DNA of 64,000 nt from an uncultured Pelagibacteraceae bacterium (GCA_902574735.1 CACGOY010000004.1:18678-82677), one strand, 5' to 3'; positions 1 to 64,000 are shown, counted from the first letter of the stretch. Program-made: numbers and translations. The notes: generated from the letters alone by a model not told the origin.

Positions 1-96
1 TTGCAAAAACCTTTAAATTATAAGAATTTTAAAACATAAAAATTCAACTGATTTTCGAATAGTAAAAATTTTTGATAAAAAAAATATAAATTTTAT

Positions 97-1056
97 ATGA
101 AAAAAATTTTAACAATTTTTATATCAACTTTATTTGCCCTATTTTTGATTGAAGTATTTTTAATTTTTGATGATTATTCAAAAAAATTTGAAGAACCATA
201 TGAAGTAGAGGTAAATAAAATTAAATATAAATTAAATTTAAATGTAAAGGAACTAAATAATAATAGAAGGAAAATTTTTGTTGTTGGAGACAGTTTTATT
301 CAAGGTGAATTTTGTGCCTTTGATAAAAAAACTTTACCAGATGAAATACAAAAAATTAATTATAACTATACCGTATTAAATATTGGGCTTGAAGGTAAAT
401 CATTGCCTAATTATATAGATTTATTAACCACTGAAATTAAACCAAAAAAAGGAGATAAAGTAATCTTATTCTTATATGATAATGACATATTCTTATCTGA
501 AGAAATGTGTAGGCTATCAATTATTCATAATAACAAATTTGGGATCTATGAACCAAAAATGTGTAATGAGATTATAGATAATAAAATCCAAGATAAATCC
601 AAGAATAATTTTCTAAAACTCATTAATTCCAAAGTCAGAAATTTTAAAACTGTTTCTGTATTAAAGGACGCCCTAATAAATGTTTCATATTTTAAAAAGT
701 TTTTTTTCCGAACAGAATATAATAAATTTTGGATTACTTATGAAAGTGAGGAAAACAAATATATTACAGATGCTATTGTATTTATTAAAAATTTTGTAGA
801 AAAAAATAAAGCAGAATTTTATTTAACTTATTTTCCAAATATAACATTCATTTCTAAATTGAATCCAGAGGCAAAAACATGGATTGATTATTTCAAATTT
901 TTGGAGATGGAGCATAATATTAAGTCTATTAACTCTTATTCTTATTTGATAGAAAATTCTCCAAATAAAAGAATGACCAGATCTCTTTCAGACGATCATC
1001 CAAACTGTGAAGTATATAAAATACTTGCTCCTTTTTATAATAATATAATTAATTAA
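97..1056 (+). CDS. SGNH/GDSL hydrolase-family protein with N-terminal membrane anchor
   Basis: Block I VVGDSF, block III YDND, C-terminal DDHPN (DxH); hydrophobic N-terminus. Confidence 0.7.
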   Translation: MKKILTIFISTLFALFLIEVFLIFDDYSKKFEEPYEVEVNKIKYKLNLNVKELNNNRRKIFVVGDSFIQGEFCAFDKKTLPDEIQKINYNYTVLNIGLEGKSLPNYIDLLTTEIKPKKGDKVILFLYDNDIFLSEEMCRLSIIHNNKFGIYEPKMCNEIIDNKIQDKSKNNFLKLINSKVRNFKTVSVLKDALINVSYFKKFFFRTEYNKFWITYESEENKYITDAIVFIKNFVEKNKAEFYLTYFPNITFISKLNPEAKTWIDYFKFLEMEHNIKSINSYSYLIENSPNKRMTRSLSDDHPNCEVYKILAPFYNNIIN

Positions 1057-1179
1057 AATTTTGCTTCTGAAAATAAATTATTTTTCCAGTATTGCTCAAA
1101 AATTATTATTAAAAAATAATTAGTTTATTTTGCAGATATTTGGAGAAAAAAATAAAAAAAAAATGTATAGCTAATTTAT

Positions 1180-1560
1180 ATGAAACCAAAAATTGGATCA
1201 AATAAAAGCTTTGGTGTAGTATTTTTTATAGTCTTTTTTATAGTTTCTATATGGCCACTATTAAAAAGTAATGAAATAAGAATTTGGGCTTTAATATTAT
1301 CAATAATTTTTTTAACACTCGGTTTAACGAATTCAAAAGCACTAACACCGTTAAACAAACTATGGTTTAAATTTGGGATCTTTTTAGGAAATATAATCTC
1401 TCCAATAGTAATGGGAATTATTTATTTTGTTGTAGTCACACCTATTGCGTTTATTTTAAAGGTTTTTCAAAAAGATGTTTTGAATTTAAAAAAAACTAAA
1501 AACGGCTCTTATTGGAAAAATAAGGAAAAATACAATAGTAGTATGAGAAATCAGTTTTAA
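1180..1560 (+). CDS. SxtJ-family membrane protein
   Basis: 126 aa; NKSFG...PLNKLWFKFG..LG.I.SPIVMG.IYF.VVTP...QF pattern typical of SxtJ homologues; upstream of a carbamoyltransferase. Confidence 0.8.
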   Translation: MKPKIGSNKSFGVVFFIVFFIVSIWPLLKSNEIRIWALILSIIFLTLGLTNSKALTPLNKLWFKFGIFLGNIISPIVMGIIYFVVVTPIAFILKVFQKDVLNLKKTKNGSYWKNKEKYNSSMRNQF

Positions 1561-1563
1561 TTT

Positions 1564-1713
1564 ATGGATTTTTTAAAAGAATTTTGGGAGTTTCTAAAAG
1601 TAAGAAAAAAATATTGGCTTTTACCAATTTTGATAGTTTTAGTAATATTTGGTGGATTAATAATTTTAGCACAAGGTTCAGCAGTCGCGCCTTTTATTTA
1701 TACAATATTTTAG
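1564..1713 (+). CDS. DUF5989/SxtK-like small membrane protein (49 aa, not in ORF track)
   Basis: Manual translation: MDFLKEFWEFLKVRKKYWLLPILIVLVIFGGLIILAQGSAVAPFIYTIF*; RKKYWLLP and APFIYTIF motifs; TAG overlaps next GTG. Confidence 0.85.
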   Translation: MDFLKEFWEFLKVRKKYWLLPILIVLVIFGGLIILAQGSAVAPFIYTIF

Positions 1714-3551
1714 TGAGTAAAATATTAGGCATCTCAGCTTTTTACCATGATAGTGCAGCATCAATTTTAATTAACGGAAAAATTATTGCTGCAGCTCAAG
1801 AAGAAAGATTTACAAGAAAAAAACATGATTCAAGCTATCCATTCAATGCAGTTGAATTTGTATTAAAGTTTTCAAAATTAACTTTAAAAGATATTGATTA
1901 CATAGTTTTCTACGAAAAACCTTTTTTAAAATTTGAGAGACTGCTGGAAACATATCTAGCTTTTGCTCCAAAAGGTTTTCAATCTTTCTCAAAAGCAATG
2001 CCTGTTTGGTTAAGGGATAAATTATTCCAAAAAAAAATGTTAATGGATGAATTAAAGAGACATGATAAAAATTTTAAAGAAAGAGAAAAACTAAGATTTT
2101 CAGAACATCATTTAAGTCACGCAGCAAGTGCGTTTTACCCATCACCATTTAAAGATGCAATTATACTTACCGCAGATGGTGTAGGAGAGTGGGCAACAAC
2201 AACTGTTGCAATCGGCAATGAAAATAAATTAGAAATTAAAAAAGAAATACATTTTCCTCATTCATTAGGTCTATTGTATTCTGCATTTACATATTACACA
2301 GGATTTAAAGTTAATAGTGGTGAATATAAACTTATGGGTTTAGCTCCATATGGAAAACCTATTTATAAAGATAAAATTTATAATCATTTAATAGAAGTGA
2401 AGGATGATGGTAGTTTTCATCTTGAACAAAAATATTTTAATTACGCAACAGGCCTTACAATGATTAATAAACAATTTTGTAATTTATTTGGAAGAAAAGA
2501 AAGAATTCCTGATAAAGATAAATTAGAGCAATTTCACATGGATATTGCTGCTTCTATTCAAGAAGTAACTGAAGAAATAATGATAAAGTTAGTAAAATCA
2601 TTAAAAGAGGAGTACAAAGTTAACAATCTCTGTTTAGCAGGAGGAGTTGCCCTAAACTGTGTAGCAAATGGTAAAATATTGAAAGAAAATTTATTTGATA
2701 ATATATGGATACAACCAGCTGCAGGAGATGCAGGTGGATCTTTAGGGGCTGCTCTTTCATTGTGGCATATAGAACTTAATAAAAATAGAGAAATAAATAA
2801 ATTTGATAGTATGAAAGGTTCTTATCTGGGACCAGAGTATAGCCAGACTGAAATAGAGAATGAACTTACAAAACTTGGAGCTTATTTTGAAGTTTTAGAT
2901 GAAAATAAAATTATTGATATAACATCTGACAAATTAAATGATGGAAATGCAATTGGATGGTTTCAAGGACGAATGGAATTTGGACCTAGAGCTTTAGGAG
3001 CTAGATCAATCTTAGGAGATCCTACTTCAGATAAGATGCAAAAAATTTTAAATTTAAAAGTAAAATATAGAGAAAGTTTTAGACCATTTGCACCCTCAGT
3101 TTTAAGAGAAAAAGTGGGTGAGTGGTTTGAGTTACATGAAAATTCCCCATACATGTTACTTGTATCAAAAGTAAAAGAGGAAAAAATACTTAAGATGTCG
3201 AAAAAAGAGGAAGAATTATTTGGAATTGAAAAATTAAATATAAAGAGATCAGAAATCCCTGCAGTTACTCATGTAGATTATACCGCTAGAATTCAAACTG
3301 TTCATAAAGAAACAAACAAAAAATTTTATGATCTTATAAATAGTTTTTACCAAAAGAAGAATTGTCCTGTTTTAATAAACACTTCATTTAATGTTAGAGG
3401 TGAGCCTATAGTGAATACTCCTTCAGATGCTTTTAATTGTTTTATGGGAACAGAATTAGATAATCTAGTAATTGGGAATTGTTTTTTAGAAAAAGAAAAT
3501 CAACCAGAGAACTTAAAAATAAATTATAAAGATAAATTTGAATTAGATTAA
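1713..3551 (+). CDS. NodU/CmcH (SxtI-like) O-carbamoyltransferase
   Basis: ILGISAFYHDSAA, EHHLSHAASAFY, DGVGE, GRMEFGPRALGARSIL, NTSFNVRGEPIV. True start is probably GTG 1713 (TAGTG coupling), not the track's TTG 1584. Confidence 0.9.
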   Translation: MSKILGISAFYHDSAASILINGKIIAAAQEERFTRKKHDSSYPFNAVEFVLKFSKLTLKDIDYIVFYEKPFLKFERLLETYLAFAPKGFQSFSKAMPVWLRDKLFQKKMLMDELKRHDKNFKEREKLRFSEHHLSHAASAFYPSPFKDAIILTADGVGEWATTTVAIGNENKLEIKKEIHFPHSLGLLYSAFTYYTGFKVNSGEYKLMGLAPYGKPIYKDKIYNHLIEVKDDGSFHLEQKYFNYATGLTMINKQFCNLFGRKERIPDKDKLEQFHMDIAASIQEVTEEIMIKLVKSLKEEYKVNNLCLAGGVALNCVANGKILKENLFDNIWIQPAAGDAGGSLGAALSLWHIELNKNREINKFDSMKGSYLGPEYSQTEIENELTKLGAYFEVLDENKIIDITSDKLNDGNAIGWFQGRMEFGPRALGARSILGDPTSDKMQKILNLKVKYRESFRPFAPSVLREKVGEWFELHENSPYMLLVSKVKEEKILKMSKKEEELFGIEKLNIKRSEIPAVTHVDYTARIQTVHKETNKKFYDLINSFYQKKNCPVLINTSFNVRGEPIVNTPSDAFNCFMGTELDNLVIGNCFLEKENQPENLKINYKDKFELD

Positions 3552-4586
3552 TTATTTGACAAAAGTATCGTTAAATTGCTTAGTAACTCTTACAAATGTT
3601 GTACATTTACTAAGTTGTTTTAATGAAGGTGCTCCAACATAAGTACAACTACTTCTCACTCCACCAAGAATATTTTTTATTGTATCACTTATTTTTCCTC
3701 TGTATTTTACTCTAACAGTTCTTCCTTCACTGCTTCTATAATCTGATAATCCACCGTAGTGTTTTTTGTTTGCTGTTTCAGAACTTGATCCATAAAACTC
3801 TATATATTTTGATCCATTAGATTTAACTAATTTACCTTTTCCTTCATCATGACCTGCGAGCATACCGCCTAACATTACAAAGTCTGCTCCTCCTCCAAAT
3901 CCTTTTGCGACATCACCTGGACAAGTGCATCCACCATCAGCAATTATATGTGCACCTAAACCATGCGCAGCATCAGCACATTCAATTACCGCACTTAGTT
4001 GTGGATAACCCACTCCAGTTTGTAATCTTGTGGTGCAAACAGAACCAGGTCCAATTCCAACTTTAACTATATCGGCACCAGATAGAATTAATTCTTGAGT
4101 CATATCAGCTGTCACAACATTTCCAGCTATTATAGTTTTTGTAGGATATTTATCTCTTACTGATTTTAAAAATTTAGAAAAGTGTTCTGAATATCCATTT
4201 GCAACATCAATACAAATAAATTTTATAAAACTATATTCTTTTAAAATTTTATCTAAATTATCAAAATCATCTTTTTTAATACCAATTGAAAGTGCAATAT
4301 TTGGATGAATTGATTTAATTTTTTTGAAAGCTTTTATCTTTTTAATATCGTGCTGTTTTGTAAGGCAAGTTATCATTTGAAATTCTGATAATTTTTCGGC
4401 TATTCCTAATTCACCAACTCCATCCATATTAGCAGCCATTATAGGAATTCCTGACCATTCATTGTTTGAGTATTTAAATCTGTAAGTTCTTTTAAGATTT
4501 ACGTCTTTACGACTTTGAAGGGTACTTCTTTTAGGCCTAAATAGCACATCTGAGTAATCTAACTTTAGTTCTTCCTCTATTCTCAC
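3552..4586 (-). CDS. guaC: GMP reductase
   Basis: KLDYSDVLFRPKRSTL, DVANGYSEHF, GIGPGSVCTTR, GVGYPQLSA; likely GTG start at 4586 (track extends to 4604). Confidence 0.95.
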   Translation of the reverse strand: MRIEEELKLDYSDVLFRPKRSTLQSRKDVNLKRTYRFKYSNNEWSGIPIMAANMDGVGELGIAEKLSEFQMITCLTKQHDIKKIKAFKKIKSIHPNIALSIGIKKDDFDNLDKILKEYSFIKFICIDVANGYSEHFSKFLKSVRDKYPTKTIIAGNVVTADMTQELILSGADIVKVGIGPGSVCTTRLQTGVGYPQLSAVIECADAAHGLGAHIIADGGCTCPGDVAKGFGGGADFVMLGGMLAGHDEGKGKLVKSNGSKYIEFYGSSSETANKKHYGGLSDYRSSEGRTVRVKYRGKISDTIKNILGGVRSSCTYVGAPSLKQLSKCTTFVRVTKQFNDTFVK

Positions 4587-4634
4587 AAGGGCAAAGATAT
4601 ACATTCATTTTTAAGGAATTCAATTTAATATTAG

Positions 4635-6065
4635 ATGCAATATATGAGATATTTTTTAATTATTTTTTTAATTGTTATTCCTATCAAAGGACAAACTAAG
4701 GACTTTTTCTCAGATATTACAAATCAAATTCAAGACAATGAATTTAGGCTTAGTTACGGTGTATCAGTTACAGATGTAAATAAAGATAACAAATTTGATT
4801 TTGTTGTTACTGGCTTTGGTTTTAAAAACTTAGCTCTGTCTTATAAAAATGGAAAATTAGTAAATATAATTGATGAGGAAATTTTTACAGACTCTAGTAG
4901 ACGAACAATAGGTGTTGCAGCGTGTGATATAGATAAAGATGGTTATGAAGAAATTTATTTTTTAAATACAGATACTTATAGTGGAGATAAAATTTACTCT
5001 GACAGACTTTTAGATCTAGATAAAGATAAGTTTATAGATTTATTTGAAATAGAAAAAAATAAAACTGATTTAAATTTAACTGCGGGAAGATCAGTTGTTT
5101 GTGTTGATAGAAAAGGAAATGGTCAATACGGAATATATGTTGCAAATTATGGAGGTCCTACAAGATTTTATGAAACTGCTAATAACAAAATAAATGACCA
5201 GGCAGTAAAGCTAGGAATTAATAAAATTACAGGCGGTAGAGCAATAGTATCTGGACATATATTGTCGGATCAATCAGATATTTTTGCAGCTAACGAGAGG
5301 GGTGATAATTTTTTATATTATAATGTTGATGGATCATTCACTGATGTAGCAAGAGATTACCAGGTAGCAGATAGATATGAAAATGGAAGAGGAACTGCTT
5401 TAAGTGATATTCTTTATAGAGGAAGGCTAGATATTTTGACATCTAATTGGGATGGAAATCATAGAGCTTATATTCTTGATGGTGATAAGTTTAAAGATAT
5501 CGCTCAAACTCCTTATAACGATCCAACAAAAATAAGAACAGTAATATCAGCAGACTTTGATAATGATGGTTATGATGAGATATTCATGAACAATATTGGA
5601 GAACCAAATAAATTATTTAAGATTTTAGAGAATGGTAAATTTAAAGAAATTAAAATTAAAAATGGTTTAGAAACTTTTGGATTGGGAACCGGTGCAGCTG
5701 TCGCAGATATTGATGGAGATGGAATTTTAGAATTATTAGTATCTCATGGTGAAACAGGATTGCAGCCACTTACATTGTATAAAGCTGACATTAATGAATT
5801 TAATTATTTAAGAATTAAACCTTTGAATAAGTACGGAGCACCTGCGAGAGGGTCAACAGTTACATTAAAAAGTAATAAAAGAACTCATTCTAAAACTATT
5901 GATGCTGGATCTGGCTATTTATGTCAGATGGAACCAGTAGCTCATTATGGTATTAGAAAGAATGAAAATGACATTAAAGTTGAGATTAAATGGACTAACG
6001 GATCAATAACAAGTCTAAATATTAAAGATTTGAATAAAACTTATGAAGTTAAACAAAATAAGTAG
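4635..6065 (+). CDS. CRTAC1-family secreted protein (FG-GAP/VCBS repeats + ASPIC/UnbV domain)
   Basis: Signal peptide; repeated D-x-D/N-x-D-G motifs (DIDKDGYEE, DFDNDGYDE, DIDGDGILE); IDAGSGYLCQMEPVAHYG. Confidence 0.85.
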   Translation: MQYMRYFLIIFLIVIPIKGQTKDFFSDITNQIQDNEFRLSYGVSVTDVNKDNKFDFVVTGFGFKNLALSYKNGKLVNIIDEEIFTDSSRRTIGVAACDIDKDGYEEIYFLNTDTYSGDKIYSDRLLDLDKDKFIDLFEIEKNKTDLNLTAGRSVVCVDRKGNGQYGIYVANYGGPTRFYETANNKINDQAVKLGINKITGGRAIVSGHILSDQSDIFAANERGDNFLYYNVDGSFTDVARDYQVADRYENGRGTALSDILYRGRLDILTSNWDGNHRAYILDGDKFKDIAQTPYNDPTKIRTVISADFDNDGYDEIFMNNIGEPNKLFKILENGKFKEIKIKNGLETFGLGTGAAVADIDGDGILELLVSHGETGLQPLTLYKADINEFNYLRIKPLNKYGAPARGSTVTLKSNKRTHSKTIDAGSGYLCQMEPVAHYGIRKNENDIKVEIKWTNGSITSLNIKDLNKTYEVKQNK

Positions 6066-6114
6066 GACAATAGTATCCATCTATAATTGTTGAATAATAA
6101 TAATACGATTTTAT

Positions 6115-6267
6115 ATGAATGTCATGACTATGTGTTCAATTGCATTAATTTTTGGATTGTTAGCAGGATTATTGATTTTTGCTTTTAGGAAACCCTCTAA
6201 ACAAGAAATTTCAAAATATAAAAGCAAAAAACAAGATCAAATAAATTGGTCTAACATGGGTTTCTGA
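6115..6267 (+). CDS. Putative 50-aa single-pass membrane protein (not in ORF track)
   Basis: MNVMTMCSIALIFGLLAGLLIFAFRKPSKQEISKYKSKKQDQINWSNMGF*; TM helix then basic tail; fills the gap between two + strand genes. Confidence 0.55.
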   Translation: MNVMTMCSIALIFGLLAGLLIFAFRKPSKQEISKYKSKKQDQINWSNMGF

Positions 6268-6279
6268 GAACAAATTTAA

Positions 6280-6978
6280 ATGAAAATAAAAAATAATTTA
6301 AAACTTTTTTGTATTTTTATTTTAACATTATTTTCATTTAGCACTCTGAATTCTGCAGAAAAAAACTACTATCAAGATATAGTTAATGATTGGAATAAAA
6401 TTTTTCCTGATAAAAATAGAAATGCTGCTGGACCAAAGTTTTTTAAACATATTTTAGATAAAGAGATTACTTACAAAGATTTTGTAGAATATAACAAGTT
6501 ATATTGCGCAGTATCAGGTTCATTAATCAGCCCGAACTCGACACCTGAATTTGTATATTTAAAAGAAAATATTACTGAAAAAAAAATATGTGGTGAATAC
6601 TATAGATGCTGTATTCCATGTAGCTGTGATTTGATGAAATACTCAAAAACTCAGAAAATGAAATATAAATTTACAGATATTGAAAAAGAATTTTATGTAT
6701 TAACAATTGATAATCCGTGTGGAAAGAAAGATTTTCCAATTAAAGTAAATAAGAATTATTTTTGTAATGGTGATAAGCTTGATAAGTCACAAGTAAGTGT
6801 GTTGGACAATAAATTAGTAATTGGTTACTTACATGAAAGCAGGCCGTGCTTATCTACCGATTTAGATTATATTAATACCCACCAAGTAACTGGTAAGTTT
6901 TGTGAGTTCAGAAATAACACTCCATTGGATCAATTAAAATCAGGAATGGGTGATATCTTCATAAAACTTGCAAGATAA
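6280..6978 (+). CDS. Secreted cysteine-rich hypothetical protein
   Basis: Signal peptide; 10 Cys in mature part including RCCIPCSC. Confidence 0.7.
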   Translation: MKIKNNLKLFCIFILTLFSFSTLNSAEKNYYQDIVNDWNKIFPDKNRNAAGPKFFKHILDKEITYKDFVEYNKLYCAVSGSLISPNSTPEFVYLKENITEKKICGEYYRCCIPCSCDLMKYSKTQKMKYKFTDIEKEFYVLTIDNPCGKKDFPIKVNKNYFCNGDKLDKSQVSVLDNKLVIGYLHESRPCLSTDLDYINTHQVTGKFCEFRNNTPLDQLKSGMGDIFIKLAR

Positions 6979-7010
6979 TTTTTTAATTTGTATAAGAATA
7001 TTCAATTAAT

Positions 7011-7087
7011 GGCGGGGTAGCTCAGTTGGTTAGAGCGCGGGACTCATAAGCCCGAGGTCAGTGGTTCGATCCCACTTCCCGCTACCA
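7011..7087 (+). tRNA. tRNA-Met (CAT), elongator type
   Basis: Cloverleaf GGCGGGG...TCCCGCT-A-CCA; anticodon loop CT-CAT-AA; T-loop GGTTCGATCC; paired 1:72 argues against fMet. Confidence 0.9.
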
Positions 7088-7089
7088 TT
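7041..7089 (+). repeat. Direct repeat copy 1 (tRNA-Met 3' half; attL-like)
   Basis: gactcataagcccgaggtcagtggttcgatcccacttcccgctaccatt; 48/49 identical to 8681-8729. Confidence 0.95.
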
Positions 7090-7128
7090 CTAGAAGCAAT
7101 AGTCTGTTTTGCGTCTCTGAGGCGTCAA

Positions 7129-8169
7129 TTAAAAATTGATATAGACTTGAAAAGCTATCCCACACAAAATAGCTCCACCAAAACCAAAAAAAAGATAAGC
7201 AATAAATGTTGAACGATTAACTAAAGACCAAACTGCTGTCATTGCAGGAACAGAACTGATTGCGCCACCAACCAAAAATGCCATTGCACCTCCGGCACTC
7301 AAACCTTGCTCAATTAGTCCAGATACAATTGCAGGCGCCGCATAAGAATTTAAGTAGGCTGGCACACCAGCAAAAGCACCAATTATAATAGAAGATAATC
7401 CATCACCAGATAAAAAATTTCCTATAACTTGTGCTGACATGAATTGAACCATTAATGCCTCAATTAGATAAGCAAGAGATAGCCATTTTAACAAAAATAA
7501 TCCATTTGTTATGAACTCTTTTTTAAAAGTATCTATTCTCTCAGTTTTAATCCAAAACTTTAATACTATCTCTTGGTCAAAAGGATCTTTAGTATCACAA
7601 CAAGATCCGCAACCAGATTTAGTCTGTTGCTTTAATGGACTAGCAAACATTCCAAATTTTGATAAAAAATAAATTCCAAAACCACCTATTAATCCAATTG
7701 CTAAAGCAGATATAGTTTTTGCAATTGCATAATCCCAATTTAATGCACTTGCGGTGATTAATAACGCTGGAGGATCAATTAAAGGAGATGACAACCAAAA
7801 AGCCATCACAGCTGAGAGTGGCACTCCTAAAGCTAACATACTTGCAATAAATGGAATAACTTCACATGAACAAAAAGGAGCTAGTCCACCAATAAGAGTT
7901 GCAATAAAAATAGTTTTAACTTCTTTACCTTTAAAAGCTTTTGAAACTAAACTTTCGGCACCACTTGCTTTTAAGTAAGCAACTAAGCTAACAGCAAATA
8001 GAATAAAAGGGATAGTTCCCATTAAAGCTTTTAGAGCAAAAGTAATAATCGAACTAAATTCCTTAGGTATGAAGATAAACACTAGTAATGGTATCAACAA
8101 AACTAAAGTCCAAACTGATTTAAAACTAAATTTTTCTATGTTGATATTTTTTAAAATTAAAGTTTTCAT
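7129..8169 (-). CDS. ArsP/DUF318-family permease (putative arsenical efflux)
   Basis: PFCSCEVIP motif, AFWLSSPLIDP, Cys-rich loop GCGSCCD; coupled to an ArsR gene. Confidence 0.8.
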   Translation of the reverse strand: MKTLILKNINIEKFSFKSVWTLVLLIPLLVFIFIPKEFSSIITFALKALMGTIPFILFAVSLVAYLKASGAESLVSKAFKGKEVKTIFIATLIGGLAPFCSCEVIPFIASMLALGVPLSAVMAFWLSSPLIDPPALLITASALNWDYAIAKTISALAIGLIGGFGIYFLSKFGMFASPLKQQTKSGCGSCCDTKDPFDQEIVLKFWIKTERIDTFKKEFITNGLFLLKWLSLAYLIEALMVQFMSAQVIGNFLSGDGLSSIIIGAFAGVPAYLNSYAAPAIVSGLIEQGLSAGGAMAFLVGGAISSVPAMTAVWSLVNRSTFIAYLFFGFGGAILCGIAFQVYINF

Positions 8170-8471
8170 TATTTTATTTTTTTCTCATTTACACAGCATT
8201 CTTTTAAAAGATAATTGGCCAATTGCTGTATATGTTTAAACTCTGCAAAATTTAAAATAGATCTACCTTTTTGTTCTTGATTAATAAGATTTGCTTTTTT
8301 TAGATGATCTAGGTGATAAGCTAAAGTTGAAAGGGGAATTTTAACTAATTTTTGGATTTCTCCAATTGTTAATCCTTTTGATCCAACTTTAACAAGTTCT
8401 GTTAGAACAACCAACCTAGATTTTGAACCAACGGCGTTAAATCCTTTTGCAGCTGTTATATTATTTATCAT
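8169..8471 (-). CDS. arsR: ArsR/SmtB transcriptional repressor
   Basis: SRL...GLTIGEIQ..IPLSTLAYHL HTH; C-terminal ECC vicinal cysteines typical of As(III)-sensing ArsR. Confidence 0.85.
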   Translation of the reverse strand: MINNITAAKGFNAVGSKSRLVVLTELVKVGSKGLTIGEIQKLVKIPLSTLAYHLDHLKKANLINQEQKGRSILNFAEFKHIQQLANYLLKECCVNEKKIK

Positions 8472-8473
8472 AG

Positions 8474-8510
8474 CTAAATAACTATATAACTAGTTATTTA
8501 GTTTAATCAA
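8474..8510 (-). promoter_or_regulatory. ArsR operator inverted repeat overlapping a sigma70-type promoter
   Basis: ctaaataacta-N6-tagttatttag perfect 11-bp IR (8474-8501); minus strand TTGATT (8510-8505), 18 bp, TATAGT (8486-8481). Confidence 0.7.
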
Positions 8511-8680
8511 CTTTTTTTTATTTTTTTAAATCAATTAAGTACTTTTATTGCTCCATATACGCGTCAATGAGATTGGTTCTTGACTAAGATTCTTTAATTT
8601 GATTCAATATTTATAGAAAGGAAAGAGAGCATTTACATGAGTAATTGTTCTAGAGTGAGTGAGCAGGGTTCATGGCGGTA

Positions 8681-8729
8681 GACTCAAAAGCCCGAGGTCA
8701 GTGGTTCGATCCCACTTCCCGCTACCATT
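8681..8729 (+). repeat. Direct repeat copy 2 (tRNA-Met 3' fragment; attR-like)
   Basis: Same as 7041-7089 except T>A in the anticodon (CAT>CAA); lacks the tRNA 5' half. Confidence 0.95.
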
Positions 8730-9256
8730 TAATGTCCAGGAAATTCAATTAAATTTTCAACTTTAAAATTCTTCTGTATTAATTTTTCACATCCTCCAAG
8801 GTCAAATAAATTAATTACAAAAACAAATGCAGCTACTTTTCCTTTTGAGATTTCAATTAATTTTGCAGCAGCTTCTGCCGTACCTCCTGTAGCAATTAAA
8901 TCATCAATTATAAGGACATTGTCTTTTTCATTAATCGAGTCTTTGTGCACTTCTATTGTGGCTGTTCCATATTCAAGCTCAAAATCAACAGAATGAACAT
9001 CAGCAGGTAATTTATTTTTCTTACGTAGCATGATGAAAGGTTTTTTTAAAAGATATGAAACTGCAGAAGCAAACACAAATCCTCTTGACTCAATTGCAGC
9101 TATCTTATCAACTTTGTATTTTTTCGATCTTTCAATAATTTGGTTTACAGTCTCTTCAAAAGCTTTTTCATTTTTAATTAGAGTTGTTATGTCTCTAAAT
9201 AAAATGCCTTTTTTAGGATAGTCAGGTATTGACCTAATATATTCTTTTAAATCCAT
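8729..9256 (-). CDS. apt: Adenine phosphoribosyltransferase
   Basis: IPDYPKKGILFRDIT, ESRGF, LEYG, IIDDLIATGGT. Confidence 0.97.
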   Translation of the reverse strand: MDLKEYIRSIPDYPKKGILFRDITTLIKNEKAFEETVNQIIERSKKYKVDKIAAIESRGFVFASAVSYLLKKPFIMLRKKNKLPADVHSVDFELEYGTATIEVHKDSINEKDNVLIIDDLIATGGTAEAAAKLIEISKGKVAAFVFVINLFDLGGCEKLIQKNFKVENLIEFPGH

Positions 9257-9296
9257 ATTACTTAATTATAACTATTAAATAATTAATTTTTTAAAT

Positions 9297-10175
9297 ATGG
9301 CAAATAATAAATTAGCTATAATTGGTGGAAGTGGTCTCTATGATGTTGAGGAATTTAAGGATAGAGAAATGTTAAGTATTGATACATCTTGGGGAAAGCC
9401 GTCGGATCAAATTTTAAAAACAAAATATAATACTAATGAAGTATATTTTTTACCTCGTCACGGTAGAGGTCATTTTATTTCTCCATCAAATATTAATTTT
9501 AGAGCCAATATAGATGCATTAAAACAACTTGGTGTAACAGATATTGTATCTATTTCTGCTGTAGGATCTTTAAAAGAAGATCATTCTCCTGGAAAGTTTG
9601 TAATAGTTGATCAATTTATAGATAGAACATTTGCAAGAAATAAAACTTTTTTTGATGATGAAATAGTAGCTCATGTATCTATGGCTCATCCAACTTCAAA
9701 TGGTTTAATGAATGCATGTGAGGAAGCAATTAAATTAGAAAATATTAATTATCAAAGAGGTGGAACTTATGTAGTCATGGAGGGTCCACAATTTTCTACA
9801 TTAGCTGAGTCTAACTTATATAGATCATGGAAAGCCGATGTGATTGGAATGACAAACATGCCTGAAGCAAAACTCGCAAGAGAAGCTGAAATAAGATACG
9901 CCTCAGTGTCAATGGTAACAGATTATGATTGTTGGCATCCAGATCATGAAAATGTTGATGTACAACAGGTTATTAAAGTCCTGTTAGATAATGCTGCAAA
10001 AGCCAAAAATATGATTAAAAATTTGATCAAAAATTTTGAAAATCACATTGATGCAAATGATCCAACTAATAATTGTTTAGATGTTGCAATTATTACTGCT
10101 CCTGAAAAGAGATCCCAAAAAACAATTGAAAAACTAAAGTATATCGCTGGACGAGTATTAAATAATGAGAATTGA
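9297..10175 (+). CDS. mtnP: S-methyl-5'-thioadenosine phosphorylase
   Basis: IIGGSGLY, LPRHGRGH, MEGPQFST.AES, GMTNMPEAKLARE, VTDYDCW. Confidence 0.93.
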   Translation: MANNKLAIIGGSGLYDVEEFKDREMLSIDTSWGKPSDQILKTKYNTNEVYFLPRHGRGHFISPSNINFRANIDALKQLGVTDIVSISAVGSLKEDHSPGKFVIVDQFIDRTFARNKTFFDDEIVAHVSMAHPTSNGLMNACEEAIKLENINYQRGGTYVVMEGPQFSTLAESNLYRSWKADVIGMTNMPEAKLAREAEIRYASVSMVTDYDCWHPDHENVDVQQVIKVLLDNAAKAKNMIKNLIKNFENHIDANDPTNNCLDVAIITAPEKRSQKTIEKLKYIAGRVLNNEN

Positions 10176-11241
10176 GGGAAAGAATTATAAAACTATATGG
10201 TTTGATAAAAATTCGAAAATTGTCAAAATAATTGATCAGACAAAATTACCTCATGAATTTATTATTAAAGATTTAGAAACTGTTGATGATGCGATTAATG
10301 CAATAAAATTTATGGAGGTAAGAGGGGCTCCATTAATTGGAGCTACAGCAGCATTTGGTATTGTTTTAGCTATTAAAGAAAATAATGATTTAAATTTTAT
10401 AAAAAAAAGTGCTGAAGTTTTAGTTAAAGCAAGACCTACTGCAATTAATCTTCAATGGGCCGTTCATAGAATGAACAACAAAATCTCTATGGTTAAATCT
10501 GAAAATCTATTTGATGTTGCTTTAAAAGAAGCTGAGTTAATTTGTGATGAAGATGAAACATTTTGTGAGGAGATAGGAAAAAATGGTCTCAAGTTAATAG
10601 AGGAAATTTATAATAAGAAAAAAAGCACTATAAATATACTAACACATTGTAATGCCGGTTGGTTAGCAACTATTAATTGGGGTACGGCTACATCTCCAAT
10701 ATATCATGCACATAAAAAAGGTATTCCAATTCATATTTGGGTCGATGAGACAAGACCCAGAAATCAAGGTGCTAATTTAACCTCATATGAACTTAATGAA
10801 GAAGAAATACCAAACACAATAATTGCAGATAATACAGGTGGAATTTTAATGCAAAGGGGACAGGTCGATATGTGTATTGTTGGTACTGATAGAACATTGT
10901 CTAATGGAGATGTCTGTAATAAAATCGGAACCTACCTTAAAGCACTTGCAGCAAATGATAATAATGTCCCTTTCTATGTTGCATTACCTAGCTCAACAAT
11001 TGATTGGAATTTAAAAAATTCAAAAGATATTCCAATTGAAGAGAGAGATCCTAAAGAGCTTTCTCATGTAGATGGAATAATAGGAGAGAAAATAATTGAT
11101 GGAATTCAAATTTATCCTAAAAAAAGTAAAGCATTAAATTTAGCTTTCGATGTTACGCCAGCAAAATATGTTACTGCTTTAATTACAGAGCGAGGAATAT
11201 GTGAAGCATCTGAAGATGGCCTTAAAAGATTATTTAAATGA
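10165..11241 (+). CDS. mtnA: Methylthioribose-1-phosphate isomerase
   Basis: VRGAPLIG, RPTAINL, LTHCNAGWLAT, DETRPRNQGA, NKIGTY. Confidence 0.95.
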   Translation: MRIEGKNYKTIWFDKNSKIVKIIDQTKLPHEFIIKDLETVDDAINAIKFMEVRGAPLIGATAAFGIVLAIKENNDLNFIKKSAEVLVKARPTAINLQWAVHRMNNKISMVKSENLFDVALKEAELICDEDETFCEEIGKNGLKLIEEIYNKKKSTINILTHCNAGWLATINWGTATSPIYHAHKKGIPIHIWVDETRPRNQGANLTSYELNEEEIPNTIIADNTGGILMQRGQVDMCIVGTDRTLSNGDVCNKIGTYLKALAANDNNVPFYVALPSSTIDWNLKNSKDIPIEERDPKELSHVDGIIGEKIIDGIQIYPKKSKALNLAFDVTPAKYVTALITERGICEASEDGLKRLFK

Positions 11242-11870
11242 ACAAGCTAAAGTCAGAAATAATTAAATTTTCAAAGTTGTTAAATAGCAGAAAATTATCA
11301 GCTCTTAGATCTGGCAATATCTCAGTAAGGTTTAAAAAAGGTTTTTTAATTACACCTTCTGGAAAGAAATATTCATCCCTTAAAAACAAAGATATTGTGT
11401 ATGTAAGTTTAAATGGAAAATTTGATAAAAAATTAGGAATACCATCCTCTGAGTGGAAATTTCATCAAGATATTTATATAAATAAGGAAGAAGCTAATGC
11501 AATAGTGCATTCACATTCAACTAATGCCACTGCATTATCAGTTCATAAAAAATCAATTCCAGCTTTTCATTACATGGTAGCCTTAGCAGGCGGAAATGAC
11601 ATCAAATGTGCAAACTATGCAACCTATGGTACAAGAAAGCTTTCAGTAAATATTTTAAAAGCTTTAAAAAATAGAAAAGCTTGTTTGATTTCAAATCACG
11701 GTCAAATTGCATATGATTATAATTTGTCCAAAGCTTTTGAATTAGCTGAAGAGGTTGAAAATCTCTCTTTGCAGTATATAACGGCACTCAAGATTGGTAA
11801 GCCAAAAATTCTTTCAAATGTCGAAATGAATAAAGTATTGGCGAAGGCTAAAAACTATAAGAGAGGATAA
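11238..11870 (+). CDS. Class II aldolase (FucA-like; probable methylthio/deoxy-ribulose-1-phosphate aldolase, Ald2/SalC type)
   Basis: SGNIS, PSSEWKFH, HSHS, NHG metal ligands; AFHYMVALAGG..I.CA.YAT.GT; follows mtnP-mtnA. Confidence 0.8.
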   Translation: MNKLKSEIIKFSKLLNSRKLSALRSGNISVRFKKGFLITPSGKKYSSLKNKDIVYVSLNGKFDKKLGIPSSEWKFHQDIYINKEEANAIVHSHSTNATALSVHKKSIPAFHYMVALAGGNDIKCANYATYGTRKLSVNILKALKNRKACLISNHGQIAYDYNLSKAFELAEEVENLSLQYITALKIGKPKILSNVEMNKVLAKAKNYKRG

Positions 11871-11873
11871 TTT

Positions 11874-12914
11874 ATGACTAAAGTAGGAGAACATATTACT
11901 TTAGATATAATTGGTGCAAATAAAGAGTACGAACCCGCTTTCTTTGAAAAATTAGTTTATAAAATTGCAAAAGTTGCAAAAGTAACAGTTTTAGAAATTT
12001 CAAAATATAAATTTGAACCTCAAGGCTTTACACTTGTGGCACTTCTTGCAGAAAGTCATATAAGTTTTCACACTTTTCCTGAAAAAGGTATAATTAGCTT
12101 TGATTTCTTTACGTGTGGAAAAGTTTCACCTTCAGTTGCATTAAAGATTATAAAAGAAGAAATTCAACATACAAATATAATTAAAAAAGAATTCAATAGA
12201 GATACAATTGATCTTTACCATGATAATTATAGCTCACCTGGTTTAAACAAAGCATATGTAGTTAATAAAGTTTTAGAAAATTTTAAATCTAAAGTTGGTC
12301 AATATATTGAAATTCTTGATTTAGAGCAATTTGGAAAAGCATTATTTATTGATAACGAAATACAAGTTGCTGAAAGTGATGAGCATCTTTACAGCTCAAC
12401 ATTTGTTAATTCTGGTCTTAAATTAAACCCAAAAAAAGAAAAAGCTGCAATTATTGGTGGAGGAGATGGTGGAGTTGCAAGAGAATGTATTTCACAAAAC
12501 TTTGGTTTTATAGATTGGTTTGAATTGGATCCTGAGGTTGTTGATGTATGTGATAAACATTTAAGTAAAATAGGTGAAAAGGCTACTGAAAAAAATTCAG
12601 TAAAGTGTGTATGGGGAGATGCTTTTGAAAGTATAAAATCTGTTAAAGATGATACTTACGATCAAATATTTGTTGATTTAAATGATGATCAATTTTGTAT
12701 AGATCTTGCAGCAAAAAATATGGAGTCTTTAGTGAGAATATTAAAACCTAAAGGAGTTATTACAGCGCAGGTTGGAAGCCAAGATAAAAAACCAAAACAG
12801 GTAGATAGTTGGTTAAATGTTTTTAATGAAAATTTTGGAAATACACAACTTTCAAGAGTTTATATCCCAAGTTTTGATTGTGCTTGGAACTTTTCTTCAT
12901 CAATAAATCATTAA
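11874..12914 (+). CDS. speDE: Fused S-adenosylmethionine decarboxylase / aminopropyltransferase (SpeD-SpeE)
   Basis: N-terminal FEPQG..LLAESHISFHTFPE (pyruvoyl site), DFFTCG; C-terminal IIGGGDGGVARE, ELDPEV. Confidence 0.9.
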   Translation: MTKVGEHITLDIIGANKEYEPAFFEKLVYKIAKVAKVTVLEISKYKFEPQGFTLVALLAESHISFHTFPEKGIISFDFFTCGKVSPSVALKIIKEEIQHTNIIKKEFNRDTIDLYHDNYSSPGLNKAYVVNKVLENFKSKVGQYIEILDLEQFGKALFIDNEIQVAESDEHLYSSTFVNSGLKLNPKKEKAAIIGGGDGGVARECISQNFGFIDWFELDPEVVDVCDKHLSKIGEKATEKNSVKCVWGDAFESIKSVKDDTYDQIFVDLNDDQFCIDLAAKNMESLVRILKPKGVITAQVGSQDKKPKQVDSWLNVFNENFGNTQLSRVYIPSFDCAWNFSSSINH

Positions 12915-12973
12915 TTTTTCTTTTTAAATATCAATATTTGTGAAATAATAAATTTTATTATTTTGGAGGAAAA

Positions 12974-13825
12974 ATGAATAAATTTAAAACATTAGGATTA
13001 GGAATTTTAATTTCCTTTTTCTTAACTATCTCTTCAAATGCAGACTCTATTAAAATTGGAACAGAAGGCGCTTACCCTCCTTGGAATTCTAAAGATGCTT
13101 CCGGAAACCTAATTGGTTTTGAAGTTGAGCTTGCAAATGAACTATGCAAAATCATGAAAGCCGAGTGTACAATCGTCGAACAGGATTGGGATGGAATGAT
13201 CCCAGCTCTATTAATGAGAAAATTTGATGCGATCATGGCTGGTATGTCGATTACTGCAGAAAGACAAAAAACAATTACTTTTTCTCAAGGTTATGCTGAT
13301 GAGGTTGCTTCTTTAGCAGTAATGAAAGGATCTGATCTTGAAGGAATGGATACGCCAGAAGGTATAAATTTATCTTTAGGTGGATCGGATGTAAAAAAAG
13401 CTCTTAAAACACTTACAGGTGCATTAGCTGGTAAAACAGTTTGTGTACAAACAGCTACCATTCACCAAAACTTCTTAGATTCAGGTGATGTAGGAAGTGT
13501 AAATGTTAGAACTTACAAAACTCAAGATGAAGTTAACCTTGATTTAGCTTCAGGTAGATGTGATGCTGCACTAGCAGCAGCTGTTGCTTTTACTGATTAT
13601 GCTGATAAATCTGGTAAACCAGTTGTTCTAGTTGGACCTACTTTTTCAGGCGGTGCATTTGGAAATGGAGTAGGTGTTGGAATTAGACAAGGCGGAGATG
13701 ATGCTATCGGAAAAAGAGATGCTAAACTTCTAAAAGATTTCAACAAAGCGATTGATAAAGCAAGAAAACAAGGAATTATTAGCAAACTTGCTATTAAACA
13801 CTTTGGTTTCGACGCTTCTATGTAA
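12974..13825 (+). CDS. Polar/basic amino acid ABC substrate-binding protein (OccT/ArgT-like)
   Basis: Signal peptide; GTEGAYPPWN, QDWDGMIPAL, AGMSITAER. Confidence 0.88.
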   Translation: MNKFKTLGLGILISFFLTISSNADSIKIGTEGAYPPWNSKDASGNLIGFEVELANELCKIMKAECTIVEQDWDGMIPALLMRKFDAIMAGMSITAERQKTITFSQGYADEVASLAVMKGSDLEGMDTPEGINLSLGGSDVKKALKTLTGALAGKTVCVQTATIHQNFLDSGDVGSVNVRTYKTQDEVNLDLASGRCDAALAAAVAFTDYADKSGKPVVLVGPTFSGGAFGNGVGVGIRQGGDDAIGKRDAKLLKDFNKAIDKARKQGIISKLAIKHFGFDASM

Positions 13826-13835
13826 ATATTTCAGA

Positions 13836-13864
13836 TTTGGCGACTATATATTATAGTCGCCAAA
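13836..13864 (+). terminator. Intercistronic hairpin after SBP gene
   Basis: tttggcgactata-tat-tatagtcgccaaa, perfect 13-bp stem; no U-tract, so may be an mRNA stabiliser rather than a terminator. Confidence 0.65.
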
Positions 13865-13868
13865 ATCT

Positions 13869-14561
13869 ATGGAACTTCTCGCATTTGGCAAAACTGGTTG
13901 GGGTGATGAGTTATTTTATGCAACCCTAATGACTTTAGCTGTTTCAATAACAGCTATGTTAATTGGATTTTTCTTTGCACTTATTTTTACCCCTTTTAAA
14001 TTATCAAAACACAAATCACTAAATTTAATTGGTAATTTTTACACAACAGTTATAAGAGGCGTTCCAGAATTATTAGTAATTTATCTTTTCTTTTTTGGCG
14101 GAAGCGGAGCAATAATGTTTGTTGCCTCTATGTTTGGATATTATGAATATATTGAAATTAATGCATTTATTACAGGTTCATTTGCAATAGGTATTATTTC
14201 AGGTGCATATTCAACAGAGGTATTTAGAGGAGCTATACAGTCAATAGATAAAGGTCAGTTTGAAGCTTCAAAAGTTTTGGGGATAAAAAAACATATTCAA
14301 TTTTATAAAATTATCCTTCCTCAAATGTTAAGACTTGCAATTCCAAATCTAAGCAATGTTTGGCAAATTACATTAAAAGATACCTCCTTAATTTCAGTAA
14401 CAGGTTTAGTTGAAATTATGAGACAATCATATATCGCTGCTGGATCAACTAGAGATCCTTTGTTTTTTTACTCATTTGCAGCAGTTCTATATTTATTATT
14501 AACTTACTTGAGTATGAAAATAATAAACAAATTGGAAGTTAAATATAGTAGGGAATTTTAA
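13869..14561 (+). CDS. Amino acid ABC permease (OccQ/HisQ-like)
   Basis: RGVPELL, GQFEASKVLG EAA loop, LKDTSL. Confidence 0.9.
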   Translation: MELLAFGKTGWGDELFYATLMTLAVSITAMLIGFFFALIFTPFKLSKHKSLNLIGNFYTTVIRGVPELLVIYLFFFGGSGAIMFVASMFGYYEYIEINAFITGSFAIGIISGAYSTEVFRGAIQSIDKGQFEASKVLGIKKHIQFYKIILPQMLRLAIPNLSNVWQITLKDTSLISVTGLVEIMRQSYIAAGSTRDPLFFYSFAAVLYLLLTYLSMKIINKLEVKYSREF

Positions 14562-15239
14562 ATGGATTTTGAATTGATGATTGGTAGCTTTCCAAAGTTA
14601 TTAAGTGCAACTGTAATTACTCTAAAGCTATTGTCATTATCCTTATTTTTTGGATTGTTTATTGGTTTACTTTTTGCAATTTTAAGAATGAATAAAAATC
14701 CAATTATAAATAAATTTGCATATGGATACTCCTACGTTTTTAGAGGTACACCATTATTGGTTCAAATATTTATTATTTATTTTGGACTTGGACAAATTGA
14801 ATACTTAAGATCAACTTTTTTATGGGTGATACTCAAAGAGCCATATTGGTGTGCAATTATTGCCTTTGCATTAAATACAGGTGCATACACATCAGAAATA
14901 TTAAGATCAGCTTTTCAAACAATAAAACCTGGATTAATAGAAGCTGGAAAAAGTCTTGGTATACCAAACAAAGTAATTTTTTATAAAATACAAATACCTA
15001 TAGCGATTAAACAATCATTACCAGCTTATGGAAATGAAATAATATTAATGCTTAAAGGAACATCCCTTGCAAGTACAGTAACATTGATGGATCTTACAGG
15101 TGTTGCAAAATATATTATTTCAACAACTTTTAAACCAATTGAGGTATTTATTGTAGCCGGTGGAATTTATTTATTTATGACTTTTTGCGTTCATAATTTA
15201 ATAAAGTTTCTTGAAAAAAAATATGGTTTTCAAACTTAG
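14562..15239 (+). CDS. Amino acid ABC permease (OccM/HisM-like)
   Basis: FRGTPLLVQ, LNTGAYTSEI, PAYGNEII. Confidence 0.9.
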   Translation: MDFELMIGSFPKLLSATVITLKLLSLSLFFGLFIGLLFAILRMNKNPIINKFAYGYSYVFRGTPLLVQIFIIYFGLGQIEYLRSTFLWVILKEPYWCAIIAFALNTGAYTSEILRSAFQTIKPGLIEAGKSLGIPNKVIFYKIQIPIAIKQSLPAYGNEIILMLKGTSLASTVTLMDLTGVAKYIISTTFKPIEVFIVAGGIYLFMTFCVHNLIKFLEKKYGFQT

Positions 15240-16546
15240 AATTTTAAATATATACGTTTGAAATAAAATCCTAAAGTAAAAGCTCTTAAAAATAAAAACA
15301 TTGTAAAAGCAATCCATAAACCCAGATTTCCAAAATTTTGGACTAAAAAATAAGAAGAAAATAAATACAATATCACCGAAATAAACATTGCATCTCTAAG
15401 CTCTTTAGTTTGTGAAGCACCAATAAAGATCCCATCAAATTGATAACAAAACGAGGATATGAAAGGCAATAAAATCAGCCAAATTGAAAACTGATAACTA
15501 ATATTTTTAACACTTTCTATATCAGTCATAAAATTAATGAATGCATTATTTACAAAAAAATAAATAAAAGAAATTACTGCTCCAGTAAATGAGCTCAATA
15601 TAAATGAGTTTTTGACTGTATTTGAAAATAACTTTTTATTTTTTTTACCAACTGAAAATCCAATTATACCTTCTGTTGAAAAAGCATATGAATCTAAGAT
15701 AAATGCGGAGAGAAATATTAGGTTAATTAAAATTGTGTTAGCAGCTATATACTCTTCTCCAATTTTACTACTTAGGTATGTAAACCAAAAGAAAGAAAAA
15801 GTTAATAAAATTGTTCTTAGAAATATATTTAAGTTTATTTCAATTAAACTTTTAATTTTAGAAATATTTAAAATTTCTTTAATATTTAAATTAATTTTCT
15901 TGTATCTTTTTAAGAAATGAAAACTGTAAGTTAAAAATATAAGGGAGGTTGCAATGGTAGCTAATAGAGTTCCATACGCAACACCTTTAATATTTAGATC
16001 ATATTCTAATACCAATATTGTACTTATTAAAATATTTAAAATTGATAAACTCCCAATTGCAAAACTTGATATTTTGGTTTTTTGTAATCCTATAAATAAA
16101 CCAATTATAATATAAATAATTAATTCAAATATTGATGAATAAATTCTAATATCAAAATAAACCTTAAAGTTTCTTTCTGTTTCTTTGGATAAATCAAAAA
16201 AAAATAAACATAAACTAAAAATCTGTTCTTTAAAAATTATTAAGAACAATGATATTAAAATTACAAAAAATAAATTTCTAAAAATTAAATTTAAAATACT
16301 TTTATAATCTTTTTTTCCGTATGATTGACTTACAATCCCAACTGTTCCCATTCTTAAAAAACCAAAACTCCAAAAAATTAATGAAAAAAAACTCGTAGCT
16401 ACACTTGTTGCAGCTAAGAAACTTTTGTTACCTGAATTCCCCATTAATGCTGTATCAACAATACCAACAAGTGGAATTGCAAGATTTGCAAAAAAAATAG
16501 GAATAGATAAGGTTATTATATATTTGATTGATGACTTATCACTCAC
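15236..16546 (-). CDS. MATE family efflux transporter (DinF-like)
   Basis: PLVGIVDTA, FGFLRMGT.G, DGIFIGA. Confidence 0.9.
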   Translation of the reverse strand: MSDKSSIKYIITLSIPIFFANLAIPLVGIVDTALMGNSGNKSFLAATSVATSFFSLIFWSFGFLRMGTVGIVSQSYGKKDYKSILNLIFRNLFFVILISLFLIIFKEQIFSLCLFFFDLSKETERNFKVYFDIRIYSSIFELIIYIIIGLFIGLQKTKISSFAIGSLSILNILISTILVLEYDLNIKGVAYGTLLATIATSLIFLTYSFHFLKRYKKINLNIKEILNISKIKSLIEINLNIFLRTILLTFSFFWFTYLSSKIGEEYIAANTILINLIFLSAFILDSYAFSTEGIIGFSVGKKNKKLFSNTVKNSFILSSFTGAVISFIYFFVNNAFINFMTDIESVKNISYQFSIWLILLPFISSFCYQFDGIFIGASQTKELRDAMFISVILYLFSSYFLVQNFGNLGLWIAFTMFLFLRAFTLGFYFKRIYLKF

Positions 16547-16553
16547 TAAAAGA

Positions 16554-16943
16554 TCAGTAACTTGTATATTCTTTTATTTCTTTAATTTTTGAGCCTGTAT
16601 GATTGTTTATCTCCAATTTTATTTTAGCTCTTTCATCATTTAAGAAATGTACATCTCTTGATAGTTTTATAAATTCATCACCAAAATCTGAATTTTTTTC
16701 ACATAATCTCTTATCATCCTCTATTACCCAAAGCTTATTATTAATTTCTTTAAGGAATTTAAATAAGCTATCAACTTTTTCGTCAGATTTTACATTTTTG
16801 AGAAATTGATCTTTAAGTACTTCATGTTCATTATTTATAAACCTAAGTTTTTCAGGATCCTTAATTTTTTCTTTTTTAATTTCTAAAATTGAAATTTTAT
16901 CTAAAAGCTCACCAACAGAGACCTCAACTACTATTTTATTCAT
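16554..16943 (-). CDS. DUF6165-family protein
   Basis: VSVGELLDKISILEIK...LWVIED..R...NDERA.IK pattern. Confidence 0.75.
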   Translation of the reverse strand: MNKIVVEVSVGELLDKISILEIKKEKIKDPEKLRFINNEHEVLKDQFLKNVKSDEKVDSLFKFLKEINNKLWVIEDDKRLCEKNSDFGDEFIKLSRDVHFLNDERAKIKLEINNHTGSKIKEIKEYTSY

Positions 16944-16975
16944 AATTTTTTATACTGTGTTAAGTTGTTACAAAT

Positions 16976-17917
16976 ATGTCTAATATATTAATTATTAAAC
17001 ACGGTTCATTAGGCGATATAGCTCAAGCAAGTGGTGTAATTCAAGATATTTCTGAAAATCATAAAGATGATGATATATTTATTTTGACAACAAAACCTTA
17101 CTTAGAATTATTTAGAAAAAATCCGTATATTAAAGAGCCTATTTTAGATAGGCGATTATCAAGATTTAATCTTTTTTACCTATATTCATTAATGAGAAGC
17201 TTAAAAAAGTATAATTTTTTAAAAATATATGATTTACAAAATTCAAATAGAACATCCTTCTATAAAAATATCCTTTTTAAAAATTCTAAAAAAAATATTT
17301 GGTCATCGTCTTTAACAACTTTGCCAGAGGGTAAAACAAAAGAAGAATTTGATAAGCTTTCAGTTTTAGATCGTTTTGATCATCAAATTAGAACCTCTAA
17401 TTTAATTTCAAAACATACTCTTTACCCGGATTTTTCATGGGCCTGTTCTGATATTACAAATCTTAAAAATAAATACAATTTGAATAAATATATTTTGCTT
17501 TTCCCATTTTGTTCACCACACCTAACTATAAAAAGATGGCCGTACTATAATGAACTTTCAAACAAAATTAAGAATGAATTTAAAGATGAATATAAGATAA
17601 TAGTTGCACCCGGACCAGAAGAAATAAAAGAAGCGTCGAATATAAACGCTGAATGTATCTTGGATAATGAAAAATCTTTAAATATTTCTAAATTAGCATC
17701 ACTGATAAAAGATAGTACATTTGTAATTGCAAATGATACTGGCCCTGCTCATATAACTGCTCACTTAGGTGTTAGAGGACTTGCATTATTTGGTCCACAT
17801 AAATCTGCAAAACTTGTAAGTATAGAAAGAGATAAATTTAGAGCAATTCAAGTTGAAGATTTAAATAAATTATCCGCAGATAAGGTATTTGAAAGAATGT
17901 TGGAGTTGTTAGCATAA
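16976..17917 (+). CDS. Glycosyltransferase family 9 (heptosyltransferase-like)
   Basis: IIKHGSLGD, YDLQ, ANDTGPAH, ALFGP. Confidence 0.88.
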   Translation: MSNILIIKHGSLGDIAQASGVIQDISENHKDDDIFILTTKPYLELFRKNPYIKEPILDRRLSRFNLFYLYSLMRSLKKYNFLKIYDLQNSNRTSFYKNILFKNSKKNIWSSSLTTLPEGKTKEEFDKLSVLDRFDHQIRTSNLISKHTLYPDFSWACSDITNLKNKYNLNKYILLFPFCSPHLTIKRWPYYNELSNKIKNEFKDEYKIIVAPGPEEIKEASNINAECILDNEKSLNISKLASLIKDSTFVIANDTGPAHITAHLGVRGLALFGPHKSAKLVSIERDKFRAIQVEDLNKLSADKVFERMLELLA

Positions 17918-17920
17918 AAA

Positions 17921-18337
17921 TTAAGTGTAGATTTTATCTGCTAAACCATAACAAAGAATAGCACTTAAAATAGTTAATACTCCTGGCGCAATTACACCTT
18001 CAATTGAAGTTTTATCTGTGTGACCTAATTTACTGATCTTAATTGCATAAATACCAATTAAGAACGCCATTAAATTTTGTACAAATATCAAATTAAAAAA
18101 TCCCCAGGTATTTTCAACACCTCCAGATCTTATAAACATAATATAAATAGCCATTAAAACTGATCCAAGAAAGAATGATCCAAAAAATCTTGTCATGATA
18201 GCTCCAGTTTTGTCCATTGCGTATTGATCTAAAAAAGATTGAGTAGCAAAAATACATCTATATGCGTAGAAAGCGTAACCAAGAAAATGAACAACGTATA
18301 CAACTAGGTAAAATATTCCGTTAAATTTATCTATCAT
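17921..18337 (-). CDS. Hypothetical 4-TM membrane protein
   Basis: 138-aa ORF with four hydrophobic segments, in operon with GT4. Confidence 0.7.
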   Translation of the reverse strand: MIDKFNGIFYLVVYVVHFLGYAFYAYRCIFATQSFLDQYAMDKTGAIMTRFFGSFFLGSVLMAIYIMFIRSGGVENTWGFFNLIFVQNLMAFLIGIYAIKISKLGHTDKTSIEGVIAPGVLTILSAILCYGLADKIYT

Positions 18338-18346
18338 ACTTTAAAC

Positions 18347-19429
18347 CTATAAGATTCGTTTATAGCTTTCAATAATCTTATCCCAATGAAAATTTTTAGA
18401 ATTTTCATTAGCTGCTTTTCCATATTCAAAATATTTATTTTCTTTAAATATTTGATCTATACTTGAATAAATATCATCCAAATTATTACCATCACATATT
18501 AAACCAGTTTTTTCATGTATAATTGCATCTGAAGCACCACCATCTTTTCCTCCAATTGAAGGTATTCCATACTGAGCCGCTTCTACATAAGCTATACCAA
18601 ATCCCTCAACAGATTTTTTGTAAATAATTGATGGCATTATAAATACATTAGATTTTGAAATTAATGCATTCTTAAAATCACTAGGAACATCTTTTAAAAA
18701 TTTAACTTGATCTTCTAATTTAAGTTCAATTACAAGTTTTTTTAAATTTTCTTCTTCATCACCATAACCTATACATATGTAAACAATATCTGGATAAACT
18801 TCTTTTAGATTTCTGATAGCCATTATTACTTTTTCGTGATTTTTTCGTTTATCATATCTTGAAACAGTAATAAGTCTTTGTTTTTTACCCTTAAATATTT
18901 CATCAGCTTTTTTTAAATCTTTGCTTGGTATTTCCTTTGCAGGATCGACACCTGGATTAATTACTAAAATTCTGTGTTCTTCAACACCAAGATTGATAGC
19001 GAGATCTTTTGTAAAATTAGAATTTGCTATTACATGATCTACATTATTTAATACATTTAATACTTTTGTATTTAATCTTGAGCCTTTTGGATGATTAATT
19101 TCTTTAGAATGTATTAAACATATCTTTTTTTTATTGGTTTGAATTAGTTCCAAACTCTTCCAATGATCTGCAATTAGACATTGAACATTATTATTATGTT
19201 TCAAATATTCATTAATTAAATACGATTTTCTATATTTTCTAAATAACTTAATACCACTCACTCTTTCAATTGAAAAAGAAACTGAATTGTCAAATTTTTC
19301 AAAACCATCTGTGTGATCTGCAAAAACTTTTATTAGGAAAAATTTAGATAAAGATCTAGCTAAACCCCACATTAAATTTTGCATTCCACCAACATCAGGT
19401 GGAAAAGTTCTCGTTATTATTAAATGCAT
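18347..19429 (-). CDS. Glycosyltransferase family 4
   Basis: FPPDVGG, EGFGIAYVEAA, GGASDAI. Confidence 0.9.
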   Translation of the reverse strand: MHLIITRTFPPDVGGMQNLMWGLARSLSKFFLIKVFADHTDGFEKFDNSVSFSIERVSGIKLFRKYRKSYLINEYLKHNNNVQCLIADHWKSLELIQTNKKKICLIHSKEINHPKGSRLNTKVLNVLNNVDHVIANSNFTKDLAINLGVEEHRILVINPGVDPAKEIPSKDLKKADEIFKGKKQRLITVSRYDKRKNHEKVIMAIRNLKEVYPDIVYICIGYGDEEENLKKLVIELKLEDQVKFLKDVPSDFKNALISKSNVFIMPSIIYKKSVEGFGIAYVEAAQYGIPSIGGKDGGASDAIIHEKTGLICDGNNLDDIYSSIDQIFKENKYFEYGKAANENSKNFHWDKIIESYKRIL

Positions 19430-19986
19430 TAATTATTCAACCACTTAATATTACAGCCCATGCTAGGTATCTGATCTTTGGGACCATTGCCTGTTTCAGA
19501 TATTTGTTTCATTGCTATATACAAATCACTTTCTCCAGATCTTACAGGCTTGAGTTCTTTTAACTCTCTTATTCTTCCTCTATATTGAAGTTCTAAATTT
19601 TCGTTATAACCAAAAAAATCTGGAGTACACACAGCTTCATATTTTTTTGCAACATTTTGCGTATCATCGATTAAATATGGAAAACTAAAATTATGCTTTT
19701 TTGCAAATATGATCATATTTTCAAATGAGTCCTCTGGATAATTGATTTGATCATTGGAACATATTGCAACCGATTTAATTCCAAAATTTTCAAGGTTTTT
19801 GCAATCCTCAACAATATCTTTGATTACTGCTTTTACATAAGGACAATGATTGCAAATAAACATAATTAGAGTTCCTTTTTCTCCTTTTAATTCATTTAAA
19901 GAAAGAATTTTGTTTTCAGTTGATTTTAGACGGAAGTCGTCAGCTTTTTTTCCAAAATCACATATTGGAGTTTTTGTAAGAGACAT
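19429..19986 (-). CDS. Thioredoxin-like/AhpC-TSA family protein
   Basis: FICNHCPYV, YPEDS, AVCTPDFF, PSMGCNIKW. Confidence 0.9.
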   Translation of the reverse strand: MSLTKTPICDFGKKADDFRLKSTENKILSLNELKGEKGTLIMFICNHCPYVKAVIKDIVEDCKNLENFGIKSVAICSNDQINYPEDSFENMIIFAKKHNFSFPYLIDDTQNVAKKYEAVCTPDFFGYNENLELQYRGRIRELKELKPVRSGESDLYIAMKQISETGNGPKDQIPSMGCNIKWLNN

Positions 19987-20003
19987 ATAATATTATATAA
20001 ATT

Positions 20004-20516
20004 ATGTTTTACGATTTGGAAGATAAAAAACCAAAAAACTCTGGCGAAAATTGGGTTGCACCTAATGCAGTGGTTATTGGAGATGTTACTTTAGAAAAAA
20101 ATAGCAGTGTATGGTTCAATGCAACTTTAAGAGGAGATATAGAAAATATCTTGATAGGAGAGGGATCTAATGTTCAAGACGGAAGTGTTTTACATACTGA
20201 CCCAGGTTATCCACTTAAAATTGGAAAAAATGTAACTATTGGACATTTGGTTATGCTTCATGGATGTACGATAGATGACAATAGCTTAATTGGAATTGGT
20301 GCTGTTGTTCTTAACAATGCAAAAATTGGAAAAAACTGCATCATAGGATCCAAAGCTTTAATAACTGAAAATAAAGAAATTCCAGACAACTCTTTAGTAA
20401 TGGGATCACCTGGAAAAGTCGTAAGACAAGTTTCACCAGAAGAAGCAAAATTAATTACAAAAAATGCAGAAAGATATCAGGATAATTGGAAGAGATATTC
20501 TAAATCGATTTTTTAA
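20004..20516 (+). CDS. Gamma carbonic anhydrase-family (hexapeptide repeat) protein
   Basis: LRGD, SNVQDGSVLH, GHLVMLHGC. Confidence 0.9.
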   Translation: MFYDLEDKKPKNSGENWVAPNAVVIGDVTLEKNSSVWFNATLRGDIENILIGEGSNVQDGSVLHTDPGYPLKIGKNVTIGHLVMLHGCTIDDNSLIGIGAVVLNNAKIGKNCIIGSKALITENKEIPDNSLVMGSPGKVVRQVSPEEAKLITKNAERYQDNWKRYSKSIF

Positions 20517-21112
20517 GGAACTAACCAAGAATTTTTATTTGTTTTGAAATCAAATTTAGCTCGTCTATGACCTTTTGCAGCAAGATATAGCCATTCTATT
20601 GATTTAATATAACATTTGATAACAGTAAAATTTTTATAACCTTCCTCACTTTGTTCCATTGTATAATCAAAATCTTCTAACTTTGAAATCATACCTGAAG
20701 TAGGGTTTTCAGATACAGTTCCAGGAGGACTATCAGTTAAATAACATCTTCGACTAATGTGTTGAGTTTTCTTCCAAGATACCTCTGTCACAGAATTTTG
20801 ATTATTTATTTCACATTCAACTTTTACTCTTAATTGTATTTTTTCTTCTTTATCATAGAAAAGTAACGAAGCTTTATTATTGTTTTTAAGTATATCTACT
20901 TTTGGTGACCTTAAATCAGTATGAAATTGTAATAAATTATTTTCTCTGTCAGACTTCCTTAAAACAACTATTCTTCCCTCAATATCGTCTTTGTGTGAGC
21001 ACATAAAAACTGGAATTCTAAAAGGAGAACCTCTATTGGTCACGGCAGCTTCAAGCATAGACCAGTACTTATTTTGTATTTCTGCTAAGTCTTCATAGTA
21101 TGCTGGTTGCAT
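20513..21112 (-). CDS. Pyridoxamine 5'-phosphate oxidase-like FMN-binding protein
   Basis: RIVVLR, FHTDLRSPK, IQLR, GHRRA...WLVP. Confidence 0.8.
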   Translation of the reverse strand: MQPAYYEDLAEIQNKYWSMLEAAVTNRGSPFRIPVFMCSHKDDIEGRIVVLRKSDRENNLLQFHTDLRSPKVDILKNNNKASLLFYDKEEKIQLRVKVECEINNQNSVTEVSWKKTQHISRRCYLTDSPPGTVSENPTSGMISKLEDFDYTMEQSEEGYKNFTVIKCYIKSIEWLYLAAKGHRRAKFDFKTNKNSWLVP

Positions 21113-21115
21113 ACT

Positions 21116-21985
21116 TTATTTTCTAAATCTTTTTATTAAGCTAGAAGTATCCCAACGATTTCCACCCATTTCTTGAACATCGGCATAATATTTATCTACT
21201 AGCTCTGTAACAGGCAATAAAGAACCATTATTTTTAGCTTCTTCCATTGCAATTTTTAAATCTTTTCTCATCCAATCAACAGCAAAACCAAAGTCAAATT
21301 TATCATCAATCATAGTTTTATATCTATTCTCCATTTGCCACGATTGAGCTGCTCCTTTTGAAATAACTTCAATTACATCTTCCATATTTAAACCAGCTTT
21401 CATTCCAAAATTTATACCTTCAGACAATCCTTGAACTAAACCTGCTATACAAATTTGATTAACCATCTTAGCAAGTTGACCAGATCCAGCTTTTCCAAGT
21501 AACTTCATTTTTTTACTGTAACAATCAATTTTGTCTTCAGCTTTTTCAAAATCAGATTGATCACCACCAATCATAACAGTGAGCGCACCATTCTCTGCAC
21601 CAGCCTGACCTCCTGAAACAGGTGCATCTAATGCACCAAAATTATTTTTTTTAGCATAATCATAAATTTCTCTTGCAATTGTTGCAGAGGCAGTTGTGTT
21701 ATCAATATAAACAGATCCTTCTTTTATAGTTTTAAAAACACCATTGTCACCAAAGGTCACTTCTCTTAAATCACTATCATTTCCAACACAGGTAAAAATA
21801 AATTCTGCATCCTTTGCTGCTTCTGCTGGAGTTTCAGCCATTTTACCTTTGTAATCTTTAATCCATTTTTCTGCTTTTGATTTTGTTCTATTAAAAACAG
21901 TTACATTATGACCACCTTTTGATATATAACCTGCCATCGGATAACCCATGACACCCAGACCAATAAAAGCAACATTACACGTCAT
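21116..21985 (-). CDS. 3-hydroxyisobutyrate dehydrogenase-family NAD(P)-dependent oxidoreductase
   Basis: FIGLGVMG, DAPVSGGQAGA, KMVNQ, KDL. Confidence 0.9.
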   Translation of the reverse strand: MTCNVAFIGLGVMGYPMAGYISKGGHNVTVFNRTKSKAEKWIKDYKGKMAETPAEAAKDAEFIFTCVGNDSDLREVTFGDNGVFKTIKEGSVYIDNTTASATIAREIYDYAKKNNFGALDAPVSGGQAGAENGALTVMIGGDQSDFEKAEDKIDCYSKKMKLLGKAGSGQLAKMVNQICIAGLVQGLSEGINFGMKAGLNMEDVIEVISKGAAQSWQMENRYKTMIDDKFDFGFAVDWMRKDLKIAMEEAKNNGSLLPVTELVDKYYADVQEMGGNRWDTSSLIKRFRK

Positions 21986-21993
21986 AATTTTCT

Positions 21994-23202
21994 ATGTTTA
22001 AAAGCTTAAGTTTAAAAGTAATTATATTTGGATTTATTTTTACATTTTTTTCAAGTTTTGGACAGAGTTTTTTTATTGGTTTATTTAATCCGAGTGTAAG
22101 AGATGATCTAAATATTTCCCACGGACAATTTGGATCAATTTATGCAACCGCAACATTATTAAGTAGTTTTTTATTCATTTGGGTAGGAAAAAAAATTGAC
22201 GATATTAATGTATTTAGATTTGCAATTTATGTAACAGTTCTTCTATCGTTTTCATGTTTTTTCTTTTCAAAAATTTCATCAATTACATTTTTATTCATTG
22301 CTTTATTTTTAATGCGATTTTCAGGTCAAGGGATGATGTCACATACGGCGTCAACAACAATCTCAAGATATTTTACTAAATCTAGAGGTAAAGCTTTAAG
22401 CATAGGATGGTTTGGTTTATCAGTTGCTGAATTTATTTTACCTGTAACAATAATCTATCTTTTAACCATATATAACTGGCAAAATATTTGGATATCTATT
22501 TCATTGTTGGTTTTAGTTTTTCTTCCAATTGCATCTTATTTTTTAATTAAAGAACTAAATTTAGATTCAAGAGAAAATGCTGAAAATAATGAAGTTAAGA
22601 ATAAAGACATTAAACAATGGGCAAGAATTGAAGTAATTAAGGATTATAAATTTTATATTATAAGTGCAAACTTACTTGCCATGCCATGGATTGCCACTGG
22701 TGTTTTTGTTTATCAATCATTTATTACATCTTCCAAGGAATGGGGAGAATACGTTATTGCTCAATCTTTTATGGTTTATTCATTACTGTCAGTAATTACA
22801 TTATTAATATCAGGTATCCTAATTGATAAGTTTACTAGCAGAAAATTATTAATTTTTATGAATATACCTTTACTACTTTCAACATTTGTTATTATTTTTT
22901 TTGATATTCCATTTACTGCATTTGTATTTTTAGGTTTAATTGGTATTTCAAATGGATTAGCTAACGTTTTAGGCTCATCCACATGGGCTGAGTTATATGG
23001 GGTAAAACACATTGGCTCTATAAAGGCTTTAACCACAGCATTGATGGTTTTTTCAACAGCCTTTGGAACAGCATTATTTGGTGTATTAATTGATTTTGGT
23101 TTTACGATTGAGAAAATTGCAATTGTTTCTTCAATCTATATATTTTCATCAATAGTTTTGCTTTTTTTTGTAAGAAAAAAACTCAATCCTGAATATATCT
23201 AA
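21994..23202 (+). CDS. MFS transporter
   Basis: ~12 TM segments; SSFGQSFFI, RFSGQG, WAELYG. Confidence 0.85.
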   Translation: MFKSLSLKVIIFGFIFTFFSSFGQSFFIGLFNPSVRDDLNISHGQFGSIYATATLLSSFLFIWVGKKIDDINVFRFAIYVTVLLSFSCFFFSKISSITFLFIALFLMRFSGQGMMSHTASTTISRYFTKSRGKALSIGWFGLSVAEFILPVTIIYLLTIYNWQNIWISISLLVLVFLPIASYFLIKELNLDSRENAENNEVKNKDIKQWARIEVIKDYKFYIISANLLAMPWIATGVFVYQSFITSSKEWGEYVIAQSFMVYSLLSVITLLISGILIDKFTSRKLLIFMNIPLLLSTFVIIFFDIPFTAFVFLGLIGISNGLANVLGSSTWAELYGVKHIGSIKALTTALMVFSTAFGTALFGVLIDFGFTIEKIAIVSSIYIFSSIVLLFFVRKKLNPEYI

Positions 23203-23245
23203 AAATAGCTTGATTTTTTATAGACCCAGGTATAAATAACCGGCC

Positions 23246-23764
23246 ATGGCTAGAGTTACAGTAGAAGATTGTATAGATAAAGTAGAAAGTCCATATGAGT
23301 TAGTGCTAGTAGCAAAAGAGAGAGCTACTCAACTAAATTCTGGGATAGAACCTACTTTAGAAAGAGACAATGACAAGAATACAGTTATCGCCTTAAGAGA
23401 GATTGCCGAAGAAACAATCAAAGTTCCAGATCTAACTGAAGCTGCAGTATATAAATTAAGAAAACATGTAGAACAAGTTGATGATACAGGAGAAGAGGAT
23501 GAAGATATAGGTGATGATTTTGAAAATTTATATAAAGGCGAGATATCTAAAAGTGGTGTTCCAATATTGCCTTCAAAAAGGGCTAGAAAAATTCCAGAAA
23601 AAATTCAAGTATCAAAAGATGATTTAGAAGAATTACAAAATTCAACTGAAGCACCAACTTCAGATCCTATCGATACAAATGAAGAGAGTGGTGATGCTTC
23701 TTTAGAGGAAATGCAGGAGGAAGAAAACCTGTCAAACGAACAAGACCCAAATAATCAAGAATAA
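23246..23764 (+). CDS. rpoZ: RNA polymerase omega subunit with long acidic C-terminal extension
   Basis: [21 protein letters not shown]. Confidence 0.95.
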
Positions 23765-23797
23765 AAAAAAGGGCCTTGAAATTAATCAAAGCCCTTT
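23763..23797 (-). terminator. Intrinsic terminator between convergent rpoZ and SBP genes (probably bidirectional)
   Basis: Minus strand gggctttga-ttaatt-tcaaggccc followed by T8. Confidence 0.8.
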
Positions 23798-23819
23798 AAT
23801 TTAAATAATTAATAAATAA

Positions 23820-24833
23820 CTATTTTGGTAACCAACTTTTCCATTTATCAGGATTGTTGTCCAACCACTCGTTAACAACTTCTTTAACATCTCTTTTTTT
23901 GATATCTACTTCAACTAACATTTTAGCTTGGTCGATATTTTCTAATTTCATTCTTTCAAAAAAAGCTTTTGCCTCAGAATGTTCTGCTTTAGCAAAAGTA
24001 GCAGGATTTCCATAGTTCATGGTATAGTCTTTGTCCCAACCAGTTGCAGGCCATCCTTTTGTGCCACAAGTCTTCCAGTTATTTGCTTCAGTAAATGTAT
24101 CACCTTCACATGTTGCATACTCAGGAAGTTGAACACCTACCATGTCAAACTCCCCAAAGAACCAATGTGGTGACCATAGATATAATAAGAATGGCTCTTT
24201 TCTCATGTAAGCAGCTTTTGCTTCTGCAATTGCAGCAGCTTCTGTACCTAGTTCATCTGCTTGAAAATCAATCCCTAAAAGATCAAGTCTTTTTTGATCA
24301 TGACAGTTCCAACCAGCTACTGGACAACCAATTAGTCTTCCTTTACCACCTGTCTCAATAGTTGCAAATTTAGCTTTATGTTTGTTTAGGTCTCTCCAAG
24401 TTTTGATACCTAATTCATCTGCAGCATATTTTGGTATCCAATAATCTGACATACCTATAATTCCAGTAGTTCCTAAAAGGTCAACTGTTCCATCACCTTT
24501 GTAAGATTTTACTACTTTGCCATCATAAATTAAATCTTCATTAAACATTACATCATCAGCTTCAGCATAACTTGGCCAGCTCTCACAAGCAAAATCTAGC
24601 TCACCAGCTGCAATTGCTTCCCATAGACCAGTTCCTGAAGGAAATACTGTTTGTTTAATTTTATAACCCATTTCTCTCTCGAGAATTGCTACAGCAACTT
24701 CACAAGTAATTATTCCACCTGTCCAGTCTGCAATAGCAGCATGTAATCTTTTAGCAGCATTAGCTGTTCCAAAACTACCTACCATTAGCACCAAAGATAA
24801 AAATAGTGCTGATATTGTTTTTGATAACTTCAT
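23820..24833 (-). CDS. Glycine betaine/TMAO-family (ProX/TmoX-like) ABC substrate-binding protein
   Basis: Signal peptide; DWTG, ESW, KGRLIGCP.GW, YLWSPHW. Confidence 0.85.
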   Translation of the reverse strand: MKLSKTISALFLSLVLMVGSFGTANAAKRLHAAIADWTGGIITCEVAVAILEREMGYKIKQTVFPSGTGLWEAIAAGELDFACESWPSYAEADDVMFNEDLIYDGKVVKSYKGDGTVDLLGTTGIIGMSDYWIPKYAADELGIKTWRDLNKHKAKFATIETGGKGRLIGCPVAGWNCHDQKRLDLLGIDFQADELGTEAAAIAEAKAAYMRKEPFLLYLWSPHWFFGEFDMVGVQLPEYATCEGDTFTEANNWKTCGTKGWPATGWDKDYTMNYGNPATFAKAEHSEAKAFFERMKLENIDQAKMLVEVDIKKRDVKEVVNEWLDNNPDKWKSWLPK

Positions 24834-24866
24834 ATGTTTTATCCTCTTTTTTAAATTTAAAAGATT

Positions 24867-24896
24867 ATTTTAGCGCAAATATTCAGCGAATGTAAA
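24867..24896 (-). promoter_or_regulatory. Putative internal sigma70 promoter for the SBP gene
   Basis: Minus strand TTTACA-18 bp-TAAAAT, followed by an AGAGGA RBS. Confidence 0.5.
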
Positions 24897-24956
24897 CTGT
24901 ATATAATTTTAAAACTCAGTGCATTTATACCCTAAAAATGCGATCTATTGACCACT

Positions 24957-26132
24957 TTAAGGTTTATTTGGGATTGTACGGTCTATTCCTTTAACAATTT
25001 TTTTTTCATGATCAAAAAATGGTAATTTAACAACATTACAGTCATGGATTGTGCCATTAGGTAATTCTAACTTTAACTTTTTTCCAGGCCATTCTTTCGG
25101 TTCATAAAATCTCACATATCCGATTCCAAGTTTTAATGTAGGTGAGGGTACACCCGCAGTTATATGTCCAACAACATTATCACCTTCTATAACTTTACTT
25201 CCAGAAGTTGGTGTATCAGTTTCACAAGTAACACCAAACAAACATGTTCCTTTATTTTTTTTTGATAACGCTTCCCTTCCAATAAAATCACCTTTATCCA
25301 TATTTACAAAAAATTCTAAACCAGCCTCAAAGGGTGTCATAGTTGTATCAATATCAGTTAAATTCCCAAATATTCCTCCTTCAATTCTTCTTATAGTCAT
25401 TGCACGAGAGGATGATAATTCCATCCCAAAAGGCTTTCCACATTCCATAAGGTGATCCCAAAGAGCTAAGTGGTCTGTCTTATACCCATCAGAATAAATT
25501 TCAAAACCAAGCTCGTTTGTGAAACCAGTTCTTGAAACATATAAATCTTGTCCACCAAGTTTAAAAAAACCTGATCTAAAATATGGCATGCTTTCATCTA
25601 TATTTCCTTTTGATGCAGCTTTCATAATATCAATTGAAGCAGGACCTTGTATTTGTAGAACCCTTGACTTCGGATCTGATATTTTTACATCAAAATTTTC
25701 ACTATGGGCTAATAACCAATCTTCAAACGGACCGTCAGCTTGTACATACCAAAATTTATTATCATTAAATTTAAAAATTACTCCATCCATAAAAATCCCA
25801 CCTTGAGGAGTACACGCTAACGAATAATAACCCCTACCTTCTTTTATTGATGAAATTTTTCTTGTTAATATTTTTTCTAAAAAGGGAATTGCATCCTTAC
25901 CTGAAATTTCCACTGGCTTTTCTGGAACATCAAAAATTAATGCTTTCTGTCTTAGTAGCCAATACTTTTCGATTGGATCTTCACCTATTGATATTGGAAA
26001 ATATCGACCAGCATAAACGCCACGGACCATTTTAGGACTATTGGTTCTTTCAATGTAAGGAGACTCTTCAAATCTTCTAGCACTAATTTTAATGGTTTTG
26101 TTAAGATCAGATTCTTCTTGTAGATTTCCCAA
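24957..26132 (-). CDS. GcvT-family THF-dependent aminomethyl/methyltransferase (DmdA-like paralogue)
   Basis: FDVPEKPVEISGKDA, QIQGP, SRTGFTNELGFEIY, RRIEGG, TPFEAGL, DFIGREAL; N-terminal RRFEESPY resembles DmdA RRLRSTPY. Confidence 0.85.
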   Translation of the reverse strand: MGNLQEESDLNKTIKISARRFEESPYIERTNSPKMVRGVYAGRYFPISIGEDPIEKYWLLRQKALIFDVPEKPVEISGKDAIPFLEKILTRKISSIKEGRGYYSLACTPQGGIFMDGVIFKFNDNKFWYVQADGPFEDWLLAHSENFDVKISDPKSRVLQIQGPASIDIMKAASKGNIDESMPYFRSGFFKLGGQDLYVSRTGFTNELGFEIYSDGYKTDHLALWDHLMECGKPFGMELSSSRAMTIRRIEGGIFGNLTDIDTTMTPFEAGLEFFVNMDKGDFIGREALSKKNKGTCLFGVTCETDTPTSGSKVIEGDNVVGHITAGVPSPTLKLGIGYVRFYEPKEWPGKKLKLELPNGTIHDCNVVKLPFFDHEKKIVKGIDRTIPNKP

Positions 26133-26142
26133 TTTAATCTCT

Positions 26143-28473
26143 CTAATTTGTTTTTGCGTTAGATCTTAAAATTGTTGGTGGATCAAATGCAGTTAATTCT
26201 GGAAGCGTATCATTATATTTTTCGATCTCAATAAGACAAGAATGTGCAATTGGACCTTGTCCAAGTTTAGATGTGCCTTTGTCGGGTGTTAATACATTTG
26301 GATTACCATGTTTACACATACTTCCATCTTGAGTAGGATTTTCTGGATCATACCAAGCACCAGTACTCATTTGTACTACTCCCTGCATTACATCATCTGT
26401 GATTTTTATACCAGCCAAACAAGATCCTCTATCATTAAACATTTTAACTACATCTCCATTTTTTAAATTACGTTTTTTTGCATCTATAGGATTAATTTCA
26501 AGCGGCTCTCTCTCATTTATTTTAAATGACTTACTATACTTTCCATGATCCATTTGGCTGTGTAGTTTATTTTTCGGTTGATTTGATATTAAGTGAAGTG
26601 GATATTTTTTATTTACTTTGCCCAACCATTCACAAGGTTCGAACCATACTGGGTGTCCTGGACAATCATCATAATTAAAGTCAGCCACTGTTTTCGAGAA
26701 AATTTCTATTTTACCACTTGGTGTATTAAGTGGATTTTTTTTAGGATCTTCTCTAAAATCTTTCAACATTATTGTTGGTTCTGTTGGATCGCTAATTTTA
26801 AACCATTTTTGCTCTCTGAACTTTTCATATTTAGGTATCTCAATATTTGCAGCTGCTGCTCTATCAAATGTTTGTTTATAAATCCATTCTTGCCACTCAT
26901 CTTGACTTTTTCCCTCAGTAAATTTTTCCTCAATACCCATTTTTTTTGCAATATTTGCAAAAATTTCAAAATCATTTTTAGATTGTCCATAAGGTTCTAT
27001 TATTTTATCCATAGATACTACAAATGGATCCCTGGGCGTCATCATTATGTCTGTTCTCTCAAGAGGAGTAGTGCAAGGCAAAACGATATCAGATCTTTTT
27101 GCAAGCGTATTCCAGCACCATTCATTTGAAATTATTGTATCTGGTTTTTCCCAAGCTTTTATTAGTCTATTTAAGTCCTGGTGATGATGAAAAGGATTTC
27201 CACCAGCCCAATAAACTATTTTAGTATCTGGATAGACATATGAATTTCCATTAAAGTCAAATTTTTTTCCTGGGTTCAGTAAAAGATCACTAATTCGTGC
27301 AACTGGTATAAAATTCTCTATTTTATTTTCAGTTTGTGGAAATGCTGCTCCAGGTAAAACTTTAAATTGACCACCTATAAAATTAGTAGCACTATAACCA
27401 AAACCAAACCCACCTCCTGGTAATCCAATTTGACCAATCATAGAAGCAAGCATAATTGCCATCCAAAATGGTTGTTCACCATGATCTTGTCTTGTTAAGG
27501 ACCAACTAATAGATATCATACTTCTTTTTTTTACAATTTTTATTGCTAGTTCTTTAATTTTAGATGCTGAAATTTCACAAATATTTGAAGCCCATTCAGC
27601 ATTCTTTACTACGCCATCATTTTTTCCCAAAAGGTAAGGTAAAAATTTATCAAAGCCCTCTGTATATTTATTTAAGAAATTAGTATCACTATGTCCTTCA
27701 GAATAAATTGTATGAGCCATCCCTAACATTAAGGCAGTGTCTGTGTTAGGTCTTGCTGCAATCCATTCACCACTAACCTCATTAATTAAATCAGATTTAA
27801 GTGGACTAACATTTATAAACTCTATTCCTGAATTTGCAGATTCAATTAAATTTTCCTTTTGATAATGATGACCCGTCCCACCTTGAGAAATTTGACCATT
27901 TTTAATTGGAATTCCACCAAAACAGAGAAAAACTTCAGTATTTTTTTTTATAGACTCCCAACTAGTGCATGTATCAAGATAAGCACGATAACTCCCAAGA
28001 ATATGAGGGACCATAGCCTCTGCAGCAGCAAAACTGTAAGTAAATTTTGATCTAGTATATCCACCAACACAATTTAAAAATCTGTGTAATTGGCTTTGGG
28101 CATGATGAAATCTTCCTGCACTGGCCCATCCATACGAACCGCCAAATATAGAGGAGTTCCCATGTTTCTCTTTTACTCTGTTAATTTCGTTTGCGACAAG
28201 TTTCTCTGCTTTATCCCAACTAACTGCAATAAATGGTTCAACGCCTCTTAAATTATTGTTTGCCCCTGGACCTTTTTCTAGCCAACTTTTTCTAACCATT
28301 GGCTTATCGATACGTGTTGGTCCGTCTAGAACATCAACAATTCCTTGTGCAATAGGTGATGGGTCTTTATCATGTTCCCATCCAACTAGTTCCTCAACCT
28401 TACCATTTTTAACTTTAGCTCTATAAGTACCCCAATGGTTACTTGTTAAAGGCAGACCTTTATTTTTGGTCAT
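26143..28473 (-). CDS. Cytoplasmic Mo-bisPGD oxidoreductase, DMSO/TMAO/biotin-sulfoxide reductase (BisC-like) family
   Basis: SNHWG, GGSYGWASAGRFHHAQ, YS(Mo ligand)FAAA, YWAGGNPFHH, TPSGKIEI, KLHSQ, GAWYDP; no Tat RR signal. Confidence 0.9.
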   Translation of the reverse strand: MTKNKGLPLTSNHWGTYRAKVKNGKVEELVGWEHDKDPSPIAQGIVDVLDGPTRIDKPMVRKSWLEKGPGANNNLRGVEPFIAVSWDKAEKLVANEINRVKEKHGNSSIFGGSYGWASAGRFHHAQSQLHRFLNCVGGYTRSKFTYSFAAAEAMVPHILGSYRAYLDTCTSWESIKKNTEVFLCFGGIPIKNGQISQGGTGHHYQKENLIESANSGIEFINVSPLKSDLINEVSGEWIAARPNTDTALMLGMAHTIYSEGHSDTNFLNKYTEGFDKFLPYLLGKNDGVVKNAEWASNICEISASKIKELAIKIVKKRSMISISWSLTRQDHGEQPFWMAIMLASMIGQIGLPGGGFGFGYSATNFIGGQFKVLPGAAFPQTENKIENFIPVARISDLLLNPGKKFDFNGNSYVYPDTKIVYWAGGNPFHHHQDLNRLIKAWEKPDTIISNEWCWNTLAKRSDIVLPCTTPLERTDIMMTPRDPFVVSMDKIIEPYGQSKNDFEIFANIAKKMGIEEKFTEGKSQDEWQEWIYKQTFDRAAAANIEIPKYEKFREQKWFKISDPTEPTIMLKDFREDPKKNPLNTPSGKIEIFSKTVADFNYDDCPGHPVWFEPCEWLGKVNKKYPLHLISNQPKNKLHSQMDHGKYSKSFKINEREPLEINPIDAKKRNLKNGDVVKMFNDRGSCLAGIKITDDVMQGVVQMSTGAWYDPENPTQDGSMCKHGNPNVLTPDKGTSKLGQGPIAHSCLIEIEKYNDTLPELTAFDPPTILRSNAKTN

Positions 28474-30597
28474 TTATTTTTTGGCTAAACCTAATGCTAT
28501 TCTTTGTTTCTTTGTCCAAGCAAGGCTTATTCTATCGATTATAATTGCTAGAAGGACTATCCCAACACCTGCTGCCAATCCTCTTCCAGTATCAGATCTA
28601 GCTAATCCATTAAAAACCTCTAGACCTAGTCCTTTTCCACCTATAAGTGGAGTAACAATTTGCATTGCAAACGCCATAATTACAGTTTGATTAAAACCTA
28701 TTACTAAACTTGGTATAGCTAAAGGAAATTTTACCTTATTAAGAGTTTGCAATAGGGATCCACCAAAAGATCTAGAAACTTCTGAATAGGTACCAGATAC
28801 TTGAGTTAATCCGAGCGCGGTTAATCTTATTATAGGAGGTATAGAATATATTACTGTAGCCAGAACTGCAGAAACTATTCCACCTCCAAAAAACATTAAA
28901 ACTGGAATTAAATAACAAAAGTATGGAAGAGTTTGCATAGCATCTAGTACAACATCTTGAATATTTTTAAATCTTTCGCTGTAAGAGGCTATTATACCAA
29001 GAGGCACTCCTATTATAAAACATAACAATACTGAGACTAAAACCGAGGATAACGTAATCATTGATTGGGGCCATATTCCACAAGCTCCAATAAACAATAA
29101 AAGTATTATTGTAATAATTGCAAATCTTAATCCAACTGTAAAATATCCGATACTTGCAAAAACTGCTAATGTATACCACCAAGGCGTATGAGTTAAAAAA
29201 ATATCTAAAGGCCTTAACAAATTTAGATAAACAAATCCTCTTAATCCTTTAGAAAATGCAATAAAGCCTGGATCAACTGTCAAAGACTCTACAGCATTAG
29301 AAATCGGTTGTCTTATTGATAACTTCCACTCTTTAGGAAAAGTTCCTATTTCATATAAATTTGAGTCTATGAATGAAATAATAAATAAAGCTATCAATGA
29401 TGGAAACAAATAAAATCTTCCACTTATAAATTCGCCGATATCATTTGCAGTATTTTTATTGAAAATAGAAATTAAAATACTTGTGAAAGATGCAATAAAA
29501 TTTGTAATTTTAATACATATAAAGTCTAAAATTTTGCTCGTAATATCTAAAGGCATTTCCAAAATTCTTGCAATTTTATATTTTTCTAAATTTTGAGGAA
29601 GTAAATGAAATTTTTTCACATTTGATGGAAGTTTATCTTCTTTATTACTGCAAGCTTTACTAAATCTATCAAACATTATTGCCATGAATAAAATACAAAG
29701 ACCACCTTCCATTGCCCATCCGACATCAAGTCTTCTTATTGCTTGCCATACTTGTCCACCAATCCCTTCTGCACCAATAAAACATGCTAATACAACAAGA
29801 GCTAACGCCATCATAATAACTTGATTGATGCCCATCATAATACTTGGCAGTGACATAGGAATTTTAATTTTTAATAATAATTGCAATTTACTTGAACCAA
29901 ACGAAGTTGCAGACTCTACGGTTTCTTTTGAAACTTGTCGAATACCAGTGTTGGTTAATCGAATTATTGGTGGCATTGAATAAATCATTGTAGCCAATAT
30001 TGCAGGTGCCCCCCCAATACCGAAAAAAAATAATGCAGGAAATAAATAAACAAAAGCGGGCATGACCTGCATTGTGTCCAAAACAGGTTTCATAAAATTT
30101 TCAAATCTATCACTCTGAGAGCACGCTATTCCAAGTAATACTCCAAAAAATACACATAAGAAAACTGATAATCCCATCAAAGCAAGTGTTTGTAGAGATG
30201 CTTCCCACATTCCAACAGCTCCCCAAAAATAAATTACAAAGCATGAAAACAAGCCTAATCTTAGCCCACCAGCTATAAAACAAGGAAGAGTTAAAATTGC
30301 GGCGACTAAAATCCAAGGTGACTCAAGCAAAAAATCTTCTAAAAAATAATAACCAGCTTTAATGTAATTTGCTAAAATTTTTGTAATCCATCTGTAATTT
30401 TTCTTTAGATAATCTTCTCCTTCATTTACCCATGCTGTAAAAGTAAATTCATCAGTTACAACTTTAGGAAATTTTGATGGTCCGTCATTTTGACTTGAAA
30501 GAAATAAGGCTCCAATAAAAACTAATAATACCAATGAATATTTTATAATACTTTTTGTATTATTTTTATTTTCTATTGTTTTTTGGACTACATCCAT
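28474..30597 (-). CDS. Betaine-family ABC permease with two fused ProW domains
   Basis: Two LD.MQ..P.F.YL and PPIIRLT..G..QV..SFG motifs. Confidence 0.9.
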   Translation of the reverse strand: MDVVQKTIENKNNTKSIIKYSLVLLVFIGALFLSSQNDGPSKFPKVVTDEFTFTAWVNEGEDYLKKNYRWITKILANYIKAGYYFLEDFLLESPWILVAAILTLPCFIAGGLRLGLFSCFVIYFWGAVGMWEASLQTLALMGLSVFLCVFFGVLLGIACSQSDRFENFMKPVLDTMQVMPAFVYLFPALFFFGIGGAPAILATMIYSMPPIIRLTNTGIRQVSKETVESATSFGSSKLQLLLKIKIPMSLPSIMMGINQVIMMALALVVLACFIGAEGIGGQVWQAIRRLDVGWAMEGGLCILFMAIMFDRFSKACSNKEDKLPSNVKKFHLLPQNLEKYKIARILEMPLDITSKILDFICIKITNFIASFTSILISIFNKNTANDIGEFISGRFYLFPSLIALFIISFIDSNLYEIGTFPKEWKLSIRQPISNAVESLTVDPGFIAFSKGLRGFVYLNLLRPLDIFLTHTPWWYTLAVFASIGYFTVGLRFAIITIILLLFIGACGIWPQSMITLSSVLVSVLLCFIIGVPLGIIASYSERFKNIQDVVLDAMQTLPYFCYLIPVLMFFGGGIVSAVLATVIYSIPPIIRLTALGLTQVSGTYSEVSRSFGGSLLQTLNKVKFPLAIPSLVIGFNQTVIMAFAMQIVTPLIGGKGLGLEVFNGLARSDTGRGLAAGVGIVLLAIIIDRISLAWTKKQRIALGLAKK

Positions 30598-30674
30598 TGT
30601 ATCTATAAGTTAAAATATATTATTTTACATTTAAAGGAAAATATTGTCTATTTTGATCTTAATATAAAGAAATT

Positions 30675-31721
30675 ATGAGTGGTTCTTCAAAAATAACTTG
30701 TTCAAATATTTGGAAACTTTTTGGGCCTGATGAAAAAAGAGTAATGAAGGAACTGGATCCGAAATTATCAATTAAAGAAGTACAAGAGAAAACTGGACAT
30801 GTAGTTGCCGTTAAAGATGTAAGTTTTTCAATTCAAAAAGGTGAAACTTTTGTTGTAATGGGTTTGTCAGGAAGCGGAAAATCAACATTAGTAAGATGCA
30901 TTTCAAGATTAATAGAGCCAACTTCAGGAACAGTCAAAATGGATGACGTAGATGTTACGAAGATGAGTAATAGAGAGCTTCTAGATTTGAGAAGAAATAA
31001 AATGAGTATGGTTTTTCAACATTTTGGACTTTTTCCACATAGGACAGTTGTAGAAAATATTGGTTACGGCCTTGAAGTGAGGGGAAGCAAAAAAATTGAG
31101 AGAGTAGAAAAATCAATGGAAGTTTTAAAAATGGTGGGCTTAGATGGATGGCAAAACAATTATCCTCGAGAATTATCAGGCGGGATGCAACAACGGGTCG
31201 GTTTAGCAAGAGCATTGGCTGTAGATCCTGAAATTTTAATATTTGATGAGCCTTTCTCTGCACTTGACCCACTCATAAGAAGAGAAATGCAAGACGAACT
31301 ATTAAGTATTCAAGAAAAAGTAAAAAAAACTATGGTGTTTATTACTCACGACTTTTTAGAGGCAATCAAAATGGCAGATCATATTGCAATAATGAAAGAT
31401 GGAGAAGTATCACAAATAGGAACACCCGAGGAAATTGTTGCAAATCCTAAGGATCAATATGTAAAAGATTTTTGTGAGGATGTACCAAAGTATAAAGTTT
31501 TAAGTGCAGGAAAAGTAATGAGAAAAGATTGTTGTGATGATACTAAAAAACTTTATTCATCTAAATCAGATTGCATCCCTGACAATTCCAAAATTGAAAC
31601 TTTAATAGAAAAACTTGTTGATACAGATAAAAAATTTCCCGTTATTTGTTCAGAAACTGGAGACTTGCTAGGTGAAATTGACCGTTCTATTGTGTTGAAA
31701 TCAATGAGATCTGCTAGTTAA
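30675..31721 (+). CDS. Betaine-family ABC ATP-binding protein (ProV-like)
   Basis: [36 protein letters not shown]. Confidence 0.93.
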   Translation: MSGSSKITCSNIWKLFGPDEKRVMKELDPKLSIKEVQEKTGHVVAVKDVSFSIQKGETFVVMGLSGSGKSTLVRCISRLIEPTSGTVKMDDVDVTKMSNRELLDLRRNKMSMVFQHFGLFPHRTVVENIGYGLEVRGSKKIERVEKSMEVLKMVGLDGWQNNYPRELSGGMQQRVGLARALAVDPEILIFDEPFSALDPLIRREMQDELLSIQEKVKKTMVFITHDFLEAIKMADHIAIMKDGEVSQIGTPEEIVANPKDQYVKDFCEDVPKYKVLSAGKVMRKDCCDDTKKLYSSKSDCIPDNSKIETLIEKLVDTDKKFPVICSETGDLLGEIDRSIVLKSMRSAS

Positions 31722-32646
31722 TTTGTTTATTACCTTTTATACTTTTCTCATTAACTTTATCTCTCCAAATAATTATCATACCAGCTAATATTATTAAAAT
31801 AACGCCAGGAAAAAGTTGAGCCCAAGGTGCCTCATTAAAAAATATCCACCCCAATACAAATGATGATGGTATTCCTAAATATTCAAATGATGCCATTTTA
31901 CTTGCGGAGATTAATCTATAAGAATAAATAAATAAAATAGCAGCTGTACCACCAAGAATACCAGTTAGTGTCATTAAAAAAAAGTCTTGAACATTTTTGA
32001 TTTCAACATGGCCGCTGGTTATAAAAAATAATACTATTCCACCCAGTACGTTAAAAATTAATGAGTATAATTGTATTTTTGCAGTTGAATGACCTTCGGG
32101 AATAAATTTAAGTATTATAACACTGATTGCCCATGCTAATGCAGTCATAATTGGAAATATTGAATAAAAACTAAATATCTCACTGGTTGGTTTCATAATT
32201 AGAATAACACCAAAGAAACCTAAAAAAATTGCAGACCATCTATATTTACCAACTTTATCTTTCAAAAAAAATATAGATAAAATTACAATGAAAAATGGTG
32301 ATGAAAATGTCAAAGTCATTGCTGTTGCAAACTCTAAATTTATTACAGAAATAAATACAAATATATTCATTGATAAAAATGCCAAACCTCTAAAAAAACT
32401 TAAAATTAAAAATTTTTTGTCAATTTTTCGAAAAATTGAAAAATATTCTTTCGTGAATATTATTAGAAGAATTAAAGGAATAATTCCCGCTGCATTTCTA
32501 AAAACAGCTAGTTGAATAACAGAATATTCATCACCAAGAAATTTTATCACAACCATGTATAAATCTATACAAAGTATAGCCATGAGCATCGTAGTCACAG
32601 CAAGATAGGTTTTCTTCACATCTACTTTTTCAGATGATAATTTCAT
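31714..32646 (-). CDS. DMT/EamA-family transporter
   Basis: ~10 TM; FSSPFF, RWSAI..GF.GV, FEY..IP. Confidence 0.85.
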   Translation of the reverse strand: MKLSSEKVDVKKTYLAVTTMLMAILCIDLYMVVIKFLGDEYSVIQLAVFRNAAGIIPLILLIIFTKEYFSIFRKIDKKFLILSFFRGLAFLSMNIFVFISVINLEFATAMTLTFSSPFFIVILSIFFLKDKVGKYRWSAIFLGFFGVILIMKPTSEIFSFYSIFPIMTALAWAISVIILKFIPEGHSTAKIQLYSLIFNVLGGIVLFFITSGHVEIKNVQDFFLMTLTGILGGTAAILFIYSYRLISASKMASFEYLGIPSSFVLGWIFFNEAPWAQLFPGVILIILAGMIIIWRDKVNEKSIKGNKQIN

Positions 32647-32688
32647 TGTAAAAATCTTTTAAAAAATTGTATAAACCTTACAAATAAA

Positions 32689-33879
32689 ATGAGTAACTTT
32701 AAACTAAATGAATCTGATATCTTATCAAATCAAGATTGGACTTTCCCAACCAATATTGCATACGGACCCGGACGTTTAAAAGAAATTGGAACAATTTGTA
32801 ATAACTTAAATATAAAAAATCCCTTGATAGTAACTGACAAGGGAAGTCCAAAGTTGCCATTTATTTCGAATTTACAAAGTTATCTGTCTAATTCTAATGT
32901 AAAATCAGATTTATTTTTCGATATATCCCCTAATCCAAGAGAGGATGAAGTTTCAGTTGGTTGCAAAAAATTTAAAGATGGAAATCATGATGCAATTATA
33001 GCTATAGGTGGTGGAAGTGCTATGGATGGAGGTAAATTAATTTGTTTAACAGCAAATAATGATGTTCCACTTAGAGATTTTGAGTTTGAGTTAACTCCTC
33101 CAATAATAAGTAAAGATAACCCATTTCCAAAAATTATAACTATTCCTACAACTGCAGGAACAGGAGCAGAAACAGAAATTACAGCTATGGTAACTTATTT
33201 AAAAGAGGGAATGAAATTTTGCATGTGGCACCCAGATATTAGACCTTCATTAGCATTAATTGATCCAGAATTAACAATAGGACTACCCGCTAATCTAACA
33301 GCATGGACAGGTGTAGATGCATTAATTCATGGAATTGAAGGATACTGCGTTCCAGGATTTAATCCTATGTGTGATGGAGCAGCATTAGAAGGTCTATCAT
33401 TGATATCCAAATCACTTGTAACTGCCGTAGAACAACCAGATAGTATTTTAGCAAGAGGTGGAATGCATGTTGGATCTTGTTTAGCAGGAATATCATTTCT
33501 AAAAGGATTAGGTAATGTACATTCTATATCTCACGTGGTTGGTGCTGAGTACAATACACATCATGGTTTAACTAATGCAATAGTTTTACCTGTAGTTTTA
33601 CGTTTCAATTTACCTGGTATGGAGGAAAAAGTTCAAAGAATGTCTGAAGCAATGCAATATAAAGATCATTCAGTTGATGCATTCATTAAAAATATGGAAG
33701 ATTTGTTAGATAGAGTTAAAATCCCTAAAAGCTTAAGTGAATTAAATGTTCCTGAGGACAGTGCAGCAAGAATTGCAGAGAAAGCAATGAAAGATCAAGC
33801 GTATGGACAAAACCCTAAGAAAGCCTCTTTTGAAGAAATGAAAGAAATGGTTTTACAAAGTATAAAAAAAGCTCGTTAA
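32689..33879 (+). CDS. Iron-containing alcohol dehydrogenase
   Basis: GGGSAMD, PTTAGTGAE, DALIH, HSISH, HHG. Confidence 0.92.
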   Translation: MSNFKLNESDILSNQDWTFPTNIAYGPGRLKEIGTICNNLNIKNPLIVTDKGSPKLPFISNLQSYLSNSNVKSDLFFDISPNPREDEVSVGCKKFKDGNHDAIIAIGGGSAMDGGKLICLTANNDVPLRDFEFELTPPIISKDNPFPKIITIPTTAGTGAETEITAMVTYLKEGMKFCMWHPDIRPSLALIDPELTIGLPANLTAWTGVDALIHGIEGYCVPGFNPMCDGAALEGLSLISKSLVTAVEQPDSILARGGMHVGSCLAGISFLKGLGNVHSISHVVGAEYNTHHGLTNAIVLPVVLRFNLPGMEEKVQRMSEAMQYKDHSVDAFIKNMEDLLDRVKIPKSLSELNVPEDSAARIAEKAMKDQAYGQNPKKASFEEMKEMVLQSIKKAR

Positions 33880-33885
33880 GCTTTA

Positions 33886-35301
33886 ATGCTTGATCATCTA
33901 TCAGTTGAAGAAATTCAAAAAAATATTAACAACCGACAAATCTCAATTAAAGAAGTCTTAGTTTACTACTTAGAAAGAATAGAAAAATTTAATAAAGATA
34001 TTAATGCTATAGTTTTACAAAAAGATAGAGAATTATTAATTAAGGAAGCAGAACAGAAAGATAATTTAAAAAATAGCAAAAAAATTTTAAATGGTTTGCC
34101 TATAGCGATCAAAGATCTTTCTGATGTTGTTGGTTTAAAAACTACATATGGTTATGAAGGATCAAAAAATAATAGCCCTAAGAAAAATTCACTATTTGTA
34201 GACAAACTAATAGATAATGGAGCAATCATAATTGGTAAAACGAATACCACAGAATTAGGTGTTGGTGGACATACTACTAACCGTCTTTTTGGACCTACAT
34301 CTAATGTTTATAACTTTGAAAAGTCTGCAGCAGGATCGAGTGGTGGGGCAAGTTCAGCGGTTGCAGCTGGATTACTTCCATTTGCAGATGGCACTGATCA
34401 AATGGGATCTTGTAGAGGTCCAGCAGCATATGCAAATATTTATGGATATAGACCAACTCCTGGTTTGATTGCTGCTGATCGAACATATCAAAATTTTGAT
34501 ATACCTATTTTAACTACACCAGGATGTTTTGCAAAAACACCAAATGATATGGCATTTTTAATTGACGCTATTACTGGAAGTCATCCGTTAGATAATATTT
34601 CATTTGATTTAAATAGTTCATTTAGAGACGCAAAGTTTTCAGAAAAAGAATTTTCTAATTTAAAGATTGGTTGGCTATCTAATATGAATGATAAATATAT
34701 TATTGAAAAATCCATTTTAGATATATGTGAAAAAAAATTAAAAGATTTAGAAAAAAATAATCTTGAGATTGAATATTTAAAGCCAAACTTAGATACTGAT
34801 ACTTTATGGAACAGCTGGACTACCTTTAGATCTAAAAGTATTTATCAAGATACATTAAGTATGGGTATTGAAGATATAGATTCCATGACATTTCAAGCAA
34901 TTTGGGAATACAACAAAGGTAAAGATATTAAATCTGATAATTTAAAATTAGCTTTTGAACACAAAAATAGATGTACTGAGCAAGTTAATGAAATTTTTGA
35001 TAAATTTGATTTTTTAGCTTTACCTTCTGCTCAATTGTTTCCTTTTGATAAAAGCATTCAATTTCCAAGTAAAATTAACGAGACCAGTCTCGATACGTAT
35101 CATAGATGGCTAGAAGTTTTTATTATATCAAGCCTCTTGGAGCTACCAACCATAACTATTCCTGTTGGTTTTAATGAAAATGGTTTACCAATGGGAATGC
35201 AGATTATTGGTAAAAATAAAGATGACTTAAAACTATTTGCGTTTGCAAAAATCTTTGAGGAAATTTACAATAATTCAAATCATAAACCAAAATTAAACTA
35301 A
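33886..35301 (+). CDS. Amidase-signature family enzyme
   Basis: IAIKD, GKTN, AGSSGG, GTDQMGSCRGPA (Lys-Ser-Ser triad). Confidence 0.9.
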   Translation: MLDHLSVEEIQKNINNRQISIKEVLVYYLERIEKFNKDINAIVLQKDRELLIKEAEQKDNLKNSKKILNGLPIAIKDLSDVVGLKTTYGYEGSKNNSPKKNSLFVDKLIDNGAIIIGKTNTTELGVGGHTTNRLFGPTSNVYNFEKSAAGSSGGASSAVAAGLLPFADGTDQMGSCRGPAAYANIYGYRPTPGLIAADRTYQNFDIPILTTPGCFAKTPNDMAFLIDAITGSHPLDNISFDLNSSFRDAKFSEKEFSNLKIGWLSNMNDKYIIEKSILDICEKKLKDLEKNNLEIEYLKPNLDTDTLWNSWTTFRSKSIYQDTLSMGIEDIDSMTFQAIWEYNKGKDIKSDNLKLAFEHKNRCTEQVNEIFDKFDFLALPSAQLFPFDKSIQFPSKINETSLDTYHRWLEVFIISSLLELPTITIPVGFNENGLPMGMQIIGKNKDDLKLFAFAKIFEEIYNNSNHKPKLN

Positions 35302-36191
35302 TGGTAAGACATCGACATCATTTTAAAATAGCTTTTATGTTAGCAATTGCAGCCGGATCATGGGGAGTTTATTGGCTTCCACAAAGATATTTAGAGAATG
35401 GTGGCTTAACTGGGGGGTGGGGAACTATTTCTCAAATGATGATAGGTATATTATTACTAACTCCAATTTCTTTGTGGAGAAAATTTAAAGGTCGTTCGTC
35501 AGGATTAGAAATACCATTTGTTGGTTTTTTAACAGGAAGTGGTTTTATATGTTATGCCTTAAGTTTTTTATTAACTGATGTAGTACGTGCATTAATCATG
35601 TTTTACATGATACCAGTTTGGACAACAATTTTTGAAATAATTTTTTTAAAGAAAAGACCTGGGTTAGAAAGAGTTTTAACATTGGGTCTTGCTCTTGGAG
35701 GCTTATGGATTGTTTTTAGTAAATCAAATATTGTACCACTACCTCAAAATGCTGGAGACTGGTTGGCGTTAGTAGGAGGTGTTCTTTTTGGTGGTGGGCT
35801 TATACGTTTGGAAATTACCAAAACAGATGGAGTATTTCCTGTAATATTTTCTTTTTTCTTTTATGGAACAATATTTAATATTTTTGCTGGTTATATTTTA
35901 AAAGATTATCTAGGACCTGTACCACCTGCAGAGGCTTTTCTCTCTATGTTTACTTTTTTGGTTCTTATTTCAGTATTTTATTTTATTCCAACGGGCGTAA
36001 TAATAATGTGGTCACCATCAGTTCTAGGTGCTGGACTTTGTGCAATACTATATTTGAGTGAAATTGTTGTTGGAGTTGTGTCTGCTGGTATATTAACCGA
36101 TGAACCTTTTGGATGGCGAGAAATTGTTGGTAGTTCCATGATTGTGTTGGGGGGTGTTCTTGCAGTAGTGTTAGCCCCAAAAGAATCATAG
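35301..36191 (+). CDS. DMT/EamA-family transporter
   Basis: ~10 TM; WGVYW.P, FY..PVW, E.VVGV. Confidence 0.82.
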   Translation: MVRHRHHFKIAFMLAIAAGSWGVYWLPQRYLENGGLTGGWGTISQMMIGILLLTPISLWRKFKGRSSGLEIPFVGFLTGSGFICYALSFLLTDVVRALIMFYMIPVWTTIFEIIFLKKRPGLERVLTLGLALGGLWIVFSKSNIVPLPQNAGDWLALVGGVLFGGGLIRLEITKTDGVFPVIFSFFFYGTIFNIFAGYILKDYLGPVPPAEAFLSMFTFLVLISVFYFIPTGVIIMWSPSVLGAGLCAILYLSEIVVGVVSAGILTDEPFGWREIVGSSMIVLGGVLAVVLAPKES

Positions 36192-36194
36192 TAA

Positions 36195-37187
36195 ATGCTT
36201 TTCAAAGAAAAGCTAAAATCAAAAAATAAAATATTTTTAGATGGAGGAAACGGTTCTGAAATAGCAAAACTTGGAGGCGACATGAGCCCTGCGTTTTCTG
36301 CGTTAGCAACTTTAACATCACCGGATATCGTAATTAAAGTTCATGAAAATTTTATTGATGCTGGCTGTGATATAATTACTGCTAATACTTTTGCAACAAA
36401 TAGACATAATTTGGAAAGTTTAAACAAAGGTGATCAAGTACATAAATTTATCTCAAACTCAGTTAAGCTTTCTAGAAAAGCGATATCAAATACTGGAAAA
36501 GAAAATAAAATTGCAGTAGCGGGTAGCCTATCAAACTTTTTTCCTCTAAAGGAAAATGAGTTTGTTCCAAACCCAGAATTTGTACCAACCTTTAAAAAAG
36601 AGGAAGAAAATTATAAAGAAGCTGCAAAAATTTTAAAAGAATCTGGAGCAGATTTATTGGTTCTAGAAATGCTTTTGGATGTAGACCACTCTAAAATTTT
36701 ATTAAGTGCAGCTTTAGAGACTGGTTTACCAGTATGGGTTGGATTGAGTTGTTGCGATAGTAAATTTGATAATTCCGTTATTGGAAGAAATTTTAGAGCA
36801 GAGAAAGAAAAATCACTGATTTATGATGAGAATAAGTATAAAGACCAACCTAAATACTTACCTGAAGATAAAATAATTTTACTAGAGGATATAATAAAAT
36901 CACTTACGAGTTTAGGAGGTGATGTTTATGGAATAATGCACACTTGGTTTCAAGATAGCATTGGTGGTTTAAAAATATTGAAGAATAATTGGAAAGGACC
37001 AATCATGTTTTATCCTGAAATACATAAATTTGACACTAATACACATAAAGCAATAATAACTATGACAGAGGAAGAATTTTCAAACTCAATTTTAGAATTA
37101 ATAGATGATCAAATTCAAATTGTTGGAGGCTGTTGTGGAGTTAACGACAAGCATTTAAAAAGACTTATACAATCTATATCTGAGTAA
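36195..37187 (+). CDS. Homocysteine S-methyltransferase family protein
   Basis: FLDGGNGSE, H..FIDAG.DIITANT, VAGS, VGGCCG. Confidence 0.88.
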   Translation: MLFKEKLKSKNKIFLDGGNGSEIAKLGGDMSPAFSALATLTSPDIVIKVHENFIDAGCDIITANTFATNRHNLESLNKGDQVHKFISNSVKLSRKAISNTGKENKIAVAGSLSNFFPLKENEFVPNPEFVPTFKKEEENYKEAAKILKESGADLLVLEMLLDVDHSKILLSAALETGLPVWVGLSCCDSKFDNSVIGRNFRAEKEKSLIYDENKYKDQPKYLPEDKIILLEDIIKSLTSLGGDVYGIMHTWFQDSIGGLKILKNNWKGPIMFYPEIHKFDTNTHKAIITMTEEEFSNSILELIDDQIQIVGGCCGVNDKHLKRLIQSISE

Positions 37188-37305
37188 ATTAATCAATACT
37201 TCGAAATTTTTTAAAATTTAAAATTAAATTTTTTTATTGAAGTCAATTTAGTTACTATGATAGCTTTAAATATTAATAAACAAGATTATACCATTGTAAA
37301 TTTAA

Positions 37306-38166
37306 ATGAGTTCAAATAAACTTAAAGTACGAAGAAGCTTTATATTTACACCAGGTTTAAAACCAGAGATGTTTCCAAAGGCAATCGAGTCTGGGGCCGA
37401 CATGGTTTGTATAGAATTAGAAGATGGTATAGCGCTTAAGGATAAAAATGATGCAAGAAATAATACACTTAACGCTTTAAAAACGCTCAAGATTAAAGAA
37501 GATGTAGAATTGGTTGTAAGAGTTAATTGTCAAAGAACAAAACATGGATTGTTAGATTTAGAGGCCTTTGCCTCGAGTAAAATAAACATCGGTGCAATAA
37601 TGCTTCCCAAAGTAAAAACACCAGATGAAATAAAATTTATCGATGATCTGCTTACAGATTGTAATTTAGATACAGACCTTCATGTAATAATGGAAACGAA
37701 CGAGGCTTTAGAATGTATTTATGACATTGCCCATGCAAGCAAAAGAACGGTGGCATTGTATTTTGGAGGTGTTGATATGGCAGCTGAACTTAGGTGTGAG
37801 CATAAATGGGAAAATTTAGTATACGCAAGATCAAAATTAGTTCATGCAGGTGCAAGTATTGGGGTTGATGTAATAGATGTTCCATACTTAGATTTAGAAA
37901 ATATGGATGGAATGAAAAAAGAGGCAGAGCTTGCAAAAAATCTTGGTTTTACTGGCAAAGGCTCTATCCATCCTAAACAGATAGGAATTTTAAATAAGGT
38001 TTTTACACCTTCAAAAGAAGAAATTAGTCATGCAAAAAGAATTGTAGATCAATTTAACGAATCAAATACAGGTTTGGTTGTAATTGACGGCAAACTTATA
38101 GAAAAACCTGTTTTAAGAGAAATGCAAAGAAAAATATTAATTGCAGAAAAAATAAACAAAAATTAA
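37306..38166 (+). CDS. CitE/malyl-/citramalyl-CoA lyase family (CoA ester lyase)
   Basis: RRS.IFTPG, ELEDG, VRVN, MLPK, FGGVD, GKGSIHPKQI. Confidence 0.88.
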   Translation: MSSNKLKVRRSFIFTPGLKPEMFPKAIESGADMVCIELEDGIALKDKNDARNNTLNALKTLKIKEDVELVVRVNCQRTKHGLLDLEAFASSKINIGAIMLPKVKTPDEIKFIDDLLTDCNLDTDLHVIMETNEALECIYDIAHASKRTVALYFGGVDMAAELRCEHKWENLVYARSKLVHAGASIGVDVIDVPYLDLENMDGMKKEAELAKNLGFTGKGSIHPKQIGILNKVFTPSKEEISHAKRIVDQFNESNTGLVVIDGKLIEKPVLREMQRKILIAEKINKN

Positions 38167-38169
38167 TAA

Positions 38170-39336
38170 TTAAAAATTATTATTAACTATTTCGTCCATC
38201 ATATTAATCATATTTTTCTTATAATTTTCATCAGTTCCAGAATCTGTTTCAATTACAGAGAAATAACTTGCAACAACACCATTATTTAAATTTATTGCCA
38301 AAAATTGACCTCCAAGACCTGAATGGCCAATCCAATTACCACATTTCATAGTTGAATTTGAGTACTCTAAAAATTTATTTTTTGATAATTCCATATATTT
38401 AGTCCCTTTATTTTTTAATGTTTCATCTAAGAAATATTCAGAGCCGATTTTTCTATTTAATACCCCATGCCCTTTTCTTGAAAAAAGAAGACCATATCTC
38501 AAAAAATCTCTAGAGATTAAACATCCGCCTCCCGAAATCCAAGGCATACTAAATCTATCTGTCCCCATATACATGGCATCTTCAAAACCTGCTGCTTCTA
38601 CAGCCTCAAGCAACCATTCTTTAAGTTTTTTTCCACTTACTTTTTCAACTAATAAACCCATTACATCTGTATTTGCTGATTTGTAGTGAGATAAATCTGA
38701 TGTATTTTTTAAATCTTGATCTTTCAAAGATTCAATTGAATTTAAAAATTCTTCCTGGCTAACCTTATAATTTAAATCATCGGGTAGTCTCCAACCACAA
38801 ACTGGTTCATGTAAAAATGAAGAGGTGTATGGATCTGTATAATCTTCGCTATAAGCATTTTGAATATTCATATCTAAAACATCTTGAATCGTTGCAGATG
38901 CATATCCTGAGCCAATATTAGGTAAATAGTCAGAAACTTTTTTATTTAATTCAATAATTTTTTTTTCAACAAGTTCTCCAATAAATAAATTTATAAACAT
39001 TTTTGTGATAGACATTATTGTTTGTGGAATATTTTGATTAAAATCATCAGCATATTTTTCATATAGAATGTCTTGATCTTTGCCTACCAACAATGAGCAA
39101 AAATATTTATGATTTATCATTTTATTTACTGATGGAATTTTTTCTATCTTGTCATTATATTTTTGGTTTAATTTTAATACATGATCAGATCTTAGAAGCA
39201 GACCATATCTGTTGATTTTATGTAAATTTCGGTAACCCTCTCTTCTTGTTTCTGGCAAATACCAATTTGGTTTATTATCTCTTATAATTTTAAGTGTAGG
39301 ATTTAATTCGCTAATTATTTTTTTATCTTTTGTCAT
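38170..39336 (-). CDS. Beta-lactamase-fold serine hydrolase (NylB/class C-like)
   Basis: SITK (SxxK), YKS, HSG.GGQ; no signal peptide. Confidence 0.8.
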   Translation of the reverse strand: MTKDKKIISELNPTLKIIRDNKPNWYLPETRREGYRNLHKINRYGLLLRSDHVLKLNQKYNDKIEKIPSVNKMINHKYFCSLLVGKDQDILYEKYADDFNQNIPQTIMSITKMFINLFIGELVEKKIIELNKKVSDYLPNIGSGYASATIQDVLDMNIQNAYSEDYTDPYTSSFLHEPVCGWRLPDDLNYKVSQEEFLNSIESLKDQDLKNTSDLSHYKSANTDVMGLLVEKVSGKKLKEWLLEAVEAAGFEDAMYMGTDRFSMPWISGGGCLISRDFLRYGLLFSRKGHGVLNRKIGSEYFLDETLKNKGTKYMELSKNKFLEYSNSTMKCGNWIGHSGLGGQFLAINLNNGVVASYFSVIETDSGTDENYKKNMINMMDEIVNNNF

Positions 39337-39346
39337 TTCTTAAATT

Positions 39347-40264
39347 TTATTTTAAAACTGAGATTGCATTTATTTTATCGGGACCAACTCCACAACATCC
39401 ACCTATAATTTGAGCTCCATTAGATACCCAATTTTTTGCTTCCTCTAAATATTTAGATGGTGATATATCGTTAATTAATTTCCAATGAGGTTTTTCAAAG
39501 TAACCATTATTTGGATATGCACCTACAATTCCTTTGTGAACTTTTTTTAAAATTTTAACCGCTTCACCCGTAACCTTGATATCTGAATGTGCCACTAAAA
39601 TTGGTCCTTCATGCATTTTACTAAATTTAGATAGGGAATTTTCCAAAGTATCGTAAAACTTTGCTTTCGAATTAGTTATGCTTTCTTGATAGCCGTGCAT
39701 TAATATATTTTCGTCTTCGTTTATTGCGCAAGAAATAGATAGCCAGACAGGTAAATTAATATCTTTTGAACACTCAATAATATTTTCAACTGTTCTATCC
39801 TTTGACGTCATCGCCTCTAAAATAATTAGGTCTACTCCTGCTTCTTTTATAATTTTTAAATGTTCATTAAAACCAGGTTTAATATCCTGTTCTGATAGTT
39901 TATCCCAACTGCCTGAAGTGGAAACTGATCCTGCAACAGCTATTTCTCTATTAGAATGGTTTGCAGCCTTTAAAGCTAATTTTACACTTTCTTCATTCCA
40001 AGTTTTTGTAAATTGATCATATCCGTACTCTTTCATTGATATCGGTGTAATAGCATAGGTATTTGAAGTAATGATATCTGCGCCAGCATTAATATATTTT
40101 TCATGTACTTGAAGCATTTTATCTGGGTAATCTATTGCACATTTACCAGCCCACAGATCTTTATCCATCTTTGCGCCTGAACTTTCTAACTCTCCTCCAT
40201 TTCCACCATCTAAAATAACTACACCATTAGCTTTTAATTTTTTCTCTACAAGATTGTATGACAT
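39347..40264 (-). CDS. Homocysteine S-methyltransferase family protein (second paralogue)
   Basis: ILDGGNGGE, AGADIITSNT, VAGS, GAYPN, IGGCCG. Confidence 0.9.
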   Translation of the reverse strand: MSYNLVEKKLKANGVVILDGGNGGELESSGAKMDKDLWAGKCAIDYPDKMLQVHEKYINAGADIITSNTYAITPISMKEYGYDQFTKTWNEESVKLALKAANHSNREIAVAGSVSTSGSWDKLSEQDIKPGFNEHLKIIKEAGVDLIILEAMTSKDRTVENIIECSKDINLPVWLSISCAINEDENILMHGYQESITNSKAKFYDTLENSLSKFSKMHEGPILVAHSDIKVTGEAVKILKKVHKGIVGAYPNNGYFEKPHWKLINDISPSKYLEEAKNWVSNGAQIIGGCCGVGPDKINAISVLK

Positions 40265-40267
40265 TTA

Positions 40268-40651
40268 TTATTGATTATTTGTAAAAGCGCAGATTTTATT
40301 TCCATCTAAGTCACGAATGTAAGAATAGTAAACTCCAGAACCTTTAGGTCTCTCACCACCAGATCCTTCGCTAGCACCTCCTAACTTAATTCCAACATCA
40401 TGAAACTTGTCAACCAATTCTCTTGAACTTGTTTTAAATGAAATTTGACATCCATTACCAACTGTTGCCTTTTCTTTGTTAAAAGGTTTTGTTACGTAAA
40501 ATTCTATTTTTCCGTTGCTATTTTTTGGAGAATATCCAGCGCACACTTCATCATTTTCAGTTCTTTCTAAATCTAAAACTTCCAACAATTTATCATAAAA
40601 TTTAATTGACTGATCTAAATCATTTGTGCCAACCATAACATAACCAATCAT
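40268..40651 (-). CDS. VOC/glyoxalase family protein
   Basis: MIGYVMVGTND, ATVGNG, Y.RDLDGNK. Confidence 0.88.
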   Translation of the reverse strand: MIGYVMVGTNDLDQSIKFYDKLLEVLDLERTENDEVCAGYSPKNSNGKIEFYVTKPFNKEKATVGNGCQISFKTSSRELVDKFHDVGIKLGGASEGSGGERPKGSGVYYSYIRDLDGNKICAFTNNQ

Positions 40652-40652
40652 A

Positions 40653-42086
40653 TTATTTTGGCCAACCAGTTACAGCTTTAACTTCTAAAAATTCATGTAA
40701 TCCCCAAACACCACCTTCACGTCCATTTCCTGATTGTCTATATCCTCCAAATGGAGCACCAGGATCTGCACCGTTTCCATTTACATAAATTGTTCCTGCC
40801 TTTAGCTTTTTGGCAACTCTTTTAGCTTTTTCTTTATCTTCGGTTTGTAAATAATTACCTAATCCATACTCGGTTTCATTTACAATTTGAATTGCTTCTT
40901 CTTCTGTTTCAAAAGGTATTATAGATAAAACTGGACCAAATATTTCTTCTTTTGCAATACGCATATCATTTGTTACATCGGTAAAAATAGTTGGTTTAAT
41001 AAAATAGCCTTTGTTCATTCCGTTAGGTAATTCCGGTCCACCTGCTGCAAGAGTTGCTCCTTCGTCAATTCCACTCTGAATAAGGCTTATTATTTTATTG
41101 TATTGAATTTTAGAGACAACAGGACCTATATGATCTCCTTTTTTTGAAGCATGGTCGACCTTTATCAAATTTGCTTCTTCGACAGCCTCTTTAACAGCTC
41201 TTTCATATATTGATTTTTCAACGAGCATTCGAGTCGGTGCATCACAGGACTGACCTGAATTACTCATTACGTTTCTGATACCATCTCGTACAGCGTTAGG
41301 GTAGGAGTCTGCAAAAACAATATTCCCACCTTTTCCACCTAATTCCAGGCACACCCTTTTGATTGTATCAGCTCCATTTTTTAAAATTAATTTACCTGCT
41401 CTTGTTGATCCTGTGAAAGATACTAAATCAATATCAGGATGAGATGAAATATCTGTACCAACGCCAGCGCCATCACCATTCACTAGATTAAATACACCAG
41501 CTGGAAAACCTGCTTCATCAATCATCTCCGCAAACAACATTGCTGACATTGGAGCTATCTCCGATGGTTTATGAATCATTGTACAACCTGTTGCAAAGGC
41601 TGGAACAACTTTTAAAGCTATTTGATTTATTGGCCAGTTCCATGGAGTAATTAATCCACAAACTCCAATTGGTTCATAACAAATATGATTATTAGAATTT
41701 GGCTCAAATTGCTCATCAAACTTAAATTCTTTTAGTCTTTTTATAAAATCTTCAAGATGAGATTGTCCACTTGATGTTTGAACGTCTGTTGCCCAATCCA
41801 TTGGGGCTCCCATTTCCATAGATATAGCATCAGCCATCTCTCCATATCTTTTTTTATAAATAGAAAGTAATTTTTCTAATAAATTTAATCTTTCATCCTT
41901 TGAACTTTCGCTCCATCTAACCAAAGCTTTTTTGGCTGCTGAGACTGCAGCATTAGTATCTTCCGTTGATCCTAATGATATAGTTGCAAATGCTTCTTCT
42001 GTTGAAGGATTAATTACCTCATAATCATTTGGTTTACTTGGTGAAACCCATTGACCGTTAATATAAAATTTTCTTTTATCTATCAT
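40653..42086 (-). CDS. Aldehyde dehydrogenase
   Basis: ITPWNWP, FTGST, LELGGK, GQSC, EEIFGPV. Confidence 0.95.
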   Translation of the reverse strand: MIDKRKFYINGQWVSPSKPNDYEVINPSTEEAFATISLGSTEDTNAAVSAAKKALVRWSESSKDERLNLLEKLLSIYKKRYGEMADAISMEMGAPMDWATDVQTSSGQSHLEDFIKRLKEFKFDEQFEPNSNNHICYEPIGVCGLITPWNWPINQIALKVVPAFATGCTMIHKPSEIAPMSAMLFAEMIDEAGFPAGVFNLVNGDGAGVGTDISSHPDIDLVSFTGSTRAGKLILKNGADTIKRVCLELGGKGGNIVFADSYPNAVRDGIRNVMSNSGQSCDAPTRMLVEKSIYERAVKEAVEEANLIKVDHASKKGDHIGPVVSKIQYNKIISLIQSGIDEGATLAAGGPELPNGMNKGYFIKPTIFTDVTNDMRIAKEEIFGPVLSIIPFETEEEAIQIVNETEYGLGNYLQTEDKEKAKRVAKKLKAGTIYVNGNGADPGAPFGGYRQSGNGREGGVWGLHEFLEVKAVTGWPK

Positions 42087-42108
42087 AATTATATAGCTTA
42101 TATATTAG

Positions 42109-43251
42109 TTAACTAAATTCTTTAAGTATTTTATCTCGGTGTTCATCAAGATCTGGAATATCTCCTCTTGTTTTTTCATCTTTGTATGTAGACATTTTTA
42201 TAGGGTTTCCTGCAGATTTAAACTCTCCAATTTTCTTATGAAAAGATTTTACAATCATATTTCTCTCTTTAATTTGTGGATTTTCTACAGCTTGCTTAAT
42301 ATTAAAAATTGGACCGCATGGTATTTTTAAATTTTCCATAACTTTTATCCATTCATCTGTATTTTTATGCTTAAGTTTATTCTCAATAATTAATTTTAGT
42401 TTATCAATATTCTGTGATCTTAAAGAGTTTGTTTTATACATGTCATCAGTTGCAATATTAGGTATTTCAAGAACTTCGCATAAGCTTTTAAATAATTTGT
42501 CGTTACCAGCTGCAATAATCAAAAAACTGTCCTTTGTTTTAAAAGCTTCAAAAGGAGCAATGGATGGATGTCTCGAACCCATTGGTTCAGGGATTTCGTT
42601 TTTTGAAAGATATCTAGCAATAGCATTTTCTAAAATTGCTATTTGACAATCTAGCATTGATACATCAATGAAAGCACCTTTACCTGTTTTTTGCCTATCA
42701 TACAAAGCTGCATTAATACCAATTGCAGTAAATAAACCAGCTGTAATATCCCCGATAGACGTTCCAACTCTTGTTGGTTCTGAATTTGGATGTCCAGTAA
42801 CACTCATTAATCCACCCATACCTTGAACAACCATGTCATATGCGGGCAATTCTTTAAGCGGACCTGTTTGACCAAAACCTGAAGCTGACGCATAAATTAA
42901 TTTAGGATATTTTTTACTTACTTCATTCCAACCAAATCCCCATTTTTCTAAAGTGCCTGGTTTAAAATTTTCAACTAATATGTCTGCTTTTGCCAAAATT
43001 TTCTCAAATATTTTTTTGTCATTTTCATTTTTTAAATTAAGAGCGATACTTTCTTTTCCTCTATTCAATGACATAAAATATGCAGAGTAATCATCAATGA
43101 AAGGACCAAATCCTCTCGAGTCATCTCCAATTTCAGGAGCTTCAATTTTAATTACTCTCGCTCCAAGATCAGATAAAATCATTGTACAGTAAGGACCTAC
43201 CAAAACCCTTGTTAAATCAACAACTAATAAATTTTTTAATGGACCATTCAT
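42109..43251 (-). CDS. CaiB/BaiF class III CoA-transferase (YfdE/UctC-like)
   Basis: DLTRVLVGP, GDDSR.FGP, NRGKES, ENFKPG, GDITAG (catalytic Asp), G.RHPSIAPF. Confidence 0.9.
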   Translation of the reverse strand: MNGPLKNLLVVDLTRVLVGPYCTMILSDLGARVIKIEAPEIGDDSRGFGPFIDDYSAYFMSLNRGKESIALNLKNENDKKIFEKILAKADILVENFKPGTLEKWGFGWNEVSKKYPKLIYASASGFGQTGPLKELPAYDMVVQGMGGLMSVTGHPNSEPTRVGTSIGDITAGLFTAIGINAALYDRQKTGKGAFIDVSMLDCQIAILENAIARYLSKNEIPEPMGSRHPSIAPFEAFKTKDSFLIIAAGNDKLFKSLCEVLEIPNIATDDMYKTNSLRSQNIDKLKLIIENKLKHKNTDEWIKVMENLKIPCGPIFNIKQAVENPQIKERNMIVKSFHKKIGEFKSAGNPIKMSTYKDEKTRGDIPDLDEHRDKILKEFS

Positions 43252-43277
43252 AATAAATATAATGACATATGGTTATA

Positions 43278-43306
43278 TTGACTCTTATTAAGAAGTTCAA
43301 TTTAAT
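43278..43306 (+). promoter_or_regulatory. Sigma70-type promoter of the TRAP operon
   Basis: TTGACT-17 bp-TTTAAT; RBS GAGGAG before the ATG at 43337. Confidence 0.6.
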
Positions 43307-43336
43307 ATCATTTTAAACTAATGAGGAGAAAATAAC

Positions 43337-44347
43337 ATGTTAAGAAAATTATCTTTAATTTTCACTTCAGTAATTTTAACTTTTTCTTTAATCGGATCTG
43401 CTTTAGCAGTAACTCTTAAAGCTAGCCACCAATGGCCTGGCACACAAAGAGCAGATGGTTCATACGATCCAAGACATGAAATGGTTCAAATTATTGCAGA
43501 TGAGGTTAAAAAAGCTAATGTTGATTTAGATATAAGAATTTATCCTGCTAAATCACTTTATAAACCAAAAGAGCAATGGAAGCCTATGACAACTGGTCAG
43601 TTAGATATTTCAGCTTTCCCTTTAGCATATGCTTCTAAATTCCATCCAGAATTTGATGCAACACTTATGCCTGGCACTGTAAAAAATCACGACCATGCAT
43701 TAAGATTTAATAAAGGTCCAATGATGACCGAAATTAAAAAAATAATCAATGACGCTGGAGTAGTAGTTCTTTCAGATGCATGGTTAGGTGGTGGATTTGC
43801 ATCTAAAACTAAATGTATCAAAAACCCAAGCGATGCAAAAGGACAAGTAATGAGAGCTGCAGGAAAAGCATTTAACCAAATGTTAGAAGCAGCAGGAGCA
43901 GGTATTCAGAGTATGCCATCATCAGAAATTTACACTGGTCTTCAAACAGGTGTATTAACTGGTGCTAACACTAGTTCAGGAAGTTTTGTAAGTTACAAAA
44001 TTTATGAACAGGTCTCATGCGCAACACCTCCAGGAAAATTTGGTCTATGGTTTATGTATGAACCAATTTTGATGTCAAAGAAAAGTTTTGATGCATTAAA
44101 TTCAAAACAACAAGATGCTCTTATGAAAGCTGGTAAAGTTGCTGAAAAATATATGACTGCACAAGTTGAAAATTTAGATAAAAAATTTGAAGATGCTTAT
44201 AAAGCAGCAGGTGTTAAGTTAGTATATATGGATGAAAAAGATCATGCAGCATGGGTAGAGATTGCAAAACAATCTTCTCATAAAGCATTTGCTGAGAAAG
44301 TTCCAGGTGGTGATAAGTTAATGGAAATGGCTTTAGCAGTTAAATAA
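43337..44347 (+). CDS. dctP: TRAP substrate-binding protein DctP (MatP malonate-type)
   Basis: Signal peptide; ASHQWPG, EMVQII, FPLAYAS..HPEF.ATLMPG; conserved carboxylate-binding Arg (MRAAG). Confidence 0.88.
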   Translation: MLRKLSLIFTSVILTFSLIGSALAVTLKASHQWPGTQRADGSYDPRHEMVQIIADEVKKANVDLDIRIYPAKSLYKPKEQWKPMTTGQLDISAFPLAYASKFHPEFDATLMPGTVKNHDHALRFNKGPMMTEIKKIINDAGVVVLSDAWLGGGFASKTKCIKNPSDAKGQVMRAAGKAFNQMLEAAGAGIQSMPSSEIYTGLQTGVLTGANTSSGSFVSYKIYEQVSCATPPGKFGLWFMYEPILMSKKSFDALNSKQQDALMKAGKVAEKYMTAQVENLDKKFEDAYKAAGVKLVYMDEKDHAAWVEIAKQSSHKAFAEKVPGGDKLMEMALAVK

Positions 44348-44357
44348 ACTGGTATAT

Positions 44358-44397
44358 AAAGAACCCCTATTTATTGAATGTAAGTAGGGGTTTTTTT
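44358..44397 (+). terminator. Terminator-like hairpin between dctP and dctQ
   Basis: aaagaacccctattta...taagtaggggttttttt; ends immediately before ATG 44398. Confidence 0.75.
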
Positions 44398-44892
44398 ATG
44401 AAAAATAAATATTTAAAATTCTGCGATAATATTGCCAAAGCTTGTGGAGCTTTTGCTGTATTAGCTTTACTTTTATCAATCCTTGTTATTGTAGAACTAG
44501 TTTTTGAAAGATATTTCTTCCAAAGAGCAATTACTTGGCAAACAGAGTTAGTTACCATGCTTCTAGTAGCATCTACATTTATTGGAAGTGCTTATGTATT
44601 AAGTGAAAAAGCGCATGTGAGCATGGAATGGATTTATGATTTTTTATCAAAGAAAAATATTTTAAGACTCAAAATTTTTACATCTTTAGTAAGTTTATTA
44701 TTTTTCTTAATTTTATTTTATTTTGGATTTTTAATGGTAGAGGAAGCTTTTACAAAAAATTATTCTACAGGAACTGTATGGGATCCACCTCTTTGGATTC
44801 CTTATTCTTCAATGATGATAGGTGCTGCGTTGATGATATTGCAATATATTGCAGAAATAATAAAACTTAACGACGAACAGGATAGTAATTAA
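44398..44892 (+). CDS. dctQ: TRAP small permease
   Basis: 4 TM; W..E...HVSME, PLWIPY; start more likely ATG 44398 than the track's 44374. Confidence 0.88.
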   Translation: MKNKYLKFCDNIAKACGAFAVLALLLSILVIVELVFERYFFQRAITWQTELVTMLLVASTFIGSAYVLSEKAHVSMEWIYDFLSKKNILRLKIFTSLVSLLFFLILFYFGFLMVEEAFTKNYSTGTVWDPPLWIPYSSMMIGAALMILQYIAEIIKLNDEQDSN

Positions 44893-46223
44893 TGGATCCT
44901 TTATTAATTGCAGTGATAGTTGCTGTTTTTACGCTTATCGTTTTATTTTCTGGAATACCTATAGCTTTTGGTTTGAGCTTTGTATCGATTGCTCTATTAG
45001 TTGCTTTTGAAGGTTTTCAAATGTTAGATGTATTTGCAGAGACCTTTTATGCAGGTTTGAATTCTTTTGTGCTTCTTTCAATTCCAATGTTTATTTTAAT
45101 GGGAATGGCTGTAGCCAATTCACCAGCGGGAAAAGATTTATATACAGGGTTGGATAGATGGCTTTGGCGAGTACCTGGTGGCTTAGTCATTTCAAATATT
45201 GGTGCTTGTTCAATTTTTGCAGCTTTAAGCGGTTCAAGTCCAGCAACGTGTGCCGCAATAGGTACTATGGGGATCCCAGAAATGAGAAAAAGGGGATATT
45301 CTGATCAAATTGCAACTGGAACAATTGCTGCTGGGGGGACACTTGGAGTTTTAATTCCTCCAAGCATTGTTTTAATTGTTTATGGAATAGCAACAGGAAC
45401 ATCAATAGGAAGATTATTTCTTTGTGGGTTAGTTCCAGGTTTTATGCTGGCAGGTATGTTTGCTATTTGGGCACTTATACATAGTTATTTTATAGATAAA
45501 GATTCAGCAAAAGCTTTAAGCAATCGTAAAAGACCTACATTAAAAGAAAAGCTTGAAGTATTACCGAGGATCTTACCATTTTTAGCAATTATAGCTGGCG
45601 TTCTTTATGTGTTATATGGTGGTGTTGCAACACCATCTGAAGCATCAGGTGTTGGGGCATTTTTAGTTTTTGTATTAATAGCAGTAGTTTACAAAATTTA
45701 TCAGCCAAAAAAAATATGGAACATTGTTAAAGTTTCCATGAAAGAAAGTGTAATGATAATGTTTATCATTGCAGCTTCATATCTTTTTGCATTTACACTT
45801 TCACAATTGTACGTAACTCAGTCTTTGGCTCAAAGCATGGTAGATATAAGCTCAAACAAATGGGTTGTGTTTATATTAATAAATATTTTTCTTTTAATAG
45901 CTGGTTTCTTCTTGCCACCTGTAGCTGTAATCGTAATGACTTCTGCTATATTATTACCTGTAATTACTACTTTAGGTTTTGATCCTTATTGGTTTGCAAT
46001 TGTATTTACAATAAACATGGAAATAGGATTAATAACCCCACCCGTCGGATTAAATCTTTATATTATAAAAGGAATTACCCCAGATGTTAGTTTGTCAGAA
46101 ATTTTAAAAGGCTCTATACCGTTTATGATTATAATGGCTTTAGCCATATTAATTTTATGTATTTTTCCTGAAATCGTGACATGGCTACCTGATAAAATAA
46201 TGGGTAAACCTCTTGGATACTAG
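44892..46223 (+). CDS. dctM: TRAP large permease
   Basis: SIPMFILMG, SGSSPAT, GTLGVLIPPS, GLITPPVGLNL. Confidence 0.93.
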   Translation: MDPLLIAVIVAVFTLIVLFSGIPIAFGLSFVSIALLVAFEGFQMLDVFAETFYAGLNSFVLLSIPMFILMGMAVANSPAGKDLYTGLDRWLWRVPGGLVISNIGACSIFAALSGSSPATCAAIGTMGIPEMRKRGYSDQIATGTIAAGGTLGVLIPPSIVLIVYGIATGTSIGRLFLCGLVPGFMLAGMFAIWALIHSYFIDKDSAKALSNRKRPTLKEKLEVLPRILPFLAIIAGVLYVLYGGVATPSEASGVGAFLVFVLIAVVYKIYQPKKIWNIVKVSMKESVMIMFIIAASYLFAFTLSQLYVTQSLAQSMVDISSNKWVVFILINIFLLIAGFFLPPVAVIVMTSAILLPVITTLGFDPYWFAIVFTINMEIGLITPPVGLNLYIIKGITPDVSLSEILKGSIPFMIIMALAILILCIFPEIVTWLPDKIMGKPLGY

Positions 46224-47217
46224 AAATAAAATAAATCGTAAAATTTCTGTTGCACCGATGATGGATTGCACTGATCGTCATGATCGTTACTTTTTGAGAT
46301 TAATGAGCAAGAATGTGATGCTTTATAGTGAAATGGTTGCAACTAAATCTGCAATTCACGGAGACAGAAAAAAAATTTTATCATTTAGTCCTGAAGAGAA
46401 ACCACTTGCGTTACAGGTTGGTGGTTCAAATAAAGAGGAATTATCAGAAGTTGCAAAAATAGCTGAAGATATGGGTTATGACGAAATTAATATAAACTTA
46501 GGTTGCCCAAGCAAAAAGGTTCAAAAAAATAAATTTGGTGCATGTTTAATGAAAGAACCTGAACTCGTTGCTGAATGCATAAATTCGATGGTTAATTCAT
46601 GCAAAATACCTGTAACTGCTAAAACTAGAATTGGTTTTGATGATGTTGAAAGTTTTGAATATTTGAACAATTTTATAAATAAAATGCACAACGCAGGGAC
46701 AAAAACATTTATTTTGCATGCAAGAAAGGCGATGCTCACTGGCTTATCACCAAAACAAAATTTAAATATACCTAAACTCAACTACAATATGGTTTATGAA
46801 ATTAAAAAAGAAAATCCAAATTTAGAAATTATAATAAATGGTGGCATTTCTAAAATTGAAGAAATCAAAAACCATATTTCTAAATGTGATGGAGTTATGA
46901 TTGGAAGATCAATTTATCAAAATCCTTATTCATTAGTTGATATAGAAAAAAACATATTCAATACAGAAATTATTCCAACAAGAGAACAAGTTGTAGAGAA
47001 ACTTTTAGATTATGTTGATAAGGAGGTAAAGTTAGGAACTAAAGTAAATCATATAATGAGGCATACAGTTGGTTTATATCATGGCCAAGCTGGATCTAAA
47101 AACTGGAAAAGATATTTGAGTGATAATATGATGGCCCGCGACTCTGATTTTCAAAAAGCAAAGCATATTATGAGCATTGTCCAAAATAATGAAAAAGCAA
47201 TTCAAGCCAACTCATAA
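46213..47217 (+). CDS. dusA: tRNA dihydrouridine(20/20a) synthase
   Basis: SVAPMMDCTDRH, NINLGCPS, HARKA.L.GLSPKQN, NGG. Confidence 0.93.
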   Translation: MDTRNKINRKISVAPMMDCTDRHDRYFLRLMSKNVMLYSEMVATKSAIHGDRKKILSFSPEEKPLALQVGGSNKEELSEVAKIAEDMGYDEININLGCPSKKVQKNKFGACLMKEPELVAECINSMVNSCKIPVTAKTRIGFDDVESFEYLNNFINKMHNAGTKTFILHARKAMLTGLSPKQNLNIPKLNYNMVYEIKKENPNLEIIINGGISKIEEIKNHISKCDGVMIGRSIYQNPYSLVDIEKNIFNTEIIPTREQVVEKLLDYVDKEVKLGTKVNHIMRHTVGLYHGQAGSKNWKRYLSDNMMARDSDFQKAKHIMSIVQNNEKAIQANS

Positions 47218-48053
47218 TGGATGTTTTAAATTTTGGTGAAATTGTAAATTTATTTTTGGTACTATCTATAGCCGCATCTGTTGCAGGGTTTATGGCAGGT
47301 TTATTAGGAGTTGGTGGTGGCATAATAATGGTGCCTGCTTTATATTATGCATTTACTGTCTTAGACTTTGATATTGCAACCAGAATGCATATTTCTGTTG
47401 GAACATCTCTAGCTATAATAGTTCCTACTTCAATAATATCAGCCAAAACACATATGGAACACAAAGCTGTTGATGTAAATTTAGTAAAGTCTTTTGGAAT
47501 TTTTATAGTTCTTGGCGTAATTGGAGGAACTTTTTTAGCAGTTAATTTAAGAACATCCGATTTTATTTTATTTTTCTCTATAATGGCATTTATAGTTGGA
47601 TTATTTTTTATATTTTTTAGAGATAAATTTTTAGAAAATCCAAAAAAAATAAAAGACTCAATTAAAAATATTTCAGGAGTAGCAGTTGGTTTTATTTCAG
47701 TCTTGCTGGGTATAGGCGGTGGATCCCTAATGGTACCATTTATGAGAACTTTTGGATACGACATTAGAAAATCAATTGGAACAGCTTCAGCAATTGGTAT
47801 TTTGATTGCAATTAGCGGGACAATTACAATGATAACAGGAGGAGAAATTATCAATAATATAAGTACGCCTTACACTATTGGTTACATAAATTTATTTGGA
47901 TTTATTGTTTTTGTGCCTGTGACGATGTTAATGGCAAGAATAGGAGCAAAAGCAGTATATAAAATAGACAAAAAGTTATTAAGTAAAATTTTTGGATCTT
48001 TTCTAATTATTGTATCTATAAGATCTTTTATTGAATATTTAAAAATAAGTTAA
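47217..48053 (+). CDS. TauE/SafE family membrane protein
   Basis: AGLLGVGGG..VP, GTSLA, LGIGGG. Confidence 0.88.
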   Translation: MDVLNFGEIVNLFLVLSIAASVAGFMAGLLGVGGGIIMVPALYYAFTVLDFDIATRMHISVGTSLAIIVPTSIISAKTHMEHKAVDVNLVKSFGIFIVLGVIGGTFLAVNLRTSDFILFFSIMAFIVGLFFIFFRDKFLENPKKIKDSIKNISGVAVGFISVLLGIGGGSLMVPFMRTFGYDIRKSIGTASAIGILIAISGTITMITGGEIINNISTPYTIGYINLFGFIVFVPVTMLMARIGAKAVYKIDKKLLSKIFGSFLIIVSIRSFIEYLKIS

Positions 48054-48074
48054 AAAATAGTAAATCATTTAAAT

Positions 48075-49382
48075 ATGTTTAATTTAAAGGAAATAATTTC
48101 GTCAATAGCTGATGTTGGCCAAAAATTATTTAAAAAAAAAGAGCTTAAAAAAAATGATATTGATACAATCCTTTCACTTTGTGGTGATTTATTGTCTACG
48201 AAGGGTGCTGCATTTGGTATTACAGTAGCAAGAGATATTACAGACTTATACTCTAGTCTTTCAATTGAAAACAAACTTCTATTTTTTAAAAAGATAAATG
48301 AAAAGTATAAACCCAGCCACACAGAAGTTTCCAAAGCAATTGAAGAATATCAAAGAACGCAAAATGACAAAAATTTATATAACCTATCTATTACATCCGA
48401 GGGAAAGAGAAGAGAATTATTTAAAAGAATAAATATGTCTCCAAATGGAATATCAACAATTGTTTCTTTAAGAGAAGATTTGTTGAAAATTATATATAAA
48501 AATAAGGATCTAATTCCTTTAGATGATGATTTGAGAGAATTATTTAAGTCATGGTTTAATCCGGGGTTTTTAAAACTTGAAAAAATTACCTGGGATACAA
48601 AAGCTGCGGTATTAGAAAAAATAATGAAATATGAAAGAGTTCATGAGATTAAAGATATGGATGAACTAAAACGAAGATTAGGAGAAGACAGAAGATTTTT
48701 TGCATATTTCCATCCGGCTCTAGAAGATGAGCCGATTATTTTTGTTCAAGTTGCTTTAACTAATGGATTAGGGAAATCAATTCAGGAAATAACAAAACCT
48801 AGAACTGATGGTGATAAAAATTATGATACTGCAACATTTTACTCGATAAGCAATTGCCAAGATGGATTATCAAGAGTAACTTTAGGAAATTTTTTAATTA
48901 AAAGAGTTGTCTTTGAAATACAAGAAGAACTTCCAAATATAAAGAATTTTGGAACATTATCACCAATACCAGGTTTTAGAGATTGGTTTGTTAACTTGGA
49001 TGAAAAATTGGTAAAAAATATTTTGGGAAATATTCCTTTAGAAAATATATCTTTTTTAAAATCTTCTAGTTTAAAAATAGGCGACACGAGAATAATATCA
49101 AATAAGAATGCTATATATAAATTGGTTGCTCATTATTTAATGAATGAGAAAAACTCAAAACAATTGCCTATCAACGATGTTTGTAGATTTCATCTTGGAA
49201 ATGGAGCAATAATCGATGATATAGTAATTAATGCAAATATATCAGAAGTAGGTTTTAAACGATCATTTGGTGTTATGGTGAATTATTTATATGAACTTAA
49301 AAATATTGAAAAAAATCATGAGGAATATATTAACAAAAAAACAACTATAATATCAAATAAAGTGAAAAAACTAATTCAATAA
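48075..49382 (+). CDS. Malonyl-CoA decarboxylase (MatA-like)
   Basis: SWFNPGFL, YE.VH, FYSISNCQ.GL, GNFLIKRV, TLSPIPGF, RFHLGNGA. Confidence 0.92.
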   Translation: MFNLKEIISSIADVGQKLFKKKELKKNDIDTILSLCGDLLSTKGAAFGITVARDITDLYSSLSIENKLLFFKKINEKYKPSHTEVSKAIEEYQRTQNDKNLYNLSITSEGKRRELFKRINMSPNGISTIVSLREDLLKIIYKNKDLIPLDDDLRELFKSWFNPGFLKLEKITWDTKAAVLEKIMKYERVHEIKDMDELKRRLGEDRRFFAYFHPALEDEPIIFVQVALTNGLGKSIQEITKPRTDGDKNYDTATFYSISNCQDGLSRVTLGNFLIKRVVFEIQEELPNIKNFGTLSPIPGFRDWFVNLDEKLVKNILGNIPLENISFLKSSSLKIGDTRIISNKNAIYKLVAHYLMNEKNSKQLPINDVCRFHLGNGAIIDDIVINANISEVGFKRSFGVMVNYLYELKNIEKNHEEYINKKTTIISNKVKKLIQ

Positions 49383-49384
49383 AT

Positions 49385-49699
49385 TTGATAATGTTAGATA
49401 AATTAAAAAAAAACTATTACTTACTTATAATCACTTTTTTATTTATATATTTTTTCTTTAATCTACTAGATGGTAATAGAGGTTTAATTTCTAACTTAGA
49501 AAAAAAAAAGATCTATAAAGATTTAAAATTAAAAGAGAGTAATTTAATTGGAAAAATTGAAGATCTTGAGCAAAAAAATTCCTTATTAACTGATAATTTA
49601 GATTTAGATTTTATAGAAATTTTAATAAGAGAAAAATTTTTGTTTGGAAAACCTGGGGAGACTACCTATATAATTAAAAAAGATGGAAAACAAAATTAG
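49385..49699 (+). CDS. Septum formation initiator (FtsB/DivIC family)
   Basis: Single TM, G.RG, coiled coil, DLDFIE..IRE. Confidence 0.75.
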
Positions 49700-50615
49700 A
49701 CCTAGACATCCTGAAAAGGTAAACAAACCAGCAAATCCAATAAAAAAGAAACCACATTGGATTAGATCTAAACTTTTGAACAGTAAAGAGTTTTTCTTAA
49801 CTAAGACTGTAGTAAATAAAGATAATTTAGTAACTGTTTGTCAGGAAGCAAATTGTCCAAATATTACAGAATGTTGGAGTAAAAGACATGCAACACTAAT
49901 GATAATGGGTGATACATGTACAAGGGCTTGTGCCTTCTGTGATGTAAAAACTGGAAAGCCTGAAAAACTTGATCAATATGAACCTATTAAAATTGCTAAC
50001 GCAGTAAAAAAATTAAATTTAAAACACGTAGTCATCACCTCAGTTGATAGAGATGATCTTCCTGATGGTGGATCAAACCATTTTCATGATGTGATAATTG
50101 CAACTAGAAATAAAAATCCAAATACCACAATAGAAGTTTTAACGCCTGATTTTTTAAGAAAAGGGGAGGCATACAAAAAAGTTTTAGAAGCGAACCCCGA
50201 TGTTTTCAATCATAATATAGAAACAGTTCCAAGTTTGTATTTAAAAGTAAGACCAGGAGCTAGATACTTTGGATCTTTGGAGCTTTTAAAAAATTCAAAA
50301 AAATTTAATAAAAACGTTTTTACCAAGTCAGGATTAATGGTTGGGTTTGGAGAAACAAAAGATGAAATCATTCAAGTAATGGATGATCTAAGGTCGGCAG
50401 AAGTAGATTTTTTAACAATTGGACAATACTTGCAACCGTCTGTAAAACATTTTCCTTTGAATAGATATTATCACCCAGATGAATTTGATGAATTAGGAAG
50501 AATTGCTAAATCAAAAGGATTTATTCTAGTGACATCATCACCATTAACGAGATCATCCTACCACGCTGATGATGATTTTGATAAACTGAAAAAAAATAGA
50601 AATATTATCAACTAA
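49683..50615 (+). CDS. lipA: Lipoyl synthase
   Basis: [26 protein letters not shown]. Confidence 0.97.
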
Positions 50616-51052
50616 TGCCAAAAGCATCTGTAACGCGTTTAATTGAACGCGATAAAGTTAAGCTAATTAATTTTGTCTTGGATATTGAAAAATATCCAGA
50701 ATTTATACCATTCTGTATCGACTCAAAAGTATACGAAAAGAAAGAAGATGACGATGTTGTGAATATTATTGCTGATTTGACAATTGGAAAAAAACCTTTT
50801 GTAGATACATACAAAAGTGATGTTAAGTACATCAAGAACCAGGATCTTATTCATGTTACAAATATTGACGGGCCATTAAACTATTTAGAAAATAATTGGA
50901 AATTTGTCCAAAAAGATAAATTTACTGAAGTTATATTTGATGTGGATTTTGAAATAAAAAATAAGTTTTTAAATATTATTATGACTAAGTCTTTTGAATT
51001 TGGATTAAATAAGATTGCTGATGCTTTTCAAAAAAGAGCAGAAACAATATAA
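50615..51052 (+). CDS. RatA/Coq10 START-domain protein
   Basis: DIEKYPEFIPFC, GPL.YLEN.W.F, AF.KRA. Confidence 0.85.
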   Translation: MPKASVTRLIERDKVKLINFVLDIEKYPEFIPFCIDSKVYEKKEDDDVVNIIADLTIGKKPFVDTYKSDVKYIKNQDLIHVTNIDGPLNYLENNWKFVQKDKFTEVIFDVDFEIKNKFLNIIMTKSFEFGLNKIADAFQKRAETI

Positions 51053-51094
51053 AAAACATTATTTTAATAATTTTTAAAAATTAAAAAGTATCAA

Positions 51095-51553
51095 TTAAAT
51101 TATAGAATTGACCAGGTATAGGGCTCTTTTAACCGTTGCTTTTTGAATATCGTTTCTTTTTTTTTGTTTAAAAATATTTTTTGTTATTATTAATTTATTT
51201 GATTTTTTAACACCTATATAAACTAGTCCTACAGGTTTAGTCTTAGTGCCTCCTTTTGGTCCTGCTATTCCAGTTATTGATACATTTACATCAGCTTTAG
51301 AGATCTTAGATAAATTCTTGACCATAGCCTCACAACACTCTGAACTAACAGCGCCGTATTTTTGAATTATCTTTTTATTTACCTTTAAAATATTGATTTT
51401 TGCATCATTGGAATAGGTGATTAGGCCAAGATTAAATATTTTAGAAGCTCCACTAATCGAGGTAATTGCTAAGGCAAGCATGCCACCAGTACATGATTCA
51501 GCAAAAGATATTTTGAGTTTTTTCTTTTGGAGTTTATTAACTAGATCTTTCAT
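51095..51553 (-). CDS. cinA: CinA C-terminal/NMN deamidase (PncC-like)
   Basis: AESCTGG, YSN.AK, GAVS, SITGIAGP; likely start ATG 51553. Confidence 0.88.
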   Translation of the reverse strand: MKDLVNKLQKKKLKISFAESCTGGMLALAITSISGASKIFNLGLITYSNDAKINILKVNKKIIQKYGAVSSECCEAMVKNLSKISKADVNVSITGIAGPKGGTKTKPVGLVYIGVKKSNKLIITKNIFKQKKRNDIQKATVKRALYLVNSII

Positions 51554-51555
51554 AA

Positions 51556-52056
51556 TTAAATTAGGCTTTTTAAAATCATAAAGCATATCAATGATAAAAC
51601 AACATAAAGACCAGCACAAACATCGTCCATTACAACACCAAAACTGTTTTTGTGTTTTCTGTCAAAATAACTAACCGGAAATGGTTTTAATATATCAAAA
51701 AACCTAAATAGTATAAAACACACAGTATAAATTATAAGTGCCTGATCCATTGTTTTTTCTGTACCATGAGATATTTCATAAAGATATATTGGAATTGCTT
51801 GGCCAATAAATTCATCAATAACGATTTCTCCTGGATCTTTATTTTCATTATTTTCAGTGTAATTTTTAATAGCTATAAACGAATACGCAAAAGCAATAAC
51901 TAAAATAATTAAAATTATATTTGAAGAAATATTTAGAATATGAAAGCAGACAAATAAAAATATTACAGTTGCTAGTGATCCAAACGTGCCAGGTAGAAAA
52001 CTAATTCTTCCTAGAGAAAACATTGTAACAAAAATAGAATTAAATTTTTTAATCAT
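51556..52056 (-). CDS. pgpA: Phosphatidylglycerophosphatase A
   Basis: PGTFGS, DPGEIVIDE, FRFFDILKP, GVVMDD; likely start ATG 52056. Confidence 0.92.
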   Translation of the reverse strand: MIKKFNSIFVTMFSLGRISFLPGTFGSLATVIFLFVCFHILNISSNIILIILVIAFAYSFIAIKNYTENNENKDPGEIVIDEFIGQAIPIYLYEISHGTEKTMDQALIIYTVCFILFRFFDILKPFPVSYFDRKHKNSFGVVMDDVCAGLYVVLSLICFMILKSLI

Positions 52057-53155
52057 AATTAGAAACTGAAACCATAACCTCACATGCTATAGCTTTTTCT
52101 TTTCCTATAATTCCTAATTTTTCAACTGTTTTACCTTTGAGATTTATTTTGTATTTTTTGATTTGTAGTAATTTTGATAAAGATTTTATTATTTTGCTTC
52201 TATTCTTTGCAACACTTGGCTTTTCACAAATTAAGTTAATATCAATATTATTTAAATTGTAATTCTCTTTTTTTAAAGTATCTAAAACTGGCTTAAGCAT
52301 TTTAGTTGATCTAATATTTTTATATTTTAAGTCATTGTTCGGATATAGTGTTCCTATATCATTTTTTTTCATACATCCTAATATCGCATCTATAATTGAG
52401 TGAATAATAACATCTCCATCAGAATGTCCTTTTAAACCTGAATGGAAAGGAATGTGTATACCACCTAAATATAGTTTTTTACCTTTTATCAATCTATGAA
52501 TATCAAATCCAATTCCATAAAAAGTTTTTAACTTAATTTTTTCTAAATCCTTAGTAGTGGTGATTTTAATGTTATCTTCTTCTCCTTTAATAAATTTGAT
52601 TTTTAAATTGTTTTTTATAAATAATGTTGCTTCATCTGATATGTATTTTTTATTTTTATTTGACAATTTGTAGAGTGTTTTAAAATCAAAACACTGAGGG
52701 GTTTGGGTTAATATTAAGTTTTCTCTTTTCAGATTAAATATATTTGCTCCCTCTCTATATTTTACAGAATGATCAGTATTAGTATAAGGAACTACTGCTT
52801 TATTATTATTTAATTCTCTATTTAATCTTTTTAATAATTTAACTGAAAAATTTGGTCTAGCTGCATCGTGAATATATACATTTTTAAATTTCTTATTTTT
52901 AATATATTCAAGTGCTCTCTTTGATGATTCAAACCGCTCTAAACCACCTTTTATTACTTTTATAATTTTATCTTTTGGTTTTTTTATTTTTGAATTTGTT
53001 ACAACAATTACTTCTTTGAATATCTTTGATTTTATTGCCTTTTCTATAGAGTGATAAATTAACGGTTTTCCATTTAAAATATGAAATTGTTTAAGAGTAT
53101 TCGATTTAAATCTCTTACCTTTACCCGCTGCAAGTAGTATAAAACAGTCGCTCAT
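52049..53155 (-). CDS. ispDF: Bifunctional IspD/IspF
   Basis: LAAGKGKRF, IHDAARP, QTPQ; GFDIH, GHSDGDV. Confidence 0.93.
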   Translation of the reverse strand: MSDCFILLAAGKGKRFKSNTLKQFHILNGKPLIYHSIEKAIKSKIFKEVIVVTNSKIKKPKDKIIKVIKGGLERFESSKRALEYIKNKKFKNVYIHDAARPNFSVKLLKRLNRELNNNKAVVPYTNTDHSVKYREGANIFNLKRENLILTQTPQCFDFKTLYKLSNKNKKYISDEATLFIKNNLKIKFIKGEEDNIKITTTKDLEKIKLKTFYGIGFDIHRLIKGKKLYLGGIHIPFHSGLKGHSDGDVIIHSIIDAILGCMKKNDIGTLYPNNDLKYKNIRSTKMLKPVLDTLKKENYNLNNIDINLICEKPSVAKNRSKIIKSLSKLLQIKKYKINLKGKTVEKLGIIGKEKAIACEVMVSVSNYD

Positions 53156-53191
53156 GTTAATATTTTATAAGTAGTAATATATCTTTAAATT

Positions 53192-54967
53192 ATGTTTGCT
53201 TTGTTAAAAAGAAATTTGTTTATAATAATAATTTTTATTTTTACACTATCATTAGGTTTCTTAACTTTTTTAACATTTATAGGCAAAAGCTTTATTAATC
53301 TGAATGAAAATAATCTTCAAATCTTATTAATATTTAACTTTATTTTATTGATAATTTTTTTTGTTTTAATTTTTTTGGATATCAAAAACTCAATTAAAAA
53401 TAACATAAATGTAAAAGGTGCAATAGCAAATAAAAAGTATATCATTTCATTTGGATTATTTACATTAATTCCATCATTATTAATTTCTATATTTTCTCTA
53501 TTTATTTTTTCATTTGCTTTAGATAAATATTTTGACACAAAAATTACATCTGCAGTAAATAATTCATATGAAATAGCAAAAAATTATGTTGAAGAAAAAA
53601 GAAATAAAATTGAGTCTGAAATAATTTTAATTGCTTTTGATCTAAATAAATACTCAAATTTAATAAATGATAATCCTAAAAGATTTCAATCTCTTTTAAA
53701 TACGCAAAGACTTATTAGAGATATTGACCAATTATATTTAATTGATGGAAATGGAGATTTAATTCTTTCAGCAGGTAATTCACCGTATAATAAAATTGAA
53801 GATAGAGCTATTCAAATGGTTTTAAATGATGACAGACCTTTGAAAATAATAAATACATTTGAGAATAAATCTGCAGCCGTCATTAGGTTAACTAATTATA
53901 ATGATACTTTTTTATACGTAGTAAAATTAATTGATAAAAATATATCACAATATCTAATACAATCTGAAGAAGCGGTTAATTTTTATTACACAGTTGAAAA
54001 TCAAAGTTTAGGTATAAGAATTTCCTTTGCTCTTATATATATAGCTTTAGTAACATTATTATTATTTTTATCGATTACAATAGCAATTAGATTTTCATCA
54101 AGATTTTTTATATCAATTAACAATTTAATTTCAGCCTCAGAAAAAATTGGTAAAGGAAATTTAGATACCAAAGTACCAGAACTTAAAGCCGATAAAGAGA
54201 TGGAGCTTTTAAATAAAAATTTTAATTTAATGATAGACAGACTAAAAAGCCAACAAGAAAAATTACTTACTTCTGAAAGACATGAAGCATGGGAAAATGT
54301 TGCAAGAAAACTTGCTCACGAAATTAAGAATCCACTCACTCCTATACAGTTGACAGTCGATAATATTAAGTCAAAGTATTTAAAAAATATTGAATTAGAT
54401 AATCAAGATAAATTTAAAAACAACCTACAAACAATACAAAAGCAAATTAAACAAATTGAAAATTTAGTAAATGAATTTTCAGATTTTGCACGAATGCCAA
54501 AACCGTTATTAAAAAAAAATAATTTAAATAAAGTTATAAATGAAAATATAAACCTAATTAATAAAATTGATCCAAATATAAAAATCAAACTAATTAATCA
54601 TTTGTCAAAAGACGTAAACATTAATTTTGATTTAGAACAATTTAATAGATTATTTTTTAATTTGATTAAAAATTCTTTAGAAAGCATTCAAGAGAAAGCC
54701 GAAAAAGACAGTAAAATTCACAAAAATATAGATATAGAAATAAGGCAAAGAAGAGACTATATAATCGTTAATGTTATTGACAGCGGTATCGGTTTTAAAA
54801 ACAAAAAAACAAAAGAGTTAATAAAACCATATTTTACAACAAAAGAAAAAGGAACAGGCTTAGGACTTTCAATTGTAGATAAAATTATAAGTGATCACAA
54901 TGGATCAATACAATTTTTAAATCATAAAAATGGTGCAAAAGTACAAATTATATTACCAAACAAATAA
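53192..54967 (+). CDS. ntrY: Sensor histidine kinase NtrY-type
   Basis: TM + HAMP; AW..VARKLAHEIKNPLTPIQL, EFSDFARMP, GTGLGL. Confidence 0.9.
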   Translation: MFALLKRNLFIIIIFIFTLSLGFLTFLTFIGKSFINLNENNLQILLIFNFILLIIFFVLIFLDIKNSIKNNINVKGAIANKKYIISFGLFTLIPSLLISIFSLFIFSFALDKYFDTKITSAVNNSYEIAKNYVEEKRNKIESEIILIAFDLNKYSNLINDNPKRFQSLLNTQRLIRDIDQLYLIDGNGDLILSAGNSPYNKIEDRAIQMVLNDDRPLKIINTFENKSAAVIRLTNYNDTFLYVVKLIDKNISQYLIQSEEAVNFYYTVENQSLGIRISFALIYIALVTLLLFLSITIAIRFSSRFFISINNLISASEKIGKGNLDTKVPELKADKEMELLNKNFNLMIDRLKSQQEKLLTSERHEAWENVARKLAHEIKNPLTPIQLTVDNIKSKYLKNIELDNQDKFKNNLQTIQKQIKQIENLVNEFSDFARMPKPLLKKNNLNKVINENINLINKIDPNIKIKLINHLSKDVNINFDLEQFNRLFFNLIKNSLESIQEKAEKDSKIHKNIDIEIRQRRDYIIVNVIDSGIGFKNKKTKELIKPYFTTKEKGTGLGLSIVDKIISDHNGSIQFLNHKNGAKVQIILPNK

Positions 54968-54971
54968 TTAG

Positions 54972-56327
54972 ATGTCGGTTGAAATTTTAATAATTGACGA
55001 TAACTCGGACATAAGGCTTATATTAGATGAGCTGATAAAAGATGCAGGATATAAAACTAGGTTAGCTGCAAATTTTAATCAGGCATTAACCGAAATAGAC
55101 AAAAAACTTCCTGATGTAGCAATTATTGATGTTAAGTTAGACAAGGGAGATAATGATGGTATTCAACTTTTAGACCATATTAAGCAAAAAAATAATGATA
55201 TACCTGTGATTATGATTTCAGGCCATGCAAATATTGAGATGGCGGTTAACTCTTTGAAATCAGGTGCTTTTGAATTTATACAAAAACCCTTCGACAAGGA
55301 TAGATTGCTTAATTTTGTGAATAGAGCAGTTGAAAATTTTAATCTTAAAAAAGAAAATAAAAATTTAAGTAACAAATTATTTCATTCTTTTGATCTTATT
55401 GGCAAAAGTAACAACATTATCTCTATTAAAGATCAAATTGAAAAACTTTCACAATCTGAAAGTAGAGTATTTATAAATGGTCCAACAGGTTCTGGAAAGG
55501 AATTAGTTGCAAGAAAAATTTATAAAAAATCAAAAAGAAAAAAAGGTCCATTTATAATTATTAATGGAGCCTTGTTAGATACAAAAAAATATGAATTGGA
55601 ACTTTTTGGTGAAGAAAAAAAAGATGGATCCATTTTATATGGTGCATTTGAAAAAGCATCTGGAGGTGTATTACTAATTGATGAAGTAACAGAAATTCCT
55701 TTAGAAACGCAATCTAAGATTTTAAGAGTAATGATTGATCAAAAATTTAAAAGATTAAATGGTAACCATGATGTAAAAGTAGATGTAAGAATTTTCTGTT
55801 CAACGAGCAAAGATATGTCAACAGAAATAAAAAATGGAAATTTTAGAGAAGATCTTTTTCACAGACTAAATGTTTTTAATATTAAAATTGATCCATTAAC
55901 CAAGAGAATTGAAGATATTCCACTATTAATAGATTATTTTATAGAAAATATTTGCAATACTTATAGTTACAAAAAATTTTCAATAAAAGATAACAATTAT
56001 CTACTTAACTATGATTGGCCAGGTAATGTAAGAGAATTAAGAAACTTAATTGAAAGAATAGCAATCTTATCACCCGGAGATAGTCAGGATAAGATAATTA
56101 ATATTATTAAAGAATCACTATCTAGATCTTTAGATGAAAACTTTTCTGTAACGGATACTCTTTCAGTGCCACTTAGAGAAGCAAGAGAGACTTTTGAAAA
56201 AGAATATTTAATTTCACAGATAAAAAAATTTGGTGGAAATATATCAAAAACTGCAAAATTTGTTGGCATGGAAAGATCAGCCTTACATAGAAAGCTAAAA
56301 ATTCTGGGTGTAAAGGATCTTAATTAA
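54972..56327 (+). CDS. ntrX: Response regulator NtrX
   Basis: REC + AAA+ (GPTGSGKE, no GAFTGA) + GMERSALHRKLK HTH. Confidence 0.92.
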   Translation: MSVEILIIDDNSDIRLILDELIKDAGYKTRLAANFNQALTEIDKKLPDVAIIDVKLDKGDNDGIQLLDHIKQKNNDIPVIMISGHANIEMAVNSLKSGAFEFIQKPFDKDRLLNFVNRAVENFNLKKENKNLSNKLFHSFDLIGKSNNIISIKDQIEKLSQSESRVFINGPTGSGKELVARKIYKKSKRKKGPFIIINGALLDTKKYELELFGEEKKDGSILYGAFEKASGGVLLIDEVTEIPLETQSKILRVMIDQKFKRLNGNHDVKVDVRIFCSTSKDMSTEIKNGNFREDLFHRLNVFNIKIDPLTKRIEDIPLLIDYFIENICNTYSYKKFSIKDNNYLLNYDWPGNVRELRNLIERIAILSPGDSQDKIINIIKESLSRSLDENFSVTDTLSVPLREARETFEKEYLISQIKKFGGNISKTAKFVGMERSALHRKLKILGVKDLN

Positions 56328-57701
56328 ATGAATATTATCATATGTGGTGCCGGTAGAGTCGGTTTCACTATTGCAAAATTATTAACAGAACAAAATCACT
56401 CAATCACAGTAATTGATCAGTCTGGTGATGATATACAAAAAATTAATGATAGTCTTGATGTTAAAGCTATAGTTGGAAAAGCAACTTCTCCATCAGTTTT
56501 AGAGAGGGCTAATACTAGTGATGCTGATATGATTATCGCTGTTACTAGAAATGATGAAATCAATATGTTAATTTGCCAAATAGCATATTCAATTTTTAAA
56601 GTACCGAAAAAAATTGCAAGGATTCGGTCTCAAGAATATCTTGATCCAAAATTTTCTATATTATTTAACAGAGAAAACCTACCTATTGATTATGTTATTT
56701 CACCAGAGTTAGAGATAGCAAAATCTATACAAAGAAAACTAGAAGCTCCGGGTGCTCTTGATAACGTCCCTTTTGTAGAAAATAAAATTAGACTTTTAGA
56801 GATACTAATAGATGACAACTGTCCAATAAATGGCATTAAATTAAACGATCTTACAAAAAAATTTCCTAAATTAAATGCATATATTTTAGGAGTTATAAGA
56901 AAAGGTGAATTTAAAATATTAAAGAAAAACGACTCATTAGAACACAACGACAAAGCTTATGTCATGGTAAGCTCAAATCAAATGGAGGAAACTTTAAAAG
57001 TATTTGGTCATAACGAAAAAAAATCAAATAAAATACTGATAATTGGTGGAGGAAACATTGGTTTTAATTTAGCTAAAAATATCGAAGAAACCTTTGAGTC
57101 AGCAAGAGTAAAAATAATAGAAAAAAGCAAAGAAAGAGCAGAATTAATTGCTAATGATTTAAATGACACAATTGTTATTAATGGGAATGGACTTGATGAA
57201 GATGTATTAAATGAAGCTAATATAGATGAAGTAGAGACAGTACTAGCTTTAACCAACGATGATGAAGATAATTTAATGGTAAGCGTACTTGTAGAAAAAT
57301 TTTCTAAAGATAAAAGAACAATGGCCTTAATAAACAAACCAAATTATTCTCTTTTACAAACATCTTTGAAAATAGATGACATGATTGATCCAAGAATGGA
57401 TACGGTTTCTAGTATTCTTAAACATGTTCATAAAGGCACTATTGAAAATGCTTACACTATCTTGAATGGTGATTATGAGGTTATTGAAGCAGAAATATTA
57501 GAATCTTCTGATTTAATAAATAAAGAATTAAAAGACTCTGATCTTCCAGACGATATAAGAATTGGATCTATACTTAGAGGAGATGAGTTCATAAAACCTA
57601 GCTCAAACTATAAATTTCAAAAAAATGATATAATAGTATTGCTCTCTAAAAGAGATCAATTACCCACAGTAGAAAATTTATTCAGAATAAGCTCTATCTA
57701 A
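56328..57701 (+). CDS. trkA: Trk K+ uptake NAD-binding subunit
   Basis: Two RCK domains with GAGRVG and GGGNIG. Confidence 0.95.
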   Translation: MNIIICGAGRVGFTIAKLLTEQNHSITVIDQSGDDIQKINDSLDVKAIVGKATSPSVLERANTSDADMIIAVTRNDEINMLICQIAYSIFKVPKKIARIRSQEYLDPKFSILFNRENLPIDYVISPELEIAKSIQRKLEAPGALDNVPFVENKIRLLEILIDDNCPINGIKLNDLTKKFPKLNAYILGVIRKGEFKILKKNDSLEHNDKAYVMVSSNQMEETLKVFGHNEKKSNKILIIGGGNIGFNLAKNIEETFESARVKIIEKSKERAELIANDLNDTIVINGNGLDEDVLNEANIDEVETVLALTNDDEDNLMVSVLVEKFSKDKRTMALINKPNYSLLQTSLKIDDMIDPRMDTVSSILKHVHKGTIENAYTILNGDYEVIEAEILESSDLINKELKDSDLPDDIRIGSILRGDEFIKPSSNYKFQKNDIIVLLSKRDQLPTVENLFRISSI

Positions 57702-57708
57702 AAAATTA

Positions 57709-59118
57709 ATGAGCAGATTTAGTTTAATATTTATTGGATCATTTACTCTTTTAATAAGTTTATTTTCCATATTAAATATTATTTATTCGTATTACTTAAA
57801 TTTATTTTTAAATATAAATACTTACTTTATTATTTTTTTATTTACTTTAATTCTTGGTTTGTTCTTAATTTTTTTTAAACGAATTCATTTTAAAAAAATT
57901 AATATTTATGAGAAAATATTAATAGTAATAATAGGTTATTTATTTTTTCCAGTAATTATTTCATTACCTTTTTACTTCAGTATAAATAATATTTCTTATT
58001 TAAATTCATATTTTGAGGCAATATCAGGATTTACGTCTACAGGTTTTTCTATTTTTGAGAATATTAAACAATTAGATCAAAGCCTAATTATATGGAGATC
58101 ATCATCACAATGGATTGGAGGATTATATTTTTTATTTTCTCTTCTTTTATTAATAGATATTTTTGATGATAATTTAAAAAAATCATTAACAAATTATATA
58201 TCATTCAATTCTTCTGAAATATTAAAGCAATCTTTAAAAATCATAATAATTTATTCATCAATTACATTTATTATATTTATATTTTTGAAATTGATAAATT
58301 TAAGGACTTTCGACTCTTTTAATTTATCAATGACAATAATCTCCTCTGGTGGTTTTTTACCTATGAATAATTTTGATAGTTTATTTAAGAGTGACTTGAG
58401 TAAAATTATTTTATCAATTTTAATACTATCATCATATTTCAGTTTGTTTTTTATTTATAATTTAATTTTTTTTAAAAAAAATAACCTAAACTATCTAAGC
58501 GAAGATTTATATTTAGCACTATATCTAATAATAATAATTGCAATTTTATTTATTTTTTTTAACTCTGAAAATAATTTTCTAAATATTTTAGTTTCTTTAT
58601 CTAGTAGTGTTTCAAATTTAGGTATTTCATTTGAGAATATACCTTCAAATTTATCTTTTATTTTTCTTATTTTAGTCATTATTGGAGGATCTTTTTTTTC
58701 TACAAGTTCCGGTTTGAGGGTAATTAAGATATTGAGTTTACTAAAATACTCCTTAAATAATTTGCTTTCCAATACAAAACCAAATCAAATATATTTAAAT
58801 AAAGTTACTTTGTTAAAATCAAACACAGATAAATCTGATGTAAATAAATATTTTTTGACTGTTTTGGTTTTTATTATTTCACTTTTTGCTGTTTCAAGTT
58901 TATTGACTATATCAGGTATAAAATTTGAAAATTCATTTAAGTTAGGAATTTTAACGATTATGAATACTGTAAATTCATCTATGTATGGATTAGCTGATTT
59001 TAATTTTTATAGCATAAATGTTATATCCAAATTATCCTTAATCATATTTATGATTATCGGTAGAATTGAATTATTGACATTATTAATTTTAATAAAAAAA
59101 TTTCTTTTCAAAAATTAA
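57709..59118 (+). CDS. trkH: TrkH-family K+ transporter (divergent)
   Basis: FEAISGFTSTG, QWIGG, GGS..STSSG, M..GRIE. Confidence 0.8.
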   Translation: MSRFSLIFIGSFTLLISLFSILNIIYSYYLNLFLNINTYFIIFLFTLILGLFLIFFKRIHFKKINIYEKILIVIIGYLFFPVIISLPFYFSINNISYLNSYFEAISGFTSTGFSIFENIKQLDQSLIIWRSSSQWIGGLYFLFSLLLLIDIFDDNLKKSLTNYISFNSSEILKQSLKIIIIYSSITFIIFIFLKLINLRTFDSFNLSMTIISSGGFLPMNNFDSLFKSDLSKIILSILILSSYFSLFFIYNLIFFKKNNLNYLSEDLYLALYLIIIIAILFIFFNSENNFLNILVSLSSSVSNLGISFENIPSNLSFIFLILVIIGGSFFSTSSGLRVIKILSLLKYSLNNLLSNTKPNQIYLNKVTLLKSNTDKSDVNKYFLTVLVFIISLFAVSSLLTISGIKFENSFKLGILTIMNTVNSSMYGLADFNFYSINVISKLSLIIFMIIGRIELLTLLILIKKFLFKN

Positions 59119-59144
59119 TTTTGTATTATACGTTTTAATTTTGT

Positions 59145-59221
59145 GCGCCCTTAGCTCAGCTGGATAGAGCAACGGTTTTCTAAACCGTGGGTCGGAGGTT
59201 CGAATCCTTCAGGGCGCGCCA
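59145..59221 (+). tRNA. tRNA-Arg (TCT)
   Basis: GCGCCCT...AGGGCGC-G-CCA; anticodon arm ACGGT-TT-TCT-AA-ACCGT; GGTTCGAATCC. Confidence 0.95.
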
Positions 59222-59410
59222 TATTTTCATAATTATTCTATTTCATAACAGGCAGTATTGGACTTGATATTTTCAAATCCCAGATAAATAAGAAATGATG
59301 GGCTTAAATTATCATTGATGAAGATCACTGTTTCTGCTTTACTTATGATAATTCAAATTAACTTTTGAATTATTTGTTAACAAATAAATTAATAACAAGA
59401 GGAAGAAATA

Positions 59411-60451
59411 ATGTTTAAAATAATAAAACAATTGACTTCTTTAGTTGCTGTATTTGCAGTTCTGTTTGCATTTACAACTGAAACTATGGCTGCTAAGAAA
59501 TCTAAAACTCTTAAAAATACCCAGAAAAAAGGTTTTGTGAGATGTGGTGTTTCACAAGGTCTTCCAGGATTTTCTAATGCTGATGCTGCAGGAAACTGGA
59601 CTGGTGTTGACGTTGATGTATGTAGAGCGGTAGCTGCTGCAGTACTAGGTGATGCAAGTAAAGTTAAATTTACTCCACTAAGTGCTAAAGAAAGATTTAC
59701 TGCACTTACATCTGGAGAGATCGATGTATTATCAAGAAACACAACTTGGACATTGTCTAGAGATGCTGACATTGGTTTAACATTTGTTGGTGTAAACTTT
59801 TATGATGGTCAAGGTTTCATGGTAAGAAAAAACTCAGGAATTAATTCAGTGAATGATTTCAAAGATGGTATTTCTGCATGTACAAACATTGGTACAACGA
59901 CAGAGCTTAACATGAGAGACTTCTTTAATTCTAAGGGAATTTCATACGAGCCAGTAGCTTTTGAAAAAGCTGACGAAGTTGTTGCTGCTTATGATGCTGG
60001 AAGGTGTGATACTTACACTACAGATAAATCAGGTCTTGCTGCACAAAGAACAAAAATGTCAAATCCAGATGATCACATGGTATTACCTGAAACTATATCA
60101 AAAGAGCCTTTAGGCCCAGTAGTTAGACAAGGTGATGCTGTTTGGGAAGACATCGTAAGATGGTCACTGAACACAATGATCGAAGCTGAAGAATATGGCA
60201 TTACGTCTGCAAACGCTGATATGATGAAAACATCTGACAACCCAGCTATTAAAAGATTAGTTGGAGCAGAAGGTGAATTAGGTGCTGCTTTTGGATTAGA
60301 TAATGAGTGGAGCTTAAGAATCATTAAGCAAGTTGGTAACTACGGAGAAAGCTACGAGAGAAATATTGCTGCTCCTGGAATTTTACCAGACAGAGGTCCA
60401 AACCAATTATGGACAAAAGGTGGAATTCTTTACGTACCACCAGCAAGATAA
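59411..60451 (+). CDS. aapJ: General L-amino acid ABC substrate-binding protein (AapJ/YhdW/BztA)
   Basis: CGV..GLPGFS, RNTTWTLSRD, YDGQGF, ISKEPLGP, VGNYGE; RBS GAGGA. Confidence 0.93.
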   Translation: MFKIIKQLTSLVAVFAVLFAFTTETMAAKKSKTLKNTQKKGFVRCGVSQGLPGFSNADAAGNWTGVDVDVCRAVAAAVLGDASKVKFTPLSAKERFTALTSGEIDVLSRNTTWTLSRDADIGLTFVGVNFYDGQGFMVRKNSGINSVNDFKDGISACTNIGTTTELNMRDFFNSKGISYEPVAFEKADEVVAAYDAGRCDTYTTDKSGLAAQRTKMSNPDDHMVLPETISKEPLGPVVRQGDAVWEDIVRWSLNTMIEAEEYGITSANADMMKTSDNPAIKRLVGAEGELGAAFGLDNEWSLRIIKQVGNYGESYERNIAAPGILPDRGPNQLWTKGGILYVPPAR

Positions 60452-60468
60452 TTGCTAATTAATTACTT

Positions 60469-60501
60469 AAAAAGGGCTAGATTTTTCTAGCCCTTTTTTT
60501 T
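60469..60501 (+). terminator. Intrinsic terminator after aapJ
   Basis: aaaaagggctaga-tttt-tctagccc-T8. Confidence 0.85.
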
Positions 60502-60512
60502 ATAAAATCTTC

Positions 60513-61664
60513 GTGAAATTTAATATCAAAAAAATCGCACCACAATTATTAACACTTTTATTTGTGATATTGGTGTTTGGTTTTTTTTCATACAATGCTC
60601 AGCTTAATATGGAAAATCGAGGTATTGATTTTGGTTATAGTTTTTTAAGCCAAGAGTCATCATTTGATGTTCAGTTTTCCTTAATTGAATATGATGGATC
60701 ACACTCATATTTCAGAGCTTATTTAGTAGGACTTTTAAATACAATTTTGGTTTCAGTAATAGGTATAATTCTTGCAACTATAATTGGAGTGATTGTAGGT
60801 ATTGCAAGATTATCTTCAAATTACTTGATTAAAAATACAGCAGCCTTTTATGTAGAATTTTTTAGAAACATCCCACTTTTATTACAAATTTTCTTTTGGT
60901 ATTTTGCTGCTTTAAGAGCTTTGCCATTACCTCAAGATACTGAGAGTATAATGGGAGTATTTTATCTAACAATTAAAGGTTTGTTCATCCCAGCCTTTAT
61001 TTGGGAAAATTTTAATATTTTTTTATATTCAATAATTGCTGCAATAGTATCAATTGTAGTAATTAAAAATTATGCGAAAAGAAAACAAGAAAATGAGGGA
61101 AAACAAATACCAGTATTTTTAATATCAATAGGCTTATTATTTATTCTTCCATTGTTAAGTTTTTTAATCGGAGGTGTTTCACTCAGTTTTGAAATACCTG
61201 TTCTTAAAAAGTTAGCTAAAACATCATATATTTACGAAGGAGGCGTAGGAATACCTCCAGAGTTAATTGCTTTAACTTTAGCTTTATCATTGTACACAGC
61301 AACATTTATTGCTGAGTGTGTAAGAGCTGGAATCCAAGGTGTTGGCAAAGGTCAAAAAGAGGCAGCAGCGTCTATTGGTTTAAATCCTAACCAAATTTTA
61401 AAATTAGTTGTTATGCCTCAAGCTTTAAGAATAATTATTCCACCAACAACCAACCAATATTTAAATCTAACGAAAAATTCATCTTTAGCTGCTGCAATTG
61501 CATATCCAGATCTAGTTTTAGTTTTTGCTGGAACCGCACTAATGCAAACAGGCAAAGCGATAGAAATAGTCTCAATAACAATGCTTACTTATTTGTCGTT
61601 AAGTTTATCAATTTCGGTTTTAATGAATTGGTATAATAAAAAAATTGCGATCAAAGAAAAATAA
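60513..61664 (+). CDS. aapQ: General amino acid ABC permease (AapQ/YhdX)
   Basis: VGLLNT, FRNIPLLLQ, KGQ.EAA, QYLNLTKNSSLA. Confidence 0.92.
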   Translation: MKFNIKKIAPQLLTLLFVILVFGFFSYNAQLNMENRGIDFGYSFLSQESSFDVQFSLIEYDGSHSYFRAYLVGLLNTILVSVIGIILATIIGVIVGIARLSSNYLIKNTAAFYVEFFRNIPLLLQIFFWYFAALRALPLPQDTESIMGVFYLTIKGLFIPAFIWENFNIFLYSIIAAIVSIVVIKNYAKRKQENEGKQIPVFLISIGLLFILPLLSFLIGGVSLSFEIPVLKKLAKTSYIYEGGVGIPPELIALTLALSLYTATFIAECVRAGIQGVGKGQKEAAASIGLNPNQILKLVVMPQALRIIIPPTTNQYLNLTKNSSLAAAIAYPDLVLVFAGTALMQTGKAIEIVSITMLTYLSLSLSISVLMNWYNKKIAIKEK

Positions 61665-63107
61665 ATGAATAATATAAATTTTTTAAAACCAGATAAATCA
61701 AACTTAAATTTATTTTTAATTTTAGGATTATCTTTAGTATTTATTAGTATTTTTGATGTATTTTTATCATCTTTTTTTAAAATAAATGCCACTGGCTTTT
61801 TGCCTACATCTATAAGTTTTTTACTACCATTAATAATTGGTTTTATTGGATTGCACTTTATTAGGATTGAGTACTCTGGAATTAGAAGATTAGATGAAAT
61901 TAATAAAAACTTTAATAACAATAATTTTAACGCTGTTCTTTCATTATTAATTATATTTATAATTATAAAATCAATACCACCAGTTTTAAGCTGGACTGTT
62001 ATTGATGCAAATATTTCGGGCAATTCAAAAGAAGCTTGTACAGGTGACGGTGCATGCTGGACTTATATTAAAGTTTGGTTGAGAAGATTTATATATGGAT
62101 TATATCCAAACGAAGAACAGTGGAGAATTAATTTGTCTTTTATATCTTTATTGGCTCTTGGATCAGTGGGGTATTTTGCAACAGAAAAATTTAAAAAATA
62201 TTTAACTTTATATTATGTAGTTATTTATCCAATTATTGCTTTCTTATTTATATTTTTTTTTATCTCAGGTGGTCCTGTATTCTTTGATTTTTCATATGGA
62301 ATTATTGCAAGTGTTGTTGCAATTGTTATTGGATTTTTTGTTCCAAATAAATTCAAATTATATTATTTTTGTTTTGTACCATTAGCAGTTTATTTATCTC
62401 TAAATCTTTTCATATTACCTGAGGAATATGTTGAACTAGGTAAATTAGAAGGTTTAAATTGGGTTGAAACTGGTGCATGGGGCGGCTTAGCTTTAACTTT
62501 CATAGTTTCTTTTTTCTGTTTAATTTTTTGCTTTCCAGTAGGAATGGCTTTAGCTTTAGGAAGAAGGTCTGAACTACCATTTATAAAATATACCTCAGTT
62601 GTTTTTATTGAATTTTGGAGAGGTGTTCCATTGATAACCGTTTTATTCATGTCATCAGTTATGTTCCCAATGTTTCTACCTGAAGATTTCTTCTTAGATA
62701 AATTAGTAAGAGTTATTATTGCAATCTCTTTGTTTGAGGCAGCTTATGTAGCTGAGGTTATAAGAGGAGGGCTGCAAGCTCTACCTAGAGGTCAATACGA
62801 TGCCGCAAAATCTTTAGGTATGGGTTATTGGAAGATGCATATATTTGTAATTTTACCTCAGGCACTAAAATTAGTAATCCCTGGTATTGCTAATACTTTT
62901 TTAGCTTTAGTAAAAGATACTCCATTAATCTTGGTGGTTGGTTTATTAGAAATTGCTGGAATGCTTCAAATGGCAAAAACAAATCCTAAGTGGTTAGGAT
63001 ATTCAATGGAAGGTTATGTATTTGCAGCCGTAGTATTTTGGATAATTTGCTATGCAATGAGTAAATATAGTTATAACTTAGAAGAAAAATATAAAACAGA
63101 GAGATAA
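61665..63107 (+). CDS. aapM: General amino acid ABC permease (AapM/YhdY)
   Basis: C...[31 protein letters not shown]. Confidence 0.92.
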
Positions 63108-63841
63108 TGTCAGATACGATTATTCAAATTAAAGACGTAAACAAGTGGTTTGGAGATTTCCAGGTTTTAAAAAATATTAATTTAAATGTTGAAAAAAATA
63201 AAAAGATAGTTGTTTGTGGACCATCTGGCTCTGGAAAGTCTACTTTAATTAGATGTATAAACAGATTAGAGGAACATCAACAAGGATCAATTGTCGTTGA
63301 CGGAAATGAACTTACAGAAGATACTAAAAATATTGAACAGATAAGAGCTGAGGTTGGAATGGTTTTCCAACAATTTAATTTGTTTCCACATTTATCTATA
63401 TTAGATAATTGTACTCTTGCACCTGTATGGGTAAAAAAAATGCCAAAAAAACATGCTGAAGATTTAGCAATGAAACACCTAGAAAAGGTTCAAATTGCCG
63501 ATCAAGCACATAAATTTCCAGGTCAGTTATCAGGAGGACAACAACAAAGATGTGCAATTGCAAGAGCTTTATGTATGGAGCCAAAAATAATGCTTTTTGA
63601 TGAACCTACATCGGCATTGGATCCAGAAATGATTAAAGAAGTTTTAGATGCTATGGTAAACTTAGCTAAAGCAGGGATGACCATGATAGTTGTTACACAC
63701 GAAATGGGCTTTGCAAAAGAGGTTGCAGATGAAGTTATCTTTATGGATGAAGGGATGATAGTTGAAAAAGCAGCAACAAATGAATTTTTCGCTAATCCAA
63801 AGAATGATAGAACTAAGCTATTTTTAAGTCAGATACTCTAA
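63107..63841 (+). CDS. aapP: Amino acid ABC ATP-binding protein (AapP/YhdZ)
   Basis: [37 protein letters not shown]. Confidence 0.95.
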
Positions 63842-64000
63842 AAATAATTGGCTAAATTGTAAAAAAGATACTTGACAGGATATTTAATTTTAAAAAAAAG
63901 GATAATTTTTAAAAAAAAATCTTCTTGTAATACATGTTCTATTTATATTAACTCAAACTTATATTTTAATTAAAGAGGGGTCTTTGATGGAAGATAATTT

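What the first reader, a model, noticed from the sequence alone, without database searches (positions are those of the whole stretch)
23820..31721. Candidate new catabolic system: betaine-type ABC importer enclosing a cytoplasmic Mo S/N-oxide reductase and a DmdA-like demethylase
Seen: one minus-strand run of double-ProW permease, then a Mo-bisPGD enzyme (0-bp gap), then a GcvT-family enzyme (10-bp gap), then a ProX/TmoX-like SBP, with the ATPase divergent. The two enzymes sit physically between the transporter subunits. Established: ProX/TmoX-type SBPs bind methylated onium compounds (betaines, TMAO, DMSP); BisC/DorA/TorA enzymes remove oxygen from S- or N-oxides; DmdA-type GcvT enzymes move an S-methyl group to THF. 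Inference: the operon imports an oxidised methyl-onium solute (for example dimethylsulfoxonium propionate, another sulfoxide/sulfoxonium, or an amine N-oxide), reduces it in the cytoplasm, then demethylates it. This differs from the known Tdm route for TMAO and from lyase cleavage of DMSOP, and could yield reduced sulfur plus C1 energy in a lineage that needs reduced sulfur. The substrate cannot be read from sequence.
Basis: partly seen in the sequence, partly recalled or inferred. Interest (0 to 1): 0.85.

Follow-up and report, generated by a model that had tools for sequence, protein, structure and literature searches.

The report
SAR11 onium importer with embedded enzymes
A rare but widely transcribed gene cassette of ocean SAR11 bacteria joins a third, uncharacterised betaine-type uptake system to a cytoplasmic molybdenum sulfoxide-type reductase and a sister of the DMSP demethylase, which points to a still unidentified methylated, probably sulfur-containing, compound that these cells harvest.

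Summary
One minus-strand run encodes a fused ProW-ProW permease, a Tat-less BisC/DorA-type molybdoenzyme (0-bp gap), a GcvT-fold enzyme (10-bp gap) and an OpuAC binding protein, with a divergent ProV. None is the known system: the same genome also holds a true TmoX-Tdm pair, a DmpX-type binding protein and a true DmdA. The module's binding protein keeps TmoX's tryptophan cage, but the TMAO-contacting Glu is Ser. The GcvT enzyme is a sister clade of DmdA. The Mo enzyme keeps Tyr114, Trp116 and Ser147.

The five genes travel together inside an 18-kb island (23.8-42.1 kb) that is present or absent among Pelagibacter genomes. It occurs in cultured strain HTCC7211 and in a second Pelagibacterales family. 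The Mo-GcvT pair also recurs in a gammaproteobacterial bet-like cluster. All four genes tested are under purifying selection. Metatranscriptome contigs bridge the gene junctions.

My best reading is uptake of a methylated or oxidised organosulfur zwitterion that is de-oxygenated and demethylated to a thioether. The substrate and the order of steps remain unknown, and DMSOP is only one candidate. This scan noted the same system before on other DNA (e1-2762922).

The parts
23768..23797 (-). Terminator-like hairpin (12-bp stem, T run) just after the SBP gene, between the convergent rpoZ and SBP genes. It marks the left edge of the island.
   Evidence: In G023 and G066 rpoZ abuts the CoA-transferase directly.
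23820..24833 (-). Periplasmic substrate-binding protein of a third, uncharacterised OpuAC/TmoX-related type. It keeps the Trp cage, but the TMAO-contacting Glu is replaced by Ser (motif G-M/L-S-D-Y).
24834..24956 (-). 123-bp spacer with a promoter-like site (24896-24867) and a weak terminator-like hairpin (24955-24940). It may give the SBP gene its own start of transcription.
   Evidence: SBP contigs are far deeper in four RNA runs, which is only a weak hint.
24957..26132 (-). GcvT-fold, THF-dependent enzyme of a sister clade to DmdA. It is inferred to be a methyltransferase.
26143..28473 (-). Cytoplasmic (no Tat leader) bis-MGD S-/N-oxide reductase of the BisC/DorA/TorZ group, with Tyr114, Trp116 and Ser147.
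28474..30597 (-). Fused double ProW-type ABC permease (707 aa, two BPD_transp_1 domains).
   Evidence: TIGR03416 430 bits, above the 363 cut-off; two stretches
30598..30674 (.). 77-bp divergent control region between the permease operon and proV, with a promoter-like site at 30650-30622(-). No riboswitch was found.
30675..31721 (+). ProV-type ABC ATPase.
   Evidence: TIGR01186 359.5 bits, above the 326.6 cut-off
31714..36191 (.). Co-inherited neighbours: EamA permease (-), GbsB-like Fe-alcohol dehydrogenase (+), amidase (+), second EamA (+).
   Evidence: Syntenic in G179, G126, G324 and G679. EamA and FeADH homologues sit beside a GcvT relative in L131.
36195..42086 (.). Rest of the island: two homocysteine S-methyltransferase paralogues, a CitE/RipC-like acyl-CoA lyase, a beta-lactamase-fold hydrolase, a VOC protein and a BADH-like aldehyde dehydrogenase.
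   Evidence: ALDH, FeADH or CitE-like homologues flank GcvT orthologues in L140, L141, L142, L143, L149, L186 and L207.

Best explanation
This is an accessory, laterally exchanged catabolic cassette of Pelagibacterales.

Uptake: a high-affinity ABC importer (new TmoX-related binding protein, fused ProW-ProW permease, ProV) takes up a methylated or oxidised zwitterionic solute. The solute is most likely organosulfur: a sulfonium, sulfoxonium or sulfoxide.

Processing in the cytoplasm: the DmdA-sister GcvT enzyme moves an S-methyl group to tetrahydrofolate, which feeds C1 oxidation for energy. The Tat-less BisC/DorA-type molybdoenzyme removes the S-bound oxygen using a cytoplasmic reductant. Both reactions lead to the same thioether acid, which can then yield reduced sulfur.

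Shown: the gene content, the linkage, the distinctness from TmoX, DmpX, DmdA and Tdm, the conservation, and presence in RNA libraries.

Inferred: the class of substrate, the direction of the Mo reaction and the methyl-transfer chemistry. The order of the two steps is open: in series either way, or two parallel entries. The alcohol and aldehyde dehydrogenases in the island suggest that an onium alcohol is also a feedstock.
For: The operon is tight, with 0-bp and 10-bp gaps.

The same order is kept at 72-95% identity in two Pelagibacterales families, although the surroundings differ. G324 has about 9 kb of other genes between rpoZ and the module, and G679 has an SDR and a BKACE gene inserted.

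The Mo enzymes that lie next to a GcvT gene form one clade, and it includes a gammaproteobacterial one (SH-aLRT 96).

The GcvT clade is sister to the DmdA group and is apart from GcvT proper, Tdm and SoxA.

The Mo enzyme has Tyr114, Trp116 and Ser147, whereas E. coli TorA lacks the Tyr. It has no Tat leader.

The SBP keeps the four-Trp cage but not the Glu that binds the TMAO oxygen (PMC8918994).

Canonical TmoX-Tdm, DmpX-type and DmdA genes lie elsewhere in the genome.

MoaA, a MobA-like gene and an FdhF-like gene are present, so the bis-MGD cofactor can be made.

dN/dS is 0.05-0.24.

RNA-library contigs from three studies bridge the ProWW/Mo junction and contigs from two studies bridge Mo/GcvT.
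Against: No substrate can be read from sequence.

Of 11 close GcvT loci with enough flank, 5 lack the Mo gene and instead carry a transporter, an alcohol or aldehyde dehydrogenase, BetI or a CitE-like lyase. The Mo enzyme may therefore be an add-on.

The link to bet-like genes points to choline-like alcohols as much as to sulfur compounds.

The Mo enzyme scores just under the curated bisC_fam cut-off (977 against 1017.55).

DMSOP averages only about 0.14 nM in seawater (PMC10686828).

Both trees are quick trees, and the sequences have skewed composition.
Confidence: 0.45

Rival explanations
1. The core pathway is catabolism of a choline-type onium alcohol or betaine: import, oxidation by alcohol and aldehyde dehydrogenases, then GcvT-type demethylation. 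The Mo enzyme is only an accessory repair or salvage enzyme (free methionine sulfoxide, biotin sulfoxide or a product sulfoxide) that became fixed in the operon.
For: GcvT orthologues at 59-70% identity sit with TmoX-like SBP transporters, FeADH, ALDH, a GMC oxidoreductase and BetI-type repressors, without Mo, in L140, L142, L144 and L186. The island holds a GbsB-like FeADH and a BADH-like ALDH. BisC-family enzymes usually stand alone.
Against: Mo is wedged between the permease and GcvT genes with 0-bp and 10-bp gaps, and this is kept across two families and a gammaproteobacterium. The Mo enzymes linked to a GcvT gene are monophyletic. In the Pelagibacter genomes searched, Mo was found only in genomes that also carry the module.
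Confidence: 0.2
2. Methionine salvage by two parallel routes. The importer takes up S-methylmethionine and methionine sulfoxide. The GcvT enzyme demethylates S-methylmethionine and the BisC-type enzyme reduces methionine sulfoxide. Both give methionine to a cell that needs reduced sulfur.
For: The known BisC activity is reduction of free Met-S-sulfoxide (established knowledge). DmdA-type chemistry works on sulfonium methyl groups, and the GcvT enzyme is the DmdA sister. Two MmuM-like homocysteine methyltransferases lie in the island.
Against: The SBP is of the OpuAC/TmoX type, not an amino-acid-binding type. The alcohol and aldehyde dehydrogenase partners and BetI regulators in other taxa do not fit amino-acid substrates.
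Confidence: 0.12
3. A second TMAO or amine-N-oxide system: import of an N-oxide and its reduction to the amine.
For: The nearest solved relative of the SBP is the TMAO-binding TmoX (4XZ6, E 5e-22). The Mo family includes TMAO reductases.
Against: The Glu that binds the TMAO oxygen is Ser in all module SBPs. The genome already has TmoX (E 5e-85 to 4XZ6) next to Tdm. The Mo enzyme has the S-oxide-type Tyr that TorA lacks. A DmdA-type methyltransferase has no known route from trimethylamine.
Confidence: 0.08
4. Organoarsenical catabolism (arsenocholine, arsenobetaine or trimethylarsine oxide), using the same onium and oxide chemistry.
For: This rests only on analogy. Betaine-type binding proteins accept arsonium analogues (my own knowledge). 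Pelagibacter oxidises methyl groups of methylated arsenic (PMC6426599). The alcohol and aldehyde dehydrogenase pair would fit arsenocholine.
Against: No arsenic gene is linked to the module. In that paper both HTCC7211 and HTCC1062 regained ATP on arsenic compounds after starvation, so the trait is not tied to the island.
Confidence: 0.05
5. The enzymes and the transporter are neighbours by chance in a variable region and do not share a substrate.
For: The locus lies in a present-or-absent island with mosaic divergence.
Against: The order is conserved, with translational-coupling distances, across lineages at 72% identity. The island is conserved in four Pelagibacter genomes and mostly in G679. 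RNA contigs bridge the junctions.
Confidence: 0.05

Closest known systems
TmoXWV importer with Tdm (TMAO uptake and demethylation; Ruegeria pomeroyi DSS-3, Pelagibacter HTCC1062; PDB 4XZ6)
   Same: It is an OpuA-type ABC importer whose OpuAC-family SBP has a four-Trp cage, and a GcvT-fold enzyme lies beside it. TmoX is the nearest solved relative of the SBP.
   Different: The SBP is only about 23% identical to this genome's own TmoX and has Ser in place of the essential Glu. The GcvT enzyme lacks Tdm's N-terminal half and belongs to another clade. A molybdoenzyme is present. The true TmoX-Tdm pair lies on another contig.
DmdA, the DMSP demethylase (P. ubique, PDB 3TFH), with the DmpXWV DMSP importer (PDB 7YLE; DmpX of HTCC7211)
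   Same: DmdA is the best solved match of the GcvT enzyme (E 1e-39), and the GcvT enzyme is the sister clade of the DmdA group. Both systems join a betaine-type importer to THF-dependent demethylation.
   Different: The DmdA model scores 167 bits against a cut-off of 410, and identity to this genome's DmdA is about 29%. The SBP matches DmpX only at E 5e-4, while another SBP of the same genome matches it at 6e-62. The published dmpXWV genes are not clustered with known DMSP catabolic genes (PMC10030565).
BisC (E. coli biotin / free methionine sulfoxide reductase) and DorA (Rhodobacter DMSO reductase)
   Same: It has the same three-domain bis-MGD fold and is about 50% identical to DorA over the full length. 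It has Tyr114, Trp116 and Ser147. Like BisC it has no Tat leader and no cytochrome or chaperone partner.
   Different: It falls in a separate clade of Tat-less proteobacterial enzymes, apart from E. coli BisC and TorZ. It scores under the curated family cut-off. It is embedded in a transporter operon, which none of 28 other alphaproteobacterial homologues showed.
betIBA and gbsAB-opu choline-to-betaine systems
   Same: In other taxa, orthologues of the GcvT enzyme (and in L149 of the Mo enzyme) sit with a BetI-type repressor, a GMC or Fe-type alcohol dehydrogenase and a BADH-like aldehyde dehydrogenase. The SAR11 island holds the FeADH and the ALDH.
   Different: Known bet and gbs systems contain no GcvT-fold enzyme and no molybdoenzyme. 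The FeADH and ALDH score below the curated GbsB and BADH cut-offs.

Membership tests
Type III DMSO-reductase family (BisC/DorA/TorA/TorZ) | Three-domain architecture: Molybdopterin_N, Molybdopterin and Molydop_binding | tested here: met
   PF18364, PF00384 and PF01568 are all above their cut-offs. Full-length alignment to 1EU1 scores 704 bits.
Type III DMSO-reductase family (BisC/DorA/TorA/TorZ) | Serine ligand to Mo (Ser147), and for S-oxide reducers the active-site Tyr114 and Trp116 | tested here: met
   The SYGW motif and Y-S147 are conserved in all module orthologues. E. coli TorA lacks the Tyr.
Type III DMSO-reductase family (BisC/DorA/TorA/TorZ) | Score above the curated NCBIfam bisC_fam (TIGR00509) cut-off | tested here: not met
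   977.4 bits against a cut-off of 1017.55. This is a near miss. In the quick tree the protein lies apart from E. coli BisC and TorZ.
BisC-type cytoplasmic subgroup | No twin-arginine leader, and no cytochrome or TorD-like partner | tested here: met
   The N-terminus MTKNKGLPLTSNHWG aligns to residue 9 of mature DorA. The neighbours are a permease and a GcvT gene.
BisC-type cytoplasmic subgroup | Reduction of biotin sulfoxide or Met-S-sulfoxide | not testable with these tools
   An enzyme assay is needed.
DmdA (DMSP demethylase) | Score above the NCBIfam NF009133 cut-off and placement inside the DmdA clade | tested here: not met
   166.9 bits against 410. It is the sister clade, not inside DmdA. 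A true DmdA (570 bits) lies elsewhere in the genome.
DmdA (DMSP demethylase) | GcvT fold: GCV_T plus GCV_T_C | tested here: met
   PF01571 at 151 bits and PF08669 at 41 bits.
Tdm (TMAO demethylase) | A protein of about 760 aa with an N-terminal metal domain and a C-terminal GcvT domain | tested here: not met
   The 391-aa protein matches only model positions 389-762. The true Tdm (1110 bits) is at G000:C7:46252-48534.
TmoX (TMAO-binding protein) | Four-Trp aromatic cage | tested here: met
   W37, W86, the W of AGWN and W220 align to W55, W102, W177 and W222 of 4XZ6.
TmoX (TMAO-binding protein) | The Glu that hydrogen-bonds the TMAO oxygen (E131 in DSS-3, E114 in HTCC1062) | tested here: not met
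   It is Ser (G-M/L-S-D-Y) in all five module orthologues, while the genome's own TmoX keeps L-E-D. Residue roles are from PMC8918994.
DmpX (DMSP-binding protein) | Close sequence relation to RnDmpX (7YLE) and DmpX of HTCC7211 | tested here: not met
   E 5e-4 to 7YLE. Another SBP of G000 gives 6e-62.
ProVWX/OpuA-type ABC importer | ProV ATPase, ProW permease and an OpuAC-family SBP | tested here: met
   TIGR01186 scores 359.5 against 326.6. TIGR03416 scores 430 against 363, in two domains. PF04069 scores 148 bits.

The most novel reading that the evidence does not exclude
Some SAR11 populations own a molybdenum-dependent reductive route. It turns oxidised organosulfur zwitterions (DMSOP, methylsulfinyl-alkanoates or a related sulfoxide or sulfoxonium compound) into a thioether, and with a new DmdA-sister demethylase into C1 energy and assimilable reduced sulfur. 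This would be an unrecognised branch of the marine sulfur cycle, and it would answer the open question of whether DMSOP can enter a demethylation pathway.
Probability: 0.3. Interest if true: 0.8.

Novelty: new variant of a known kind. Interest (0 to 1): 0.62.

Why it matters
SAR11 cells cannot reduce sulfate and live on trace organic solutes. An importer with its own de-oxygenating and demethylating enzymes would name a new nutrient for the most abundant marine heterotrophs, and a new sink for an oxidised or methylated onium compound.

The binding protein is abundant in ocean metagenomes: 364 clusters at 90% identity, some with more than 1,000 member sequences. It is also represented heavily in metatranscriptome contigs, yet it is annotated only as a generic 'glycine betaine/proline' binding protein.

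The module is present in the cultured strain HTCC7211 (WP_008543996.1), so the question can be tested directly. The module also defines a clade of cytoplasmic Mo oxidoreductases and a DmdA-sister family, neither of which has a known substrate. This bears on gene-based budgets of dmdA, tmoX and DMSO reductase.

Tried and rejected
1. Replacement of Tdm. I tested whether module-bearing genomes lack Tdm. They do not: G000, G126 and G324 all hold full-length Tdm. Rejected.

2. The SBP as the already characterised DmpX of HTCC7211 or as TmoX. Rejected: both have separate orthologues in G000.

3. Mo next to GcvT or a transporter in other Alphaproteobacteria. None of the 28 best homologues from a 400-genome class sample showed it within 1.5 kb. 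Wider flanks of four of them showed only one ALDH-Mo adjacency, in G447.

4. Riboswitch or leader. The Rfam E-value scan of 23000-33000 gave only a sub-threshold L20_leader hit over the terminator. I read it as chance.

5. The promoter and terminator scan gave no more sites than shuffles did. Only the positions are suggestive.

6. Ranking genes by RNA contig depth. The tool warns against this, so I use it only as a weak hint. Parts of the Mo gene have no cover in some runs, and I draw no conclusion from that.

7. Literature. No paper in the searched library mentions the HTCC7211 or G179 protein accessions, a SAR11 sulfoxide reductase or a DMSOP reductase. PMC6426599 and PMC3686209 had nothing on this locus.

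8. The careful Mo tree did not finish, so a quick tree was used.

9. I made no structure prediction. The tools give no pocket coordinates, so it could not have decided the ligand.

Full report
**Observation**

The window has about 30% G+C and is contig C4 of a 1.08-Mb, 76%-complete Pelagibacter-type genome.
- SBP: 23820-24833(-)
- GcvT-family gene: 24957-26132(-)
- Mo enzyme: 26143-28473(-)
- 707-aa permease: 28474-30597(-)
- ProV: 30675-31721(+)

Pfam and NCBIfam confirm the families:
- The SBP matches OpuAC.
- The GcvT-family protein matches GCV_T and GCV_T_C.
- The Mo enzyme has the three domains of a bis-MGD oxidoreductase.
- The permease has two BPD_transp_1 domains and scores above the choline/ProW permease cut-off.
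- ProV scores above its cut-off.

The permease stop and the Mo start are adjacent, reading TAA-ATG. Ten bases separate the Mo stop from the TTG start of the GcvT gene. A 123-bp spacer precedes the SBP gene. A strong hairpin with a T run follows the SBP gene.

**What each part is, and what it is not**

*Mo enzyme.* It aligns end to end with Rhodobacter DMSO reductase (704 bits). The alignment starts at residue 9 of the mature protein. Its N-terminus has no twin-arginine leader. Tyr114, Trp116 and the Mo ligand Ser147 are conserved in all orthologues. E. coli TorA lacks the Tyr. It scores 977 bits on bisC_fam, just under the 1017.55 cut-off.

*GcvT protein.* It scores far below the curated cut-offs of Tdm (179 against 1100), DmdA (167 against 410) and GcvT proper. 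Its best solved relative is DmdA of P. ubique.

*SBP.* Its best solved relative is the TMAO-binding TmoX, 4XZ6, at E 5e-22. DmpX (7YLE) matches only at E 5e-4.

The genome holds three OpuAC proteins:
- One matches DmpX at 6e-62.
- One lies next to a full-length Tdm and matches TmoX at 5e-85.
- The module SBP is only 23-25% identical to either.

The genome also has a true DmdA (570 bits), a DmdA-like paralogue (402.6 bits, next to a 410-bit cut-off) and a GcvT-like gene near the DmpX-type locus. That last gene recalls SAR11_1303 of HTCC1062 (PMC3160333). The module is therefore an extra, third system and not a variant copy of the known ones.

In the SBP alignment the four cage tryptophans of TmoX are kept. 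The Glu that hydrogen-bonds the TMAO oxygen is essential in TmoX of HTCC1062 (PMC8918994). It is Ser in all five module orthologues.

**Distribution**

- The Mo gene was found in 2 of 300 sampled genomes of the family.
- Orthologues of the GcvT gene (over 80% identity) were found in 3 of 80 near-complete genomes of the genus. The next paralogue is at 36-37%.
- The fused permease has the same restricted distribution.
- In G023 and G066, rpoZ directly abuts the CoA-transferase that sits at 42109 in the window. Window 23.8-42.1 kb is therefore an island that is present or absent.
- The whole island is syntenic in G179, G126 and G324. Most of it is syntenic in G679, a member of another family, at 60-77% identity.
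- The module keeps its order although its surroundings differ. G324 has about 9 kb of other genes between rpoZ and the SBP. G679 and its relatives have an SDR and a BKACE gene inserted between the SBP and GcvT genes.
- G126 is strain HTCC7211. Its Mo protein is EDZ59679.1 / WP_008543996.1 on a 1,456,888-bp contig.
- Close homologues are common in ocean metagenomes.

**Beyond SAR11**

The GcvT subfamily is small: 187 clusters at 50% identity reach E 1e-30 or better among 1.84 billion representatives. A scan of one genome per species returned 80 loci.

Eleven of these loci have at least 59% identity and enough upstream sequence. In six of them the Mo gene lies immediately upstream of the GcvT gene: two Pelagibacteraceae, three other low-GC Alphaproteobacteria and one gammaproteobacterial MAG, L149. 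The other five, and several more distant loci, carry instead:
- an OpuA-type transporter (L142, L144, L186, L130 and G359);
- Fe-alcohol and aldehyde dehydrogenases (L140, L142, L186; L131 has EamA and FeADH);
- or a CitE-like lyase (L141, L143, L207).

L149 reads EamA, a GMC oxidoreductase and a BetI-type repressor on one strand, and Mo, GcvT and an aldehyde dehydrogenase on the other. L144 and L186 also have BetI-type repressors. Their SBPs are TmoX-like (E 1e-47) and retain the Glu.

In a quick tree the Mo enzymes of the SAR11 modules and of L149 form one clade (SH-aLRT 96). It sits inside a larger group of Tat-less alphaproteobacterial enzymes and apart from E. coli BisC, TorZ and TorA. 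In a quick tree of GcvT-fold proteins the subfamily (support 100) is sister (93) to the DmdA group. It is apart from GcvT proper, the Tdm C-terminal half and SoxA.

None of 28 other alphaproteobacterial Mo homologues had a GcvT or transporter gene within 1.5 kb.

**Function-related evidence**

- MoaA scores above its cut-off. A MobA-like gene and an FdhF-like 925-aa molybdoenzyme are present, so the cell can make the bis-MGD cofactor (PMC3160333).
- dN/dS is 0.05-0.24 for the SBP, GcvT, Mo and permease genes against three orthologues.
- Sixteen marine metatranscriptome runs hold part of the stretch.
- In runs from four studies, contigs with at least 31 letters on each side bridge the permease/Mo junction (three studies) and the Mo/GcvT junction (two studies). 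Some have no mismatch. SBP contigs are much deeper.
- The tool's caveats apply: contigs do not prove a single transcript, DNA may be present in RNA libraries, and depth cannot rank genes.

**Mechanism**

*Shown.* A conserved cassette links a new TmoX-related importer, a cytoplasmic S-oxide-type Mo oxidoreductase and a DmdA-sister enzyme.

*Inferred from family knowledge.* Aromatic-cage SBPs bind trimethylammonium or dimethylsulfonium heads. DmdA moves a sulfonium methyl group to THF. Enzymes of the BisC/DorA type that have Tyr114 favour S-oxides, and the cytoplasmic ones need no dedicated redox partner.

*Best reading (about 0.45).* A methylated or oxidised organosulfur zwitterion is imported. 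One enzyme removes its S-methyl group and the other its S-oxygen. Both lead to a thioether acid that can give reduced sulfur, while the methyl group feeds C1 oxidation.

The order of the steps is open. It could be demethylation of a sulfoxonium to a sulfoxide that the Mo enzyme then reduces, which fits known sulfoxide-reductase chemistry better. Or there could be two parallel entries. DMSOP is one candidate, which I put at about 0.15. The field has asked whether DmdA can demethylate DMSOP, and reports an average of about 0.14 nM in seawater (PMC10686828).

*Rivals.*
- A choline-type alcohol or betaine pathway with the Mo enzyme as an accessory (0.2). The bet-like contexts favour this.
- Methionine salvage from S-methylmethionine and methionine sulfoxide (0.12).
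- A second N-oxide system (0.08). The missing Glu, the Tyr and the resident TmoX-Tdm pair disfavour this.
- Organoarsenicals (0.05).
- Chance neighbours (0.05).

**Comparison and novelty**

The system works like the TmoXWV-Tdm and DmpXWV/DmdA systems, pairing a betaine-type importer with a GcvT-fold enzyme. It fails the membership tests for TmoX, DmpX, DmdA and Tdm, and it adds a molybdoenzyme that no described osmolyte operon has. I found no paper in the searched library that describes it. It is a new variant of a known kind, built from known folds.

The scan has met it before on other DNA. The follow-up e1-2762922 reached a similar verdict. Note e1-4388447 describes a ProW-Mo-GcvT-FeADH-ALDH block elsewhere. 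My searches agree with both notes but narrow the claim 'conserved across many marine bacteria'. The Mo-GcvT pair is confined to one clade that I saw in Pelagibacterales and one gammaproteobacterium, whereas the link between GcvT and a transporter or dehydrogenase is the broad one.

**Caveats**

- The genome samples are samples, and G000 is incomplete.
- Both trees are quick trees on compositionally skewed sequences.
- Residue roles are transferred by alignment.
- No substrate can be assigned without experiments.

Noticed in passing
window 23800-42100: The whole stretch between rpoZ and the family-III CoA-transferase is an island of about 18 kb that is present or absent. In G023 and G066 the two flanking genes are adjacent. 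G213 and G141 carry other content after rpoZ. No integrase or tRNA lies at the edges.
   Followed up: partly
window 23820-30597 against L006 (G179): Divergence is mosaic. The flanking genes are 97-99% identical to G179, and Mo and GcvT are 95%. The SBP is only 77% and the permease 79%. In L148 the SBP is 92% but Mo is 77%. This suggests recombination that swaps transporter alleles within the module.
   Followed up: partly
L054 7690-9371 (G679); also L137-L139: In the second Pelagibacterales family a BKACE (beta-keto acid cleavage enzyme) gene and an SDR gene are inserted between the SBP and GcvT genes. This is the enzyme pair used for carnitine-type 3-hydroxy acids, and it hints at a 3-hydroxy onium acid such as carnitine or gonyol as a further substrate.
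   Followed up: no
G000:C7:8762-12860 (L100, L120): The genome's DmpX-type transporter locus also has a GcvT-like aminomethyltransferase about 2 kb away (452-aa ORF, DmdA model 237 bits). This recalls the SAR11_1303 arrangement described for HTCC1062. Its substrate is also unknown.
   Followed up: no
G066:C1:290573-292854 and G253:C1:880445-882726: In these two complete Pelagibacter genomes Tdm is split into two pieces, with in-frame stops in one piece. These may be pseudogenes or frameshifts.
   Followed up: no
L157 541-11891 (Rhodobacteraceae SAG AG-461-P07): The cluster holds a BetI-type repressor, EamA, a GMC oxidoreductase, a VOC protein, a GcvT relative (51%), a Rieske/VanA-type oxygenase, a PanB-like protein, a BisC-type Mo enzyme (45%) and a URO-D-like protein. 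It is a different assembly of the same themes.
   Followed up: no
L216 (G447:C54) 5740-8997: An aldehyde dehydrogenase 63% identical to the island's ALDH lies directly upstream of a BisC-type Mo enzyme (52%) in an unrelated alphaproteobacterium.
   Followed up: no
window 36195-37187 and 39347-40264: Two divergent homocysteine S-methyltransferase paralogues (about 27% identical to each other) are co-inherited with the module. Both score below the curated MmuM and BHMT cut-offs.
   Followed up: no
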